Source: an uncultured virus (IMG/VR IMGVR_UViG_2061766007_000307) (Duplodnaviria; Heunggongvirae; Uroviricota; Caudoviricetes). Taken from it: a stretch of 64,000 nucleotides of DNA. This document shows positions 1 to 64,000 of the stretch, in pieces (the stretch's first letter is position 1; every line of letters starts with the position of its first letter). The translations under genes and the position numbers were made by a program. The stretch lies in IMG/VR virus record IMGVR_UViG_2061766007_000307. The stretch is one strand, 5' to 3'. The notes under the pieces were generated by a model. It saw only the letters and a program-made list of their open reading frames with translations, was not told the DNA's origin and ran no database searches.

Positions 1-159
1 TGGGATGTATCTAATGTGACAGATATGAGCTATATGTTCTATGATGCTGTAAAGTTTGATGGAGATATATCTGGATGGGACGTGTCTAAGGTGAATGACA
101 AGGCTGGCATGTTCTATAATTGCTCATGCTCTGCAGAATATATGCCTAAGTTCAAATAA
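1..159 (+). CDS. 3' end of DUF285/BspA-like LRR protein (truncated by window edge)
   Basis: Frame 1 reads WDVSNVTDMSYMF...CSCSAEYMPKFK*, the same repeat and C-terminus as the downstream paralogs. Confidence 0.9.
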   Translation, partial: WDVSNVTDMSYMFYDAVKFDGDISGWDVSKVNDKAGMFYNCSCSAEYMPKFK

Positions 160-183
160 ATATATAACTCATTGATTATTAAC

Positions 184-1287
184 ATGAAAACTTTTTCAGA
201 ATATAAAAATTCATCGAAGAACATTTCTATCAAAGAGTCTACCACCCAACAATATACGCTCTTCCCTGAAAACAAGGAAGAACTAAAACAAATGATTGAC
301 AAAGATATCAAGAAACATGGCAATGAAGCAGATCTCAATCATATAGATGTGTCTAGAATAAAGGATTTCTCTGATTTGTTCTTTTGCTCTAAATTTTGTG
401 GTGATATATCAAGATGGGACGTATCTAATGCAAGGACTATGGCTGGCATGTTTGAAGGTGCCAGTGCTTTCAACGGAGATATATCTAACTGGGATGTATC
501 TAATGTGACAGATATGAACAGCATGTTCTGTATGACTAGGTCATTTAATAGCGATATATCTGAATGGGATGTATCTAATGTGACTGATATGAGCTATATG
601 TTTAATGGCTGTAAATCGTTTAGTCAAGATCTGTCAGGATGGGATGTCTCTAATGTAACATATATGAAAGAGATGTTCTCATTTTCAAAATTCAATGGCG
701 ATATCTGCACATGGGACGTCCGTAATGTAACTGACATGAACGGAATGTTCCTAAATAGTTCTTTTAACGGCAATTTGAAAAGATGGAACACTAAGAATGT
801 TGAGAATATGATAGGAATGTTCTGTTCTTCAAAATTCAATCAGGATATATCTAAATGGAATGTGTCTAATGTGAAATATATGTCAAGTATGTTCCAAGGG
901 TCAAATTTCAATCAAGACATATCTAAATGGAATGTGTCTAATGTGACAAATATGAAATATATGTTCGCAGGTTCATCATTCGATCAGGATATATCATTAT
1001 GGGATGTGAGCAATGTGACAAATATGGGCCATATGTTTGAAAATTCTAAGTTCAGCCGTGATATTTCTAGATGGGATGTATCTAAAGCTGTGTATATGGA
1101 CTATATGTTCTCGGATGCAGACAGCAGCATGCCGATAGAGAAGCTATCGGCATGGAACCCTGTAAAGGTCGAGGACATCAGAGGGTTCTACGGGGATAAG
1201 AGCAGAGTGAGCTTTATTAAGGACTTGTGGCAGCATAAGATAGAGAACCCTGAAAGCTGTATAGGCCTGAGTACGTATACTAGATGA
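184..1287 (+). CDS. DUF285/BspA-like LRR protein with MKTFSEY leader and alternative C-terminal cap
   Basis: WDVSNV.DM..MF repeats; ATG at 184 gives MKTFSEY as in the paralogs. Confidence 0.9.
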   Translation: MKTFSEYKNSSKNISIKESTTQQYTLFPENKEELKQMIDKDIKKHGNEADLNHIDVSRIKDFSDLFFCSKFCGDISRWDVSNARTMAGMFEGASAFNGDISNWDVSNVTDMNSMFCMTRSFNSDISEWDVSNVTDMSYMFNGCKSFSQDLSGWDVSNVTYMKEMFSFSKFNGDICTWDVRNVTDMNGMFLNSSFNGNLKRWNTKNVENMIGMFCSSKFNQDISKWNVSNVKYMSSMFQGSNFNQDISKWNVSNVTNMKYMFAGSSFDQDISLWDVSNVTNMGHMFENSKFSRDISRWDVSKAVYMDYMFSDADSSMPIEKLSAWNPVKVEDIRGFYGDKSRVSFIKDLWQHKIENPESCIGLSTYTR

Positions 1288-1329
1288 AATCCTTGTCGTG
1301 TAAATATATAAAATTTACAGAGTTTAATC

Positions 1330-2268
1330 ATGGTAGACGGATCGAATCTTTACACACTCTTCCCTAAATCCAGAGAAGATCTTATTTATTTCATTGACGC
1401 TGAGATCAGAAAGCACGGCAATGCTGCAGATCTTAACCATATAGACGTATCTAAGGTAGAAGATTTCAGCGGAGTGTTCGCATGGACACATTTCTGCGGA
1501 GACATATCTAAATGGGATGTGTCTAATGCAAGGACTATGGCTGGCATGTTTGAAGATGCTGATGCTTTTGATGGAGATATCTCTGATTGGGACGTATCTA
1601 GTGTAGAAAACATGTCTTGTATGTTCAAGAATGCCAAATCATTCAATACAGATATATCGGGGTGGGACGTGTCTAGAGTGAAATACATGCAATATATGTT
1701 CTACGGGTCTAATTTTGACATGGATATCGACACTTGGGATATCCGCAATGTCGTTGATATGAGCTTTATGTTTGCCCGCTGCAGCTTCAATAGAAATCTG
1801 AAAAGATGGAACCCTAAGAATGTCACTTCGATGGAACGTATGTTCCTCATGAATAAGGTATTCGATCAAGACATATCTAAATGGAATGTGTCTAATGTGA
1901 AGAGGATGAGCGGAATGTTCGCAAACGGCGTGTTCAATCATGATATATCTGAATGGGATGTATCACATGTATATACAATGGCCAACATGTTCCATTGTAA
2001 TGTAAAATTCAGCTATGATATATCTGATTGGGATGTGCGCAGCGTGACAGATTTCTCTGACATGTTCAGCAGCACAGAATACCCATATATCTCTAAAATG
2101 TCGAAATGGAATCCTCTGAATGCAAAGAATATATCCAGCTTCCTTCCTGAGAATACTAAAAATGAAGATATCAGCTTCATCAGAGACATATGGCCGAAAA
2201 AGATGAAATTTCCTGAGAAATGTATAGGATTAGAGGAATATATCGAAAAATTAGATACATCGCGTTAA
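1330..2268 (+). CDS. DUF285/BspA-like LRR protein, no leader, alternative C-terminal cap
   Basis: YTLFP..DLNHIDVS N-cap and WDVSNV repeats. Confidence 0.9.
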   Translation: MVDGSNLYTLFPKSREDLIYFIDAEIRKHGNAADLNHIDVSKVEDFSGVFAWTHFCGDISKWDVSNARTMAGMFEDADAFDGDISDWDVSSVENMSCMFKNAKSFNTDISGWDVSRVKYMQYMFYGSNFDMDIDTWDIRNVVDMSFMFARCSFNRNLKRWNPKNVTSMERMFLMNKVFDQDISKWNVSNVKRMSGMFANGVFNHDISEWDVSHVYTMANMFHCNVKFSYDISDWDVRSVTDFSDMFSSTEYPYISKMSKWNPLNAKNISSFLPENTKNEDISFIRDIWPKKMKFPEKCIGLEEYIEKLDTSR

Positions 2269-2272
2269 AAGC

Positions 2273-2941
2273 ATGTTTATGAGCAAAATTCCGAGTGATA
2301 TAACGCATCTGTCATGCAAAACACACACATTATTCCCTAAAAGCAAGAAGGAACTTGAAAGTATAATTAAAAATGAGATAAGCTCGCAGGGTATACGTGC
2401 AGATCTCAACCATATCGACGTGTCTGGGATAAAGGATTTCAGCGGGTTATTTGAAAAGACATCTTTCAACGGGGATATATCAGAGTGGGATGTATCTAGT
2501 GTAACAAGTATGAGATGGATGTTCTGCGATTCTAATTTCAATAGAGACCTCAGCGTATGGGATGTCCGTAATGTAAGGGATATGGAAGGAATGTTCAAGG
2601 GATGTGAGTCGTTCAACTGTAATTTGAAAAGATGGAACACTAAGAATGTTAAAAATATGGCATATATGTTCTATAAGTGCAAAGAATTCAACCAAGAGCT
2701 GTCCAAATGGAATGTATCTAATGTAACTGATATGACCTTTATGTTCAACGATGCAGGATCATTCAATCAGAATCTATCCAGATGGGATGTATCTAATGTG
2801 ACATATATGAGCTTTATGTTCAAAGATGCTAGATCATTCAATCAGGATCTATCCAGTTGGGATGTATCTAATGTGACTGATATGAAAGGTATGTTCAAAG
2901 ACTGTCCATGTCCTGAAGAATACAGGCCTAAATTTAAGTAA
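2273..2941 (+). CDS. DUF285/BspA-like LRR protein, no leader
   Basis: WDVSNV repeats; ends CPCPEEYRPKFK. Confidence 0.9.
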   Translation: MFMSKIPSDITHLSCKTHTLFPKSKKELESIIKNEISSQGIRADLNHIDVSGIKDFSGLFEKTSFNGDISEWDVSSVTSMRWMFCDSNFNRDLSVWDVRNVRDMEGMFKGCESFNCNLKRWNTKNVKNMAYMFYKCKEFNQELSKWNVSNVTDMTFMFNDAGSFNQNLSRWDVSNVTYMSFMFKDARSFNQDLSSWDVSNVTDMKGMFKDCPCPEEYRPKFK

Positions 2942-2968
2942 ATAGTATATACACATATAGTTGTCAGA

Positions 2969-3940
2969 ATGAAAACTTTCTCAGAATACACTAACAGCAA
3001 GAAGTGCAGCATCAGAGAATCTGCAGCACCTCAATACACCCTCTTCCCTAAAGACCAGGATGAACTGGAACGGATGATCCGCAATGAATTAAATACTCAT
3101 GGAAATAAAGCAGATTTGAACCATATAGACTTATCTAAGATAGGTAATCTATCAGGATTATTCCGTTATACATCATTTAATGGAGATATATCTAAATGGG
3201 ATGTATCTAATGTCATGAACATGTCCGGAATGTTTCAAAATTCAAGTTTTAATGGCGACATATCCAAATGGGATGTGTCTGGTGTAGAGAATATGACGAG
3301 TATGTTCCAAAACTCAAAATTTAATGGTGACATATCAAAATGGGACGTGTCTAATGTAATAAATATGGCATACATGTTCTATGAATCTTCGTTCACTGGT
3401 GATCTGAGCAAATGGAATGTATCTAATGTAGTGGATATGCCCTGCATGTTCAGTAATACAATGTTCAATGGTGATATATCTGAATGGGACGTATCTAATG
3501 TGACAGATATGAACAATATGTTTAATGCATGTGGATCGTTCAATCAGGATCTATCTGGATGGGATGTCTCTAATGTGGAAAATATGAGAGGAATGTTCAA
3601 AAAAACTTCTAGTTTCAATGGTGACATCAGCACATGGGATGTCCGTAATGTCAGAGATATGAGAAGTATGTTTGCAAGCAGTGGTTTCAATGGAAATCTG
3701 AAAAGATGGAACACCAAGAATGTTGAAGACATGAGCTGTATGTTCCAATACTGCGGAACATTCAATCAAGATATATCCAAATGGAATGTATCTAATGTGA
3801 AATATATGATCGATATGTTCTTTTGTGCTACATCATTCAATCAGGACATATCCAAATGGGATGTATCTAGTGTAGAAAATACACGAGGTATGTTCACTAG
3901 CTGCCCATGCCCTGAAGAATACAGACCTAAGTTCAAGTAA
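2969..3940 (+). CDS. DUF285/BspA-like LRR protein with MKTFSEY leader
   Basis: Leader MKTFSEYTNSKKCSIRES, repeats, CPCP cap. Confidence 0.9.
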   Translation: MKTFSEYTNSKKCSIRESAAPQYTLFPKDQDELERMIRNELNTHGNKADLNHIDLSKIGNLSGLFRYTSFNGDISKWDVSNVMNMSGMFQNSSFNGDISKWDVSGVENMTSMFQNSKFNGDISKWDVSNVINMAYMFYESSFTGDLSKWNVSNVVDMPCMFSNTMFNGDISEWDVSNVTDMNNMFNACGSFNQDLSGWDVSNVENMRGMFKKTSSFNGDISTWDVRNVRDMRSMFASSGFNGNLKRWNTKNVEDMSCMFQYCGTFNQDISKWNVSNVKYMIDMFFCATSFNQDISKWDVSSVENTRGMFTSCPCPEEYRPKFK

Positions 3941-3966
3941 ATGAATATATATACAAGAGTCAATCA

Positions 3967-5007
3967 GTGAAAACTTTTTCAGAATATAATAAGGCTATCA
4001 GAGAATCTGCTCCAGAATATACATTATTCCCTAAAAGCAAAGCAGAACTTGCGACAATGATAGATAATGAGATCGCATCACAAGGATATGATGCTGATCT
4101 CAATCATATAGATGTGTCTGGTATAGAAGATTTTAGCAAACTGTTCTTCCGCAGATATAAATTCAACGGAGACGTATCTATGTGGGATATGTCTAATGCT
4201 AAAGACATGCATGAGATGTTTATGTACGCAGAATCATTTACAGGAGACATCTCTAGATGGAACGTATCTAATGTGATAAACATGTCGGGGTTATTCTATA
4301 ATGCTAATAAGTTCAATGGAGATATATTTGAATGGGATGTATCCAATGTAACAGATATGTCCAAAATGTTCTATGGAGCGAAATCTTTCAATCAAGATAT
4401 ATCTGGATGGGATGTATCTAATGTGACAGATATGTTCCTGATGTTTAGTTTGTCAAATTTCAACAGTGATATCAGCATATGGGATGTCCGTAATGTTGTT
4501 AAAATGAGAGGTATGTTTGCTGAATGTCCTTTCAATGGAAATTTGAAGAGATGGAGCACAAGGAACGTCACAGACATGTCTATCATGTTCTATAATAATA
4601 ACGCGTTCGATCAGGATATATCTCGATGGGATGTGTCTAATGTAGAGGATATGGGTGGAATGTTTTATGACTCGAAATTCAACAGAGACATATCGGGATG
4701 GGATGTATCTAATGTGGAGAATATGGCTTCGATGTTTGCAAATGATTCAAAATTCAATCAGGACATATCTAGATGGAATGTATCTAAGGTCAAACATATG
4801 AGATGCATGTTCGATGGATGTGAGTCATTCAATCAAGATCTATCCAAATGGGATGTTTCTAATGTAGAGGATATGGATGATATGTTCTATGGATGTAAAA
4901 AGTTCAATTCTGATCTGTCTAGCTGGAACGTGTCTAAAGTATATGTCAAGGAGAATATGTTCACAGGTTGCCCATGTCCTGAAGAATACAGGCCAAAATT
5001 TAAGTAA
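3967..5007 (+). CDS. DUF285/BspA-like LRR protein with MKTFSEY leader (GTG start)
   Basis: Leader MKTFSEYNKAIRES, repeats, CPCP cap. Confidence 0.9.
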   Translation: MKTFSEYNKAIRESAPEYTLFPKSKAELATMIDNEIASQGYDADLNHIDVSGIEDFSKLFFRRYKFNGDVSMWDMSNAKDMHEMFMYAESFTGDISRWNVSNVINMSGLFYNANKFNGDIFEWDVSNVTDMSKMFYGAKSFNQDISGWDVSNVTDMFLMFSLSNFNSDISIWDVRNVVKMRGMFAECPFNGNLKRWSTRNVTDMSIMFYNNNAFDQDISRWDVSNVEDMGGMFYDSKFNRDISGWDVSNVENMASMFANDSKFNQDISRWNVSKVKHMRCMFDGCESFNQDLSKWDVSNVEDMDDMFYGCKKFNSDLSSWNVSKVYVKENMFTGCPCPEEYRPKFK

Positions 5008-5031
5008 ACATATATCACATTGATTATCAGT

Positions 5032-5790
5032 ATGAAAACATTTTCAGAATATAAAAACACATCAAAGAATCTTTCAATCAAAGAGTCTGCAACACAGATG
5101 TATACTCTATTTCCTAAAAATAAGGAAGAGTTGAAGCGAATAATAAAAGATGAGATGCAGAAGCAAGGCAAAGAAGCAGATCTCAATCATATTGACGTAT
5201 CTAAAATAACAGATTTCTCTGAATTGTTCTATAATTCTGAATTTAATGGCGATATATCAAAATGGGATGTGTCTAACGTGACAGATATGTCATATACGTT
5301 CTCAAATTCAAATTTTGCAGGAGATATATCTGATTGGGATGTGTCTAATGTAATTGATATGAGCCATATGTTCTTCAATAACCATGCATTCAACCATGAT
5401 CTGTCAGGATGGGATGTGTCTAATGTGACTAATATGTCAAGCATGTTCTGTGCTGCTTCTAATTTCAACGGCGATGTCAGCATGTGGGATGTCCGTAATG
5501 TGGTTAATATGGAAAGCATGTTCAGGCTTAGCGGCTTCATTGGCAATCTGAAACTATGGAACACTAAGAATGTTAAAGACATGAGTTCTATGTTCCACTA
5601 CTGTGGAAATTTCAATTCAGATATATCTAGATGGAATGTGTCTAATGTTACAAACATGAGACGTATGTTCTATGACTGCAAAAAGTTCAATCAAAATATA
5701 TCTAAATGGAACGTATCTAATGTAGAAGATGTAAGGGACATGTTCACTAATTGTCCATGTCCTGAAGAGTATAGACCTAAATTCAAGTAA
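5032..5790 (+). CDS. DUF285/BspA-like LRR protein with MKTFSEY leader
   Basis: ATG at 5032; leader ends LSIKES; repeats; CPCP cap. Confidence 0.9.
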   Translation: MKTFSEYKNTSKNLSIKESATQMYTLFPKNKEELKRIIKDEMQKQGKEADLNHIDVSKITDFSELFYNSEFNGDISKWDVSNVTDMSYTFSNSNFAGDISDWDVSNVIDMSHMFFNNHAFNHDLSGWDVSNVTNMSSMFCAASNFNGDVSMWDVRNVVNMESMFRLSGFIGNLKLWNTKNVKDMSSMFHYCGNFNSDISRWNVSNVTNMRRMFYDCKKFNQNISKWNVSNVEDVRDMFTNCPCPEEYRPKFK

Positions 5791-5813
5791 ATATAATATA
5801 TAAATGTGTCTAT

Positions 5814-6653
5814 ATGAAAACCTTTTCAGAATATATAAATCCGCAACAGAATATTTCGATCAAAGAATCTGTAGTACTCCAGTATACTCTATTCCCTAAA
5901 AACAAGAAAGAATTGGAACAAATGATAAAAGATGAAATCAAGAAACAAGGTAATGGAGCAGATCTCAATCATATAGACGTGTCTAAGATAACAGATTTTT
6001 CTCATTTATTCTATAAATCTAAGTTCAATGGAGATATATCCAAATGGGATGTATCTAATGCAACAGATATGGAAAGCATGTTCTTGATGGCTGACGCATT
6101 TAACTGTGATATATCTGATTGGGATGTATCTAATGTGACAGATATGTCGTATATGTTCTGTGATGCTAAAGAGTTTAATTGTGATCTGTCAGGCTGGGAT
6201 GTGTCTAATGTGACAAATATGAGTTCGATGTTCTATGGTGCTAAATCGTTCAACGAAGATGTCAGTACATGGGATGTCCGTAATGTGAAGAATATGATGA
6301 ATATGTTTGCATGTAGTAATTTCAATGGAAATCTGAAACGGTGGAACACTAAGAATGTTGAAAACATGGGCTTTATGTTCTATGATGATAATTTATTCAA
6401 TCAAGATATATCCAGATGGGATGTGTCTAATGTGACAAATATGAGCGACATGTTCTCTGGATGTGCATTATTCAATCAAGATATATCAGAATGGAATGTG
6501 TCTAAGGTGGAAAACATGTGTGAGATGTTCAGGCGTGCTAGATCATTCGATCAAGATATATCTGGATGGGATGTGTCTAATGTGATAAATATGTCAGACA
6601 TATTTGTAAATTGTCCATGCACTGAAGAACATCAGCCAAAGTTCGAATCTTAA
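5814..6653 (+). CDS. DUF285/BspA-like LRR protein with MKTFSEY leader
   Basis: Leader ends ISIKES; repeats; CPCT cap. Confidence 0.9.
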   Translation: MKTFSEYINPQQNISIKESVVLQYTLFPKNKKELEQMIKDEIKKQGNGADLNHIDVSKITDFSHLFYKSKFNGDISKWDVSNATDMESMFLMADAFNCDISDWDVSNVTDMSYMFCDAKEFNCDLSGWDVSNVTNMSSMFYGAKSFNEDVSTWDVRNVKNMMNMFACSNFNGNLKRWNTKNVENMGFMFYDDNLFNQDISRWDVSNVTNMSDMFSGCALFNQDISEWNVSKVENMCEMFRRARSFDQDISGWDVSNVINMSDIFVNCPCTEEHQPKFES

Positions 6654-6677
6654 TAATACAACTCATTGATCATTAAC

Positions 6678-7592
6678 ATGAAAACATTCTCAGAATATAA
6701 AAATACATCAAAGGATCTTCCGATCAAAGAATCTTCTGGTCCTCAGTACACTCTATTCCCTAAAAACAAGGAAGAGTTGAACAATATGATACACGATGAG
6801 ATCAATAAGCAAGGTGACAACGCTGATTTGAGTCATATCGATGTATCTAAAATAACAGATTTCAGATCGTTATTCAGTGGGTTTGAATCATTCAATGGAG
6901 ATGTATCTAAATGGAATGTGTCTAATGCAGCCGATATGGGCTATATGTTTGCGTTCACTGTATTCAATGGTGATATATCAGAATGGGATGTATCTAAGGT
7001 GACTGATATGGATGGCATGTTCTATGGGTGCAGATCATTCAATCAAGATTTATCCGGATGGAATGTTTCTAATGTAATAAATATGAGAGAGATGTTCTAC
7101 GATGCTGCAACGTTTAATAGCGACATATCTGAATGGGATGTATCTAATGTGAAAGATATGAGCAGTATGTTCAACAACGCAAAATCATTCAATCAAGACC
7201 TATCAGGTTGGGATGTGTCTAATGTGATTGATATGAAATATATGTTCAGTTATGCTTTTAAGTTTAATGGGGATATCAGTACGTGGGATGTCCGCAATAT
7301 GATTAATATGAGCTATATGTTTGCAAGCAGTGGGTTCAATGGCAATCTAAAAAGATGGAACACTAAGAATGTAAGTAATATGAACTCTATGTTCTTTGAG
7401 TGTAAATCTTTCAATCAAGACATCTCTAAATGGAATGTTTCTAATGTGATAGATATGTCATATATGTTCTACGATGCTTTATCATTCAATCAGGATCTAT
7501 CTGGATGGAATGTGTCTAAGGTGAAAAGAAAGGAGAATATGTTCAATGGTTGTCCATGCCCTGAAGAACATAAGCCTACTTTTAACAAATAA
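6678..7592 (+). CDS. DUF285/BspA-like LRR protein with MKTFSEY leader
   Basis: ATG at 6678; leader ends LPIKES; repeats; CPCP cap. Confidence 0.9.
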   Translation: MKTFSEYKNTSKDLPIKESSGPQYTLFPKNKEELNNMIHDEINKQGDNADLSHIDVSKITDFRSLFSGFESFNGDVSKWNVSNAADMGYMFAFTVFNGDISEWDVSKVTDMDGMFYGCRSFNQDLSGWNVSNVINMREMFYDAATFNSDISEWDVSNVKDMSSMFNNAKSFNQDLSGWDVSNVIDMKYMFSYAFKFNGDISTWDVRNMINMSYMFASSGFNGNLKRWNTKNVSNMNSMFFECKSFNQDISKWNVSNVIDMSYMFYDALSFNQDLSGWNVSKVKRKENMFNGCPCPEEHKPTFNK

Positions 7593-7615
7593 TATATATC
7601 GCCATAAGGGCATTC

Positions 7616-7757
7616 TTCAACAGTGATATATCATGATGAAACGTATCTAATGCGAAAAGTATATCAGGATCTTCAATAGTGATATATCTGGATGATATGT
7701 GCCGGATGTGGTTTATGGTGATTATATATTCAAAGGTTGCAGTCATTATTCAAGTAA
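7616..7757 (+). pseudogene. Decayed 3' fragment of a DUF285 gene
   Basis: Reads FNSDIS**NVSNA, frameshifts to FNSDISG*YV...IFKGC, and ends in ttcaagtaa like the intact paralogs. Confidence 0.7.
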
Positions 7758-7781
7758 ATGAACAATTCAATATGCACTCAT

Positions 7782-8981
7782 ATGAAAACATACCCAGAAC
7801 ATAAAAACAAGTCAAAAGACACATCAGTCAAAGAGCGTACTACCAAACAATATACTCTATTCCCCAAAGGCAGGAAGAAATTAGAAAAGATGATTGAAGA
7901 TGAGATCAAGAAGCAAGGCTACAAGGCAGACTTGAATCATATAGATGTGTCTAAAATAAAAGATTTCTCTAGATTGTTTGAGAACTCTAATTTCAATGGG
8001 GATATATCCAGGTGGAATGTATCTAAGGCGACCAATATGGACGAAATGTTTATGCATGCACGTTTCGATGGCGATATCTCCGAATGGGATGTGTCTAACG
8101 TAGAATCTATGCATGGGATGTTCTGTAATTCTGATTTCAATGGAGACATCTCTTGCTGGGATGTGTCTAATGTTAAAAATATGGGCTGGATGTTCGCTAG
8201 TTCAGACTTTGATGGAGACATATCTAATTGGGACGTGTCTAATGTGACAGATATGAGCGAAATGTTCCGCGGTGCTGAATCATTCAATCAAGATCTTTCT
8301 GGATGGGATGTATCCAATGTGACAAATATGAACGGAATGTTCTGTAATTCTAATTTCAATGGAGACCTCAGCACGTGGGATGTCCGTAATGTGACAGATA
8401 TGAGCAATATGTTCATAGGTAGCAAGTTCAATGGAAACCTGAAAAGATGGAACACTAAGAATGTAAAGGACATGAGTTCAATGTTCATGTACTGCCAGTC
8501 GTTCAATCAGGATCTATCCAGATGGAACGTGTCCAATGTGACAAATATGAAATATATGTTCTATGACTGTAAAGTATTCGATCAAGATCTATCCAAATGG
8601 GATGTATCTAAGGCGGAAAATATGGTCGGGATGTTTGAAAATGCAGAATCATTCAATTCAGATATATCAGAATGGAATGTATCTAAGGTGACTGATATGA
8701 GTGATATGTTCTTTAGGTGTAAAATGTTCAATTCTGATCTGTCCAGATGGGATGTGTCTAGCGTGACTAATATGGAAAGTATGTTCGATTGCGCTTCATC
8801 GTTCAATCAGGATATATCTTCTTGGAATGTCTCTAATGTGACCAGCATGAATAATATGTTCTATAAATGCACTTCATTCAATCAGGATCTGTCTGGGTGG
8901 GATGTATCTAATGTAAAGACATATCACCATATGTTCGATGATTGCCCATGTCCTAAAAAACATAGACCTAAGTTCATGTAA
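7782..8981 (+). CDS. DUF285/BspA-like LRR protein with divergent leader (MKTYPEH...VKER)
   Basis: Repeats and CPCP cap; ATG at 7782 matches paralog spacing from GTAAAT. Confidence 0.9.
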   Translation: MKTYPEHKNKSKDTSVKERTTKQYTLFPKGRKKLEKMIEDEIKKQGYKADLNHIDVSKIKDFSRLFENSNFNGDISRWNVSKATNMDEMFMHARFDGDISEWDVSNVESMHGMFCNSDFNGDISCWDVSNVKNMGWMFASSDFDGDISNWDVSNVTDMSEMFRGAESFNQDLSGWDVSNVTNMNGMFCNSNFNGDLSTWDVRNVTDMSNMFIGSKFNGNLKRWNTKNVKDMSSMFMYCQSFNQDLSRWNVSNVTNMKYMFYDCKVFDQDLSKWDVSKAENMVGMFENAESFNSDISEWNVSKVTDMSDMFFRCKMFNSDLSRWDVSSVTNMESMFDCASSFNQDISSWNVSNVTSMNNMFYKCTSFNQDLSGWDVSNVKTYHHMFDDCPCPKKHRPKFM

Positions 8982-9008
8982 ATCATATAGTATTAAGACA
9001 TACATAGC

Positions 9009-9491
9009 ATGAAAACGTTTTCAGAATATAAAAATCATCCAAAGAGCAGATTAGTCAGCGAATCTGCCAGCACACAATATACACTGTTCCCTAAAAATAA
9101 GTATGAGCTGCAGCAGATGATTAAAGAAGAGATTAAGAAGCAAGGCTGCCATGCTGACTTGAATCATATAGACACGTCAGCTATAAAAGATATGTCTATG
9201 CTGTTCTGGAAAGAATACCGATTCGACGGAGATGTGTCTGGCTGGGATGTGTCTAATGTGACAGATATGAGCCACATGTTCTATATGGCTAGAGCATTTA
9301 ATGGTGACGTGTCTGGATGGGATGTATCTAATGTCACTGATATGCATGGCATGTTCTATAACGCTAAATCATTCAATCAAGATATATCAGGATGGGACGT
9401 GTCTAAAGTGGAAAAAACAAAATTTATGTTCTCAGAATGTCCATGTCCTGAAAAGTATCAGCCTAAGTTTAAGCATACAGATATAATATAG
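9009..9491 (+). CDS. Short DUF285/BspA-like LRR protein with MKTFSEY leader
   Basis: About 3 repeats; leader ends LVSES. Confidence 0.9.
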   Translation: MKTFSEYKNHPKSRLVSESASTQYTLFPKNKYELQQMIKEEIKKQGCHADLNHIDTSAIKDMSMLFWKEYRFDGDVSGWDVSNVTDMSHMFYMARAFNGDVSGWDVSNVTDMHGMFYNAKSFNQDISGWDVSKVEKTKFMFSECPCPEKYQPKFKHTDII

Positions 9492-9498
9492 TGCTAAC

Positions 9499-10710
9499 AT
9501 GAAAACATTTTCTGAATATACTAAAAGCATGAAATGCAGCGTCAGAGAATCTGCTGCTCCTCAATATACTCTATTTCCAAGAGATAAGAGTGAATTAGAA
9601 CAAATGATTAAAGATGAAATCGATAAGCAAGGTGATGAAGCTTATCTCAATCATATTGATGTATCTAATATAACAGATTTCTCTAGCTTGTTTGAAGACT
9701 CCAATTTCGCTGGAGATGTATCGAGATGGAATGTGTCTAATGCAACAAATATGTACAACATGTTTTCAGGGTGTCCATCGTTCGATTCTGATCTGTCTGA
9801 ATGGGATGTATCTAATGTCGAGAATATGTCAGGAATGTTCAGCAGATGCAATTCATTCAACCAAGATCTATCAGGTTGGGACGTATCTAATGTGACTGAT
9901 ATGTCTGATATGTTCAATGGAACAGGATCATTCAATAGAGACCTTAGTACATGGGATGTCCGTAATGTCAGAGATATGCATGGCATGTTCGAGGATTGCT
10001 GGTCATTCAATGGCAATCTGAAAAGATGGAACACTAAGAATGTCAGGAATATGTATAAGATGTTCGTTAATTGCGAATCGTTCAATCAAGATATATCAAG
10101 ATGGGACGTATCTGAGGTGAAAGATATGAGCTTTATGTTCCAGAATTGCATATCATTCAATCAAGATATATCAGAATGGGATGTGTCTAAAGTAGAAAAT
10201 ATGAAATGCATGTTCTGTTGGGCTAAATTATTCAATAAAGACATATCAGGGTGGGATGTGTCTAATGTGACAAATATGTCATATATGTTCAGCGGATGTG
10301 AATCGTTCAATCAGGATATATCTAAATGGAATGTCTCTAAAGTGGAAAATATGGAAAGCATGTTCAACAGAGCTAATTCGTTCGATCAAGATATATCAGG
10401 ATGGAATGTATCTAATGTGACAAGCATGTCTTGGATGTTCTCACAAGCTAAATCATTCAATCAAGATATATCCAGATGGAATGTATCTAAGGTAGCAAGC
10501 ATGGAAGGCATGTTCAGTGGAGCATCAATGTTCAATGGAGATATATCTGGATGGGATGTATCATTTGTACACAATATGACATACATGTTCAACGGCTGTA
10601 CATCGTTCGATCAGGATATATCTGGATGGGATGTATCTAATGTGAAAGATATGAAAGATATGTTCAAAGACTGTCCATGTCCAAAAGAATATCAGCCTAA
10701 GTTCAAGTAA
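9499..10710 (+). CDS. DUF285/BspA-like LRR protein with MKTFSEY leader
   Basis: Leader ends SVRES; repeats; CPCP cap. Confidence 0.9.
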   Translation: MKTFSEYTKSMKCSVRESAAPQYTLFPRDKSELEQMIKDEIDKQGDEAYLNHIDVSNITDFSSLFEDSNFAGDVSRWNVSNATNMYNMFSGCPSFDSDLSEWDVSNVENMSGMFSRCNSFNQDLSGWDVSNVTDMSDMFNGTGSFNRDLSTWDVRNVRDMHGMFEDCWSFNGNLKRWNTKNVRNMYKMFVNCESFNQDISRWDVSEVKDMSFMFQNCISFNQDISEWDVSKVENMKCMFCWAKLFNKDISGWDVSNVTNMSYMFSGCESFNQDISKWNVSKVENMESMFNRANSFDQDISGWNVSNVTSMSWMFSQAKSFNQDISRWNVSKVASMEGMFSGASMFNGDISGWDVSFVHNMTYMFNGCTSFDQDISGWDVSNVKDMKDMFKDCPCPKEYQPKFK

Positions 10711-10735
10711 ATATTACAACTGATCAATAATAAAC

Positions 10736-12022
10736 ATGAAAACATTTTCTGAGTATAGAAATAGCCAGAGGAACATGTCGATCAATGAGTCTGCTGCTCT
10801 TCAATACACTCTTTTTCCTAAAGATAAAAAAGAGCTTAGAAAGATGATACTTGATACTATTAGGGAACAAGGTGATAATGCGGATCTCAATCACATTGAT
10901 GTGTCCAAAATAACAGATTTCTCTGAACTGTTCAAAAATATCAAGTTTAACGGTGACATATCCAAATGGGACGTGTCTAATGCTACGAACATGTCATCGA
11001 TGTTTGAAGAATCTAAATTTAATGGAGATATATCTGGATGGGACGTGTCTAAGGTGAAAAATATGGAAGGCATGTTCTTTATTGCTAGATCATTCGATCA
11101 GGATCTATCTGGATGGGATGTGTCTAATGTGACCAATATGAAAAATATGTTCTGGGGAGCTGCTTCTTTCAATCAGGACCTATCAGGGTGGGATGTTTCT
11201 AATGTAACATATATGAGTGGAATGTTTCACAATGCTGAAGTGTTCAGCGGAGATGTCAGTACATGGGATGTCCGTAATGTGACTGACATGAGCTATATGT
11301 TTTCTGGGTGTGAGAGGTTCAATGGCAATCTGAAAAGATGGAACCCTAAGAACGTATGCAATATGAACTCGATGTTCTATGAGTGCAAATCGTTCAATCA
11401 AGATATATCCAGATGGGATGTGTCTAATGTGAATAGTATGGAGGATATGTTCAACGGATGCATATCATTCAATCAAGATCTATCCTATTGGGATATGTCT
11501 AATGTAAAAAATGTATTTGGCATGTTCCAAGGATGCTTGTCATTCAATAAAGACTTATCAGGATGGAATGTATCTAATATGAAAAATATGTCTGCGTTGT
11601 TCGCTAATTGCGAATCATTCAACCAAGATATCTCAAAATGGAATGTATCTAATGCGACAGCTACTGCATTTATGTTCTTTAAGTGCAAAAAGTTCAACCA
11701 AGATATATCAAAATGGAATGTGTCTAAAGTGACAAGCATGAACAAAATGTTCGAAGGTGCAGAATCATTCAATCAGGATCTATCAAAATGGAATGTATCT
11801 AATGTAGAAAATATGGACAGCATGTTCAAAGGTGCCAAATCATTCAATCAGGACATATCAGGATGGGATGTATCTAATGTGTCAAATATGGCATATATGT
11901 TCGACAATGCCAAATCATTCAATCAGGACATATCAGGATGGGCCGTGTCTAAGGTGATAAATAGATTGGACGTGTTCAAAGACTGCCCATGCCCAGAAGA
12001 ATATCGACCAAAATTTAAGTAA
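10736..12022 (+). CDS. DUF285/BspA-like LRR protein with MKTFSEY leader
   Basis: Leader ends SINES; longest paralog (428 aa). Confidence 0.9.
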   Translation: MKTFSEYRNSQRNMSINESAALQYTLFPKDKKELRKMILDTIREQGDNADLNHIDVSKITDFSELFKNIKFNGDISKWDVSNATNMSSMFEESKFNGDISGWDVSKVKNMEGMFFIARSFDQDLSGWDVSNVTNMKNMFWGAASFNQDLSGWDVSNVTYMSGMFHNAEVFSGDVSTWDVRNVTDMSYMFSGCERFNGNLKRWNPKNVCNMNSMFYECKSFNQDISRWDVSNVNSMEDMFNGCISFNQDLSYWDMSNVKNVFGMFQGCLSFNKDLSGWNVSNMKNMSALFANCESFNQDISKWNVSNATATAFMFFKCKKFNQDISKWNVSKVTSMNKMFEGAESFNQDLSKWNVSNVENMDSMFKGAKSFNQDISGWDVSNVSNMAYMFDNAKSFNQDISGWAVSKVINRLDVFKDCPCPEEYRPKFK

Positions 12023-12046
12023 ACATATAACTTATTGATTATTAAT

Positions 12047-12958
12047 ATGAAAACATTTTCAGAGTATAGAAGTATCATGAAAGGTGTATCGATCAAGGAG
12101 TCTACTGTTCCTCAATATACTATATTTCCAAAAGATAAGGGAGAGTTAGAACAAATGATCATAGATGAGATCGAGAATCAAGGATACGAAGCTGACTTAA
12201 ACCATATAGATGTATCTAAAGTGACAGATTTATCTAAATTGTTTTATGAATCAGATTTCTGTGGAAATATATCCATGTGGGATGTATCTAATGCAACAAA
12301 TATGAGCGGAATGTTCCAGGGAGCAGGAGCATTTGATGGAGATATATCAAATTGGAATGTATCTAAGGTTACTGATATGTCTGGAATGTTCGAAGATGCA
12401 GGATCATTCGACCATGATCTATCTGGATGGGATGTATCTAACGTGACAAATATGTCTTTTATGTTCTTTGGAGCAGTATCGTTCAATCAAGACCTGTCTG
12501 GGTGGGATGTATCTAATGTGACAGATATGTCCTCTATGTTCTGCGAAGCTTCTAGATTCAATGGAGACGTCAGTACATGGGATGTCCGTAATGTGAAAGA
12601 TATGAATAGGATGTTCTGGAATAGTGAATTCAACGGGAATCTGAAAAGATGGAACACTAAGAATGTAGAAAACATGAAATATATGTTCTTAGGCGTAAAT
12701 TCATTCAACCAAGATATATCAAGATGGGACGTTTCTAATGTGAAAGATATGGAAGGTATGTTCATAGATGCTAAATCATTCAATCAAGATATATCAAAAT
12801 GGGATGTTTCTAATGTAAAAGTTATGACATATATGTTTCAAGGAGCTAAATCCTTCGATCAGGATCTATCAGGATGGAATGTGTCTAAGGTTACGAAGAG
12901 AATGGGAATGTTTGAAGGCTGTCCGTGCACAGAAGAGCATCAGCCTAGGTTCAAGTAA
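12047..12958 (+). CDS. DUF285/BspA-like LRR protein with MKTFSEY leader
   Basis: ATG at 12047; leader ends SIKES; repeats. Confidence 0.9.
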   Translation: MKTFSEYRSIMKGVSIKESTVPQYTIFPKDKGELEQMIIDEIENQGYEADLNHIDVSKVTDLSKLFYESDFCGNISMWDVSNATNMSGMFQGAGAFDGDISNWNVSKVTDMSGMFEDAGSFDHDLSGWDVSNVTNMSFMFFGAVSFNQDLSGWDVSNVTDMSSMFCEASRFNGDVSTWDVRNVKDMNRMFWNSEFNGNLKRWNTKNVENMKYMFLGVNSFNQDISRWDVSNVKDMEGMFIDAKSFNQDISKWDVSNVKVMTYMFQGAKSFDQDLSGWNVSKVTKRMGMFEGCPCTEEHQPRFK

Positions 12959-12986
12959 ATAAATTCATACGCATATAGCTGCTAAT

Positions 12987-14264
12987 ATGAAAACATTTTC
13001 AGAGTATAGAAATATCGCAAAAAGTATATCGATCAAAGAGTCGAGTGTTCCTCAATATACTCTATTCCCAAAAGACAGAGATGAACTGTCTCAGATGATT
13101 GCAGATGAAATTAATAAGCAAGGACTCTCTGCTGACTTGAATCATATTGATGTGTCTAAAATAGAAGATCTCTCTGAATTATTCTTATTTTCTAATTTCA
13201 ACGGGGATATATCTCAATGGGATGTGTCTAATGCCAAAAACATGCACAATATGTTTTCATATTCATGTTTTAATGGTGATATATCAGATTGGGATGTATC
13301 TAATGTAGAAGATATGTCGATGATGTTCGATTTCAACAAGCACTTCGATCAGGGTCTATCAGGATGGGATGTGTCTAATGTCAAAAACATGGAGTCTATG
13401 TTTGAATCATCAATATTTAATGGTGACATCAGCACATGGGATGTCCGTAATGTGACTAATATGAGCGGAATGTTCTCTATGAGTAATTTTAATGGAAAAC
13501 TGAAATCATGGAATGTCAAAAATGTCACAGACATGTCAGACATGTTCGAACGCAATGAATCATTCAATCAGGATATATCGAGGTGGAATGTATCTAATGT
13601 AACGAATATGTCCCGCATGTTCTATAAAGCCAGTGAGTTCAATAAAGATATATCCAGATGGGATGTGTCTAAGGTGGAAAATATGAGTAACATGTTCCAT
13701 GGCGCCAAATCTTTCAATCAAGACATATCTCAATGGAACACAAAGAATGTAAGTGTTATGGATGGTATGTTTCGTGATTGTGAGTCGTTCAATAGTGATA
13801 TATCAGAATGGGATGTGTCTAATGTGTTTAATATGGAATTTATGTTCTTTAATACAAAATTCAATAAGAATCTAGAGAAATGGGATACTAAGAACGTAGA
13901 TAATATGAAACACATGTTCTGTGATAATAAGGTTTTCAATCAAGACATATCTTCATGGGATGTATCTAATGTGACAAATATGGAATACATGTTCGGAGAT
14001 TGCAAGAATTTCAATCAAGACATATCTTCATGGAAGGTTTCTAATGTGACAAATATGACTGGCATGTTCAGTGGATGCAAATTATTCAATCAAGACATAT
14101 CTTCATGGAAGGTTGATAATGTGAAATATATGGGCTTTATGTTCGAAGGGGCAGAATCATTCAATCAGGATATATCGGGATGGGATGTATCTAAGGTGAC
14201 AAATAAATTGGATATGTTCCACGGCTGTCCTTGCCCAGAAGAATATAGACCTAAGTTCAAGTAA
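12987..14264 (+). CDS. DUF285/BspA-like LRR protein with MKTFSEY leader
   Basis: Leader ends SIKES; repeats; CPCP cap. Confidence 0.9.
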   Translation: MKTFSEYRNIAKSISIKESSVPQYTLFPKDRDELSQMIADEINKQGLSADLNHIDVSKIEDLSELFLFSNFNGDISQWDVSNAKNMHNMFSYSCFNGDISDWDVSNVEDMSMMFDFNKHFDQGLSGWDVSNVKNMESMFESSIFNGDISTWDVRNVTNMSGMFSMSNFNGKLKSWNVKNVTDMSDMFERNESFNQDISRWNVSNVTNMSRMFYKASEFNKDISRWDVSKVENMSNMFHGAKSFNQDISQWNTKNVSVMDGMFRDCESFNSDISEWDVSNVFNMEFMFFNTKFNKNLEKWDTKNVDNMKHMFCDNKVFNQDISSWDVSNVTNMEYMFGDCKNFNQDISSWKVSNVTNMTGMFSGCKLFNQDISSWKVDNVKYMGFMFEGAESFNQDISGWDVSKVTNKLDMFHGCPCPEEYRPKFK

Positions 14265-14289
14265 ATGAATATATACACTATAATATAAT

Positions 14290-14763
14290 ATGAAAACATT
14301 TTCAGAATATAGAAATGCTCTAAAGAGCTCATTTATCAAAGAATCTGCATCTCCTCAATACACTCTATTTCCTAAAGATAAGGAAGAGCTGAAACATATG
14401 ATCAACGACGAGATCAAGAAACACGGTGACAATGCAAATTTGAATCATATAGATGTATCTAATATAACAGATTTCTCTAATTTGTTCACAGAGTCTTTCG
14501 ACGGTGATATATCTGACTGGGATGTATCTAATGCAACAAACATGTCATATATGTTCGCTAAGTGTGAATCATTCGACTGTGATATATCTGGATGGGACGT
14601 ATCTAAAGTAACAGATATGAACTATATGTTCTATGAAGCAGGATCTTTCAATCAAAATATATCCAAATGGGATGTGTCTAATGTGAAATCATATTATGAC
14701 GCGTTCAAAGATTGCCCATGCCCAAAGGAATATCGACCAAAGTTCAAACGACGCCGATTGTAA
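14290..14763 (+). CDS. Short DUF285/BspA-like LRR protein with MKTFSEY leader
   Basis: About 3 repeats; leader ends FIKES. Confidence 0.9.
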   Translation: MKTFSEYRNALKSSFIKESASPQYTLFPKDKEELKHMINDEIKKHGDNANLNHIDVSNITDFSNLFTESFDGDISDWDVSNATNMSYMFAKCESFDCDISGWDVSKVTDMNYMFYEAGSFNQNISKWDVSNVKSYYDAFKDCPCPKEYRPKFKRRRL

Positions 14764-14789
14764 CTCTGATCATACAAAAAATTCAAGAC

Positions 14790-14827
14790 AAAAAGTGAGG
14801 TAGATCGCAGTCCACCTCACTTTTTTT
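14790..14827. terminator. Bidirectional intrinsic terminator closing the DUF285 array
   Basis: aaaaagtgaggt-loop-acctcacttttttt between convergent genes. Confidence 0.8.
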
Positions 14828-14918
14828 GCTATTTTACAATAGATTTAACGCATCTGAAATATTTTTGAATATATTTCGTCGTGTTTCAAAAGATATCGCG
14901 TTATACGCTGTTTTTGTG

Positions 14919-17684
14919 TCAGATTCTAGATGTTACTAATCTCACACAATGACCTCCATGCCTATTCGCGTAATATACAAATTCTCTACCTTTATTAAAC
15001 GTGAAGCAATATGCATATTTATCATTATAGTGAGTAGATGACCAATAATCGCCATATGAATTGACTTCATCTACATCGATTCCATCTCGGTCACCTCCTG
15101 CAGGAAGAAATACTGCTCCACTTTTCTCTAACAGGTTCCATATTACAACAGACCATGTATTGTTCGTATATTTAGCAGTATCTATAACGACATCTATATT
15201 TTCAGGACATACCCAATCATCAGGGAAGAACACATATCCGTTAGTTCCGTCTATACATGCCCTAGTACGCAATGATGCTGCATTCTCTCTTCCTGAATAT
15301 AAGTATTCCCATTCTTTCATAGACAAAGTAAACCATAATCCTTCAGCATCACCTCCATTAGAAATTCTATTATAGCCCCAATCAATATCATTGTCTATGT
15401 CCTTGTCAGGGTCATTATTGATATAATAGTCTTTATCGTCTTCACTGATAGACCATGGCTGCCATGAAACAGATCCATTATCTATTCCAGTGCTGCCCCA
15501 CCCATATAGATCTATATGCCCAGCAAAATCAGAACTTATGCTTGAGTTATCTCCTCCTATATAATTATATTGCTCTGAAGCCAATGCCCATGTCATCTCG
15601 CCAGGGTAGAACAGCAGATTGCCTTGAGAGAACTTCACTTTCTTATCATCAGACACTGAGAATATTCCAGGCAGCACACCATCTGGTTTTGCAACAGGAT
15701 CTTCTGCAGCAAATATAGCTGTCAATGAAATATCGCTATCCATTGTTATAGCCTTCTCTTTATTCGTATCACCATCGCTCCAAGAAACAAACACATATCC
15801 TATTGATGATGAAGCGGCTATATTCACAATGGTGCCTTTCTCATATGTTCCGCTTCCTGTAGTATCGCCTGAATCTACAGGTTCTACACTGAGCGAAAGC
15901 TTATAGGTAGGCACAGGTGCTTTCTCATGTTCATCAGGATGTTTCACTAAAGGCATGATGCTCTCGCTTGTAATGCGAGGTTGAGCCATATCAGAAACTA
16001 TCATGTTCTGCATATCTTGAGAGACTTGGACTATAGCTGCACTGAATTCTTTATCTGCTGGAAGAGGATCTGTAGCTATTTTGATATTGGTTATACAGTA
16101 CGGTCCTCCGAATAAGCATACTTCTCCATATTCTGCATCATTCAGCAAAGGATAAGCTTTATCAAGATCATCTCTGGAATATCCTTCTGCTATGACAGGA
16201 ACAAATTTATCTCTTGAATGAAGATCATCTCTCTCCTGTCCCCACACAGAGACGCGGGTCATAGAAAAATCATCCTCGTCCATTATAATAGATGCTATAC
16301 ACCATTTGTTAGTGATGGGATCGTTCATAGTGAACGTCTTTACATTATTCTCTTTCTTGACTGATATAGTCTTTCGGGTTATCCATACAGAAATATTTCC
16401 GTCGCTGATAACAGGCATAGGTCTGGTTACAGTAGATATCAGCTTATAAATGAATGAGATACGGCAGATAGGTTCATTCTTGTGCTTATGGTACAAAATA
16501 GCGCAATTGCCTACTCTCTTGCCTCTTACTTTATAATTATAGCTTGCCACAGGGATATTCATATGATAAAGAATCTCTTTCTGGCACTTTATCGCACTAT
16601 CGTATGTATCTGCAATAAAATCGCTTCTCTTTCTAGAGTTGTCCAATATCTTATCATTAAGCAAAGAATCACCTCTTGCCTTCTCTGTATCTTCTTTAGC
16701 AGCTTTGATATGGTCTTCCTGTTTCTGATTGAATGTGAAAGTCTCGATTTCTTTAGTAAGATCTCCGTCGTCTATATTGAGCGTTTTAGATTCAGTCTCT
16801 TCTGCACCATCTCTGTCTTTTACCACTTCAGGATCATTTCCGTCTATGCCTATCATACTTCTTTCCTGATATGGCTGCAGAAGCACTATCCAATAAGATG
16901 ATGCATATAAGAAATCATCTGGCTGATATACACCTATAACTTCGAACATCTTGTTGAAGTTCTTCATGTTGAATGCCAGATAATCGTGCTCTCTGGGATA
17001 CGCCTTGCTGCCGAATTTTGAATGGAACTCATCTTTTACAATATGAACAGTAAGAGTCTCCTGATAATCAAGCAGAGGATTATTGATAGCGAAGCTTCTT
17101 GATGGAAGGTTATTATCTTCTACAAGAACCTTCACATTATTAGAAGCAGATACATTCTTTAATGAATATTCATGGAATATATAATCTGCTGAATTTCTCA
17201 CTGGAGAAGTCCTGAAGTATCTTGTAGTGAATCCGAAAGTATCAGAAACTATAGATGACAGTTCATTGTATAATTCAGATGCAGAACCTGTTGCGTATGG
17301 GTTGAATATTGCATCTGCGTCTTCACATTCTATAGTTTTGATAGAAGCAGTACATGGCTCGCTATCTGGATCACCATCTATAGTATTGTCGTTTATAGAT
17401 ATAGTAGGCAGTTCACATACTTTATCTTCAGGAAGAGATACTTCGATCGCTGGAAAATCTTCTATAGCCTCTCCTTCAGATTCTATCTCTATGTCAACCT
17501 GAGAATCTCTGAAAGTCTTGCTATTGATCTCCTCTATTGACATGCCGAACCAATCGCTCCATAATCCAGCTTCTTTATGATATGTGTATCTATATCGAGA
17601 ATTTTCTTCCCAATAAGGAGAACCTCCTATAACATTCAGTGTTACAGAAGGCCCATGAAGTGATATGTCATACGTTCGTATCAT
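14919..17684 (-). CDS. T4 gp14-like neck/head-closure protein fused to a bacterial Ig-like repeat and a C-terminal Fib_succ_major/CLec-like domain
   Basis: YNELSSIVSDTFGFTTRYFR...YPREHDYL..FEV resembles gp14; GSGTYEKGT..YVFVSWSDG repeat; FSQGNL...FLPAGG..GDYWSST..VRLV. Confidence 0.55.
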   Translation of the reverse strand: MIRTYDISLHGPSVTLNVIGGSPYWEENSRYRYTYHKEAGLWSDWFGMSIEEINSKTFRDSQVDIEIESEGEAIEDFPAIEVSLPEDKVCELPTISINDNTIDGDPDSEPCTASIKTIECEDADAIFNPYATGSASELYNELSSIVSDTFGFTTRYFRTSPVRNSADYIFHEYSLKNVSASNNVKVLVEDNNLPSRSFAINNPLLDYQETLTVHIVKDEFHSKFGSKAYPREHDYLAFNMKNFNKMFEVIGVYQPDDFLYASSYWIVLLQPYQERSMIGIDGNDPEVVKDRDGAEETESKTLNIDDGDLTKEIETFTFNQKQEDHIKAAKEDTEKARGDSLLNDKILDNSRKRSDFIADTYDSAIKCQKEILYHMNIPVASYNYKVRGKRVGNCAILYHKHKNEPICRISFIYKLISTVTRPMPVISDGNISVWITRKTISVKKENNVKTFTMNDPITNKWCIASIIMDEDDFSMTRVSVWGQERDDLHSRDKFVPVIAEGYSRDDLDKAYPLLNDAEYGEVCLFGGPYCITNIKIATDPLPADKEFSAAIVQVSQDMQNMIVSDMAQPRITSESIMPLVKHPDEHEKAPVPTYKLSLSVEPVDSGDTTGSGTYEKGTIVNIAASSSIGYVFVSWSDGDTNKEKAITMDSDISLTAIFAAEDPVAKPDGVLPGIFSVSDDKKVKFSQGNLLFYPGEMTWALASEQYNYIGGDNSSISSDFAGHIDLYGWGSTGIDNGSVSWQPWSISEDDKDYYINNDPDKDIDNDIDWGYNRISNGGDAEGLWFTLSMKEWEYLYSGRENAASLRTRACIDGTNGYVFFPDDWVCPENIDVVIDTAKYTNNTWSVVIWNLLEKSGAVFLPAGGDRDGIDVDEVNSYGDYWSSTHYNDKYAYCFTFNKGREFVYYANRHGGHCVRLVTSRI

Positions 17685-17690
17685 ATGATG

Positions 17691-19070
17691 TTATTTTGCA
17701 GTATTAAACTTATGCTCATCACGAAGAGCGTTGATATATTGGATGAATAAGTTCTTTTTGCTTAAAATTTCTAGCTTTGCTGCTCTATCTGGCTGCTTTC
17801 CTATGCGTCTATCTTTCTGCAATAGGTTATACTTGTTCTTTATGAACATCTCGACATGATCAGAAAACTTGAAATCCATGATGTCATATACATATAATCT
17901 GAAATCCTCCAATCCAAAGAACATATAGAAATCTGCTCCTAGCATGATATCATGTTCGTTGTTCGGAAGCTTCTGAGGAACTATGGCATCATTGACTCTT
18001 TTCAATGCAATGTATAGTCTTCTCTTATCGTACACGAATCTCATCGCTTGAGGTGCTTTATTAGGCTCGCTTGTCCAATATGCATTAAGAGCTTCCTGCT
18101 CTTCTTCCTCGAGATTCTTGTACTCTTTGTAGCTTCTGATCTTCTTCTCTGTATTAAGCTTCTTGCCGAGGTCGATAAGTTCCTGCTTGTTGTCTGCTGC
18201 TTTGTCAGCCTCTCGATAATCTCTGTTAAGATTCCTTTCATTAGAGCTGATCTCTCTGTCGATCGTGTGTTCATCGTAATAGTCTCCTCTGTCGTTGAAG
18301 CGAAGATTCTCTACTACGTGCCGGTCCAGACATGTAGACAATGCTGTTATATAAGAACCCATGTCTTTGCGGACTTTCAGACATAGATTGTTTGCTGATT
18401 GGATTGTAATTGCTCTACATGTCGTACCCCATTCAGCAACCCATTTATCATTAGCAGCAAAAGCATCTATAAGCTTGTCAGCAGATTCAATATTCTCTTT
18501 GAATCCTTCAGCATCATGCTGTATGGTCTGGTCCAGCATATGCATGACCTGAGTGTCACGAGAGTCAACATACTTCTGTGTCACGCTGATGACTTCAGAT
18601 ATCTTCATGCCGTAATCCTTTGATAAGTTAGATACTTCAGCAAGGCCTCTGTTTGCCTTGCTTCGTGCAATCATATCCATGCATACACATTTTATGACAT
18701 TGTTGATATTTGATATGATTTCCAATCCTATCTTATTGATATATAGCTGGCGTATAGCATAAGTGACAACTGTAGTGGCTATCGGATTTAGAAATGCATC
18801 GAAGTTATATACAACGTTCAAAGCATGTAAAGCATAATTTGATGCTTTTTTAGACATCAATGCTTCAATAAGGTTAGCTTTGATGTCGCCTAAGGTTACT
18901 AATATCTTATCTACTTCAATACCTTTATCTTTTTTGTTATCAGTGCTTTCTGCTGCTTCCGCATCTTCAATAGTTTCTCTTACATGACTTATATAATCGG
19001 TGACTGCTTTATGCAGCTTCTCCATTTGATCTTTGACATCACTGCCTGCTAATACGTCAAAAGTATTCAT
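17691..19070 (-). CDS. Hypothetical helical protein, probably late/virion
   Basis: Long ORF; start reassigned to MNTFDV at 19070 behind a GTAAATA motif. Confidence 0.6.
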   Translation of the reverse strand: MNTFDVLAGSDVKDQMEKLHKAVTDYISHVRETIEDAEAAESTDNKKDKGIEVDKILVTLGDIKANLIEALMSKKASNYALHALNVVYNFDAFLNPIATTVVTYAIRQLYINKIGLEIISNINNVIKCVCMDMIARSKANRGLAEVSNLSKDYGMKISEVISVTQKYVDSRDTQVMHMLDQTIQHDAEGFKENIESADKLIDAFAANDKWVAEWGTTCRAITIQSANNLCLKVRKDMGSYITALSTCLDRHVVENLRFNDRGDYYDEHTIDREISSNERNLNRDYREADKAADNKQELIDLGKKLNTEKKIRSYKEYKNLEEEEQEALNAYWTSEPNKAPQAMRFVYDKRRLYIALKRVNDAIVPQKLPNNEHDIMLGADFYMFFGLEDFRLYVYDIMDFKFSDHVEMFIKNKYNLLQKDRRIGKQPDRAAKLEILSKKNLFIQYINALRDEHKFNTAK

Positions 19071-19081
19071 GTTGATTTTGA

Positions 19082-19105
19082 GTAAATATACATATAGATA
19101 TTTAC
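19082..19105. promoter_or_regulatory. Pair of opposite-strand GTAAATA late-type promoters
   Basis: GTAAATA (+) at 19082 is 32 nt before ATG 19114; GTAAATA (-) at 19105 is 35 nt before ATG 19070. Confidence 0.6.
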
Positions 19106-19113
19106 ATAACGTA

Positions 19114-19653
19114 ATGCCATCTAAGTTTTTTGAAAATACAAGATCTGTAGTCAAGAAAGATAATAAACCTTTATTATCTTGGTTTGACCTGATACTTTAT
19201 ATAAACGCTATACGATTGTATAACAATTTAGATAAAATCTACGGCCCGACATCTATATTCAGTCATAATGGAGATTCTGCATTTATAGGTGTAGAAAATA
19301 TGGCTTCGAAATGGTTTGAACCTCTGATTGAAGCGCGCAATATAGCACCAAGACATGGAATAGCGTTCTATGTGCTGTTAGAGGATTTCGATAATTTCAT
19401 ATGTTCGCTTATAGGTACTGATAACCTTAATGACATATATGATAATAATCATTTCAATAACCCTAAGACGACATATCTCACTGGAGACGTTACACTTCCG
19501 GTACTGATATATTCGATGCAGGATTTTGCTACAATGTTCAATAGATTAGCTACTGACGCAAAATTAGGTACTGTATGGTACGCTAATGGCGGAACGACGT
19601 ACTTTACTTCTACTCTTACAAATCAAATAAAACGCTCACGCGTAAATATATAA
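19114..19653 (+). CDS. Hypothetical protein
   Basis: ORF with likely start MPSKFF at 19114. Confidence 0.6.
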   Translation: MPSKFFENTRSVVKKDNKPLLSWFDLILYINAIRLYNNLDKIYGPTSIFSHNGDSAFIGVENMASKWFEPLIEARNIAPRHGIAFYVLLEDFDNFICSLIGTDNLNDIYDNNHFNNPKTTYLTGDVTLPVLIYSMQDFATMFNRLATDAKLGTVWYANGGTTYFTSTLTNQIKRSRVNI

Positions 19654-19675
19654 GTATTACGTAATTAAATTAAAT

Positions 19676-20851
19676 ATGGCTAAATTATCTAACATAACAC
19701 CAGGTATTGCTGTTGTAAAGGAGAGGATTAAGTCTACAGATGTCTTGCGTGTAGGTATCAACGCTATGGGGCTCGTGTGTGTAGGCACTGAAGATGATAG
19801 ACTGAAATCTGATGTAGTTTGCGCGCTTGAACCTGCTAAAGGATTGTTCTTGAACAACCCGAGAGCTGTCTGTGAAATAAGTGTTATTGATGATTCATTC
19901 AGTAGCATATACCGATTAGAAAAGAAATTCTGCATCACAGATGCTTTATATATAGATCCCCAGCAGATAGCAGCTGCTTGCTCGCTTCCTTATACTCCAG
20001 CTCAAAGAATATTGCTCACACCTAAAATGATATTGGATCTCCAAGCTATCATGTGCGGCCAGTCGAATGTTAATATTTGTGAGTATTTGAAATTCTCAGC
20101 AAACGCACTGTCTATTCCTGGAACACCTATATATGGATTGACTGTGAATAAAGTGTTTATCAAAGACCGGAGATCTGAATATATGACACGTATTCCAGAT
20201 GAACAATGGAGCATGAGTGATACATATAAAGATATAGTATGGAAGTCTTTAGTAAGCATAGCTTTCAACTACATCCAGAAGAATCCTGACGCTACTCCAG
20301 ACGATATATGTATGATGTATATCAAGACATACGGATCATCATGGATCACAAAGCTCGTAGTGTTCAATAGCAAGCCTGCAGATATAGAGCTTCCTAAGTT
20401 CATGACAGCTTTAGCTTCATCTAGCATTTCATCAAAGCAGCTGGTCAATGCATATCAATTGATGCTGGCTATCCTTAAAGGACGATTCTGCGGAATCAAC
20501 AGAATGGATAGAGATGATACTGCTGAGTACATCAAGAGCATGCAAAAAGAGATTGCAGATAAGATAAACAGTGCTCTAGGAGATGCTGAAGATATCAATG
20601 CACTTCAAAATGACAAACACGATCAGGATCAGCACAAAGAGAAGCGTGTTGATACAGAAGATAAAAATCCTGATAGCGGATCTGAAGAAAAGCCGGGCAA
20701 GGAACCTGACAAGGAACCAGACACTAAACCTGATGAGAAATCTGACAAGAAATCTGATAGCACAGAAGAAAAGTCTCACGACAAGCATGATGATGATAGA
20801 GAAGAGGCTGACGGCGAAGAAGAAGGAGATTATACTGCAGATGAAGAATAA
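19676..20851 (+). CDS. Hypothetical protein with highly charged low-complexity C-terminal tail
   Basis: 391 aa ORF, K/D/E-rich tail, GTAAATA at 19642. Confidence 0.7.
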   Translation: MAKLSNITPGIAVVKERIKSTDVLRVGINAMGLVCVGTEDDRLKSDVVCALEPAKGLFLNNPRAVCEISVIDDSFSSIYRLEKKFCITDALYIDPQQIAAACSLPYTPAQRILLTPKMILDLQAIMCGQSNVNICEYLKFSANALSIPGTPIYGLTVNKVFIKDRRSEYMTRIPDEQWSMSDTYKDIVWKSLVSIAFNYIQKNPDATPDDICMMYIKTYGSSWITKLVVFNSKPADIELPKFMTALASSSISSKQLVNAYQLMLAILKGRFCGINRMDRDDTAEYIKSMQKEIADKINSALGDAEDINALQNDKHDQDQHKEKRVDTEDKNPDSGSEEKPGKEPDKEPDTKPDEKSDKKSDSTEEKSHDKHDDDREEADGEEEGDYTADEE

Positions 20852-20853
20852 TC

Positions 20854-21744
20854 ATGAAATCATTTGATAAAGATAACATACATGGAGTCCCTAACGGAGT
20901 CGGGTCAGCATGCGAATGCCAATGTGACCCTGAAAGAGACTGGGATGATCAGGAAGATCTTGATGCAGAATATGAAGACGCCCTCAATGCATTCATACAG
21001 CAGATCAATTCTGATGTTACTGTAGGATGTGCACTGCCCTTCAATGTACCTTCTAAAGAGATCAAGCGTATAATAGACCAGGCTTTCAAATTCTTCGTCA
21101 GAGAGCATATGGATTATACATATCCTGAGTCTCTATTGGTTTCATGCAGTGTAATGAGGAAATGGGTACATCAGCAGGGTGTTGAAGATGTATGTACTCC
21201 AAGATCTCAAAGACGAAGAGGAAAGCTTCTTCTTCCCAGAGATGTCGAATATGTTGACGGAGTATATGATCTATACAGAAACTTCGGAGAAGGTGGAGGA
21301 TCTCGTTATGTAGGTGGTCTTGCATATACAGTGCCGCAGAAATTCGGTATAGATTCACAGTACGCACTTGCTGATTGCGCAGAGTATTCTATATGTATGC
21401 TATCATTCAGTGATTTGATCCGAATGGTCACAGTGCCTCCTGTATCTACTACATTCAATCCTATTAATAAAACTCTTTACTTTACAGGCCATATTCCTAT
21501 AGGAGATGTAGTGATATGTGTAAGGTCTCACATAGATAAAATAGATGCTTTCAATGATGATCTGTTTTTCAGATACTGTGTATGCCAATGTAAATTGCAG
21601 CTTGGTGAAATCCTTGAAAGATATAATTACACATTGCCAGGTAATATCACATTGAAGTCTCCGGCAGATTCTGCAAGGAGTGAATTATCTGAATTGAAAG
21701 AAGAAATTCGCCAATATAATATGCCACAGATGCTTACTGTGTGA
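20854..21744 (+). CDS. T4 gp13-like neck/head completion protein
   Basis: IKRIIDQAFKFF and FRYCVCQCKLQLGEILERYNYTLPGNITL resemble gp13 motifs. Confidence 0.75.
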   Translation: MKSFDKDNIHGVPNGVGSACECQCDPERDWDDQEDLDAEYEDALNAFIQQINSDVTVGCALPFNVPSKEIKRIIDQAFKFFVREHMDYTYPESLLVSCSVMRKWVHQQGVEDVCTPRSQRRRGKLLLPRDVEYVDGVYDLYRNFGEGGGSRYVGGLAYTVPQKFGIDSQYALADCAEYSICMLSFSDLIRMVTVPPVSTTFNPINKTLYFTGHIPIGDVVICVRSHIDKIDAFNDDLFFRYCVCQCKLQLGEILERYNYTLPGNITLKSPADSARSELSELKEEIRQYNMPQMLTV

Positions 21745-21798
21745 TTATATTATCGAATGACTGCAATATTATTTTTCGTACATTTTGAATTTGATACT

Positions 21799-21834
21799 AA
21801 AGATGCACTATTGCGAAGTAGTGCATCTTTTTTT
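21799..21834 (+). terminator. Intrinsic terminator
   Basis: aaagatgcacta-loop-tagtgcatcttttttt. Confidence 0.8.
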
Positions 21835-21891
21835 ATGTGATTATATATGTAATCAAACCATTGTAAATAATACATAGCATTACATCGCGTC

Positions 21892-22107
21892 ATGATAACA
21901 TACGAAAAATACATTTCAGGCATACAGTGTGCAATAGACTCTAGACCTAAATATATCAGGAAAGGCCAAGCAGTGTTCACATATATAGAACAAGAGTATC
22001 CTGGAGTATGTCGTAGTGTGATGGAAGAGATCGATTGTTTCTATAACGATTTGTATATCAATCAGTTTATAGATGCTTGTTGGAAGATTATTGATAGTCA
22101 GAAATAA
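21892..22107 (+). CDS. Small hypothetical phage protein
   Basis: 71 aa ORF with RKGQAVF..DCFY. Confidence 0.65.
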   Translation: MITYEKYISGIQCAIDSRPKYIRKGQAVFTYIEQEYPGVCRSVMEEIDCFYNDLYINQFIDACWKIIDSQK

Positions 22108-22114
22108 TAATGAT

Positions 22115-22741
22115 ATGAAATCAAGGTTTGCTGTGATGAACAATGATAAGAGAGCTCAGCTAGAGTTTTATATAAACAACACTGAGGGTCCTGTTGTGCA
22201 TTTTTGGGGCGATGGATGGGTAGGGTGGAATGAACTGCGAGATGCTATAAACGAAATGCAGTCATATATCAGAAAGTCCAGAGTTCTTGTATACGACAAG
22301 GAGAAATTCGGAACTTATAGATTCGATATTGTGCATATGTATGACGGAACTTTGAAATCTATTATCCAGCCTTCATATAATATGGATTTCACATGGAGTT
22401 CTTATAATGTATGGGCATATAAGCACATACCTAAATTATACAGCTTCTTCAGAAAATATATATGTATCAGTGTGGACAAGATACTTCATTATATCAGTGC
22501 TGCAGATAGAGCATTGAGTAAATTAGTACCTGATTCATTTATATCTTGGGTCAGATCTAAACAGCTGCATGTGATCAATAAAGGGTTCCAAGAAGTGCTG
22601 CTAAGACACCCTTCTATAGTCCATGAATTTGTTTCTGATGTAGATTGCTGGGAACATATCAAACCTTTTGGTGATTATATAGTTGACGGATCAGTTATAC
22701 ATAATATGCACTGGAAGCGTATGAGTGATACTGATGCCTGA
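22115..22741 (+). CDS. Hypothetical protein
   Basis: ORF; probable start MKSRFAV just after the upstream stop. Confidence 0.6.
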   Translation: MKSRFAVMNNDKRAQLEFYINNTEGPVVHFWGDGWVGWNELRDAINEMQSYIRKSRVLVYDKEKFGTYRFDIVHMYDGTLKSIIQPSYNMDFTWSSYNVWAYKHIPKLYSFFRKYICISVDKILHYISAADRALSKLVPDSFISWVRSKQLHVINKGFQEVLLRHPSIVHEFVSDVDCWEHIKPFGDYIVDGSVIHNMHWKRMSDTDA

Positions 22742-22786
22742 AACAAACTGAAGATCATTTTACATTTTCGCTATATTTTCTCTGTT

Positions 22787-22819
22787 ATACGGCTGCTGTG
22801 AAGCAGTCGTATTTTTTTT
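22787..22819 (+). terminator. Intrinsic terminator
   Basis: atacggctgct-gtga-agcagtcgtat plus T-run between convergent genes. Confidence 0.75.
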
Positions 22820-22841
22820 GTGAAACACTTGCATTTTTTGT

Positions 22842-24125
22842 TTAAGCTATATTGATGATAGATCCGTCATTAAGCTTGACGACATCTCCAGGGCCCACAA
22901 TCTTATCAATAGTAATCTTTCTGCCATCGCTCAGGCTGATAATAGAATGCTTACCATCTGCAGTGATAGATACAGAAGCTTTTGCTTCAGATTTGATAGT
23001 GCCATCATCGTAAATGTACCCATCCACGCTCTCCCCTATCTTATCAGTACCCAGAGCATCGTTATACATTTCGTATGTCTCTATCTCAACGTCTGTGATA
23101 ACACTGATTCCGTCTATATCTTCTCTTGTTATATTGACTTTTGATGGTCTCTTATATCCTCGTATTTTTCCATTCAGGTTATCCTCTTCCCACTTCTGAG
23201 TTGTCTTATTGTATTTCAGAGAATATACTGGAGTGAGTGCGTTCTTCTGGGTTGCAATATTTTTCTCGGCTGCTTTATTGACATCCTTCATCATAGAATC
23301 TGCTTTAGCTTTAAGGCTCATCAGAGATGCAAGATTCTTGAGATCAAAGAATGGGAAGAAATATTCTATATCCTCTATTATCTGCATTATAAGCTTGATC
23401 AGACGTATGATCATATTCAAGACTACGCATATGTTTATAAGCAGAGTAATGATGGAATATATAGGATTCGTGACACACATTCCGACTGTTGCAGGAACAG
23501 GAGCTTGGGCTGTCATCTTTATTATGTGCTGAGGGATGTTCTTTGCTAAGGTCTGGCATTCCTCGAACATAAAATCTATCTTATTGCATCTGTAGTCTAT
23601 CTCTTTTCTGCTGCGTCCATTCTCTTTATAGTTTCCTTTGACTGCAGCTACAGCAGATTTGTATATCATCAGCTTGTCCTGATATTCTCTCTGGAGCCTC
23701 CGGATTTCTTTATCAGCAAACTCTTTAGCATTTCTGATGGCTGCCTCTTTCAGTCTATCAGCCACATCATTGGAATTATTGATGTTAGCCTGAGCAACTT
23801 GATTAAGTCTGCTCTCTACGGTGCCTACCTGCCTTTCAAAATGAAGAAGATCTCTTTTGAATTTATGTCTCACACAACAACAGCCACCCTGCATCTTCCC
23901 AGATCCTGAAGGAGACAGGCTTGTCCAGCTCTTGACATTGTTAAGCTTCTTAGTGCCTAATGTTTTCAAGTTAGCTAAAGATTTGTTCATCTGAGTTCTG
24001 ACCTCAGCAATAGCCTCTGCAGGTGATGGTGGTATAGATACATTCTGCGTGATATCTGCAAGATCTTGGGCCATCTTTGTTGCATATAGGACTTTTCTTA
24101 CTGGAGGTACCATCAATTTTGCCAT
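22842..24125 (-). CDS. Hypothetical coiled-coil protein with a hydrophobic segment, probably late
   Basis: 427 aa ORF; GTAAATA 34 nt upstream. Confidence 0.7.
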   Translation of the reverse strand: MAKLMVPPVRKVLYATKMAQDLADITQNVSIPPSPAEAIAEVRTQMNKSLANLKTLGTKKLNNVKSWTSLSPSGSGKMQGGCCCVRHKFKRDLLHFERQVGTVESRLNQVAQANINNSNDVADRLKEAAIRNAKEFADKEIRRLQREYQDKLMIYKSAVAAVKGNYKENGRSRKEIDYRCNKIDFMFEECQTLAKNIPQHIIKMTAQAPVPATVGMCVTNPIYSIITLLINICVVLNMIIRLIKLIMQIIEDIEYFFPFFDLKNLASLMSLKAKADSMMKDVNKAAEKNIATQKNALTPVYSLKYNKTTQKWEEDNLNGKIRGYKRPSKVNITREDIDGISVITDVEIETYEMYNDALGTDKIGESVDGYIYDDGTIKSEAKASVSITADGKHSIISLSDGRKITIDKIVGPGDVVKLNDGSIINIA

Positions 24126-24198
24126 AGCTGATTGTTTTTCAATTAGATGAATTATTTACTGGTCGTGTAAATAATGTATACTGATTTTCTTTTGAGTT

Positions 24199-24408
24199 AT
24201 GGGAATATTGGTTATGCTTATTTTAATTATAGTATTTGCATTAGCTTTCAGTATAATGTCATATACTCATGGAATAGATATCGATGGTCTTGAAAAGAAA
24301 GCTCGAAACAAGATGGCTGAAAAAGACAAGTATATCGATGAGTTGAGATCAGAACTAAGGTACAAACAGTACGAAGTAGATAATGTTTGCGGATATAATG
24401 CCAAATAA
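24199..24408 (+). CDS. Small membrane-anchored coiled-coil protein
   Basis: N-terminal TM helix; GTAAATA at 24167. Confidence 0.6.
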   Translation: MGILVMLILIIVFALAFSIMSYTHGIDIDGLEKKARNKMAEKDKYIDELRSELRYKQYEVDNVCGYNAK

Positions 24409-24409
24409 T

Positions 24410-25749
24410 ATTTTGCATATAGAATAATTTTTCTTAAGTTGAAAATAGTACAAGAAGACTTGAAAAATGAGAGCAGTCTATAAGTTCTACATACGTCACA
24501 ACGACGAGCTTGACAAGTTGTTCCGTACATCGAACAACTTATACAACCAGGCTCTATATCTATTCCGTCTGCGTCTTGATGCTGATGGTACATGGACGTG
24601 GTATAACGACATGGATAAGCTCATCAAGGGTGTAACCAATCTTGACGGTGAATGTAATTATAAGTTACTGAAGTCTCAATGTTCACAGCAGATTCTCCGT
24701 GTTCTGGACAAGAACATGAAGTCATACTGCAAAAGCATAAAGGATTGGAAGAAACACCCAGAGAAGTACAAAGGTATGCCTCAGATACCGCATTATCGCA
24801 AGCGTGGTGGTATGTTTAACCTGTACTATACCAATCAGTCATGCAGTATCAAGGATGGCCGTATTAAATTTGCAAAGGATTTGTTCGTAGATATTCCTCA
24901 GTGGAATAAATACGGCAGCCGCCTTGCTAAATTCAACCAGGTACGATTGATTCCTAACGACTGCAATATCAAGGTTGAGATTGTTTATGACTACAAGGTA
25001 CAGCACGCAGATGTTGACAAGAGTAAATGCGCTGCTATTGACCTAGGACTTGACAATCTCGCTACGATGGTGACCGATGATGGTTGTGTTATCTTCAGTG
25101 GAAAATACCTCAAATCATATAATCAATACTTCAACAAGACACTTTCTCACTTGCAGTCCATCAAGGACCAGCAAGGCATGAAGCGAAGTACAAGAAGAAT
25201 CATTCGCATGTACAACAAGAGAGACCGCTACTTTGAGGATGCATTCCACAAGGTCAGCCGTCAGATTGTTGACATGCTTGTAGAGAAAAAGATAGGCAGG
25301 CTAGTTGTAGGCTACAATGCTGGATGGAAACAAAAATCCTACATAGGCAAGAGGAACAACCAAAAGTTTGTTCAGATGCCTTTTGCGAGATTAGTCTCCT
25401 GTCTCCAATACAAGTGCGAAATGGTTGGAATAGACTTCGTGAAGCACGAGGAAAGTTACACAAGCAAATGTGATGCACTGGCTCTTGAACCAATCTGCAA
25501 GCATGAACAATACCTTGGCAGAAGAACGAAGAGAGGACTCTTCCTTTCATCTACAGGCAAGCTTATAAATGCAGACCATAATGGGGCTTTGAACATCATG
25601 AGAAAAGTAGTTGGCGATTCCTATGTAAATGGGATAGTCAATAGTGGGCACTCGTTATGCCCTATACGACACCGCAATCTGTTTGTGCAGATTACAGGAA
25701 GTATGCAAAAAGTATAATACATTTTAACAATTTCAATACTTTTAATAAC
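24410..25749 (+). mobile_element. tnpB-only insertion element; ends approximate
   Basis: tnpB with codon style different from its neighbours, inserted between late genes. Confidence 0.55.
24467..25717 (+). CDS. tnpB: TnpB RNA-guided endonuclease (no tnpA adjacent)
   Basis: NNLYNQALY, AAIDLGLDNL, HKVSRQIV, EESYTSK and INADHNGALNI motifs. Confidence 0.9.
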   Translation: MRAVYKFYIRHNDELDKLFRTSNNLYNQALYLFRLRLDADGTWTWYNDMDKLIKGVTNLDGECNYKLLKSQCSQQILRVLDKNMKSYCKSIKDWKKHPEKYKGMPQIPHYRKRGGMFNLYYTNQSCSIKDGRIKFAKDLFVDIPQWNKYGSRLAKFNQVRLIPNDCNIKVEIVYDYKVQHADVDKSKCAAIDLGLDNLATMVTDDGCVIFSGKYLKSYNQYFNKTLSHLQSIKDQQGMKRSTRRIIRMYNKRDRYFEDAFHKVSRQIVDMLVEKKIGRLVVGYNAGWKQKSYIGKRNNQKFVQMPFARLVSCLQYKCEMVGIDFVKHEESYTSKCDALALEPICKHEQYLGRRTKRGLFLSSTGKLINADHNGALNIMRKVVGDSYVNGIVNSGHSLCPIRHRNLFVQITGSMQKV

Positions 25750-25768
25750 GTAAGGCTAAATAGAACAT

Positions 25769-26806
25769 ATGGACTTCTTTGAAGGTAGAATATATAAAGC
25801 ACAAGGGATGAATCTTGACAATATTGTACATTCCAGGGTTCCTGTAGTGTGTGGTAGCTTGTCTGTACAAAACGAAAAGCTATATTATTGTAAATCATGC
25901 ACTTACAATAGTAATTCGAGAATGTATGATCTAGAATGGGCTATTGTGAAGGGTCTCGGCGGCGATTCTAGTATATATAATAGAGCCAGCGGACAAGAAT
26001 GCGTCTCTGTGGATACTGGTGATGTTGTTGTTGATGCTGCCATAAAAGGTCAGCAAGATAGAGAGACGATCTTTGAACAGCAGATTTCTTTAGATACTAA
26101 TAAGATTCTAGCTTCTCATCCTGCTAACGGGTCTCTTTTAGCTGCTACCATAGGTTCTTCTAACATCAATACACCTATAAGAGACCTGCTTCTGTATGCT
26201 TCGCAGTCTGATCTTTCAATCGACGGCCAGCTTGTAGATAAACATTATTATCTCACAAACAGACGCAAGCTATCAGATTCATTAGTAAATGCTGGAGCAT
26301 CGATCCCTCCAGTAGAACACCACATTGCTGTTCCTGCATACACTACAGAAAATAATGGCGTGCAGGCTTATATGCCTTCATATGGAGCTACTCAGGCTTC
26401 TGATTATTTCACTGTAGGATCATCTTCTACTACTGCAGCTGTCAAAGTGATGTATTTTGGCGATAATATCTACACTCTTATAGGTGCACATATAGTGTTG
26501 ATTCATCGCAACAGACTATATGCGGGTTCTATCAGCGAAATAACACAAAACGGATCTGCATATACTGCTGTAATGGGTAATATTGCACAAAGCAGCAATT
26601 CGTTCAACGTAACGTCAGTATCAATCGCTTCTTCTGGTAGCGTATTGCCTGCATATAGCAACAACAAAGTGGACAGCTGTACTTCAAATATAGCCAAAGA
26701 TATAAAATATGTCCAGATGACGTTTACTGTATCATCCGATGTGAGTCTTGCTAATGAGAGATTCATGTGTTATGTAAAACTAGATTCTTCTTTTGTTGCG
26801 AAGTAA
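25769..26806 (+). CDS. Putative tail/baseplate structural protein
   Basis: Ser/Val-rich beta-type ORF in the structural cluster. Confidence 0.5.
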   Translation: MDFFEGRIYKAQGMNLDNIVHSRVPVVCGSLSVQNEKLYYCKSCTYNSNSRMYDLEWAIVKGLGGDSSIYNRASGQECVSVDTGDVVVDAAIKGQQDRETIFEQQISLDTNKILASHPANGSLLAATIGSSNINTPIRDLLLYASQSDLSIDGQLVDKHYYLTNRRKLSDSLVNAGASIPPVEHHIAVPAYTTENNGVQAYMPSYGATQASDYFTVGSSSTTAAVKVMYFGDNIYTLIGAHIVLIHRNRLYAGSISEITQNGSAYTAVMGNIAQSSNSFNVTSVSIASSGSVLPAYSNNKVDSCTSNIAKDIKYVQMTFTVSSDVSLANERFMCYVKLDSSFVAK

Positions 26807-26833
26807 ATTGATTATACAAGAAAATATATAGAT

Positions 26834-28198
26834 ATGAACAGACCTGTAGGTATGAGTGATGGTATTTTGAAGCTTGCTAAGCTTTCAAAAGCAAACTCCC
26901 TAGACGAGATAAAAGCAATATTTAACTTCAATATGGACCAGCTTATGGTCTTTGGAAGCGGTGTGAAGGGTGATCCAGGAGATAAGGGTAATCCTGGTCT
27001 GCAAGGAGACCAGGGATACTGTGTATACGGAAATGGTGGTTCAGATTCATCATATGATGCCATCCGTCAGGCAGTAGAAGAAGAGGAGTCGGTAAATTCC
27101 GACGAAAATACTGAAGGAGCAGATTTCTTCATCAACCAGAAAGGTATATTCAAAGTATACAGAGACGGTGACCGCGATGTCCATACTATGCTCGTTTGGA
27201 AAGAAGAAGATAGCGCAAACGGTACTATTCCGTTCATCATAAAGAAAGCAGAAGAGGCAAAAGTTGCTCCACAAGTCACTCAACATTGGAATGATATAGA
27301 CTATGTCAATAGAATCACACCTAACAACGGCAAGCCTGTTGTTCTTGTAGGAGACAAGAGCATGGCTGATACAGGAACATTGGATCCTATAGCAGACAGT
27401 CCGCTTATGATGTATCAGGATGGATCCATAGCTTTCGTTAATTCTAATGGAACAACTACATACACATACTCTATCAATGCATCATATAAAGAGCGCGGTT
27501 CAGATTTCGGACGTTCTGGATTATGGCTGGGTGCTCATTATGACTCTACTGTAAACAATTCGAACGACAGTTCAAAACTTCCTCATATCTTTTTAGATTA
27601 TCTAGGAAGAGGAGAAAATATAAGCAATTTTGCATTTATCAAAGGTATAGTAGCTAGCGAAGGTGTTGTCACTACAGCAGGCAAGCTGACATTAGCAGAA
27701 TACAAAGATAAGACAGATGCTATAGCATCTAGAGCTTTCATACAGAATACATCAGTATACCGCAGTGCAAGCACTCTATTTGACACTAATCTGACTGTCA
27801 GTGTTTTGGGTCATGCTGATAATTATTGCATCATCAACATCAAAGGAGTCATAGGCTCAGACCTTATCAATAGAGGTATAGGTAATAAGCATATTGATAT
27901 TCCATATGAAGGTGCATATTCATGCAATCCTTCAGTGCCGGAACTCGTATTTGGACATGTTGTAAATTCTTATGGACCAGAGCATATTGAATTCTATGGG
28001 TCATCATTTGCTGAACTAGGATTGATGAATAATTCACAAGGATTGCTTGTTGAATTCCGTTCTACTGCATATGGAGGCACAATGAACCTATATATCAATA
28101 GCAGCAATGAATCTGGTGCATCATTACTGTCTGATTATAATAATAAAGGGGTGTTTGTTGATCTGACTATTAAAATAGATCTTACTAGCCTAAGTTGA
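26834..28198 (+). CDS. Putative tail fibre protein with short collagen-like repeat
   Basis: GVKGDPGDKGNPGLQGDQG after the N-terminal IFNFNMDQL. Confidence 0.55.
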   Translation: MNRPVGMSDGILKLAKLSKANSLDEIKAIFNFNMDQLMVFGSGVKGDPGDKGNPGLQGDQGYCVYGNGGSDSSYDAIRQAVEEEESVNSDENTEGADFFINQKGIFKVYRDGDRDVHTMLVWKEEDSANGTIPFIIKKAEEAKVAPQVTQHWNDIDYVNRITPNNGKPVVLVGDKSMADTGTLDPIADSPLMMYQDGSIAFVNSNGTTTYTYSINASYKERGSDFGRSGLWLGAHYDSTVNNSNDSSKLPHIFLDYLGRGENISNFAFIKGIVASEGVVTTAGKLTLAEYKDKTDAIASRAFIQNTSVYRSASTLFDTNLTVSVLGHADNYCIINIKGVIGSDLINRGIGNKHIDIPYEGAYSCNPSVPELVFGHVVNSYGPEHIEFYGSSFAELGLMNNSQGLLVEFRSTAYGGTMNLYINSSNESGASLLSDYNNKGVFVDLTIKIDLTSLS

Positions 28199-31100
28199 AC
28201 ATAACTATGAAGCAATTAGTCACTACACATGAACTTGCAGGTAACTATACTGTTGTTATAGATACTGTCAAAGATAAGATATATTTGGATACCCTTGATT
28301 GCGAGCGTCCAGGAATAACTATGGAAGCTAACATGCAGGGGTCTCTTATGATGGACGTAGCTAATATGTTCAGAAAGTACAACATCAAAAAATACCCTGA
28401 TGTGTATGAGATCAATGACAATGTTACAGGCAAAGAAGATCTTTACAGTTCAATAGATACTGTAAAATATAGAGCAAGGACTATAAGGATCAATGATGAT
28501 CAATTGAGAGTGTTTGCTCCTATCATATTACAGACAGATGAACAGATACCTGATGTCTTCGTACTGTATAGAAGAGACCTTTCTATGTCTAAAGAAAAGC
28601 TTGATGATCCTGATACTAAAGATGAAATCGTAGCTGTAGTGGATCTTCATAGGAATAACATTTCAGAATATATCCAGCCGAAGGAGTATGCTACTGCTTA
28701 CATTCATGGCAATAGCAGATATATTAAAGGTATAGATTCTGAAACAGGACAGTTTGTCAAAGCTGATCTATATTCAGATAGCATTATGAAAGAAGAGATA
28801 GCTACAGAAGATCTCATCTATCAGTCATATAAAGACAAGCTGCTGCTATATAATAGCATTGTGAATATATCTTTCGTTATTAAAGATGATAAGATATATG
28901 AGCATCAGTCTGAATCTAGTATGGATGTGAAATGTAAAGACACTTCTGCTTATCTATATTGGGGCAGATATGCTACATTGAACCGTATTGAAGATATAGA
29001 GAATATCACTATCGAGAGCAGCTGGGGTAGTCCTGAAGATACTCGCAAAGACATCTTTGTGTATAAGATACAGGACGATCTTCAGAAACCTAGGCTTGAA
29101 TATACAGGAAAATCTAATCCGGTAGTATCTTTAGCGTCTAAAGATATTCTTCTGCGCCATCATAACGGAGGATTCGAAAGTATCACATTCGATGGATTCG
29201 GAGGAGCTAATCTGAAATATAATGAAGACCATAAGAGCAAATATGTTGATATAGATAGAGTGACGTATACTATAGACAGCTATGCAGAAATGCTTCCTTC
29301 TATGTCATTCGAATATCCGTCATCTGAATGCTCGCTTTCTATATTGATGTCATTGAATGATGAGTTTATCCATTACTTCAATGCAGTTACACGCATAGAT
29401 ATAAGATGGGTCAAGAGTATCAATGAGAATGAAGACTCGTCTCATTGCATCCTTTTAAGCAGTTCTCTGAATGACCAGATACAAAAACTGAAGAGTATTG
29501 TAGGAACATATTTCAATGTGAGCTGGCCAACAGACGCCAAAAAAGACGACAGACCTATTGTTACTATTACTACTCGAGGTGATAACGTATTAAATTTCAA
29601 TTACTTACGTTTTACTAAAACATCAAGATTGAATCTTATAGGTATATATAGCAAAACAGAAATAAATTCAGGAAGTCCTCGAGTGCATCTGTATGAGTAT
29701 TCGTTCACTTCGAAAGATTCATATGCTAAAATACCTAGAGAGAGTTCAGACGATTTCATTTCATATGCAAGAGATAAATATATAGAGCTCAAGGATGTTG
29801 ATAATACATGCGTTCATGACAAGATACATGAATGCTTCGCTGATAGCAGTTTCTATTACGTCAGAACAGGATCTGTTATAGAAACAGATGATAGCTTCCA
29901 TTATCTATGCGGAGGAGTCGTAGATGGCAATACATTGAGCTTCTATAATATGAAAGCTAGCAGTATATATACTATAACTCCTACTAAAGTAGGTGATTTC
30001 ATTGATATACGTACAGCATATCTTTCAGATAATGAACCTGTTGGCATTACAGATGACTCCAAGCCAGTTGATGTAAAGACACGAGTTGCTTGGTGCGATT
30101 ATTCATCTGTAGATAAAAATGGTAACAGCCTGATACCTTCTGTGGCTTCTCCTGCAGGTATCATAGATGTGTATTCTGCTGCATCTTCTAAGGACAGCTG
30201 GTCATACGGCCAGATTCTTTATAATGCATATAAGTCTACATATAAAGAAGGCAATATAGACGCTGATTACTTCAAGAGTACTTGTTTCAAATCAGATAAT
30301 ATAGAGAATAATTATCTATTAGATGTCTTTGAGCAGTGTTTTGAAGATTACCCGGAATATCCAGATAAAAACAAATTGGATTTTATAAAGGTTGTCATGT
30401 CTCTGATGTGTCAGGGAACTAAAAACGACGATAATAATCCTTTCAGTGAGGACACTTACACACCATTGTTCATATTCGAAGAGCTCCCAGAAAATATATG
30501 TTTGGCTAGCAGGCTGAAATCTGCTATATTCAATGGATATTATACATATCTGCGCAATAACGGAAAAGGAGGACAGCTTGATGAAAGTGACATCATTGCA
30601 ATCTTGTCAAAGATAGGGGAAGCTATGAAAAACGTGTCTATCAACACGGCATCTAAATCTATCAAGTCGTATCTGACAACATGTCCACAATCTGTATTAG
30701 ATGATATTACTGTCAAAGTGAACCCGGTCCTTTACGATGATGAACTTTTCTGTATGTTATTCGGAGTGCCTTTCAAAACAGATATCAAGTATTCTGAATA
30801 TACATTCAGATCTATTATAGTTCCATGCCCTAGATTCTTGCTCCGCACAGAAGAAGATACTAAAGTATATAATCCTGCTATAACGGAGTTCGCTATCAAT
30901 ACTGAAGCTAAAGCATTCACTATAGTGACATTCTTAGATATCCCTGTAGTTATGCCTTTCGCCATGAAGACTGATGATTTCGGTTCAGACCTTACATTAT
31001 CTACAATGTTCGGCTATTTCGACAGGAATATGCTGCAGCTTATAGGCAATGGCGAAGGCATACAGCATGTCGGTGATGATGACGATGAACAGCCAGCAAG

Positions 31101-32661
31101 CTACTATGTCAAAGCTTACGACCCAGGATATATAGAGTCTGTGAAATATTTGTCGTCTGATCATACATATAAATTGAACAAGACAAGTACGTTGAAGCTG
31201 ACAGGTATCAATTATATAGACCCTGAAACTATCGACACTGACATAGACATTCTTGTAGATATAGACAGACAGCCGCTACCTGAGAGCTCTGTTGCAGTCC
31301 GTGCTGCAAGAGCAATATCTACAGATTCAGGAATCAGATTAGCAGTGATCGGCCATACAGAGCTTTCAGATTCCGGAGGTGCAAAGATATATCCTAGCAA
31401 AGTTGTCATGTTTGACAAAACAGATATAGATATGAAAACACCTATGGGTTATTTCTATACTATAAGTGCTAGCAAAGAAGAATCTCATCCGTCAGCGTAT
31501 GCTAAGCTTATGGATGCAGGCATTGTTGATCATAACATAGACTTCTACACTTTGACTGATGATGGCGCAACAGCGTCCGTTGCTACAATGGTAGCATATG
31601 ATTCTGTATTCAATAATGGTGTACGTGCATTGTCTGAAGATGTCATCAGACGCAATAAGTACAACTATGTTGCTGTAGTGATCTATGTGATAGACCCTAA
31701 ATCTATTGCAGATGAAGAATGGAAGACTATAAATGAAGATTGGAAGACTCTATTGAAGAATACTATAGAGTATGGAGGTGCTTATTATTATTTCAATTCT
31801 TTAATGAACCAGGATTCAGATTATATCAAAGAATATATATCAGGTAACGACACTTTCATAAAGACAAAGTCTGGAAAGCTTAACTCTGCTATTACAGAAG
31901 TGATAACGGCACAATGCTATCCATCAAGCAATCAGCTGCTGACATATGATATTGTAGACGGTATAGCTACAACAAAGAATGATGCATATATTCATATGGA
32001 AAGCAGTGATAAGGGACTCATGTATATGCAGTACCTATCTCATTATAATCCGATGTCAAATAAGGTAGAATATGTACAGACATATGAAGATATCTTTGAT
32101 ACTAGCTATCCGCTGACATTCCTAGCTGGCTCTTCTATAGTGCGTCCTGTATTGAATTATAGGACACAGAGATTCGTCAGCCTTGTAGTATATGACCGCA
32201 GATTTGTATTCGGTAAAGATGAGGATCCTATAAATGTCATGTCATTGAAATCAGTTCCTTCTATATTATCTTCGAAATACTATCTGAAGAACGGAGAATG
32301 GATCAATTATAAGAATAACAGATCGTCTGTAGATATCAAGCTGTATCCTTCAATATTATATGGAAGCTTACTGCGCGATGACCTCAGGTCATTCTTCAGG
32401 AAGATACGTTTGTACAGTGACGAACAGACTTCAGAGCTTGACGGAGATGATATAATCATGTACGCAGATACATTCATGTTCCATCTATATGAATATGATC
32501 TGGCTGCATATTATGATACAGAATCTTCTGATTTTGCATTGACAACAGATGCAAGCAGCTCATCTAGACTTGATTATGAAGTCAAGAAAGGATATGAGCA
32601 GGAATACAAGAACCTTCCAAAGAAAAACATGTTCTTCACATACAAAATGTACATGAGATAA
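28195..32661 (+). CDS. Large putative baseplate/virion protein
   Basis: 1488 aa ORF in the structural operon; start may be the ATG at 28207. Confidence 0.5.
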   Translation: MNITMKQLVTTHELAGNYTVVIDTVKDKIYLDTLDCERPGITMEANMQGSLMMDVANMFRKYNIKKYPDVYEINDNVTGKEDLYSSIDTVKYRARTIRINDDQLRVFAPIILQTDEQIPDVFVLYRRDLSMSKEKLDDPDTKDEIVAVVDLHRNNISEYIQPKEYATAYIHGNSRYIKGIDSETGQFVKADLYSDSIMKEEIATEDLIYQSYKDKLLLYNSIVNISFVIKDDKIYEHQSESSMDVKCKDTSAYLYWGRYATLNRIEDIENITIESSWGSPEDTRKDIFVYKIQDDLQKPRLEYTGKSNPVVSLASKDILLRHHNGGFESITFDGFGGANLKYNEDHKSKYVDIDRVTYTIDSYAEMLPSMSFEYPSSECSLSILMSLNDEFIHYFNAVTRIDIRWVKSINENEDSSHCILLSSSLNDQIQKLKSIVGTYFNVSWPTDAKKDDRPIVTITTRGDNVLNFNYLRFTKTSRLNLIGIYSKTEINSGSPRVHLYEYSFTSKDSYAKIPRESSDDFISYARDKYIELKDVDNTCVHDKIHECFADSSFYYVRTGSVIETDDSFHYLCGGVVDGNTLSFYNMKASSIYTITPTKVGDFIDIRTAYLSDNEPVGITDDSKPVDVKTRVAWCDYSSVDKNGNSLIPSVASPAGIIDVYSAASSKDSWSYGQILYNAYKSTYKEGNIDADYFKSTCFKSDNIENNYLLDVFEQCFEDYPEYPDKNKLDFIKVVMSLMCQGTKNDDNNPFSEDTYTPLFIFEELPENICLASRLKSAIFNGYYTYLRNNGKGGQLDESDIIAILSKIGEAMKNVSINTASKSIKSYLTTCPQSVLDDITVKVNPVLYDDELFCMLFGVPFKTDIKYSEYTFRSIIVPCPRFLLRTEEDTKVYNPAITEFAINTEAKAFTIVTFLDIPVVMPFAMKTDDFGSDLTLSTMFGYFDRNMLQLIGNGEGIQHVGDDDDEQPASYYVKAYDPGYIESVKYLSSDHTYKLNKTSTLKLTGINYIDPETIDTDIDILVDIDRQPLPESSVAVRAARAISTDSGIRLAVIGHTELSDSGGAKIYPSKVVMFDKTDIDMKTPMGYFYTISASKEESHPSAYAKLMDAGIVDHNIDFYTLTDDGATASVATMVAYDSVFNNGVRALSEDVIRRNKYNYVAVVIYVIDPKSIADEEWKTINEDWKTLLKNTIEYGGAYYYFNSLMNQDSDYIKEYISGNDTFIKTKSGKLNSAITEVITAQCYPSSNQLLTYDIVDGIATTKNDAYIHMESSDKGLMYMQYLSHYNPMSNKVEYVQTYEDIFDTSYPLTFLAGSSIVRPVLNYRTQRFVSLVVYDRRFVFGKDEDPINVMSLKSVPSILSSKYYLKNGEWINYKNNRSSVDIKLYPSILYGSLLRDDLRSFFRKIRLYSDEQTSELDGDDIIMYADTFMFHLYEYDLAAYYDTESSDFALTTDASSSSRLDYEVKKGYEQEYKNLPKKNMFFTYKMYMR

Positions 32662-32662
32662 T

Positions 32663-32821
32663 ATGGGAAAATGTTTGAAATGTAATATTTATAAATTAGT
32701 ACAGTTTGGTCGAAGAGCTATAGCTAAACTGAAAGATCCAGCATTGCCAGAAGATGGTGATGCACCGGAAGGTAAATATAACAAAAAGAAAGTAAAAATT
32801 ATTTACAGTAAAGAAAAATGA
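32663..32821 (+). CDS. Small hypothetical protein (52 aa, CxxC)
   Basis: MGKCLKC... fills the gap exactly and overlaps the next gene by ATGA. Confidence 0.45.
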   Translation: MGKCLKCNIYKLVQFGRRAIAKLKDPALPEDGDAPEGKYNKKKVKIIYSKEK

Positions 32822-33459
32822 GATCATTAGGTTTTAAGGTAGCTGGGGTCGGGGCTGTAATAGCTGCATTGATAGCCCTCATGGTATATGTACGTGAATT
32901 GCGTGAAGATGTACAGATTGCAGAGCAGAATAGAATAGCTTCTGTCGAGATGTATAATAACGAAAAGAATAAGACATATGCTTTGAATCTGAAGATAGAA
33001 GATCTAGACCGCATCAAAAACAAGCAGATACAGGAGATGGATTCTATCCGTAGAGCTCTTAATGTCAAAGATAAGCAGCTGAAGGCTCTTTACGGCCAGA
33101 AGTCTTCTGCAGATATCAGAGATACTATCGAACTTCCTATTCATGTTCCTGTGATAGACAGCACTACAGGGAATGTGATTCCTATGGAAGACTGTTATAC
33201 TGATACATGTATAGGTGATATGAGATGGTACAATGTATGCATAGACCGTATAGATTCTAATCTTATAGTACTTTCCGCTCATTTTGAAAGCGACCTGACT
33301 CTTATTACTGTAGAAAAGAAGGAGATTGTCAACAAGCCTAGAAAGACATGGTTGGGAAGATTGTTCCAGAGAAAAGTGAAGACAATGTCTATAACTGCAG
33401 TAGAACAGAATCCATATGTCAGAAATGATTCTACAATACTTGTAGTGCCTATCAAGTAA
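32818..33459 (+). CDS. Rz-like spanin
   Basis: N-terminal TM helix, coiled coil, basic PRKTWLGRLFQRK C-terminal motif typical of Bacteroidota phage spanin-like proteins. Confidence 0.55.
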   Translation: MRSLGFKVAGVGAVIAALIALMVYVRELREDVQIAEQNRIASVEMYNNEKNKTYALNLKIEDLDRIKNKQIQEMDSIRRALNVKDKQLKALYGQKSSADIRDTIELPIHVPVIDSTTGNVIPMEDCYTDTCIGDMRWYNVCIDRIDSNLIVLSAHFESDLTLITVEKKEIVNKPRKTWLGRLFQRKVKTMSITAVEQNPYVRNDSTILVVPIK

Positions 33460-33568
33460 TATGTTATTAATTTGATTTTACATGATCGCATCCCGTCTGT
33501 TCCGGCGAGATGCGATTCTTTATTATTATTGCAGCAGTAAATACTGTATATAGTTATCAACACTTTGC

Positions 33569-34408
33569 ATGGACGTATACGGTATCATTTTTATATATGA
33601 GCTATTGAAATACTATTCAGGTATGCTTGGTATTACATTCGGCTCTTTCAGTATAGAGACTCACACAGATAAAGGTGTCAAATTCAATGATATAAGATGG
33701 TCTGAAGTAGATGACTATATCAAAGATCTATTAAAAGGGTACAATCTGCAGTATCAGAAGCTTGTCAGAGAATACATCAAAGAGAAGAAAGGTGTTGTCA
33801 ATGCTGCTGCGGAACAGATGATCAGAAATACAAATCCATTCACTCCTGAAATAGGGTTCTTCAATATATGGCTGGGCGAAGATGGCACTGCAGCTGAAAG
33901 GTCTATAGTACAGCCTCTCCCTTGGGTTGTTGTCAACCATATAGTCAGAGTTACAGGATGTACAGCGAAAATGAAAAGCAGTGTAGATAACTATGAGTAT
34001 AGTGTCACAGCATATTTCGATCATTTCTCTGCATATAGCGATAATACACAAAAAGCAGAAAAGACAGAATATAAATATATTCTTTCACGCATAGTTAATG
34101 AAAAAGTTACTACATTGACTTACAATCAATTAGCTAAGAACGAGTGTCCTCAGGAGATAAGTGCTATCTTTAGAAAAGCCAATAAGATGCTTGACAGACT
34201 TCGTGAGACCAAAGATCATGAACACGTAAATGGCATCACAGTATATGACTTTATAGCGGAACTTAATAAATATATGGACCAGAAAGACCATTACCTTAAT
34301 GTCTGGAATCAAGTGTATGAGCCGTTCAATATATCGAACAGACCTGGTGTATATAAAATAGATCCTGCTGTTGACGGACAAGAAATTATAGATATGACCT
34401 ACGCATAA
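33569..34408 (+). CDS. Hypothetical late protein upstream of the tape measure gene
   Basis: 279 aa ORF; GTAAATA at 33537. Confidence 0.6.
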   Translation: MDVYGIIFIYELLKYYSGMLGITFGSFSIETHTDKGVKFNDIRWSEVDDYIKDLLKGYNLQYQKLVREYIKEKKGVVNAAAEQMIRNTNPFTPEIGFFNIWLGEDGTAAERSIVQPLPWVVVNHIVRVTGCTAKMKSSVDNYEYSVTAYFDHFSAYSDNTQKAEKTEYKYILSRIVNEKVTTLTYNQLAKNECPQEISAIFRKANKMLDRLRETKDHEHVNGITVYDFIAELNKYMDQKDHYLNVWNQVYEPFNISNRPGVYKIDPAVDGQEIIDMTYA

Positions 34409-34427
34409 TACTACATAACAAAAGAAC

Positions 34428-37400
34428 ATGCTTACGGAAGATTTATATAGTGCTATATCTAATATAGCTTCTTCAATAGATGCTATGTTGGAATCACATG
34501 AGAGGAATACATCTAACAGTGTAGATTCACTATGTGACTCCATAGACAAGTTATGTAAGACAGTTACTGATGGCAAAGGAACCGCAGGTACTGAAACTGT
34601 GCTTGGTCTGATTGCTGGAGCTCTTGCAGGAGAAACTGATAAGATAGAGAAAGGCGCGTCTGTTCTGGCTGCTAGCATTAAAGATGTTTCAGCTACATTA
34701 GATGAGATAGGCAAATCATCAGATAATATAGTTGAGTCTACTAAGAATATATCTGAGAGTATGCAATATCTCTCAGAAGGTATAGAAAGTGTAGGTCTCA
34801 AGACTCTGTTATCTGCATATGTAGCTAAAGTGGCTTTCCCTATTATCAGTGCATTCACTATAAGTGCCGTAGACCTATTCAAATCTATAGCATCTAAAGA
34901 AAAAGATCTCGCTAGTGCTGAAAAAGGTGTCTGCTCGCTGAACTCATCTATCGGCAAAATCAAAGAAGCTGCATATCATGCTATTCTAGGAGGAGCAGCT
35001 TCTGTTCTGGGTATAGTTGCACTTGCCCCTATGAGTCTGTTTGTCATAGGATCATCTGCAGTGTTCATGCTGGCTAACAAACTGTTCGACGCTAAGCAGA
35101 TGAAAGAGACAGGAGAAGCTATAGCATCACTGTCTAAAGGTATTATAGATTTATCTTGGGCTGCATTCGCCGTCACAGTAGCATCTCCTTTCTTTATTAC
35201 AGGCACTTTAGCTCTGGTACCTATGACAGTCTTTGTTCTAGGAGTTGCTGCGGTCAATGCACTTGTAGAAAAGCTGTTCGGTGATAAGAAAAAGAAAGAC
35301 TATTCAGCTATAGGATCTATGGCTAAGGGTATTCTATATATGACCCTTGCGGCAGGTGCCGCTATTATAGCAGCACCGATAGCATTGCTAGCTATTCCGT
35401 GTGTTCTTGTATTAGGATTGTTCACTCTTGCTGTAGGTTCTCTTGTAATATCTCCAGTTAACAAATTAGTATCAGGTAAGGAATTCAAGAATTTCAGGTC
35501 TGGTGTTCTGACTATGGCTCTAGGTATCCTTACTATGGGTCTAGTTGCTGCAGCGTCGATTGTATTAGCTCCTGTCATGCTGCTTGGTTCAGTGTGTATG
35601 CTGGCTACCTATGTGTTTGTGAAGTCTTCAGGCTTGGTATTCAGAGAAGCTGCTAAGAATACTAATAATTATATCAAAGGTACAATAGGTCTGGTTATTA
35701 TGGGAGCAGGCTTGTTGGCAACTACATTCTTGTTGGCACAGACTGTTAAAGTAGGTAAGGATCTGCTGACATTCGATACTCTTGGTGTTCTTGCCGTAGT
35801 AGGAGCAGCTTCTTATGGAGGAATCCAGATTATGAAAGTCGCTGGTAAGGCTGTCGGTAGCGTCGTGAAGGGTGCTATCGCTGTTCTGATGGTTGCAGGA
35901 ACTGTATATGGAGCAGCATATCTGTTCAATAAAGCAGTTACTGAGTGTAAAGAACTGATATCAAACCCTGAAGACACCGTAGAAGGTCTTCTTGCCTTGA
36001 CTGCTGCTGTAGGTGTGATGGGTACAGCTATTGCTGCTGCAGGGTTCACATTACCTTTTATCCTTCCAGGTGTTGCTGCTGTGACTCTTGTATCTGGAAC
36101 AGTCTTCGCTGCAGCTAAGGCGATCGGATCTGCAAGCGATGCTTGGCAGAAAGCTCAAGAAGGTGGGGCATTTGAAATAGGTTCAGACGGAAGCACTCCT
36201 TTCTCTGTGACAGTCAAAGGCGTCATAGGGTCTATGATAGATGCTGTCAAAGATATAGATGATATCGAGAAGCTAGGAGATGCTATAAAGGCTATCATGC
36301 CAGTATCTGACTTCGTACAGAAATTAGCTGTAGGAGTATCAGAGTTCTCTAAGATAGCTATGATGAAAGGCGAGATCGCTGACAGTGAGGGAAGGAAGAT
36401 GCCGTTCAATCTTACTAAAGTAGGTGAAGGTATCAGTGCTGTATGCGGATCTATCATCACAGGTATCAGTGACGCTATGAAGTCTTTTGATTTCAATGAT
36501 GATAACATGGTTGAAATATCATCAGGCGGCTTCTTGGGATTCGGAAAGACTACAACTAAAGTACCTAAACAGATTGCTGCTATCCGCCATCTGATGCCTC
36601 TAGCGACATTTGTAGCGTCTCTTGCATCAGGTGTGAGCGAGTTCTCTAAGCTTGCTGCTATGAAGGGTGACATCACTACAGTGGATGCAGATGGAAAACA
36701 GATCACACGTCCATTCAACCTCCAGGATGTAGGAACAGGTATCAGTGCAGTCATTACAGCGCTGATGTCAGGTATCTCTCAGGGTATGGAGGAATTAGAA
36801 GGTGGTGGTATGGTTGAAATATCATCTGGAGGCTTCTTGGGAATAGGAGCTGATAAGATCTCTGTTCCTGCAAGATTAGCAGGTCTGCAGCATATAGCAC
36901 CTCTTGCCAGCTTCATATCATCAACTGCTGAACTTATCTCTGCTATAGGAAAAGATAAAGATGGAAATGCTTTATCAGCTAATCCTGAAATTATCGGAAG
37001 TATATTCACAGGATTGATCAATGCAGTCAATGTCAAGGATATCGACGATATCCTAGAAGATGCTGGTGAAGGACTTGATGAATTTGCAGATCCTCTCAAA
37101 AAGTTCTGTAATGCAGGATGGAAGAATCTTCCAGATGAAGAAGGTGTGAAATCATTCACATCACTTATAGAATACTGTACTAAGATAGATGCATCTAAAG
37201 CAGCCCAGCTGAGCACAGGTGCTTCTGCTATTACAAATCTAGCTACTGCATTGAGCGGACGTACATCTATTACAGGAGATAATGTCAAAGCTACGTCTGA
37301 AGGTATTGAAAAGACTATAAATGCTGTCAATGGATTGGATACCAATAAAGCTAAGGCTCTTGCTGATGTATACGAATCTATGGCTAAAGCAGCTTCCAAA

Positions 37401-37679
37401 AGGAGCAATGCACTTAAAGAAGTAGTCAAAGCTATCAAAGAAAGTACAGAAGCTCTTGTCAGTGCCGTAGATAATGCAGGAGCGAAAGTCAATGAGGCTG
37501 GCTCACAGAATACTCAAGGCTCTATATTCCAGACAGTATATAAAGAGAAGGAAGAACCTGCTAAAGAGGCTAAGAAAGATGCTGCACCAGAAATAGCAAG
37601 CCTTCCTAGACAGAAAGTCCAGGTTGATCTTACTATTAACGGACAGAGCGGTGATCAATGGATAATCAGAAGGAAATAA
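34428..37679 (+). CDS. Probable tail tape measure protein
   Basis: 1083 aa, Ala/Gly-rich helical, long hydrophobic central region, internal repeat. Confidence 0.65.
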   Translation: MLTEDLYSAISNIASSIDAMLESHERNTSNSVDSLCDSIDKLCKTVTDGKGTAGTETVLGLIAGALAGETDKIEKGASVLAASIKDVSATLDEIGKSSDNIVESTKNISESMQYLSEGIESVGLKTLLSAYVAKVAFPIISAFTISAVDLFKSIASKEKDLASAEKGVCSLNSSIGKIKEAAYHAILGGAASVLGIVALAPMSLFVIGSSAVFMLANKLFDAKQMKETGEAIASLSKGIIDLSWAAFAVTVASPFFITGTLALVPMTVFVLGVAAVNALVEKLFGDKKKKDYSAIGSMAKGILYMTLAAGAAIIAAPIALLAIPCVLVLGLFTLAVGSLVISPVNKLVSGKEFKNFRSGVLTMALGILTMGLVAAASIVLAPVMLLGSVCMLATYVFVKSSGLVFREAAKNTNNYIKGTIGLVIMGAGLLATTFLLAQTVKVGKDLLTFDTLGVLAVVGAASYGGIQIMKVAGKAVGSVVKGAIAVLMVAGTVYGAAYLFNKAVTECKELISNPEDTVEGLLALTAAVGVMGTAIAAAGFTLPFILPGVAAVTLVSGTVFAAAKAIGSASDAWQKAQEGGAFEIGSDGSTPFSVTVKGVIGSMIDAVKDIDDIEKLGDAIKAIMPVSDFVQKLAVGVSEFSKIAMMKGEIADSEGRKMPFNLTKVGEGISAVCGSIITGISDAMKSFDFNDDNMVEISSGGFLGFGKTTTKVPKQIAAIRHLMPLATFVASLASGVSEFSKLAAMKGDITTVDADGKQITRPFNLQDVGTGISAVITALMSGISQGMEELEGGGMVEISSGGFLGIGADKISVPARLAGLQHIAPLASFISSTAELISAIGKDKDGNALSANPEIIGSIFTGLINAVNVKDIDDILEDAGEGLDEFADPLKKFCNAGWKNLPDEEGVKSFTSLIEYCTKIDASKAAQLSTGASAITNLATALSGRTSITGDNVKATSEGIEKTINAVNGLDTNKAKALADVYESMAKAASKRSNALKEVVKAIKESTEALVSAVDNAGAKVNEAGSQNTQGSIFQTVYKEKEEPAKEAKKDAAPEIASLPRQKVQVDLTINGQSGDQWIIRRK

Positions 37680-37699
37680 TACGATAAGCAATACACAAC

Positions 37700-38266
37700 A
37701 TGGAAAACAATATACACATAGATACATTCCCTATCACTGAGGATATGTATCAGCTGAAGTCAATAGATATAATCAACAGCAATTTCCTTTCTATAAAGAA
37801 ATGGCATGATGCTTTTGATGATTTCTGTAAGCTTAATACAGAAGCAGGTATCACTCGTCTATATATAGAGAAAGCAACTTCTATAGAATCTGATGATATC
37901 AAGACAGATCATATAATGTCGAAAGCATTGTATGAACCTTCGGGTACTGTCCAGAATGACGCTGATAGCCCAATGTTCGAAATATCGAGCACATCTTTCA
38001 GATATAAAGGGTTTATAATTGACGATGAAGGCATCCACCTGCCATTAGAATGTGTATCTGCAGTGAAGGATGATCATGATCTTGAAGTCCTTAATGCCGA
38101 TCTTGCTGTGCCTGGAAAATATGCTAATATGTTCACGCGCATTATATTGAACGCAACATCTCAGGATATAGAGATACAGAATATAGGCAATAACGGGTCC
38201 AGAATACTAGGGCCTAGAGAATCTATCACTATCATGCATTACGAAGGATTCTGGTATGTACTGTAA
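37700..38266 (+). CDS. Putative virion protein
   Basis: IDIINSNF N-terminal motif typical of tail-associated proteins. Confidence 0.45.
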   Translation: MENNIHIDTFPITEDMYQLKSIDIINSNFLSIKKWHDAFDDFCKLNTEAGITRLYIEKATSIESDDIKTDHIMSKALYEPSGTVQNDADSPMFEISSTSFRYKGFIIDDEGIHLPLECVSAVKDDHDLEVLNADLAVPGKYANMFTRIILNATSQDIEIQNIGNNGSRILGPRESITIMHYEGFWYVL

Positions 38267-38319
38267 AATATAAGATTTCTGTTGTTGTAAATTATTGTGA
38301 CATTCAATTATTTTATATC

Positions 38320-41300
38320 ATGATTCAACATAGAGTTTTCGTACCGAATATCACAGGCACAGATATAGATATCACAGATCCTTCAGTGCAGAGCATCTTG
38401 AAGACTGGCGAAAGAGTCGCGTTTGTCAATAATGACATTATATACTACGCTATGTCACCTAGCCAGGAGTCTTGGTATGCTCTTTGTGGAGATAATGAAT
38501 CAGATCCTGCATCTACCTCAAATATTAATATATTGAATGCTAAGCAGTTAACTGATGAAAGTGGAAATCCTCACAATGTGTTTAATATTACAAAAGAACA
38601 AATGTCTGATGTAAAAGGTAACAGATGGTGGGTTATCACTATATCTGATACAGGACTGCAGCATAAAGACGTGAGGACATCTCATACATCTCCGAAGAAC
38701 AATGCTGTCAAAGATGTCATATCAAGTGCATCATGTACAAATGACGAGGCTTATGATTTTGAGAATATCCTTGCAATGATATTCAAAGCAGAAATATTAT
38801 CTGTCAATCATAAGCAGGGAAACATGACGAAAAGTGATGTGACTGCCAATCTTGTCAGAAAATATTCAGAAAACAATCTTGTCAATTATGGTATCCATGT
38901 AGACCAGATGGTTGTCTTGAATGGAGATGGTACAGAAACAAGCTTTGCAAATATACCTGCAGGCCAGTACAAATTCTCTATAGCCAAAATAGTGCACCCT
39001 TCTGTATCTTCTGGTATAGCAGATATACAGAAAATTGTTGTAGGTGCATATAAATCAGGAGCTTGCTGCCTGATCAGAGCTATTGTATCTAAAAATAGCC
39101 TTACTATATTGAATTCTTCTTACACCGGATGTGATGAAAGAGATGTCAATATCAATATAGAAACTAGCGACGGTGTCAGCACAGTATATATGAATGTCAC
39201 TATAAGCGGAGAGAATAGCAATAACGGCGACAGGTGGATATGCAATGCGAGTGTTACTGGATATGAACATACAAGATTCCCATCATTGCTAGCAGACAGG
39301 TTCCATGCAATCGTAGGAACATCGTATGACTGTTTCGGGTCAGCATCTACTATTGACGAATACACTGCATCAATGTCGTCATCTTATCAGGAAAGATATC
39401 ATACTGGAAAGATGTCTTCTAGAGGATATCCTTATATCATCAGGATCAACATCAAGCCTAATCCTGACTATCAATATGTTCCGACATTTACGCCATCTGA
39501 AGATAAATTATATAGTATGTCCATAGATGGTATAGAGTATTGGAGATACACTGCTATATCAGCAGATAACAAGTCTCTTGTATATGATGCTGCATATGAA
39601 AAACCTGAAGGAACTTTATTGTTCTCATACAGAGATGTATATAATCAGCGTGAATATACATGCACGTATAAAATAGACGACCTTAGAGCTTCTTCGGTCG
39701 TATATACAACAGAATCTGTAGACGGCAGGACATGCAATGTCCTTGATATAGATGTTACTGTTGCAAGAGGACGCGCTAACCTTAACAGTGTCGATGGTAT
39801 ATCTTTTATTGCATATGCAGTAACACCATCATATTCTGAGGAGGCTATCCCTAATTATAATGCAACAGGATTCGATCTAGACTCAAGTCTGGACTCTCCT
39901 AGGTCTTCTACGTTATCACAGGGAGAGGTGCAGATAAAAACAAGATCGTATAGCGCTCCTGCTTCGAGCTGTCTGGGTATTACTCTGAACGAAAGTGATA
40001 GTGCTTATAATGTAGGTTATGTAGAAAACGCTATAAATACGTATTGTAGCGGAGACAATAGAGCTAATGCGAGATATTCTATATGTTCTTTTCCATATAT
40101 AACGTTGCCTGAAGAATTCAAACAGCAATCTTCAGGTATCGAGAGTTATATTATAGGTAGATTATCAGATAGCAGTGTCACTGAAAGCAGTACTTATAGC
40201 TATATCAATACTACTGTAGGGAATATAACAGGGAACAGGGTAAGCATCACACAAGAAGAATATAACACACTCGATAAAACTAGCATGTCGTCTATCAGGG
40301 AAGATCTTAGCAGTCTGATATCTAGAAAATTGAAGTCTCAATGGAGTGGTGAAATAGTTACTTCAGAATTATATTATTTCAACACGGGGCATCCGTGGTT
40401 CGATGTTGCTGCTGTGAGAAATGCTCAAGATAAATATACTTTTACTGGAGGACAATCTAATATTCCTTATCTGATTATTGATGATAAACGAGAGATATAC
40501 AATATGATCTTTACGTTGTACCGTAATGCTAAGCGTGATGACAGTATGAATATCTCTTTGAGTGATATAGAGGTTCAAACAATAACATTCGGTAGAAGCA
40601 GTGCTAGCAACCCGCCTACTATTGTTGTATGTCCTGTCAGTCTGACTAGAACCATCAATGGTGTACAATATAAATATAAATTGTCCCACCAGCAAGAAGT
40701 ATCTGCTAGAGTCCTGAAAGAGCACTCATACGCTTTCTGCTGCAAAGACAATAATACTCTTAAAGATGTGACTCCTGCTATATTCAGTTTCTTATATAAG
40801 ATAGAGCCTGATACAGGCAAGACTGCTGCAGATTATCCGATTGATGATTATTTCCTAGGCGACCCTAACTACCCTCTGTCTATTTATGATCCTAATAGGC
40901 AGAGTAGAGGATGTTGGCTTATGCTCCATCCTCTTCTGAATGGAACTCCAGACGGGATGTCGCCTCTTGATTTTGCTGTAATGTCAGATAATGCTACAGA
41001 ATCAAGTACTAATATCATACAGGAGTGGCACGCAGATACTCATATTATTAGGAAAAATGATATATATTATTATGCAACAGCATATAATGTATTTTCTAAT
41101 AGTGCTGCGTCATATGACGCGCTACCCGATGATTTTGTCCAGAAAGCTACAGAAACAGGGCTTCCTCTGTTCAGCGTAGTGTTCTTTGATGTCAAAGCTA
41201 TTAATCCATTATCAGTAAATCTAAGAAGATTCCTGCAGAAGACTATAATGAATTATATAAATGATTATATTTCTTCGAATCCAGGTGCTACAATCAATGA

Positions 41301-41568
41301 TGTTCCTGGAATATCAAATGTATCTGATGTTGATAAATCTGCAAAAATAACAATAGGAAATGCTGGTGATATGTTGACTATTATCAAAAGGATATTGATA
41401 TCAGCTAATGATGAAACAAATGTTATATTTGCATATGGCGATGCTTCATTGGAAAACGGATGGCCTATAAGTATAGACTCTGCAGGCTATGATGTGCTAT
41501 ACGGCAAATATAATTATAATACGGATCCAAGTATAGACGACTGGGAATTTGAATTTGTAACTGAGTGA
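38320..41568 (+). CDS. Large putative tail/baseplate protein
   Basis: 1082 aa S/T/Y-rich ORF; GTAAAT at 38287. Confidence 0.5.
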   Translation: MIQHRVFVPNITGTDIDITDPSVQSILKTGERVAFVNNDIIYYAMSPSQESWYALCGDNESDPASTSNINILNAKQLTDESGNPHNVFNITKEQMSDVKGNRWWVITISDTGLQHKDVRTSHTSPKNNAVKDVISSASCTNDEAYDFENILAMIFKAEILSVNHKQGNMTKSDVTANLVRKYSENNLVNYGIHVDQMVVLNGDGTETSFANIPAGQYKFSIAKIVHPSVSSGIADIQKIVVGAYKSGACCLIRAIVSKNSLTILNSSYTGCDERDVNINIETSDGVSTVYMNVTISGENSNNGDRWICNASVTGYEHTRFPSLLADRFHAIVGTSYDCFGSASTIDEYTASMSSSYQERYHTGKMSSRGYPYIIRINIKPNPDYQYVPTFTPSEDKLYSMSIDGIEYWRYTAISADNKSLVYDAAYEKPEGTLLFSYRDVYNQREYTCTYKIDDLRASSVVYTTESVDGRTCNVLDIDVTVARGRANLNSVDGISFIAYAVTPSYSEEAIPNYNATGFDLDSSLDSPRSSTLSQGEVQIKTRSYSAPASSCLGITLNESDSAYNVGYVENAINTYCSGDNRANARYSICSFPYITLPEEFKQQSSGIESYIIGRLSDSSVTESSTYSYINTTVGNITGNRVSITQEEYNTLDKTSMSSIREDLSSLISRKLKSQWSGEIVTSELYYFNTGHPWFDVAAVRNAQDKYTFTGGQSNIPYLIIDDKREIYNMIFTLYRNAKRDDSMNISLSDIEVQTITFGRSSASNPPTIVVCPVSLTRTINGVQYKYKLSHQQEVSARVLKEHSYAFCCKDNNTLKDVTPAIFSFLYKIEPDTGKTAADYPIDDYFLGDPNYPLSIYDPNRQSRGCWLMLHPLLNGTPDGMSPLDFAVMSDNATESSTNIIQEWHADTHIIRKNDIYYYATAYNVFSNSAASYDALPDDFVQKATETGLPLFSVVFFDVKAINPLSVNLRRFLQKTIMNYINDYISSNPGATINDVPGISNVSDVDKSAKITIGNAGDMLTIIKRILISANDETNVIFAYGDASLENGWPISIDSAGYDVLYGKYNYNTDPSIDDWEFEFVTE

Positions 41569-41572
41569 TCGT

Positions 41573-41977
41573 ATGTATTTCCAATTTGACAATTCTTCAA
41601 GGCTACCTAAGTTCTTCAAGGACCATGAGAAGGTAGACATAACTAAAGCTACAAGCTATTATAATCTGTGGGCATGCCTCTACAAGGGCAGTCCCCGATG
41701 TATATTGGTCACAAAATGGGATGACAATTACATCTATGGAGTAGATCTGGCCAAGATCAAATCTGAAGAAATAGATTCACTGTTCTATGAAATCCTCAAG
41801 AATGTCAATGAAAGTGAATTCGATATCTTCAAGACAGGTATAGATAAGAAAGTTGCGTCTCTCATAGAGACATTCTCTCATAAGACTGCAGTAAAATGGA
41901 AGCGCAAGTCTTTCGATACAGCGCTGTATCTGTCTGCAACTGAAGCTTTTAACATGTCTGTTCTCATGAAAATGTGA
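41573..41977 (+). CDS. Possible T4 gp2-like DNA end protector
   Basis: PRCILV..YIYGVDL and FDTALYLSATEAF loosely resemble gp2 motifs. Confidence 0.35.
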   Translation: MYFQFDNSSRLPKFFKDHEKVDITKATSYYNLWACLYKGSPRCILVTKWDDNYIYGVDLAKIKSEEIDSLFYEILKNVNESEFDIFKTGIDKKVASLIETFSHKTAVKWKRKSFDTALYLSATEAFNMSVLMKM

Positions 41978-42027
41978 AAAAATAGGGTATCAGGGTGATT
42001 ATATAAGATACATCTATATAATCAAAA

Positions 42028-42579
42028 ATGAATACACAAAAGAAATCGCCTATTATCGTCAATCTCATCGGTGGTCCAGGATCAGGCAAGAGCACTATTG
42101 CAGCAGGCCTGTTCTATTTCTTGAAGATGGCAGGAGTGAAAGCTGAGCTTGCTCCTGAATATGCAAAAGACATGGTATATGACAAGGCATTCAAGACTCT
42201 GGATGACCAGTTCTACATCTTCGGCAGGCAGTTCCATAAGATATGGAGGCTTATAGAAGACAATGATGTCATAGTCACTGATTCCCCTATCATACTGTCG
42301 ATACTGTACAACAAGACTGAAAGTGCCAAGTTCAATGAATTTGTGGTCGAGCAATACAAGAGGTTCGATACTATAACATGCTTCATAGACAGAGAGACAG
42401 TCTATCAGGAATCAGGAAGGATGCAGACAGAAGAAGAGTCCAAGCAGCTTGACGCAGAGCTCAAGCGCATAATGGAAGAGAATGACATCCCATACATCAC
42501 ATCGAAGACTACCCATGCAGTAGATGATATACTGGCTATATTGTCTAATAGACTAGGAATGAGCATACGTAAGCAGTGA
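42028..42579 (+). CDS. P-loop nucleotide kinase/ATPase (NadR/AAA_28-like)
   Basis: VNLIGGPGSGKST, EYAKD, VTDSPI, GRMQ. Confidence 0.8.
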   Translation: MNTQKKSPIIVNLIGGPGSGKSTIAAGLFYFLKMAGVKAELAPEYAKDMVYDKAFKTLDDQFYIFGRQFHKIWRLIEDNDVIVTDSPIILSILYNKTESAKFNEFVVEQYKRFDTITCFIDRETVYQESGRMQTEEESKQLDAELKRIMEENDIPYITSKTTHAVDDILAILSNRLGMSIRKQ

Positions 42580-42610
42580 TACATCTGCAGATATATGCAG
42601 TAAATATATG

Positions 42611-42641
42611 GATACGGCATCTGTAAAAGGTGCCGTATTTT
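42611..42641 (+). terminator. Intrinsic terminator
   Basis: atacggcatc-loop-ggtgccgtattttt. Confidence 0.7.
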
Positions 42642-42747
42642 TATTTTGCACATAAACACGCTGTAACTCAAGATCTTTTGAAAGACACATAAATCTATTC
42701 AAAAACCATTTGACTCTGTTAAATCTATATATAACATAGCAAATCTA

Positions 42748-42942
42748 ATGCCTAAAGTAGAAATAACCGATGTTTTAGACGATATCGGCCTTGAAGAATA
42801 CATGAACAGAGACAATATATACTACTTCGAAAGCTTCTGCAGCGCATGCGATCATTTCGATACTCCTGAATGTCCATTTTATACAGAAGTGTTCCCTTCT
42901 ACTAAATGGAAAAATATAGGATGCGATAATTTCTATGACTGA
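42748..42942 (+). CDS. Small Cys-rich hypothetical protein
   Basis: 64 aa, CSAC..CPF..C. Confidence 0.55.
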   Translation: MPKVEITDVLDDIGLEEYMNRDNIYYFESFCSACDHFDTPECPFYTEVFPSTKWKNIGCDNFYD

Positions 42943-43094
42943 GATGCATTCATGTTAGATAGACTTTGATCTCTATCATATCTGACCTATATAGTTATGG
43001 ATATATGTGGCCAAGCCACATATATCCGGAACAGGATAAAATCCTGTTCTTTTTAATCTCTATTTATGTTTCTGTTTTATACCATACAGATCCC

Positions 43095-43260
43095 TACAGT
43101 TCCATACATATCCCATTTCTATATCTATTATTTCCCTTACTTATATTAGGTTCATGGGTATATCTGTAAAATATGGATATTTCCAGGGCCTATTCTTACA
43201 GTTCCATACATATCCCATTTCTATATCTATTATTTCCTTTACTTATATTAGGTTCATGGG
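43095..43260. repeat. Two 64-bp direct repeats (one mismatch) separated by 38 bp
   Basis: 43095-43158 and 43197-43260: tacagttccatacatatccc...ggttcatggg. Confidence 0.9.
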
Positions 43261-43345
43261 GTGGTTTATAATTTTGTGGTTTTTATGAAAGATTTATGTT
43301 TTGTGAGTGATTATATGTAAAAAGTTTAACAAAACACTTACAGCT

Positions 43346-44656
43346 ATGAGTATAGATATATCAGGAAAATATGTTAAAGATTGCAAGATATTCGCTGAAA
43401 CTCTAGAGACCGAAGCGATGTCTACAATATATAGCATCTGTAACCATCCTGCGTTCGAAGGTGCTAAGATACGCATCATGCCAGACTGCCACCAGGGCAA
43501 AGGCATTGTCATCGGATTCACGTGTCCTGTCGGAGAATATGTGAACCCTGACCATATCGGTGTAGATATAGGCTGCCAGATGACATCTATGGTACTAGAT
43601 GCAGCGATCCCAGAAGAGATAATCCCTGAGTTTGAACACAAGGTCAAGAAGGCTATCCCTACAGGATTCGCTATACATGACAAGAAGATGTACGATGACA
43701 AAGAATTCTTCAGCTTCTTGAACAGAGAATATAACAAAGCCAGTTCTATGTGGCCTGAGATGATATGTGATGTTGGACGTATAGATGGTGAATTTATTGA
43801 AAAGATGTGCTCGCGTCTCGGAATGGATCTTTCAACTTTCATCAGATCTATCGGCACTCTTGGCGGAGGAAACCATTTTATGGAATATGGAGAGAACGAT
43901 AAGGGACAGGGCTTCTTCACAGTGCACTGCGGGTCTAGAAACTTCGGAGTGAAAGTAGCTACATATTGGTCTAATATAGGTAAGCGAGGTGGCAAGACTG
44001 TCGATATGTGCCAGATCACTGCTGATGTCAAAGCTTCATGCCCAGACAAGACCCAATGGGGTGATAGGATCAGAGCTGCAGTCAGGGAAGCTATAGATGA
44101 AGCAAGTATCCATGCAGGATATGTTAGCGAGGAGAATCTAAAAGGCTATCTCTCTGATATGGTGATAGCACAGGCATATGCAGCCTTCAACCATATCACC
44201 ATCGCAAAAATTGTATCTAAAATATTGAAGAATTACAATATCAATATAGCAGATACTATCAACACTGTCCATAATTACATATCATTTGAAGATAAGATCA
44301 TCCGTAAGGGTGCTATCAGGTCTTACGAAAACCAATTGATGATTATTCCTTTCAATATGAGAGACGGACTGGCTATATGCAGAGGCAAGTCTAATGATGA
44401 CTGGAACTGTTCTGCTCCTCATGGTGCAGGACGCGTGATGTCTAGAAGCGCAGCTAAAGCCAATATATCTATAGAAGATTTCAAGAAATCTATGGAAGGA
44501 ATATATTCGACAAGTGTTGGAATGGGTACCTTAGACGAGTCCCCTATGGCGTATAAAGACGCAAATGAAATTATCAAGCTGATAGAACCTACAGCAGAAA
44601 TATTGTACTTTGTGAAGCCTAAGATCAATATCAAAGCGTCAGATTCGTGTGATTAA
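43346..44656 (+). CDS. rtcB: RtcB RNA ligase
   Basis: MPDCH, GVDIGC, GTLGGGNHF, HCGSR, HNY, SAPHGAGR, DESPMAYK. Confidence 0.95.
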   Translation: MSIDISGKYVKDCKIFAETLETEAMSTIYSICNHPAFEGAKIRIMPDCHQGKGIVIGFTCPVGEYVNPDHIGVDIGCQMTSMVLDAAIPEEIIPEFEHKVKKAIPTGFAIHDKKMYDDKEFFSFLNREYNKASSMWPEMICDVGRIDGEFIEKMCSRLGMDLSTFIRSIGTLGGGNHFMEYGENDKGQGFFTVHCGSRNFGVKVATYWSNIGKRGGKTVDMCQITADVKASCPDKTQWGDRIRAAVREAIDEASIHAGYVSEENLKGYLSDMVIAQAYAAFNHITIAKIVSKILKNYNINIADTINTVHNYISFEDKIIRKGAIRSYENQLMIIPFNMRDGLAICRGKSNDDWNCSAPHGAGRVMSRSAAKANISIEDFKKSMEGIYSTSVGMGTLDESPMAYKDANEIIKLIEPTAEILYFVKPKINIKASDSCD

Positions 44657-44674
44657 TATTAAAAAACGTATATC

Positions 44675-44935
44675 ATGAAATATTTTAGGATTTTAATCAT
44701 TCTGATGGCTGTATTATTGACATCATGTGCACGTTCTTTGATGTTTGAAGATAAAGCAGTGATCGTTGGCGTCTGCAAGAACCATGTGACCCGTGGAAGA
44801 GACGTGCGATGTAAAAAGTATGAAGTCGTAATGTATATGCCTAATGCCGGAACATTTGACAGTGTAAAAATGTCGTTTCTGACAGATTCTTTATATTCTG
44901 TCGGAGATACTATATATTTCAGTAATCATCATTAA
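44675..44935 (+). CDS. Small lipoprotein
   Basis: Signal peptide with lipobox LTSC. Confidence 0.65.
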   Translation: MKYFRILIILMAVLLTSCARSLMFEDKAVIVGVCKNHVTRGRDVRCKKYEVVMYMPNAGTFDSVKMSFLTDSLYSVGDTIYFSNHH

Positions 44936-44956
44936 CAAATATTTAATTTAGCGACT

Positions 44957-45346
44957 ATGAAAATAAAAGAACAGTTAAAGATTCTGCACGCCTTCAAGGA
45001 AGGTAAGAAGATACAACGTATACCTGATGGAGGTATAGGGTATTACTCATGGGAAGATATCTCAGGAGAACATTCGTTTGACTTCAGCCATTACGAATAC
45101 AGAATAAAGCCAGAAGTCACTCACAGAGCTTATAGTGCCGCAGAGCTTGAAGACGATTCATGTGGAATGATCCCTGCTGTCAAAGAAATATCTACAGGAA
45201 TAATATACACTATCGCAGCATTGGATGGTGCTAATGTGTATATCCTGCAGAAAGACGGCAGTACAAAACGTTTCAGTACAGCAGAAATGCTGGATCTGTT
45301 TACGTGGCGCGATGGAGACGTGTTCGGTGTAAAAATCAATGACTGA
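44957..45346 (+). CDS. Phage hypothetical protein
   Basis: AFKEGKKIQ..FDF..EYRIKPE motif. Confidence 0.7.
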   Translation: MKIKEQLKILHAFKEGKKIQRIPDGGIGYYSWEDISGEHSFDFSHYEYRIKPEVTHRAYSAAELEDDSCGMIPAVKEISTGIIYTIAALDGANVYILQKDGSTKRFSTAEMLDLFTWRDGDVFGVKIND

Positions 45347-45374
45347 GAAAATAATTGATCAAATTTAGATACTC

Positions 45375-46298
45375 ATGAAGAAAGTAGCTATTGTATTTCA
45401 CCGTATAGATTTTGATGGGCTGTTCAGCTATGCGATAGCTAGAGCGGCAGCAGAATCATCAAACAGTGAGACTGTAGAAGTCACTCCAGTTCCGTTCAAT
45501 TATAATGATCCTATCGATGATCTGCCAGACTGGAGTGTTTTTGACTGCATAATAATTGCAGATATCATGCTTCCAGTAGATATCATGAAGACTCTGCACA
45601 ATGAATTCTTTGATAAAGTGATATGGATAGACCATCATATCACAGCAATCAATCTGTCAAAAGAACATGGATATGATGATTTTAACGGTATCCGTGATAC
45701 TGCACATGCTGCATGCGTACTGTCTTACATGTATTTCCATCCGTCAGTACCATACGACAAGATTCCTCAAGCTATCAGGCTGGCTGGTGCTCATGACATA
45801 TGGGATAAAGAGACCTATGATTGGATCAATATTGTACAGCCTATGCAATATGGTTTGAATCTCTATACTAAAACGGATTATAACGTCTTTTGGGATCTTT
45901 ACGATGACATCCTGGAGAATTACTCTTCGTGTGTTGATGACGGAAAGAATCTCAAGGATTATATGGACGGATTGAAAAAGACGTGGTGCGACAGATTCTC
46001 TTTTGATGTTGAAGTAGATGGTCATCTTAAAGGTATAGCTATGCTATGCCCTATGTTCTCTTCTGAAGTTTTCGATTCTGTCAGCGGATCTTATGACGTT
46101 TGTGTTGTTGTAGAAAAGAACAGGAAGAACGAAGGTTTCTATAATGTCAGCATGTATTCTGGTGGTAGGGGACTTGGAGATTTCAGCTGTGGAGAGTACA
46201 TGAAATGCCATTATAATGGTGGTGGCCATAAAGGTGCTGCAGGAGGTATACTGGATATTGATCAATTCATAAGATTGGTTCGTGACCATAAAATATAA
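45375..46298 (+). CDS. DHH family phosphoesterase
   Basis: H..DFDG, WIDHH, GGGHKGAAG. Confidence 0.9.
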   Translation: MKKVAIVFHRIDFDGLFSYAIARAAAESSNSETVEVTPVPFNYNDPIDDLPDWSVFDCIIIADIMLPVDIMKTLHNEFFDKVIWIDHHITAINLSKEHGYDDFNGIRDTAHAACVLSYMYFHPSVPYDKIPQAIRLAGAHDIWDKETYDWINIVQPMQYGLNLYTKTDYNVFWDLYDDILENYSSCVDDGKNLKDYMDGLKKTWCDRFSFDVEVDGHLKGIAMLCPMFSSEVFDSVSGSYDVCVVVEKNRKNEGFYNVSMYSGGRGLGDFSCGEYMKCHYNGGGHKGAAGGILDIDQFIRLVRDHKI

Positions 46299-46342
46299 TC
46301 ATATAAATGAACAAGTGAAAATTATACAGCAATATTATATCT

Positions 46343-47671
46343 ATGGAATTGAAAACCAATCAGTTAGATATCGTCGCTGATTTGAGAGATTCTCTATTGG
46401 CAGACAACTCTGCAAATTACAAGAAGCAAGTCCTTGATGATTTTGTAAAGAAATACAAGAATGATGCTGATGTCATAAACGTACTTGACATGATTTTCAA
46501 TCAGGACAAATATCTTCTGACATCTAAAATCTTCAAAGGCTGCGATAAAGAAGACACTAGCTTGTTTGAAGATGAGCCTTCAGATCGCGCAGCAGTAAAC
46601 AAGGTGTTATGTGCATTGAAAGGCTCTAATGTGTCATCTCAAGCCAAGAAACGTATGCTTATAGATCTGTATATGACACTAGATCATCGTGCTGCTGAAG
46701 TATTGGAGTGCATTCTTGACAAGGATCTGAAATGTGGCGTATCTACATCAGCATACAAGACATTCATCAATACTAATGAAACTTTAGGCGTCTCTCTTGC
46801 AAATAAGTATTTCGAAAAGAAAAAGAAAGTCGATTTTGAAAAGGATAGCTGGTACATGAGCCGCAAGCTTGACGGATGCAGGCTGAACATTGTCAAAAAA
46901 GGCGACAGTGTCAAGGCTCTTTCACGTACAGGCAAAGAATATACCACGATGGATGTCCTTATAAAAGTATTCGCAAATATTCCAGGAGATTTTGTGCTTG
47001 ACGGCGAAGTTATCACCAAGGGCGGTATGGAACATGATGATTTCAAATCGATAGTATCACAGATCAAGAGAAAAGGCTATACTGTTCCAGATCCTGTAAT
47101 GATGGTATTTGACATGTATTCTATCGATACAGCATATGGACGCACTCAAAGCGCTGTATTCTCAGAAAGATATGATAGCCTGCAGTTGTTCTTTAATAGA
47201 TACAAAGACCTGTTTGGTGATAGTGTTGTTCTTGTAGAACAGACTAAGGTCGAGAATGAAGAACATCTGATGGCAGAATTCAACAAGGCAGGTGAAGCTG
47301 GATGGGAAGGTCTGATGATCCGTAAAGACGTTGCATGGGAAGGTAAGCGTACAGATAACCTGTTGAAACTCAAAGCGTTTGATGACGGAGAGTTTAAGAT
47401 AATAGGTTATACTTTAGGTGATTTCCGGTACAAAAATACAGTCCTTCATGATGTATTGGCTTCTGTTGATATCGACTATAAAGGATATAAGTGCAGTGTA
47501 GGATCTGGATGGTCTCTTGATGAAAGAAAGAAATACGCAGAAGATCCTGAAGCCTTGATAGGTCGGACTCTTAAAGTCAAGTACTTCGAAGAAACTACTA
47601 ATGATAAGGGTGAGCTCAGTTTGAGATTTCCTATCAAGGTGTTTTTGTACGATACAGAGCGTTTTGATTGA
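46343..47671 (+). CDS. ATP-dependent DNA ligase
   Basis: KLDGCR, LDGE, EGLMIR, LLKLK, SLRFP. Confidence 0.95.
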   Translation: MELKTNQLDIVADLRDSLLADNSANYKKQVLDDFVKKYKNDADVINVLDMIFNQDKYLLTSKIFKGCDKEDTSLFEDEPSDRAAVNKVLCALKGSNVSSQAKKRMLIDLYMTLDHRAAEVLECILDKDLKCGVSTSAYKTFINTNETLGVSLANKYFEKKKKVDFEKDSWYMSRKLDGCRLNIVKKGDSVKALSRTGKEYTTMDVLIKVFANIPGDFVLDGEVITKGGMEHDDFKSIVSQIKRKGYTVPDPVMMVFDMYSIDTAYGRTQSAVFSERYDSLQLFFNRYKDLFGDSVVLVEQTKVENEEHLMAEFNKAGEAGWEGLMIRKDVAWEGKRTDNLLKLKAFDDGEFKIIGYTLGDFRYKNTVLHDVLASVDIDYKGYKCSVGSGWSLDERKKYAEDPEALIGRTLKVKYFEETTNDKGELSLRFPIKVFLYDTERFD

Positions 47672-47688
47672 TAAGAAATAATAACAAT

Positions 47689-47726
47689 AGAAAAGCAGCA
47701 GGCTCAGGTACGCTGCTTTTCTTTTT
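47689..47726 (+). terminator. Intrinsic terminator
   Basis: agaaaagcagc-loop-gctgcttttcttttt. Confidence 0.75.
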
Positions 47727-47755
47727 GGTGATTATATGTGTATAATGATAAATAA

Positions 47756-47863
47756 ATGATGAAATGTGTAATAATCGTACTGCTTTTGCTAGTACTTCTT
47801 TTGGGTGTGTGCTATACTGAACAGACAACAAAAAACAAGAAAGATTCAGATTCAGAGAAATGA
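47756..47863 (+). CDS. Small membrane peptide (35 aa)
   Basis: MMKCVIIVLLLLVLLLGVC; ATGA overlap with the dCMP deaminase gene. Confidence 0.45.
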   Translation: MMKCVIIVLLLLVLLLGVCYTEQTTKNKKDSDSEK

Positions 47864-48444
47864 GAGATTCGAAAAGACAGCACCAATATCATGTTGCGTA
47901 CATGAATATGGCCATTGCTATAGCCCAATTGTCTCATGCAGAACGCAAGAAAGTCGGATGTATTCTTGTCAACTCAAACGACCAGGTAGTTGCACAGGGA
48001 TATAATGGCATGCCATCGGGATTTGATAATCGATGCGAAACAGACTATTGCTGCAAATACAACAAGCCTATCGATAAGCTAGAACATAGCAGCATAGAAT
48101 GCTGTATGAATGAGGATCATATGACATGCAGCAGGTGTCCTCATTATAGGACTAAGACTAAAGAAGAAGTCTTGCATGCAGAATCTAATGCAATAGCTAA
48201 ATGTGCCAGAAGCACTAACAGTTCTGAAGGGTGCACTCTATACGTGACCATGAGTCCATGCGTGAATTGTGCAAAGACTATTATTCAATCAGGTATTGCT
48301 GCTGTGTACTATCTGGAACCTTATAAAGATAGCACTGGACTGGATCTATTGAGATCTGTGGGTATTGAAGTGCATAAGCTGGATACCAAATGGTCTTATT
48401 TATCGCCTAATTTCATACTTGACAATATCACCTCAATCTCTTAG
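47860..48444 (+). CDS. dCMP deaminase
   Basis: GYNG, HAESNAI, SPCVNC. Confidence 0.95.
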   Translation: MRDSKRQHQYHVAYMNMAIAIAQLSHAERKKVGCILVNSNDQVVAQGYNGMPSGFDNRCETDYCCKYNKPIDKLEHSSIECCMNEDHMTCSRCPHYRTKTKEEVLHAESNAIAKCARSTNSSEGCTLYVTMSPCVNCAKTIIQSGIAAVYYLEPYKDSTGLDLLRSVGIEVHKLDTKWSYLSPNFILDNITSIS

Positions 48445-48455
48445 GTTGTATATGA

Positions 48456-50030
48456 TCATTGGGCTATATTTGGGTCATAATCGATATTATCCCACATTAC
48501 ACCTATCTTCATTTCGGCTACAGGATATAGCATCCATTTCTGTGTATTCGTAGCATCATATGTACGATATATGAAAGTGTTGCCGAATGGCGTGATAGAC
48601 GTCATGTAATGGAACTCATCATTGATCACAGTGTCTTTTGTAGGCCCTTCTTCTTTGACAGTATAGCTTGCTGCATATTGCGTTTCTGATGAAGCATATA
48701 CCTTGTATTGGTTAGATATATATGCAGGAGATCCTGAATAACTCTGAGGACCTTCATATCTAGACCCACCTTCAATGAATGAATTTCCATAATTGCCTGC
48801 ATCCCACCATCTTCTGTTATATAGAAGGTCTGTGCATAATTCTGTAGTGCATATTATAGCATCAGTCTCTTGAATAACCGCATAGACATCTAGTCTATGC
48901 GTATGATTCTTCGCAGCCTTTATCGTATCTTCAGCTTTCTGCATAGCATTTTCAGGAGTTTTGGCTACACCATTGACTACATACGATACGTTGCTGAAAT
49001 TCAATGTTATGTTACCTCCATGAGTGCAGCATGCCATCACATCAGCAGAAAGATATGTACCCCCTTCCCATATCTGTATATTATCCCACGTGAACATCAC
49101 GCCATTATACATCTTTGAAAATTCTGAGTTGTAATCGCTCGTCGTACTCAATATATTATCTATTATAGACGAAAGGTACACTTTATAGCCGCTTGACGAT
49201 TCTTCCTCCATTACAACAGGACGCAGAACCAATTCAGGTCCGTTAGGGTTTTTCACAAGAGCATTGCATCTCTTATCTGTCCAATTAGATGTACCCTCTT
49301 CTAAAAGAGAGTCATTGTATGACTGTGTGCATGACACTCCGTCAACAACTTTCACAAATTCACCAGGCTTGTCATCTATATGATATGCTTTAGAATATGA
49401 AGGCTGACCGAACTGGTCTGTATAGCATGGGATAAGCTTGCTCACATCTATCCAATGCGATTGTGTGATATGATATACATCATGTGATATGCCAGCCATA
49501 TCCACACCACCAACACTAGCTTTCTCTATTTTGTGCCTTGTTCTTATAAAAGGTCCATATACTTCAGGATACATATCAGACAATAGCAATCTTTCTGTCG
49601 AATGGTTGCCTTTCTGGAAGCCTGCGCCCATAGATACTGAAGATTCTTGTGAGTTCAGGTATTCTGCGGTAGCTCCGCTGAAATATATATAATATGTATT
49701 AGCGACGTCATATGGCGATGAACCTGTGTTGTAGCTTGAAGGTGTCGCTGACGTGCTTACCAATACAGTAGGCGTCTTTGCATTGACAGCCGTTACTCCT
49801 CCGTACAGATACAGGCGGAGCTCTCTGGTCTGGCCAGATGATTGCACTTGACCCCAAGATGTGCTGAATGAATGGTTGCTTGCTATATATGAACTGTCAT
49901 TTTTAGCATATGTGAATGATATCTTCCCATCAATAGCAGGAACAGCTAAACGCAATGAAGATGCTATAAAAGGAAAATCACCTGTATCTTCTACATTTTC
50001 GAATATACGGAGTCTGTGAAATACTTCCAT
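48456..50030 (-). CDS. Hypothetical late/virion protein
   Basis: 524 aa S/T/Y-rich ORF; GTAAATA 34 nt upstream. Confidence 0.6.
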   Translation of the reverse strand: MEVFHRLRIFENVEDTGDFPFIASSLRLAVPAIDGKISFTYAKNDSSYIASNHSFSTSWGQVQSSGQTRELRLYLYGGVTAVNAKTPTVLVSTSATPSSYNTGSSPYDVANTYYIYFSGATAEYLNSQESSVSMGAGFQKGNHSTERLLLSDMYPEVYGPFIRTRHKIEKASVGGVDMAGISHDVYHITQSHWIDVSKLIPCYTDQFGQPSYSKAYHIDDKPGEFVKVVDGVSCTQSYNDSLLEEGTSNWTDKRCNALVKNPNGPELVLRPVVMEEESSSGYKVYLSSIIDNILSTTSDYNSEFSKMYNGVMFTWDNIQIWEGGTYLSADVMACCTHGGNITLNFSNVSYVVNGVAKTPENAMQKAEDTIKAAKNHTHRLDVYAVIQETDAIICTTELCTDLLYNRRWWDAGNYGNSFIEGGSRYEGPQSYSGSPAYISNQYKVYASSETQYAASYTVKEEGPTKDTVINDEFHYMTSITPFGNTFIYRTYDATNTQKWMLYPVAEMKIGVMWDNIDYDPNIAQ

Positions 50031-50149
50031 AAGTATAAGCTTATTCTATGTGTAATGTATTTACAGGCAATCTGTATCATGTATTAGATGCAGATATATA
50101 TGCAAAAATAGAGAATTTTGAGATTTTCTGTAAAATTTTTGTGGAATTA

Positions 50150-50181
50150 TTTGGTGTGTATGTAAAATGTTAGTATCTTTA
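50150..50181 (+). promoter_or_regulatory. Bacteroidota-type primary-sigma promoter
   Basis: TTTG (50150) + 20 nt + TATCTTTA (50174); TATCTTTA recurs near 50751 and 51021. Confidence 0.6.
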
Positions 50182-50228
50182 CAACAAAGAAAGAACAGAA
50201 CATTAACTTTTAATTGGAGGACAGAATT

Positions 50229-50549
50229 ATGAGACCGATGGATTTAGTTAAGATAGCAAAGAAAGAGCCGCTAATGACTCTATTGTATCTTAAAAAAGAT
50301 GGAACATTCCGCAAGACACTTGCATCATGTTGCCCTATGATGTATGACAAAGCAACTGAAGATGCTGGTCGAGTTTGGGTACATGAAGGTACACCTAAAG
50401 GATGCTTCTCTTTCGTTGACGTGAAGGAAGGTAAGTGGAAGCGTCTTATTATAGCAAATCTGATTGCAGTCAAAAGAGCTGACGGAACAGTATTCTGCGT
50501 ATCTAAGAGAGTACTGAAGGCAGCAGAAATAGCTGTAGGACATTTTTGA
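50229..50549 (+). CDS. SH3-fold WYL_2/DUF2693-like protein
   Basis: YLKKDGTFRK..FVDVKEGKWKR; start 50214 (TTG) or 50229 (ATG). Confidence 0.65.
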   Translation: MRPMDLVKIAKKEPLMTLLYLKKDGTFRKTLASCCPMMYDKATEDAGRVWVHEGTPKGCFSFVDVKEGKWKRLIIANLIAVKRADGTVFCVSKRVLKAAEIAVGHF

Positions 50550-50567
50550 GTATATTCAATATACGTA

Positions 50568-50639
50568 TCGCTTGTAGCTCAATGGTTAGAGCAATGTCAT
50601 ATCTGGCATTATATGCAGGTTCGAGTCCTGCCAGGCGGT
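50568..50639 (+). tRNA. tRNA-like gene with non-canonical 6-nt anticodon loop
   Basis: Acceptor tcgcttg/caggcgg, D arm gctc..gagc, T arm gcagg-ttcgagt-cctgc; anticodon arm atgtc-atatct-ggcat. Confidence 0.6.
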
Positions 50640-50657
50640 CTTAAACTTTCATTTTAT

Positions 50658-50915
50658 AAGAACGGTGCGAGAAAACCCCAAAATCTTTAGTTTCGGGGAT
50701 GAATCGTGCAAAAAAAGTTCAAAATTTCGTGTAAATGTAAATCATCATTGTATCTTTACATTGTTAATAATTAACATCGGCTGGAACGGTCGATTATACG
50801 GAGGGAGGGACTAATAAGACGGAGTCTAAACCAACTGAAAAAGATGGTCTGTACGCAACGCAAACATCCCGTTGAAATCCGAAGCCCATGAACTAAAAAT
50901 TCATGAGTAGTTCAC
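50658..50915 (+). mobile_element. Non-autonomous IS605-derived mini-element (left end + omegaRNA/right end, no ORF)
   Basis: Follows TTAT; left hairpin cccc..gggg; 3' part matches the tnpB 3' end at 62942-63044; ends gtagttcac. Confidence 0.8.
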
Positions 50916-50940
50916 TTTCGGTTAATAATTCTCTTAAAAT

Positions 50941-50966
50941 GCTTGCTCGTGAGGGTAGGCTTTTTT
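50941..50966 (+). terminator. Intrinsic terminator
   Basis: gcttgctc-gtga-gggtaggc-tttttt. Confidence 0.65.
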
Positions 50967-51056
50967 ATTTTTTGTAAATTTTTTTGCGTAAAATATCATC
51001 TCATTAAGAAAAAATTATTATCTTTACCACAGTAAACAATATTAAACGTAAGTAAA

Positions 51057-51878
51057 ATGATAACAAGTGTTGAAATAACTGATATTAAAGACCTGCCTGT
51101 CCGTTATGCCAGCAAGTCTGCAGGGATCTACAATGGCAGGTCTTTTGAATTCAGTAACGGTGTGAACATCGTGGTAGGCCCTAACGGGTCAGGCAAAACT
51201 GCGCTGTTCGAATGCATGTCGCAATACCTGTTGTGCTATGACAACGAATGCTCGCATATGTTCACAGATGCTATATATGCACCTTCGATATTCAATGAAG
51301 ACAACTCTGTAAAGCAAGGAATGAAGCTTCATCATGATTTCAATACAAAATGTTTCAGGTATATGCACAATGCGAGCAGCCGTAGCTCTTCAGCATGCAC
51401 TGCCAGATCACTTGCACATCATGTCGAAAACACAGGGAAATCCGCTGGAGAATCTTCTATATCTGCCATGCAGTGTCTGTTTGATACAATGTTCAGTATA
51501 AAGGACTATGCCTTTCCTATAAAAGACATGCTTGATATGAAGAACAAGCCTAGTACAAATGGTGTATGGAAAGACCGATTGGACAATATGCTGAAGTACT
51601 ACAAAGACAATACATTTGTGACTAGTACTAGTGTGAAAGAACAGCTCCTCAGGTATACTGTCTTGATAGATGAGCCTGACAGAAATCTGGATATCTATGG
51701 TATTGAGGATCTGTATAAGATGCTCTCTTACCAAAGGGACGACACCCAGCTCATAGTCATCATCCATAACCCTATGCTGATATACAAGCTGTACAAAGCT
51801 AAAAATAGATGTAATATCAACTTCATTGAGATGGTTCCTGGATATATCGACAAGATTCTAGAAATCATCAGTAAATGA
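51057..51878 (+). CDS. ABC-type/AAA ATPase
   Basis: GPNGSGKT, SAGE, LIDEPDRNLD, IIH. Confidence 0.85.
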   Translation: MITSVEITDIKDLPVRYASKSAGIYNGRSFEFSNGVNIVVGPNGSGKTALFECMSQYLLCYDNECSHMFTDAIYAPSIFNEDNSVKQGMKLHHDFNTKCFRYMHNASSRSSSACTARSLAHHVENTGKSAGESSISAMQCLFDTMFSIKDYAFPIKDMLDMKNKPSTNGVWKDRLDNMLKYYKDNTFVTSTSVKEQLLRYTVLIDEPDRNLDIYGIEDLYKMLSYQRDDTQLIVIIHNPMLIYKLYKAKNRCNINFIEMVPGYIDKILEIISK

Positions 51879-51902
51879 CATCGATACAATTAAAAAGTAA
51901 CT

Positions 51903-52358
51903 ATGAAAGCTTTAGATGTTATAACATTGATGCCAAAAGCAGTATGGAGCTACTTGAAGGCTGCATATAATGCAATATCAGAGAATCTCAATCATCCTGA
52001 AGGAGACAAAGCTAACAGTTTTGACGAGATATATAATAGAGTGACTGTATGCAAGAAGTGCCCTGCTAGGAACAATGAGACTTGTATGGCGTGCGGATGC
52101 AACTGCTTTGTGAAATGCGAGCTTGAAGGCGAATGCCCTATATGGAGTGCGGACATATATACAGAAGTGTTCCCTCCTCTGAAGACAAGATACCCTAAAT
52201 ATCATGGAATCCGTGTCAAAGTAGGAGAGGTTGAACGATGGATATTCTGCACAGATGACAGGATATACAAATATCCATATATCGTATATCAGACCAAAGA
52301 GGACGTCAATAAATTATTCCTCAAATATTTCACAAAAGAAACAAAAACTGCGATTTAA
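51903..52358 (+). CDS. Cys-rich putative Zn-binding protein
   Basis: CKKC..CMACGC..CP. Confidence 0.65.
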   Translation: MKALDVITLMPKAVWSYLKAAYNAISENLNHPEGDKANSFDEIYNRVTVCKKCPARNNETCMACGCNCFVKCELEGECPIWSADIYTEVFPPLKTRYPKYHGIRVKVGEVERWIFCTDDRIYKYPYIVYQTKEDVNKLFLKYFTKETKTAI

Positions 52359-52445
52359 CGCGATATTCTGAATGAGATGTAGATTTATATATTTCGTAGG
52401 TGATCGCGTTAAAAAACAATATAAAACAACTAAAACATTCAACAT

Positions 52446-52895
52446 ATGGAACATACTACAAGCTGGGAAGATTGGACCAGAGAAAATTGCAAGATGTCTG
52501 AAGAATCTGACATTGCTGCATGGCATGAAGGTGCTGAGGCTGCTAAAAACTATTTCGAATGTCTTGCATCAAAAGGCGAGATGAGCGACGGCATGCATAC
52601 ATTCAACGAATTGTACGACTACCGCATGGCATACAACGCTATGCTAGTCAACCAATTTGCTGAACAAGGACTATACAATTGCCACAAATCTAAAAGACAT
52701 TCTGATGGTGAAGAATGTTTCGGTGGGGGATGGTTTATTGTTAATATGGAGCTGCCTACAGGCCAAGTAAGCAACCATTACCCGTTAGAGCATTGGGACA
52801 AATTCAAATGCGAAGAAAGAGATATTGCTGATCCTTGGGACGGGCATACTCCTCAAGTGGCTTACCATAGAATGATTGATTTCATCATGTTATGA
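52446..52895 (+). CDS. WDGH-motif phage protein
   Basis: SDGMHTFNELY..GQVSNHY..WDGHT. Confidence 0.8.
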   Translation: MEHTTSWEDWTRENCKMSEESDIAAWHEGAEAAKNYFECLASKGEMSDGMHTFNELYDYRMAYNAMLVNQFAEQGLYNCHKSKRHSDGEECFGGGWFIVNMELPTGQVSNHYPLEHWDKFKCEERDIADPWDGHTPQVAYHRMIDFIML

Positions 52896-52940
52896 AAACT
52901 CACCACAGCGATCGCATCAAGAGTAAGTTTGTACAAAAAC

Positions 52941-52971
52941 AAAAGGAGCTTATTGAAGTAAGCTCCTTTTT
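52941..52971. terminator. Bidirectional terminator
   Basis: aaaaggagctta-loop-taagctccttttt between convergent genes. Confidence 0.85.
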
Positions 52972-52997
52972 GTATTATACGTGCTGATGTATTTGAT

Positions 52998-54473
52998 TTA
53001 CTGTTTAACTTTAATATCATCAGTCATGATATGATCTGCATCTGTAGAAATGCATACATTTGCACGAGATATAAACGGACTACCCATAAGGCCTGCCAAG
53101 TCATAACCATTCTTCTCCATAGGATTGTTTGGAACCTGGTTCTTTATGATATCCATATTATATGCTCGCTTTACATCATCGGCTGAAACAAGAACTACAG
53201 GGACATACTTATATTTCACATGATTGAACGCAATGTTCATATAAGCGGTTTTAGCTCCTTTGTTATTGCTTCCTGTTATATTGACGTATATTGGAGATGA
53301 CTGTCCATGAATAAGGATCTCTGCCTGATCTGTGTTGTTCAATATACGGATGCTATCATAGAAGATAGTACATACATCGTCACTGCACAATCCCATATTG
53401 CAAGAAATTCTTTCATCTTCACTGATGACAATATCCATAGTTTCTACGCATCCTGCGATATTGTTGTTAGGGATCCATTCGAAATTCTCGAAGAATGCCA
53501 TGATGCTCTGTACAGGTGTACCTCCTGCAGAAGTGATACCTGTAGTACCTGGTGATGAGTTGATCTCGATGACATAGAACTTATTGTCTTCACTGACAAT
53601 GACATCAACACCACACCACACTGCACCTACTGCTTTAGCTGCAGCAATAGCAATATCTTCGATCTGCTTGATAGTCTCACGGTCAGTATTCTCGTCATTC
53701 ACAATCTCAACAGAAGCACCCAAATGGTAATTGCTTCTGAAATCCTCTTTAGTATGTGAACGTCTCATCATGCCTATAACTTCATATTTAGGATCTATAG
53801 ACGAATATGAGTTGTTCAGTACATGGACACGATAATCGCATCTGCTATTGATGAATTTCTGAAGGATCACACCATCTGTTATGGCAGTCATTGCCTGAAG
53901 GACTGATAGAGCGCTGTTAGGTGAGTCCATGATGAACACGCCTATACCCTGTGTACCTGAAGGGAGCTTTCCTACAATAGGATATCCCCATCCAGAAACC
54001 TTATCGAGAGCTTTCTGTACGCTTTTCTTAGGACACAATACTGTTTCTGGAGTATCTACACCAGCATTGCTCAACACGCGATATGTCTCAAACTTATCCT
54101 CACATGTCTGGAACACTTCTAGTGTATTTACCAAAAAGAATCCGTAGAATTTCAATAGCTTCAATAGATCACATGATGTACGTGTAGTTATCGCAGATCT
54201 TCTCGGGATTATAATTGTGTTGCGTATATCACATACAATAGAAACATCGCTTGAAGTATCTGTCAGTGTAAAAACGTACTCATTATCTCTACAGTCATCT
54301 ATAGTAGTAAACTCTGGATTCAAGCAATAGAATCCATAGCCTCTCTCTTTAGCTTGTTTTTCAAAAATGTCTAATGATGTATCAGCACATTTCTTTGCAG
54401 CTCGAGCGGATAGGAAGATCAGATTCTTCTTATCAGCTTTCTTTCCTTCGTTTATAGTAGTTACTGGTAGCAT
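52998..54473 (-). CDS. RimK-like ATP-grasp amino acid ligase with C-terminal extension
   Basis: EDKFET, GTQGIGV, ILQKFI, DYRVHV, FRSNYHLG, GVD, IEINSSPG. Confidence 0.9.
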   Translation of the reverse strand: MLPVTTINEGKKADKKNLIFLSARAAKKCADTSLDIFEKQAKERGYGFYCLNPEFTTIDDCRDNEYVFTLTDTSSDVSIVCDIRNTIIIPRRSAITTRTSCDLLKLLKFYGFFLVNTLEVFQTCEDKFETYRVLSNAGVDTPETVLCPKKSVQKALDKVSGWGYPIVGKLPSGTQGIGVFIMDSPNSALSVLQAMTAITDGVILQKFINSRCDYRVHVLNNSYSSIDPKYEVIGMMRRSHTKEDFRSNYHLGASVEIVNDENTDRETIKQIEDIAIAAAKAVGAVWCGVDVIVSEDNKFYVIEINSSPGTTGITSAGGTPVQSIMAFFENFEWIPNNNIAGCVETMDIVISEDERISCNMGLCSDDVCTIFYDSIRILNNTDQAEILIHGQSSPIYVNITGSNNKGAKTAYMNIAFNHVKYKYVPVVLVSADDVKRAYNMDIIKNQVPNNPMEKNGYDLAGLMGSPFISRANVCISTDADHIMTDDIKVKQ

Positions 54474-55114
54474 AAGATTTGAGTCTTTATATTTCTGACG
54501 TATGAATTGATTACATTGTGATGGCGGCTGTCTAGGTCAGGGATCTGTCCGTTATACCAACACAATACTACTGTAGCAACAGGAATGCCTTTTACATCTT
54601 TGATATTGCAGAAATAGATGTAGCTTACTTTATGCATCTCAAGCATGCTTTCTAATCTATGATCATTAAGCTTGCAGATCTTGCCTCGCCATCCGTCTTC
54701 CATGATATGCTGTTCTGCAAACGCAAATTTATCAAGTGATACATTATTGAATAGATCGCTTGTATATTCGATGGAGTCTGCAGCAACTTCGTATCTCATG
54801 TCTGCGAATACAAATGGGACTCGAGTGAAATTAGATACACCGTTATGATATCCTAATACAAATGTCTTCCCTGCGCCGATAAATTCTCTTAACTCAGTAA
54901 GATCTTCTCTGATCTTACCGCTTATAACAAAACGTGTGGTCGGGTCTAGATGCTCTTTCTGTGTTGAAATATATGTATCATAAACTACGACACATAATGT
55001 AGCTACAACACATATAGTTCGGATAATATTCAGAGTGCGTGCTGATAAGAACGTCATCTTACCAGCAGCCTCTCTGATTTTATCGACTAGCCCTAAAATT
55101 GTAGCTGTTTGCAT
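54461..55114 (-). CDS. Putative holin (single TM helix plus soluble domain, T4 T-like layout)
   Basis: One N-terminal TM helix followed by a GAF-like region containing YHNG. Confidence 0.5.
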   Translation of the reverse strand: MQTATILGLVDKIREAAGKMTFLSARTLNIIRTICVVATLCVVVYDTYISTQKEHLDPTTRFVISGKIREDLTELREFIGAGKTFVLGYHNGVSNFTRVPFVFADMRYEVAADSIEYTSDLFNNVSLDKFAFAEQHIMEDGWRGKICKLNDHRLESMLEMHKVSYIYFCNIKDVKGIPVATVVLCWYNGQIPDLDSRHHNVINSYVRNIKTQILCYQ

Positions 55115-55123
55115 GTCGTGGGA

Positions 55124-56884
55124 TTATTTGTTGAGATTGTGGTTGTTAATCAATCTAGTAAGCATCAAAGACTGTGCCTGTACTGCAAGGCATTTAGAAG
55201 CGCTCATGTCGCTAGCGATCTTCATCTTGACACTTTCATCCAATCCTTCCCAAATATGCTTAACGCTAGGGTGCATGAAAGAAAGCAATCGCTTCTCTTC
55301 TTTCTCAAGGAACATGTTCTCACGCTGAGCCTGTGCGTTTGCGTTGATTCTCTGTGTCTCTATATTCTCACGTTTCTGGATGTTCTCAAGCAACTTCTTG
55401 ATATCTGTCATATCAGATGTATTAGAGACTGTATCAAGAGCATCCATTCTTTCGCTTACAGATTCTGTAAAGTGATTCAAACGAGTATCGATCTTGTCGA
55501 ATCTCTTGATGCCTTCACGGATCTCTGAAGCAATAGAAGAATTCTTCTCATTGATATTTTCGATAGCGTTAACAACATCAGTGTCAAGATAAGCCTCTAC
55601 TAGGTTAAGTTCCTTAGCAGACTCATCAAGATATCTCTGCATCAAGCTAACCTCCTTAGCTGTGCTATCAAGGTAATCCTGCATCATGTTGACCTCTGCA
55701 TTGTTCTCATTGATAGTCTTTGCTATATAGTCAGCATATGATACGAATGCTTTCAATGTGCTTTCGTTCTCGTTGATTGTCTTTGCAGTATAATCTGCAT
55801 AATCAGCAAGCTTTCTGAACTTAGCATTCAAGTCCTTCTCTGTCTTATTGTAAGCAAGACCAATCTCTTCAAGATAGCTCTCTATGATATTCAATCGCTT
55901 AGCAGTATTTGAATCTGAACCGACTGCATGGCCTTCGTTGATAGCCTTAGACAAATACTCAAGGTATCCTACAACGTTGCTCATATCCTTGTTGTACTGC
56001 TCTGCAACATAATTCATATATTTCTTGTACTGAGAATCATCAGATCCGCAAGCACTCTTACCATCTTTCTTGATACGCTTCTCATCAAGGCTGTATACAA
56101 GATCGCGGATGTCATCAAGGCCTTCAGCAACACGAGAATCTATAATATTCTCAATATTAGCAGGAGCCTGTACTGATAGTTTGTTTGTAGAACATTTAGC
56201 TTCACAATTAGCTACACGGGCAGATAGATTCTTAACCTCTATAGCTAGATTGTGTATAAGAGATTTGATATCATCATTGTTATCAGGTTCACATGATGGA
56301 ACGCATGGTGTATCAGTATCGCATGCAAATACTGCAACATTGTCAAGATCGTCACATTCTGAACAAAGTCCTTCAGTAATGTCACGTACAGTCAAACGAG
56401 CATTAGCAAAGCCTGGCTCATCAACTAGGTCATATGTTACAAGGTTTGTAAGTGTGACAACACCACCCTTGCCAATATAACCTGTTGCACGAGAAGATAC
56501 AAACATAGGTACACCACTCTCTATAAGAGTACGTGCAATTCTACCGTTAGGTGTATCCAAAAGCTTCAACTCGCCTCTTACGCAGTTACTTGCGTCATCA
56601 ATTTCCAACTTAGTGACTACATGTGAAACAGCAGTCATTTCTGTAGTGTTACGGCCATTTGGGTGACCAAGCTCTCCAAGCAATCCTCCACTAGCACACT
56701 TGTCAGCAATCTGCTCAAGGACAGCTTTATAATTATCCTTCTTGTAGATTCTCTTGTTGCGATTCATTACGTCAAAAGTAGTGAACTCACCGACAAGGTA
56801 CAAGTCAGATCCTTCAGTGCGTGACTCCAAAATTTTAACAGGAGAAGCACTTCTAACGTTAATAATTACATTCTTGTTGTTCAT
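55124..56884 (-). CDS. T4 gp21-like prohead protease fused to a coiled-coil scaffold-like region
   Basis: NRNKRIY, GELGHP, VSH, LLDTPNG, VSSRATG, TYDLVDEPGF. Confidence 0.9.
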   Translation of the reverse strand: MNNKNVIINVRSASPVKILESRTEGSDLYLVGEFTTFDVMNRNKRIYKKDNYKAVLEQIADKCASGGLLGELGHPNGRNTTEMTAVSHVVTKLEIDDASNCVRGELKLLDTPNGRIARTLIESGVPMFVSSRATGYIGKGGVVTLTNLVTYDLVDEPGFANARLTVRDITEGLCSECDDLDNVAVFACDTDTPCVPSCEPDNNDDIKSLIHNLAIEVKNLSARVANCEAKCSTNKLSVQAPANIENIIDSRVAEGLDDIRDLVYSLDEKRIKKDGKSACGSDDSQYKKYMNYVAEQYNKDMSNVVGYLEYLSKAINEGHAVGSDSNTAKRLNIIESYLEEIGLAYNKTEKDLNAKFRKLADYADYTAKTINENESTLKAFVSYADYIAKTINENNAEVNMMQDYLDSTAKEVSLMQRYLDESAKELNLVEAYLDTDVVNAIENINEKNSSIASEIREGIKRFDKIDTRLNHFTESVSERMDALDTVSNTSDMTDIKKLLENIQKRENIETQRINANAQAQRENMFLEKEEKRLLSFMHPSVKHIWEGLDESVKMKIASDMSASKCLAVQAQSLMLTRLINNHNLNK

Positions 56885-56937
56885 ATATTACGCGTAAAAT
56901 AAACTATATTTATTTCATTTACACTATTATTAAAGAT

Positions 56938-58554
56938 TTACAATTTCAAATCACTAGAAGATGGGGATCCTCCCATGTCGTCGTCTCCTCCACCCATATC
57001 ATCTCCACCTCCGTTATCATCTCCACCTTCCTGAGGTTCTGTGGCGCTCTTCTTCTTTAGCTTATCATTCAAGCTGATATCATCAGAAGTCAATCCTAAG
57101 AATCTTCGAGCTATGAACTCAGGATGGAAATATGCATTTCCGTCACTATCCTGATACTGTGTAAGATCATTCACAGCACCTAAGATATTATTGATTCTCA
57201 TAGCCTCTCCTACATCACTGCTATATAGATATCTGTCAGACCACTGCAAATGCAGCTGTGTTCCAAGTTCAGCAATATCTGTGTTTTCGTCATCTGCAGC
57301 CATCATTCGGATAATCGGAGTGATCAGCATTCTTTCAAAGACACCTCTCAATCGGCCTATGAAGTTCGAATACTGTACTTCTTCTCTCAATATGTCAGAT
57401 TGAGGAGAGAATAACGAAGTACCTGACTGTCTGTCAAATCGTGAAAATGGAACATGAGTAGACCTTATGAAATTCTTGCGGAAGTAATCTATAGTATCAA
57501 TATCATTAAGATCAGGTCCATCATGCTTGACAGATTCCATATCGATCTTATTCTGTCCATCGCTAGCAAACCAATACTCTTTATAGAATGGCAGCATCGG
57601 ATTGCCGTTTACCTTGCATCGTCCATTGTCCCAATTGAAATCTACAACCTCTCTATACTTTGCACAGCTTTCTGCAAGCTTCTGCATAGATCTGGGTGAA
57701 TTGACATTTCCTACAGGAACAGTGAACTGCATCTTATAAGATGAATTAGTCACAGCCCATATCACACGAGAGGCTTCCATTGTTCTCATAATATTGAACG
57801 ATCTCTGCATACGGTCTACGTATGACAGTCTCTGTGTATTATTATCCTCTGAATATACTAATACAAGTACATCGTCAGGAGCAAGCTCAATGATCTGTGA
57901 CTTGTTGTATCTGGCTATAAGAGGATCTATAGATTCCATCGTCGGCTGCTGATACTTCCATGTGAATGGGTATTTGTTTTTATATTTAGGAGACGGAAGA
58001 GATTTGGTAAGATTAGCTGCATCCAATTCATGGAAACCTATTACATCACCATCTTTATTAGTAACTATTTCCAATGCGATGACACCATCTACAAGCCACT
58101 TTCTGAATAATGACCACAATCCTATAGTATACTTTGAATATAGATCCAAAGTCTTCATAAGGTATTCTGTGGCCTTCTCTTCTTTACTCTTTTCTAAGAT
58201 TCCAGGAAATATATTGACAGGAATCCTTCCGTTTGTCATATTCTGAATAGCATCATCGCACACAATGTCTAGAACGTTTTCTACTTCATCCTGGACAGCA
58301 AGCGCACGGAAATCATCTCTTCGGGTCTTGAAGTCATATTTAATAGACGACCCAGATGTGAACACATCCGCATTACCTAACATTCCTGATAAGTATGTCG
58401 TCTTATACGCATAGTCAAAAGACACGTCCTCGTCTACAGGGACCTGAAGAGTCTTACTGTTATGGATGACGCTGTTTGAAGGCAGCTTTCTCTCTTGAGT
58501 GCCTTTGAACAGATCTGCGATCTTATGTATTTTCTGTTGAATAAGTGATGCCAT
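56938..58554 (-). CDS. T4 gp20-like portal protein
   Basis: LFRKWLVDG, MEASRVIW, YF..FIRSTHVPFSRF, ILREEVQYSNFIGRLR. Confidence 0.9.
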   Translation of the reverse strand: MASLIQQKIHKIADLFKGTQERKLPSNSVIHNSKTLQVPVDEDVSFDYAYKTTYLSGMLGNADVFTSGSSIKYDFKTRRDDFRALAVQDEVENVLDIVCDDAIQNMTNGRIPVNIFPGILEKSKEEKATEYLMKTLDLYSKYTIGLWSLFRKWLVDGVIALEIVTNKDGDVIGFHELDAANLTKSLPSPKYKNKYPFTWKYQQPTMESIDPLIARYNKSQIIELAPDDVLVLVYSEDNNTQRLSYVDRMQRSFNIMRTMEASRVIWAVTNSSYKMQFTVPVGNVNSPRSMQKLAESCAKYREVVDFNWDNGRCKVNGNPMLPFYKEYWFASDGQNKIDMESVKHDGPDLNDIDTIDYFRKNFIRSTHVPFSRFDRQSGTSLFSPQSDILREEVQYSNFIGRLRGVFERMLITPIIRMMAADDENTDIAELGTQLHLQWSDRYLYSSDVGEAMRINNILGAVNDLTQYQDSDGNAYFHPEFIARRFLGLTSDDISLNDKLKKKSATEPQEGGDDNGGGDDMGGGDDDMGGSPSSSDLKL

Positions 58555-58564
58555 GACTTATTTA

Positions 58565-59662
58565 CTATGGTTCTGGTTTATTTATTTGTGGAAATAGGTT
58601 CACATTCAAAAACTTCACTATATCAGATATTTCAGAACTTTTTGCAAGTTCGATACTGATAGGATATTCTGAAAGGATAGTTCTTGATTTGACATCAAGT
58701 TCTTTAACTTCAAGGTATCCGTCAAGATATACTGATGAATCTATATATTTGTATGAACCTGTATTTGAACAACAGCGCTTAGCTCTCATTATAGTATTGT
58801 ATACTACCGTCTGAGGTATGTCAGTATATTCTTTTGTTATCTTTTCGAATACATCATATATATCACCTTTTTTGTTCTTCTTTATCTTAGAGAGCTCATA
58901 GCTTACTAAGCGTTTCAATGCTATGATTTTAAGAGTGTTCTTATAAGGTGATGCATATTTCATCTGGTTGTATATTGCAAGTCCTTCATTAGCCTTACTG
59001 TTACCTCTCATTCCTAACACAAACAACCAAAGACCTGTACGCATGCCTCTGAATTTGCGATATGCATGTGTATAGATCTCATGAGTGATAAGTCCTTCTA
59101 TCTCATCTTCATAGAAAGTAGCATCTTTCATAATTCTGATAGAGGTGCCTTTGATAGACATTCGTGCAGCCGTGCTCTTACTGAAAACTACCCTCCAGTT
59201 AGGGAGAAGCTTTGCCGCATTACAACACTTGTTGTAAACTTCTTCAACAGAGATCTTCTTGCGGCTAGGGTCTTTTTTTACCCATTTGACATCTTTAAGA
59301 ATCTTGATAGCTTCTTTTACAGGAGTATGTTTAGTAGATACACTGCTACTATCAGACTTCATAGCTCGAAGACTGTCTATGTACATAGGTGATAAGATGC
59401 ATTTGAACTTCTCAAACTCTTTGATGAGTTCATCTATCTTATCATCCGAGACGTGTTCGTATTTAGATTCTGGAGTATTTATATATATGGATTTATGATT
59501 CTTTGAGTTATAGTTTCCCATAAACTCATCATAGTACTCCGAAAGATCAACTTCTTCTTTCTTCTTTTCATATGATGCCATCTTAATCTTAGCCCACTTG
59601 AGGTCTAGCTCAAGCAGTTTCTTTCTGTTCTCATCAGACATCACGGCGTTATTGCCAATCAT
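58565..59662 (-). CDS. DUF1704 (MATCAP-like) metallo-carboxypeptidase
   Basis: HEIYTH (HExxxH), NEGLA, RAKR, YLDG. Confidence 0.8.
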   Translation of the reverse strand: MIGNNAVMSDENRKKLLELDLKWAKIKMASYEKKKEEVDLSEYYDEFMGNYNSKNHKSIYINTPESKYEHVSDDKIDELIKEFEKFKCILSPMYIDSLRAMKSDSSSVSTKHTPVKEAIKILKDVKWVKKDPSRKKISVEEVYNKCCNAAKLLPNWRVVFSKSTAARMSIKGTSIRIMKDATFYEDEIEGLITHEIYTHAYRKFRGMRTGLWLFVLGMRGNSKANEGLAIYNQMKYASPYKNTLKIIALKRLVSYELSKIKKNKKGDIYDVFEKITKEYTDIPQTVVYNTIMRAKRCCSNTGSYKYIDSSVYLDGYLEVKELDVKSRTILSEYPISIELAKSSEISDIVKFLNVNLFPQINKPEP

Positions 59663-59689
59663 ATTAGTTACATAGCACGTATACGTTAT

Positions 59690-59735
59690 TTACGAAGTGC
59701 AAGAAACCCAAAATCTTCAGTTTCGGGGATGAATT
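59690..59735 (+). mobile_element. IS605-type left end, runs into an assembly gap
   Basis: Homologous to 50658-50705 and preceded by TTAT. Confidence 0.65.
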
Positions 59736-59745
59736 NNNNNNNNNN

Positions 59746-59806
59746 CAGACTTTTTGTACGATTCATCCCAGAAACTGAAGATTTCTGGGTTTTCTCGTAT
59801 GATTTT
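59746..59806 (-). mobile_element. IS605-type left end on the opposite strand, runs into an assembly gap
   Basis: Reverse complement cgagaaaacccagaaatcttcagtttctgggatgaatcg, preceded by TTAT. Confidence 0.65.
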
Positions 59807-59819
59807 ATAAAAAAATTAG

Positions 59820-59891
59820 TCTTTCTACTAGGATTTGAACCTAGATAGCATGCGTATAAGGCATGCGTCCTAACCATTAGACGATAGAAAG
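59820..59891 (-). tRNA. tRNA with TAT anticodon (nominally Ile)
   Basis: Cloverleaf; anticodon arm catgc-cttatac-gcatg. Confidence 0.8.
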
Positions 59892-59894
59892 AAT

Positions 59895-59927
59895 TCTGTT
59901 GCTCTCAACCAACTGAGCTAAGGATCC
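59895..59927 (-). pseudogene. Isolated tRNA 5' half
   Basis: ggatcct-tagctcagttggttgagagc-aacaga, then stops; no T arm. Confidence 0.6.
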
Positions 59928-59934
59928 GTTTTAA

Positions 59935-60240
59935 TGTGTATTGCCTGAGAACTTTCAGCAACACTGATGCTATCCTAAGGGCCTTTGATAACCCTACTGT
60001 CACACTTGATCTTACAACCAAGTAAACATCACGATCACAGCATTTTGATAAAAGCTGCTAAAATCTTACCATACATATTCATAGACTCCCTTTTCGCACC
60101 GTCTTCCTTGCGAGATAAGGAAGGTGCCCCCTCCTAGACAGATGTTACTTCGATCATCTCATTGTAGTCCTTGCGGGGCTCCAATGCCTCCATATTGCAG
60201 AAGGATAAGATCGTTTTAGCATTGCATGGTGCTGGTCCAT
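59935..60240 (-). ncRNA. Candidate structured ncRNA (about 300 nt)
   Basis: No ORF; long-range stem 60056-60070/60204-60221; GCAA/GAAA-type loops on the minus strand. Confidence 0.5.
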
Positions 60241-60290
60241 TTTTGCTTTTAGAATTAAATTTATGCAAGTATATATCCTTATATATCAAC

Positions 60291-60842
60291 AAGTTAAGGA
60301 ACCCTGCGATTATCTATTAAAGTAAAAATATTCTTTGAGCACTCGAAGCGGACCAGCTCCTAGCACAACTACCTTTTGAGTAGCCTCATGCTAAACTCCG
60401 AGGATTTCCTTTTGCTGCCTCCAGCTACTTAGAATCTATCGTACTGCAGCACCTTAGTCTTTCACTACGACGCTATGTACTTCGTTATGCAAGCCCTCGT
60501 TAGGTATTCTCGAACCTGCATCTGATTAGGCCTTTATTCGCTTTCGCGTCAAGCACAGTCTTCGCAATATGCTCATATGTACTAGTACTTGACCGTTGTT
60601 AGCTAGCCAAGACCGCCGCACACATGACACCTCATCAGTTTTCAGTGAATGATCCGAAGATCATCGAGAGCCGCATGCTCAACATAAGCTCCCTTTATGA
60701 CCATTGCTGGCTTTATCTTGCTTATGGCAACGAAACCTTGCCAGTGTGATATTATCTGACAGCATTGAAACTCTTGCCGTAATCACAAAAAGCAACAAGA
60801 ATACTATCGCTAGTATGTCAGAATGCTGTTATACTTCAACTT
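60291..60842 (-). ncRNA. Candidate large ornate ncRNA (ROOL/GOLLD-like, about 550 nt)
   Basis: No ORF, GC-richer than the CDSs, many hairpins, terminal pairing aagttga/ttaactt, located inside the tRNA cluster. Confidence 0.5.
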
Positions 60843-60907
60843 TAATTGGTAGAATTGCGTATTAGAAGTTGTTGAGTAAAAAAGCTCGGACTTCTAATCA
60901 CAGAATC

Positions 60908-60943
60908 AGTAGCACAGTGTTCTATCCACTGAACTAATGAACT
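60908..60943 (-). pseudogene. Isolated tRNA 5' half (possibly Arg-ACG type)
   Basis: agttcat-tagttcagtggatagaac-a-ctgtg-ctac, then breaks inside the anticodon loop. Confidence 0.55.
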
Positions 60944-60950
60944 GATTTTG

Positions 60951-61024
60951 GGAGTCCGGCGAGATTCGAACCCGCGACATCCAGTGCCACAAACTGGCAC
61001 TCTTCCTACTGAGCTACAGACTCC
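60951..61024 (-). tRNA. tRNA-His(GTG)
   Basis: ccagt-ttgtggc-actgg; encoded G-1. Confidence 0.9.
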
Positions 61025-61031
61025 ATTTTTG

Positions 61032-61114
61032 TTGAGGTGGAGGGACTCGAACCCCCGAAAGCCGAATGGCAGCGGATTTACAGTCCGCTCTCGTTGCCGC
61101 TGGAGAACACCTCA
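61032..61114 (-). tRNA. tRNA-Tyr(GTA)
   Basis: gcgga-ctgtaaa-tccgc; long variable arm. Confidence 0.9.
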
Positions 61115-61129
61115 ATACATTTATTGTTG

Positions 61130-61203
61130 TCTGGATAGAGAGACTCGAACTCCCGATCCCTGCGTCCCAAACGCAGTGTGTTAACCAACTCCACCATATC
61201 CAG
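61130..61203 (-). tRNA. tRNA-Pro(TGG)
   Basis: ctgcg-tttggga-cgcag. Confidence 0.9.
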
Positions 61204-61366
61204 ATGATAAAACAATGACAAAACCATACGCATGCCCTTTTTCAGCCCCTACGTTTTAGACTGCATTAGTGATATTACCTATCGATTTCCTAACATACGT
61301 TTTAGGAATGAATTAGTGATATCCTCCAACACAGGCTAAACTAGCTCTTCGTGGGATTGTTTTATG

Positions 61367-61441
61367 CGGTGCATACGGGACTCGAACCCGTGAATCTCCT
61401 TCGTGACAGGAAGGCATCCTAACCAACTGAACGAATGCACC
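61367..61441 (-). tRNA. tRNA-Asp(GTC)
   Basis: ccttc-ctgtcac-gaagg. Confidence 0.9.
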
Positions 61442-61621
61442 AGTTAGTGATGATGTGATAGAAATCATCACATGAAACAACTTATCCCATTAAGGTTTAC
61501 TATCAAACCTCCTTAGCCAACTGCCATAGCCGCTANNNNNNNNNNNNNNNNNNNNNNNNNNATGTTTCAACTCCTAGGTTGCTCTATCTGCGTGTACTAG
61601 ACGCGTCAGGCCGCAATTGCG

Positions 61622-61693
61622 CGCTCACAGCAGGGCTCGAACCTACAACCACTTGATTAACAGTCAAGTGCTCTACCATTGAGCTATGTGAGC
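61622..61693 (-). tRNA. tRNA-Asn(GTT)
   Basis: cttga-ctgttaa-tcaag. Confidence 0.9.
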
Positions 61694-61707
61694 ATAATGT
61701 TTATATG

Positions 61708-61781
61708 TGGACTCTATGGGACTTGAACCCATGACCCCCTGCGTGCAAGGCAGGTGCTCTAGCTAACTGAGCTAAGAGCCC
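61708..61781 (-). tRNA. tRNA-Ala(TGC)
   Basis: cctgc-cttgcac-gcagg; G3:U70. Confidence 0.95.
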
Positions 61782-61893
61782 TAAAATGGTTGCTTTGTTT
61801 TGTCCTTCTTAAAAGCACTTAAAGCGCGCTATAATGCCTAAGATTGGCCGATGCATTAAGAAAAGCAGCCGAAAAACTCTACACCCTTTCACG

Positions 61894-61968
61894 TGGATCT
61901 GACTAGATTCGAACTAGTGACAACCCGGCTCTTCAGGCCGGTGCTCTTCCTACTGAGCTACAGACTCC
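61894..61968 (-). tRNA. tRNA-Phe(GAA), imperfect acceptor stem
   Basis: ccggc-ctgaaga-gccgg. Confidence 0.8.
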
Positions 61969-61974
61969 ATATTG

Positions 61975-62049
61975 TGGCGGGGACAGGGTTCGAACCTGTG
62001 TCGTTCGGCTTATGAGGCTGAGCTGGAACCATCTCCAGTCCGCCCAGCT
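61975..62049 (-). tRNA. tRNA-Met/Ile2(CAT), imperfect stems
   Basis: tcagc-ctcataa-gccga; T arm acagg-ttcgaac-cctgt. Confidence 0.65.
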
Positions 62050-62089
62050 ATGTATTTTATTATCAGACTTGTCAAAGATCTAAATCAAG

Positions 62090-62162
62090 AGCCTCTGGCC
62101 GGACTTGAACCGACAGCCTATTGATTACAAATCAATCGTTCTACCAATTGAACTACAGAGGC
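62090..62162 (-). tRNA. tRNA-Thr(TGT)
   Basis: attga-tttgtaa-tcaat. Confidence 0.9.
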
Positions 62163-62180
62163 ATTTTGTTTCACATTTAT

Positions 62181-62281
62181 GTGAACTACTCATGAACTAA
62201 AGATTCATGAGCTTCGGATTTCAACGGGTTATTTGCGTTGCGTACAGACCAACTTTTCAGTTGGTTTAGACTCCGTCTTAT
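62181..62281 (-). mobile_element. IS605-type right end/omegaRNA (long variant), truncated by a gap
   Basis: Near-identical to 50813-50915 on the opposite strand. Confidence 0.8.
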
Positions 62282-62291
62282 NNNNNNNNNN

Positions 62292-63044
62292 CAGGAATAT
62301 GACAATCTCCGTAACACCAAGCGGAAAATACTATGTATCAATATTATCCGAAGTTGAACATAAACCTTCAAGGAAAACCAACAAGAAGGTTGGAATCGAC
62401 TTGGGTATCAAGGATTTCATAGTAACTAGCGATGGTGTGAGGTATTCAAGCAACAAGTTCATCAAACGCTACACCAAGAAACTTGCAAAAGTACAAAAGT
62501 GCTTATCAAAGAAGCATAATGGCAGTGGAGAATGGCATAAAATGAGACTACGTGTTGCAAGAATACATGAGAAAATACATAACTGCCGCATGGATAAATT
62601 ACATAAGATTTCCGCCGATTTGGTAAGGAATTATGATGTGATTTGTTGTGAGGATTTGAATGTGAAAGGAATACAGAGAAATAGACGGCTCGCCCAAAGC
62701 ATAGCTGATGCTAGTTGGGGTACATTCTTGAATCTTCTTTCGTATAAATGTGCGAGGGACGACAAACAGATCGTAAAGGTTGGTCGTTTCTACCCGTCAT
62801 CCAAGACTTGCCATCACTGTGGCTATGTTAAGAAAGATTTGTCTCTAAAAGACAGAAATTGGAAATGCCCTCATTGCGGACGTATGATTGATCGCGATTT
62901 GAACGCGTCAATCAACATCCTTAATGAAGGTATTAAAAGCATATCGACTGGAACGGTCGATTATACGGAGGGAGCAGACGTAAGACCTACCCGTAGGCAG
63001 TCAGCGTTGAAATCCGAAGCCCACGAATCTTTAGTTCGTGGGTA
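62292..63044 (+). CDS. tnpB: TnpB RNA-guided endonuclease, 5' part lost in an assembly gap
   Basis: GIDLGIK, CEDLNV, PSSKTCHHCG..CPHCG, DRDLNASINI; 3' end overlaps the omegaRNA/right end. Confidence 0.9.
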
Positions 63045-63126
63045 NNNNNNNNNNNNNNNNNNNNNNNNNNNNNNNNNNNNNNNNNNNNNNNNNNNNNNNN
63101 NNNNNNNNNNNNNNNNNNNNNNNNNN

Positions 63127-63652
63127 CAATAGTGTTGACATCACCTGTTACAGCGTTCACACTGACAAAACCAGTACCCATAGAACCGAAGATATACTCT
63201 GGATCTGTTGGCTTTGGACCAAGGATACGTCTCAAGACACACAATCTAGACTGAGGCTTGATGATATCTGCCATCTGCAATCTCTTTATAGCACTGTCTA
63301 ATGAAATAATGTGATCAAGATCCACTGGCATATCTTCTAGCCACCATGTCTGTGTTCTTGTTACAAAAGTGCTGTTTTTCTGATGGTAGAACTGGATGCA
63401 CATTGATGTGTCCTGTACAACATTCATCACTCTTTCGATGCGTACAGTACCTTCTGCTGTGATGTTGTCTGTGAACGTTATCTGGCTTTCATAGAATACA
63501 GCAGCATCGGACTTCTGAGATTCAGTAGCAAAATCTTCTTTAGCCACTTCCAAAAAGTTGTCAACAGTAACTGTGACAGAACGTTTCTTGGTACATGAGC
63601 TGAACGCTAATACGGCGATCAAGCTTGCGAATAAAAAAATAATTTTTTTCAT
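63127..63652 (-). CDS. Lipoprotein (stop codon lies in the gap)
   Basis: MKKIIFLFASLIAVLAFSSC lipobox. Confidence 0.75.
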
Positions 63653-63837
63653 AAAAAGTATATAAATTGTTTATAGTGTACGTCTTATATGCACATTATA
63701 TCTGACCGCATAGTTTCTCTCATACAGAAACTAATTCAGTATACGCGCAAAAGTCCTAATTGGACCTCCAGACTAGAGGGCACGCCTCACAACCATTGCA
63801 GTGTAATCCTCATCAAACACTATACGGAACACTTTCT

Positions 63838-64000
63838 GTGAACTGCCCACGAACCAAAGATTCAAGGGCTTCGGATTTCAACGCTGACGGCCTACGAATA
63901 GGTCTTACGTCTGCTCCCTCCGTATAATCGACCGTTCCAGCCGATATTATATCACAAGCCAAGATTAGTGCAATTCATCCCAAAACTGACGATTTTTGGG
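63838..64000 (-). mobile_element. Minimal IS605-derived mini-element (short omegaRNA variant)
   Basis: Left hairpin cccaaaa..ttttggg-gatgaat, about 30 nt, then a copy of the tnpB 3' end finishing cagttcac. Confidence 0.8.

What the first reader, a model, noticed from the sequence alone, without database searches (positions are those of the whole stretch)
184..14763. Array of LRR (DUF285) proteins carrying a T4-type capsid-targeting leader: candidate virion-injected variable-binder repertoire
Seen: 13 of 15 complete paralogs begin MKT(F/Y)xE(Y/H), followed by a variable spacer and (I/V)-x-E (IKES, IRES, INES, VRES, VSES, VKER) just before the conserved YTLFP N-cap. None has a signal peptide, lipobox or TM anchor, unlike typical surface BspA/DUF285 proteins. 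Known: T4 internal proteins begin MKTYQEFIAE (IPII/IPIII) or MKTFKEF...ITE (IPI). That leader directs packaging into the prohead and is removed by gp21 after (I/L)xE, and the mature proteins are injected with the DNA; IPI* inhibits the GmrSD nuclease. A gp21-like protease and gp20-like portal lie in this window. Inference: the phage loads a diversified panel of LRR solenoids into its head and injects them, plausibly as antibody/VLR-like binders of host defence proteins. I do not know of this combination being described.
Basis: partly seen in the sequence, partly recalled or inferred. Interest (0 to 1): 0.93.

Follow-up and report, generated by a model that had tools for sequence, protein, structure and literature searches.

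The report
Leader-tagged LRR protein array, huge phage
A huge gut phage with a T4-type head carries at least sixteen tandem repeat-protein (LRR) genes, and most start with a short tag shaped like the one phage T4 uses to load proteins into its head and then cut off, so they are probably packaged cargo, though no experiment shows this.

Summary
Window 1-14763 (+) is an array of 15 complete DUF285/BspA-type LRR genes plus the end of a sixteenth. 13 of 15 start MKT(F/Y)xE(Y/H), followed by a variable spacer and (I/V)-x-E, which is followed by Ser in 12 and Arg in 1. None has a signal peptide or membrane segment.

The tag has the same two-part build as T4 internal protein I (read from the T4 record). 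It is disordered in an AlphaFold model. It is conserved as two islands, with synonymous codon changes. The window encodes a true gp21 homologue and a T4-type portal.

The tag sits on no other protein in these 64 kb, and no whole genome is held. In related huge or T4-like phage contigs, DUF285 arrays carry those phages' own T4-like leaders (MKxLxxYIxE type). There the leaders are shared with unrelated proteins: NDK, HAD hydrolase, a kinase, a DNA ligase, two other LRR families and a gp23-family head protein.

Best reading (about 0.5): head-targeted, protease-trimmed internal cargo.

Cautions:
- Packaging, cleavage, injection and any anti-defence role are untested.
- The mature proteins are acidic, unlike T4's internal proteins.
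- Other phages use DUF285 next to tail-fibre genes.

This scan has noted T4-like leaders before on other DNA. The LRR arrays as cargo are the new part.

The parts
1..156 (+). 3' end of a further DUF285 paralog (ends ...CSCSAEYMPKFK*); the array continues left of the window
   Evidence: frame 0 translation
184..1287 (+). DUF285 paralog, 367 aa, leader MKTFSEYKNSSKNISIKE|S; different C end (CIGLSTYTR)
1330..2268 (+). DUF285 paralog, 312 aa, no leader (starts MVDGSNLYTLFP, almost at the N-cap); different C end
2273..2941 (+). DUF285 paralog, 222 aa, no MKT leader; has the CPCPEEYRPKFK end
2969..3940 (+). DUF285 paralog, 323 aa, leader MKTFSEYTNSKKCSIRE|S (17 aa)
3967..5007 (+). DUF285 paralog, 346 aa, GTG start, short leader MKTFSEYNKAIRE|S (13 aa)
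5032..5790 (+). DUF285 paralog, 252 aa, leader MKTFSEYKNTSKNLSIKE|S; the one folded
5814..6653 (+). DUF285 paralog, 279 aa, leader MKTFSEYINPQQNISIKE|S
6678..7592 (+). DUF285 paralog, 304 aa, leader MKTFSEYKNTSKDLPIKE|S
7782..8981 (+). DUF285 paralog, 399 aa, most divergent leader MKTYPEHKNKSKDTSVKE|R
9009..9491 (+). DUF285 paralog, 160 aa, leader MKTFSEYKNHPKSRLVSE|S
9499..10710 (+). DUF285 paralog, 403 aa, leader MKTFSEYTKSMKCSVRE|S (17 aa)
10736..12022 (+). DUF285 paralog, 428 aa, leader MKTFSEYRNSQRNMSINE|S
12047..12958 (+). DUF285 paralog, 303 aa, leader MKTFSEYRSIMKGVSIKE|S
12987..14264 (+). DUF285 paralog, 425 aa, leader MKTFSEYRNIAKSISIKE|S
14290..14763 (+). DUF285 paralog, 157 aa, leader MKTFSEYRNALKSSFIKE|S; last gene of the array
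55124..56884 (-). prohead protease of the T4 gp21 family (residues about 1-200) with a 380-residue repeat-rich C-terminal extension; has its own K-I-L-E|S near the N end; the presumed enzyme that would trim the leaders
   Evidence: Pfam S77 5.2e-11; PHROG head maturation protease 1.3e-32; BLASTP to T4 gp21 E 7e-12; sequence
56938..58554 (-). T4-type (gp20) portal protein
   Evidence: Pfam Portal_T4 1.5e-52; relatives

Best explanation
The array encodes a family of cytoplasm-made, non-secreted LRR solenoids. Their first 13-18 residues form a two-part propeptide of the T4 internal-protein type. It has an address (MKTFSEY), a free spacer, and a prohead-protease site ((I/V)-x-E, cut before Ser).

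Proposed course:
1. The proteins are made together with the head genes.
2. The address takes them into the assembling prohead core.
3. The gp21-family protease (55124-56884) removes the leader after the Glu.
4. The mature acidic solenoids of 139-410 residues stay inside the filled head and leave it with the DNA at infection.
5. In the new host cell (probably a gut Bacteroidota) each solenoid binds a target through the roughly 8 variable positions of each 24-25-residue repeat.

Shown here: the anatomy of the leader, its disorder, its constraint, the presence of the protease and portal, and the modular use of like leaders in relatives.

Inferred: targeting, cleavage, retention, ejection and what is bound.
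For: 1. Likeness to T4.
- The window has MKTFSEY, then 8-11 residues, then I-K-E|S. T4 IPI has MKTFKEF, then 11 residues, then I-T-E|A.
- T4's known cuts read from its record are F-I-A-E|A (IPII/III), L-R-E|S (gp24, a 10-residue peptide) and L-T-E|A (gp23, after residue 65). Cut positions come from passages of PMC9958956 and the CTS from PMC8442874.

2. Two islands of conservation (residues 1-7: 0.91; 16-19: 0.77) flank a free spacer (0.35), with synonymous codon variety.

3. AlphaFold2 model: mean pLDDT 92.1. Residues 1-9 and 12-20 are under 50, and the fold starts near residue 22. The C-terminal CPCPEEYRPKFK is ordered, so it is a cap and not a tag.

4. gp21 homologue and T4-type portal in the window.

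5. Relatives.
- G001 (66 kb; protease hit 37% identical, 38% over 169 residues by BLASTP; gp23-type capsid gene) has at least 11 DUF285 genes (9 by the crude classifier used for the count) and about 18 other ORFs starting MKxLxxYIxE. Among the others are NDK, a HAD hydrolase and an LRR_5 protein.
- G004, whose portal is the best match among the five contigs compared (36%), has DUF285 genes and LRR_4-type proteins sharing MRILDSNEYINEKL.
- In complete G002, nine DUF285 genes lie directly upstream of protease, capsid gene and a leader-bearing protein, all on one strand.
- In complete T4-like G010, a gp23-family head protein starts MKSINEILTE|S and the DUF285 genes start MKFTYFLNE|A.

6. Survey of 72 IMG/VR loci.
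- 62 of 280 DUF285-like ORFs and 46 of 883 other ORFs match a T4-CTS-shaped pattern, concentrated in about 16 loci.
- 92 of 1194 other ORFs share 6 or more of 11 N-terminal residues with a DUF285 ORF of the same locus, against 42 of 6349 when paired with a different locus.

7. Contigs with leader-bearing arrays: 4 of 5 tested have a portal like the window's, G010 has a T4 portal, and G001 has a gp21-family protease and a gp23-type capsid gene. Of the four contigs whose arrays lack the leader, 0 of 4 have a T4 portal, though those records are only 21-61% complete.

8. The leader was not found on cellular DUF285 proteins. No protein of 5.8 billion clusters shares three 5-residue words with residues 1-40. 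0 of 33 metagenome matches and 0 of 7 genome matches to the leader's DNA pattern start a DUF285 gene.
Against: - No virion data exist for this phage or its clade.
- In the 64 kb the leader is on DUF285 genes only. In complete G002 only 3 non-DUF285 ORFs have a leader-like start. So here the tag could simply be inherited within one family.
- The mature proteins are acidic (pI 4.4-5.7), whereas T4's internal proteins are described as highly basic (PMC8442874 passage).
- In relatives the same leader type sits on NDK, HAD hydrolases, an AAA_33 kinase and an NAD-dependent DNA ligase, and on roughly 40% of G001's ORFs. That is many for capsid cargo and may point to another role for the tag.
- The array lies 40 kb from the head genes in this window.
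- 0 of 1484 ORFs of the related loci start with the window's exact MKT[FY]xE[FYH], so linking the window's tag to the relatives' tags rests on shape, not on homology.
- The ORF classifier used is a crude pattern. All 17 'other' hits in G002 are short DUF285 genes that it missed.
Confidence: 0.5

Rival explanations
1. The proteins carry a tag but are not packaged. The N-terminal peptide is a general tag of this phage lineage with another job: stability, timing by proteolysis, folding help, or delivery to some other place in the infected cell. The LRR proteins would then act in the cell that makes them, binding host or phage proteins.
For: - Leaders of the same shape sit on enzymes that work in the cytoplasm: NDK, HAD hydrolase, AAA_33 kinase and NAD-dependent DNA ligase.
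- They sit on a large share of ORFs in G001.
- The mature proteins are acidic.
- The array is far from the head genes in this window.
Against: - The tag's shape matches peptides that T4 gp21 is known to remove, including that of head protein gp24 (PMC9958956 passage).
- A gp23-family head protein of G010 carries it.
- It ends in the Glu-Ser/Ala pattern.
- Arrays with the tag go with T4-type head genes.
- T4 itself packages an enzyme (Alt) and foreign proteins given the tag (PMC5694885 and PMC9958956 passages).
Confidence: 0.25
2. The proteins are external virion parts: a set of alternative adhesins or receptor-binding tips, or head decorations, docked to the particle through the conserved N-terminal peptide or the conserved C end. 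This would widen host or surface recognition.
For: - In other phages DUF285 sits in a tail-fibre setting without such a leader: LR756500; Aeromonas phage D3, a 2677-residue protein beside a baseplate gene; cyanophage ACG-2014f, beside tail collar fibre genes.
- A preprint on phage Goslar describes paralogs with a shared N-terminal module joined to LRR or sugar-binding domains, proposed as a fibre cloud (passages read).
- Two DUF285 proteins were found in particles of the algal virus AaV (PMC7507832 passages).
- The array adjoins large structural-looking genes.
Against: - The shared N-terminal element is only 7 plus 4 residues and is disordered, not an anchor domain.
- There are no fibre-like N-terminal domains or trimer motifs.
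- The C end is ordered in the model and a like proline-rich C end closes cellular DUF285 proteins too, so it looks like the family's ordinary cap; this is my reading, not a tested point.
- In relatives the tag is shared with small enzymes that cannot be fibres.
Confidence: 0.15
3. The tag has no function. The shared N-terminus is left over from recent tandem duplication, and the likeness to T4 is chance.
For: - MK- starts are common.
- The tag is confined to one family in this window.
- The exact heptad is absent from relatives.
Against: - The paralogs are only 52-68% identical to the reference paralog, yet residues 1-7 are nearly invariant and 16-19 well kept, while the residues between and after them vary freely.
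- Synonymous codon variety shows selection on the peptide.
- The two paralogs without the tag start right at the N-cap, so the tag is a separable add-on.
Confidence: 0.08

Closest known systems
Phage T4 internal proteins IPI, IPII, IPIII (and Alt) with their capsid targeting sequence, trimmed by prohead protease gp21
   Same: - N-terminal MKT(F/Y)xE(F/Y).
- The IPI-type long form, with a spacer and then I-x-E before a small residue.
- A gp21-family protease and a gp20-type portal in the same genome.
- Several cargo genes that differ between strains.
- IPI's known role against a host nuclease makes a counter-defence role thinkable.
   Different: - The mature parts are LRR solenoids of 139-410 residues, acidic, and all of one family in a tandem array of at least 16 genes. 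T4's are three small basic unrelated proteins.
- The host is probably a gut Bacteroidota and the phage is a distant huge relative (portal 23-24% identical to listed T4-like cyanophage portals, 24-31% to huge uncultured phages).
- Nothing has been shown by experiment.
Head ejection-protein paralog families of giant phages phiKZ and SPN3US (such as SPN3US paralog family B with 20 members; propeptides removed at A/S/G-x-E)
   Same: - Large paralog families of head-internal proteins.
- N-terminal propeptides cut after Glu by a gp21-related protease.
- A Ser preference just after the cut (passages of PMC5694885 and PMC10052503).
   Different: - No sequence relation was tested or seen.
- Those propeptides are often over 100 residues long, and many of those head proteins are not cut at all.
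- Those families are not LRR proteins.
BspA-type / DUF285 leucine-rich repeat surface proteins of bacteria (Pfam PF03382)
   Same: Same repeat family (15 of 15 above Pfam's cut-off), and a similar N-cap and C-cap.
   Different: Cellular members in the hit list mostly carry signal peptides, lipoprotein starts or T9SS C-terminal domains, or begin right at the N-cap. The window's proteins have none of these and carry the extra 13-18-residue leader instead.
DUF285-bearing tail-fibre-region proteins of jumbo and T4-like phages (Aeromonas phage D3, Vibrio phage pir03, cyanophage ACG-2014f)
   Same: Phage-encoded DUF285 repeats, sometimes in many copies per genome.
   Different: Those are giant multi-domain proteins, or have long non-LRR N-terminal parts, lie beside tail genes and have no T4-like leader.

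Membership tests
DUF285 / BspA-type LRR (Pfam PF03382) | Match to the family profile above the curated cut-off (25 bits) | tested here: met
   15 of 15 paralogs, 114.8-560.7 bits
DUF285 / BspA-type LRR (Pfam PF03382) | Repeat solenoid fold of the LRR kind | tested here: inconclusive
   The AlphaFold2 model is confident (pLDDT 92.1), with one short strand per repeat of about 25 residues. Foldseek against the PDB gives 0 matches at E 0.001 or better. The best rows (E 0.02-0.15) are nearly all LRR proteins: internalins, TpLRR and Bacteroides LRR proteins.
DUF285 / BspA-type LRR (Pfam PF03382) | Export or surface anchoring (signal peptide, lipobox, T9SS domain), as the name 'surface protein' implies | tested here: not met
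   No hydrophobic segment in any of the 15. Pfam finds no second family above its curated cut-off.
T4-type capsid-targeted internal proteins (CTS cargo) | N-terminal peptide of the CTS shape | tested here: met
   13 of 15 start MKT(F/Y)xE(Y/H). T4 IPI starts MKTFKEF and IPII/III start MKTYQEF.
T4-type capsid-targeted internal proteins (CTS cargo) | (I/L)-x-E cut site 10-19 residues from the start, before a small residue | tested here: met
   13 of 13 have [IV]-x-E ending at residue 13, 17 or 18, followed by Ser in 12 and Arg in 1. This is sequence only; no cut has been shown.
T4-type capsid-targeted internal proteins (CTS cargo) | gp21-family prohead protease and gp20-type portal in the same phage | tested here: met
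T4-type capsid-targeted internal proteins (CTS cargo) | Same leader on unrelated proteins of the same phage (a movable address) | tested here: not met
   0 other ORFs in the 64 kb carry it, and the rest of the genome is not held. The feature is met in relatives G001, G004, L058/L072, L104, L107 and L074.
T4-type capsid-targeted internal proteins (CTS cargo) | Small, basic, DNA-associated mature protein | tested here: not met
   Mature forms are 139-410 residues with pI 4.43-5.67.
T4-type capsid-targeted internal proteins (CTS cargo) | Found inside heads, leader removed, ejected with the DNA | not testable with these tools
Phage receptor-binding / tail-fibre proteins | Conserved folded N-terminal anchor domain and a place among tail genes | tested here: not met
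   The shared N-terminal element is disordered and 18 residues long. The array is a block of its own next to a divergently read 921-residue gene.

The most novel reading that the evidence does not exclude
Huge gut and environmental phages of the T4-portal lineage keep strain-variable libraries of repeat binders (DUF285, LRR_4 and LRR_5 families) under one capsid-address leader. They load them into the head and inject them ahead of the DNA as a ready-made, antibody-like panel that disables host defence proteins. This would be a protein-level counterpart of a diversified immune repertoire, used by a virus.
Probability: 0.2. Interest if true: 0.9.

Novelty: new variant of a known kind. Interest (0 to 1): 0.62.

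Why it matters
- If the leader is a head address, the packaged protein set of uncultured huge phages could be read from sequence.
- LRR solenoids would join the short list of proteins that phages deliver with their DNA.
- A tandem array of at least 16 framework-plus-variable-position binders (about 8 of 25 positions per repeat vary freely) suggests a repertoire aimed at many targets, for which host defence proteins are obvious candidates.
- The 18-residue tag would be a candidate tool for loading foreign proteins into such capsids.
- The case also shows that 'BspA-like surface protein' is a misleading label for these phage genes.

Tried and rejected
- Whole genome: none is held, so a genome-wide leader scan of this phage was impossible.
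- Earlier notes by place: none for this genome.
- Leader DNA pattern: 0 matches in IMG/VR. 33 metagenome and 7 genome matches, none of which starts a DUF285 gene. 28 of the 40 are followed by a stop within 10 codons; 15 of these, reading MKTFSEYT(K/R)*, end a frame with at least 324 open codons upstream, and others are cut by a contig end. The pattern fixes Lys as AAA and Ser as TCN, so other codon choices were not searched.
- Search with residues 1-40 against 5.8 billion protein clusters: no candidate. Only proteins of 167-532 residues were considered.
- Full-length protein search: dominated by the repeats, and the 120 rows listed hold no MKT(F/Y)xE leader. It did show metagenomic DUF285 proteins with other (I/L)-x-E leaders, which gave the lead to the IMG/VR survey.
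- Sigma-70 promoter and terminator scan of the array: fewer promoter-like sites than in shuffles (62 against 85.6), so uninformative. I saw a TAAAT(A/G)..ATATA stretch over the stop codons in the 45-base upstream stretches printed, but did not test it.
- Foldseek against the PDB: no match at E 0.001 or better.
- Sequencing runs: no RNA holder listed.
- Contigs of four other runs: they cover the array only as short pieces with hundreds of joints between paralogs at 85% likeness. These may be assembly breaks in repeats or real rearrangements, so I draw nothing from them on array variation.
- C-terminal CPCPEEYRPKFK as a second tag: not favoured. It is ordered in the model, and cellular DUF285 proteins end in a like proline-rich stretch (such as ..WTKPKPNFTNC).
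- A diversity-generating retroelement: no reverse transcriptase among the Pfam hits of the window's 33 larger ORFs. Not searched further.

Full report
WHAT IS THERE

Window 1-14763 (+ strand) is a head-to-tail array of genes for DUF285 (BspA-type leucine-rich repeat) proteins. There are 15 complete genes of 157-428 residues, and the window opens inside a sixteenth. All 15 match Pfam PF03382, E 2.4e-33 to 1.7e-171. The other 14 are 52-68% identical to the reference paralog 5032-5790.

They differ mainly in the number of 24- or 25-residue repeats. I counted 123 repeat intervals, 89 of 25 residues and 34 of 24. They also differ at about eight freely varying positions per repeat (entropy 2.4-3.8 bits), set in an otherwise fixed frame W-D-V-S-N-V-x-x-M-x-x-M-F-x-x-a-x-x-F-N-x-D-I-S-x.

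THE PHAGE

The rest of the window is a phage. It holds:
- a T4-type portal;
- a gp21-family prohead protease with a long C-terminal extension;
- large structural-looking genes;
- RtcB, a DNA ligase and a dCMP deaminase;
- two TnpB genes;
- ten tRNA genes by ARAGORN, nine between 59.8 and 62.2 kb plus an odd one at 50568-50640.

The portal's nearest records in the phage collection are huge uncultured phages of 462-735 kb, at 24-31% identity. An IMG/VR fragment has a portal 84% identical and the same gene order around it.

The stretch 5001-15000 is held in bovine and pig gut metagenomes of several studies. No Shine-Dalgarno sequence precedes the genes, and a lipoprotein-like ORF ends its signal with SSC. 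Together these suggest a gut Bacteroidota host. That is an inference.

THE LEADER

13 of 15 paralogs begin MKT(F/Y)xE(Y/H). A six-frame scan finds this motif at these 13 starts and nowhere else in the 64 kb. After a spacer comes (I/V)-x-E, followed by Ser in 12 and Arg in 1. This gives putative propeptides of 18 residues (10 genes), 17 (2 genes) or 13 (1 gene).

For the 10 genes in register (the three with 17- or 13-residue leaders left out), mean pairwise amino-acid identity is as follows:
- residues 1-7: 0.91
- residues 8-15: 0.35
- residues 16-19: 0.77
- residues 20-23: 0.34
- the N-cap (24-60): 0.69

Codons 3-7 each use two to four different codons, with synonymous differences at every one of them and one amino-acid change each at 4, 5 and 7 in gene 7782. 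So the peptide is what is kept, not the DNA.

The AlphaFold2 model of 5032-5790 has mean pLDDT 92.1. Residues 1-9 and 12-20 are below 50, and the fold begins near residue 22, at YTLFP. The C-terminal CPCPEEYRPKFK is ordered.

The two paralogs without the leader start almost at the N-cap. The leader is therefore a separable, flexible add-on with an address-like head and a site-like tail. No paralog has a hydrophobic segment.

COMPARISON WITH T4, FROM THE T4 RECORD ITSELF

- IPII and IPIII start MKTYQEFIAE|A.
- IPI starts MKTFKEFTSTTTPVSTITE|A.
- gp24 starts MAKINELLRE|S.
- gp23 has ...FLTE|A at residue 65.
- gp21 starts MNEPQLLIE|T.

From papers I read passages only:
- The ten-residue tag and its use to load foreign proteins (PMC8442874; PMC3012670; PMC5694885).
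- That gp21 removes the peptides of IPI-III, Alt, gp23 (65 residues) and gp24 (10 residues), and its own nine N-terminal residues (PMC9958956).
- That IPI is injected and inhibits GmrSD (PMC9958956).

That IPI's cut lies after residue 19 is my recollection; it fits the ITE in the sequence.

The window's leader thus has the IPI build. Five of the first seven residues are identical, the spacer has a like length, and I-x-E precedes a small residue.

The window's protease aligns with T4 gp21 at 31% identity over 188 residues (E 7e-12), with the GELxHP and VSSR stretches aligned. It has its own K-I-L-E|S near its N end.

RELATIVES

The exact phage is absent from the collections. More distant relatives are informative.

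G001
- An IMG/VR contig of 66 kb. Its protease hit is 37% identical to the window's (38% over 169 residues by BLASTP), and it has a gp23-type capsid gene.
- It has at least 11 DUF285 genes starting MK(N/K/A)I(N/D)xYI(N/Q)E.
- About 18 other ORFs have the same kind of start, among them NDK, a HAD hydrolase and an LRR_5 protein.

Survey of 72 IMG/VR loci found with the paralog alignment
- 62 of 280 DUF285-like ORFs and 46 of 883 other ORFs match a T4-tag-shaped pattern, concentrated in about 16 loci of large contigs.
- 6 of 280 have a signal-like start.
- By a pattern-free measure, 92 of 1194 other ORFs share at least 6 of 11 N-terminal residues with a DUF285 ORF of their own locus. The figure is 42 of 6349 when paired with another locus.
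- The ORF classifier is crude. All 17 such 'other' ORFs in G002 are short DUF285 genes.

Pfam checks of such ORFs found an NDK, HAD hydrolases, an AAA_33 kinase, an NAD-dependent DNA ligase and LRR_4-type proteins. Most of the others had no Pfam match.

Portals
- 4 of 5 contigs with leader-bearing arrays have a portal 30-36% identical to the window's.
- In a second set of five contigs, only G010, the one whose DUF285 genes have a leader, has a T4 portal.
- The four with leaderless arrays have none, but those records are only 21-61% complete.

G002 (complete, 223 kb)
- It holds about 40 DUF285 genes, 26 of them with MSLSxFITE|RLKITS.
- Nine of them lie directly upstream of protease, a 211-residue gene, the capsid gene and a protein starting MLTLKDYIYE|S, all on one strand.

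G010 (complete T4-like, 158 kb)
- A gp23-family protein starts MKSINEILTE|S, like T4 gp24.
- The DUF285 genes start MKFTYFLNE|A.

The capsid proteins of G001 and G002 begin MFI(N/T)E and have (I/V)-x-E|S-Q near residue 42.

READING

The most economical account is a T4-type propeptide. An address takes the protein into the prohead core, and a site lets the gp21-type protease trim it. The mature LRR solenoids then stay in the head and leave with the DNA. I put this at about 0.5.

Steps shown:
- the anatomy, disorder and constraint of the tag;
- the presence of the protease and portal;
- modular use of like tags in relatives, and their link to T4-type head genes.

Steps inferred:
- targeting, cutting, retention and ejection;
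- what the solenoids bind.

The anti-defence idea rests only on the analogy with IPI and on the binder-like pattern of variation.

AGAINST IT

- In this window, and in G002, the tag is nearly confined to one family.
- The mature proteins are acidic (pI 4.4-5.7).
- The tag's relatives sit on cytoplasmic enzymes and on a large share of G001's genes.
- The window's heptad is not found in any of 1484 ORFs of the related loci, so the link to their tags is one of shape.
- Other phages place DUF285 next to tail-fibre genes without any such tag.
- A recent preprint proposes LRR-bearing paralogs as an external fibre cloud in phage Goslar.

I rate the rivals as follows: tagged but not packaged 0.25; external adhesins 0.15; no function 0.08.

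NOVELTY

Four full-text searches found no paper joining DUF285 or BspA-type proteins of phages with a capsid-targeting leader:
- DUF285 with phage;
- megaphage with BspA;
- capsid targeting / huge or jumbo phage / leucine-rich repeat / ejection protein;
- BspA / bacteriophage / virion / leucine-rich repeat / paralog.

The library lacks most subscription journals, and I read no supplements.

This scan's own earlier notes report T4-like leaders on many proteins of T4-like phages and megaphages on other DNA. One of them was later marked as partly fallen. So the leader idea is not new to the scan.

What this window adds:
- a tandem LRR array as the tagged family;
- the IPI-type long form of the tag;
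- from the relatives, three different LRR families placed under such leaders.

I class it as a new variant of a known kind.

Noticed in passing
window 52998-59662 (-), and L003 1733-8535: The head genes sit in a conserved block: a MATCAP-like metallopeptidase (PF08014, 6.6e-15), the portal, the protease, a 217-residue protein and a RimK-like ATP-grasp enzyme (PF08443, 2.4e-30). The order is the same in the 84%-related fragment L003. G002 also has a RimK-like gene beside DUF285 genes. A peptide-tail ligase and a carboxypeptidase next to head genes hint at modification of head proteins.
   Followed up: partly
window 55124-56884 (-): The prohead protease is 586 residues. A gp21-like domain of about 200 residues is followed by a long repeat-rich extension with repeated YADY(T/I)AKTINEN units. 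G001 and G002 have the same build (582 and 637 residues). It may double as scaffold.
   Followed up: no
L084 683-5743 and L112 (contig G004): A second repeat family (weak LRR_4 / LRRNT matches, 200-300 residues) shares the 25-residue leader MRILDSNEYINEKLDIKPVTK.RL with the DUF285 genes of the same phage. G001 has an LRR_5 protein with its phage's leader.
   Followed up: partly
L107 10528-12435; L046 17967-18374; L058 9279-9698; L104 10507-11031: An NAD-dependent DNA ligase, two NDKs and an AAA_33 kinase of related phages start with their phage's T4-like leader. This is odd cargo if the tag means 'into the head'.
   Followed up: partly
G002 (L125-L136), e.g. 122703-123299, 133780-136052: Many G002 DUF285 genes start M(A/P)I(H/R)ITS... 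They keep the RLKITS part but lack the first nine residues (MSLSxFITE) of their siblings, as if the address half were present or absent as a unit.
   Followed up: no
window 24467-25717 (+) and 62233-63132 (+): Two TnpB (OrfB_IS605 plus Cas12f-like TNB) genes. The second is interrupted by a masked N run. G002 has one too.
   Followed up: no
window 14919-17684 (-): A 921-residue protein read away from the array, with an InlB B-repeat (PF18998, 3e-11). Its C end looks to me like the Fibrobacter/Bacteroidetes paralogous lectin-like domain (not tested). A 163-residue stretch matches a 546-residue ORF of G001 at 29% identity.
   Followed up: no
window 26834-28198 (+): A 454-residue protein with collagen-like G-x-y repeats near its N end, in a run of large genes with no family match (1488, 1083 and 1082 residues). 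These are probably tail or baseplate parts.
   Followed up: no
window 50568-50640 and 59819-62162: ARAGORN finds nine tRNA genes in a cluster on the - strand, plus an odd tRNA-like call with a two-base anticodon loop reading at 50568.
   Followed up: no
window 1-16000 in runs X5, X6, X8, X11: A joint from 2496 to 14506, with 49 other letters between, appears in contigs of all four runs. It may be a shorter or chimeric form of the array in other strains, or an assembly artefact of the repeats.
   Followed up: no
window 59736-59745, 61536-61561, 62282-62291, 63045-63126: Four short masked N runs in the tRNA and TnpB region.
   Followed up: no
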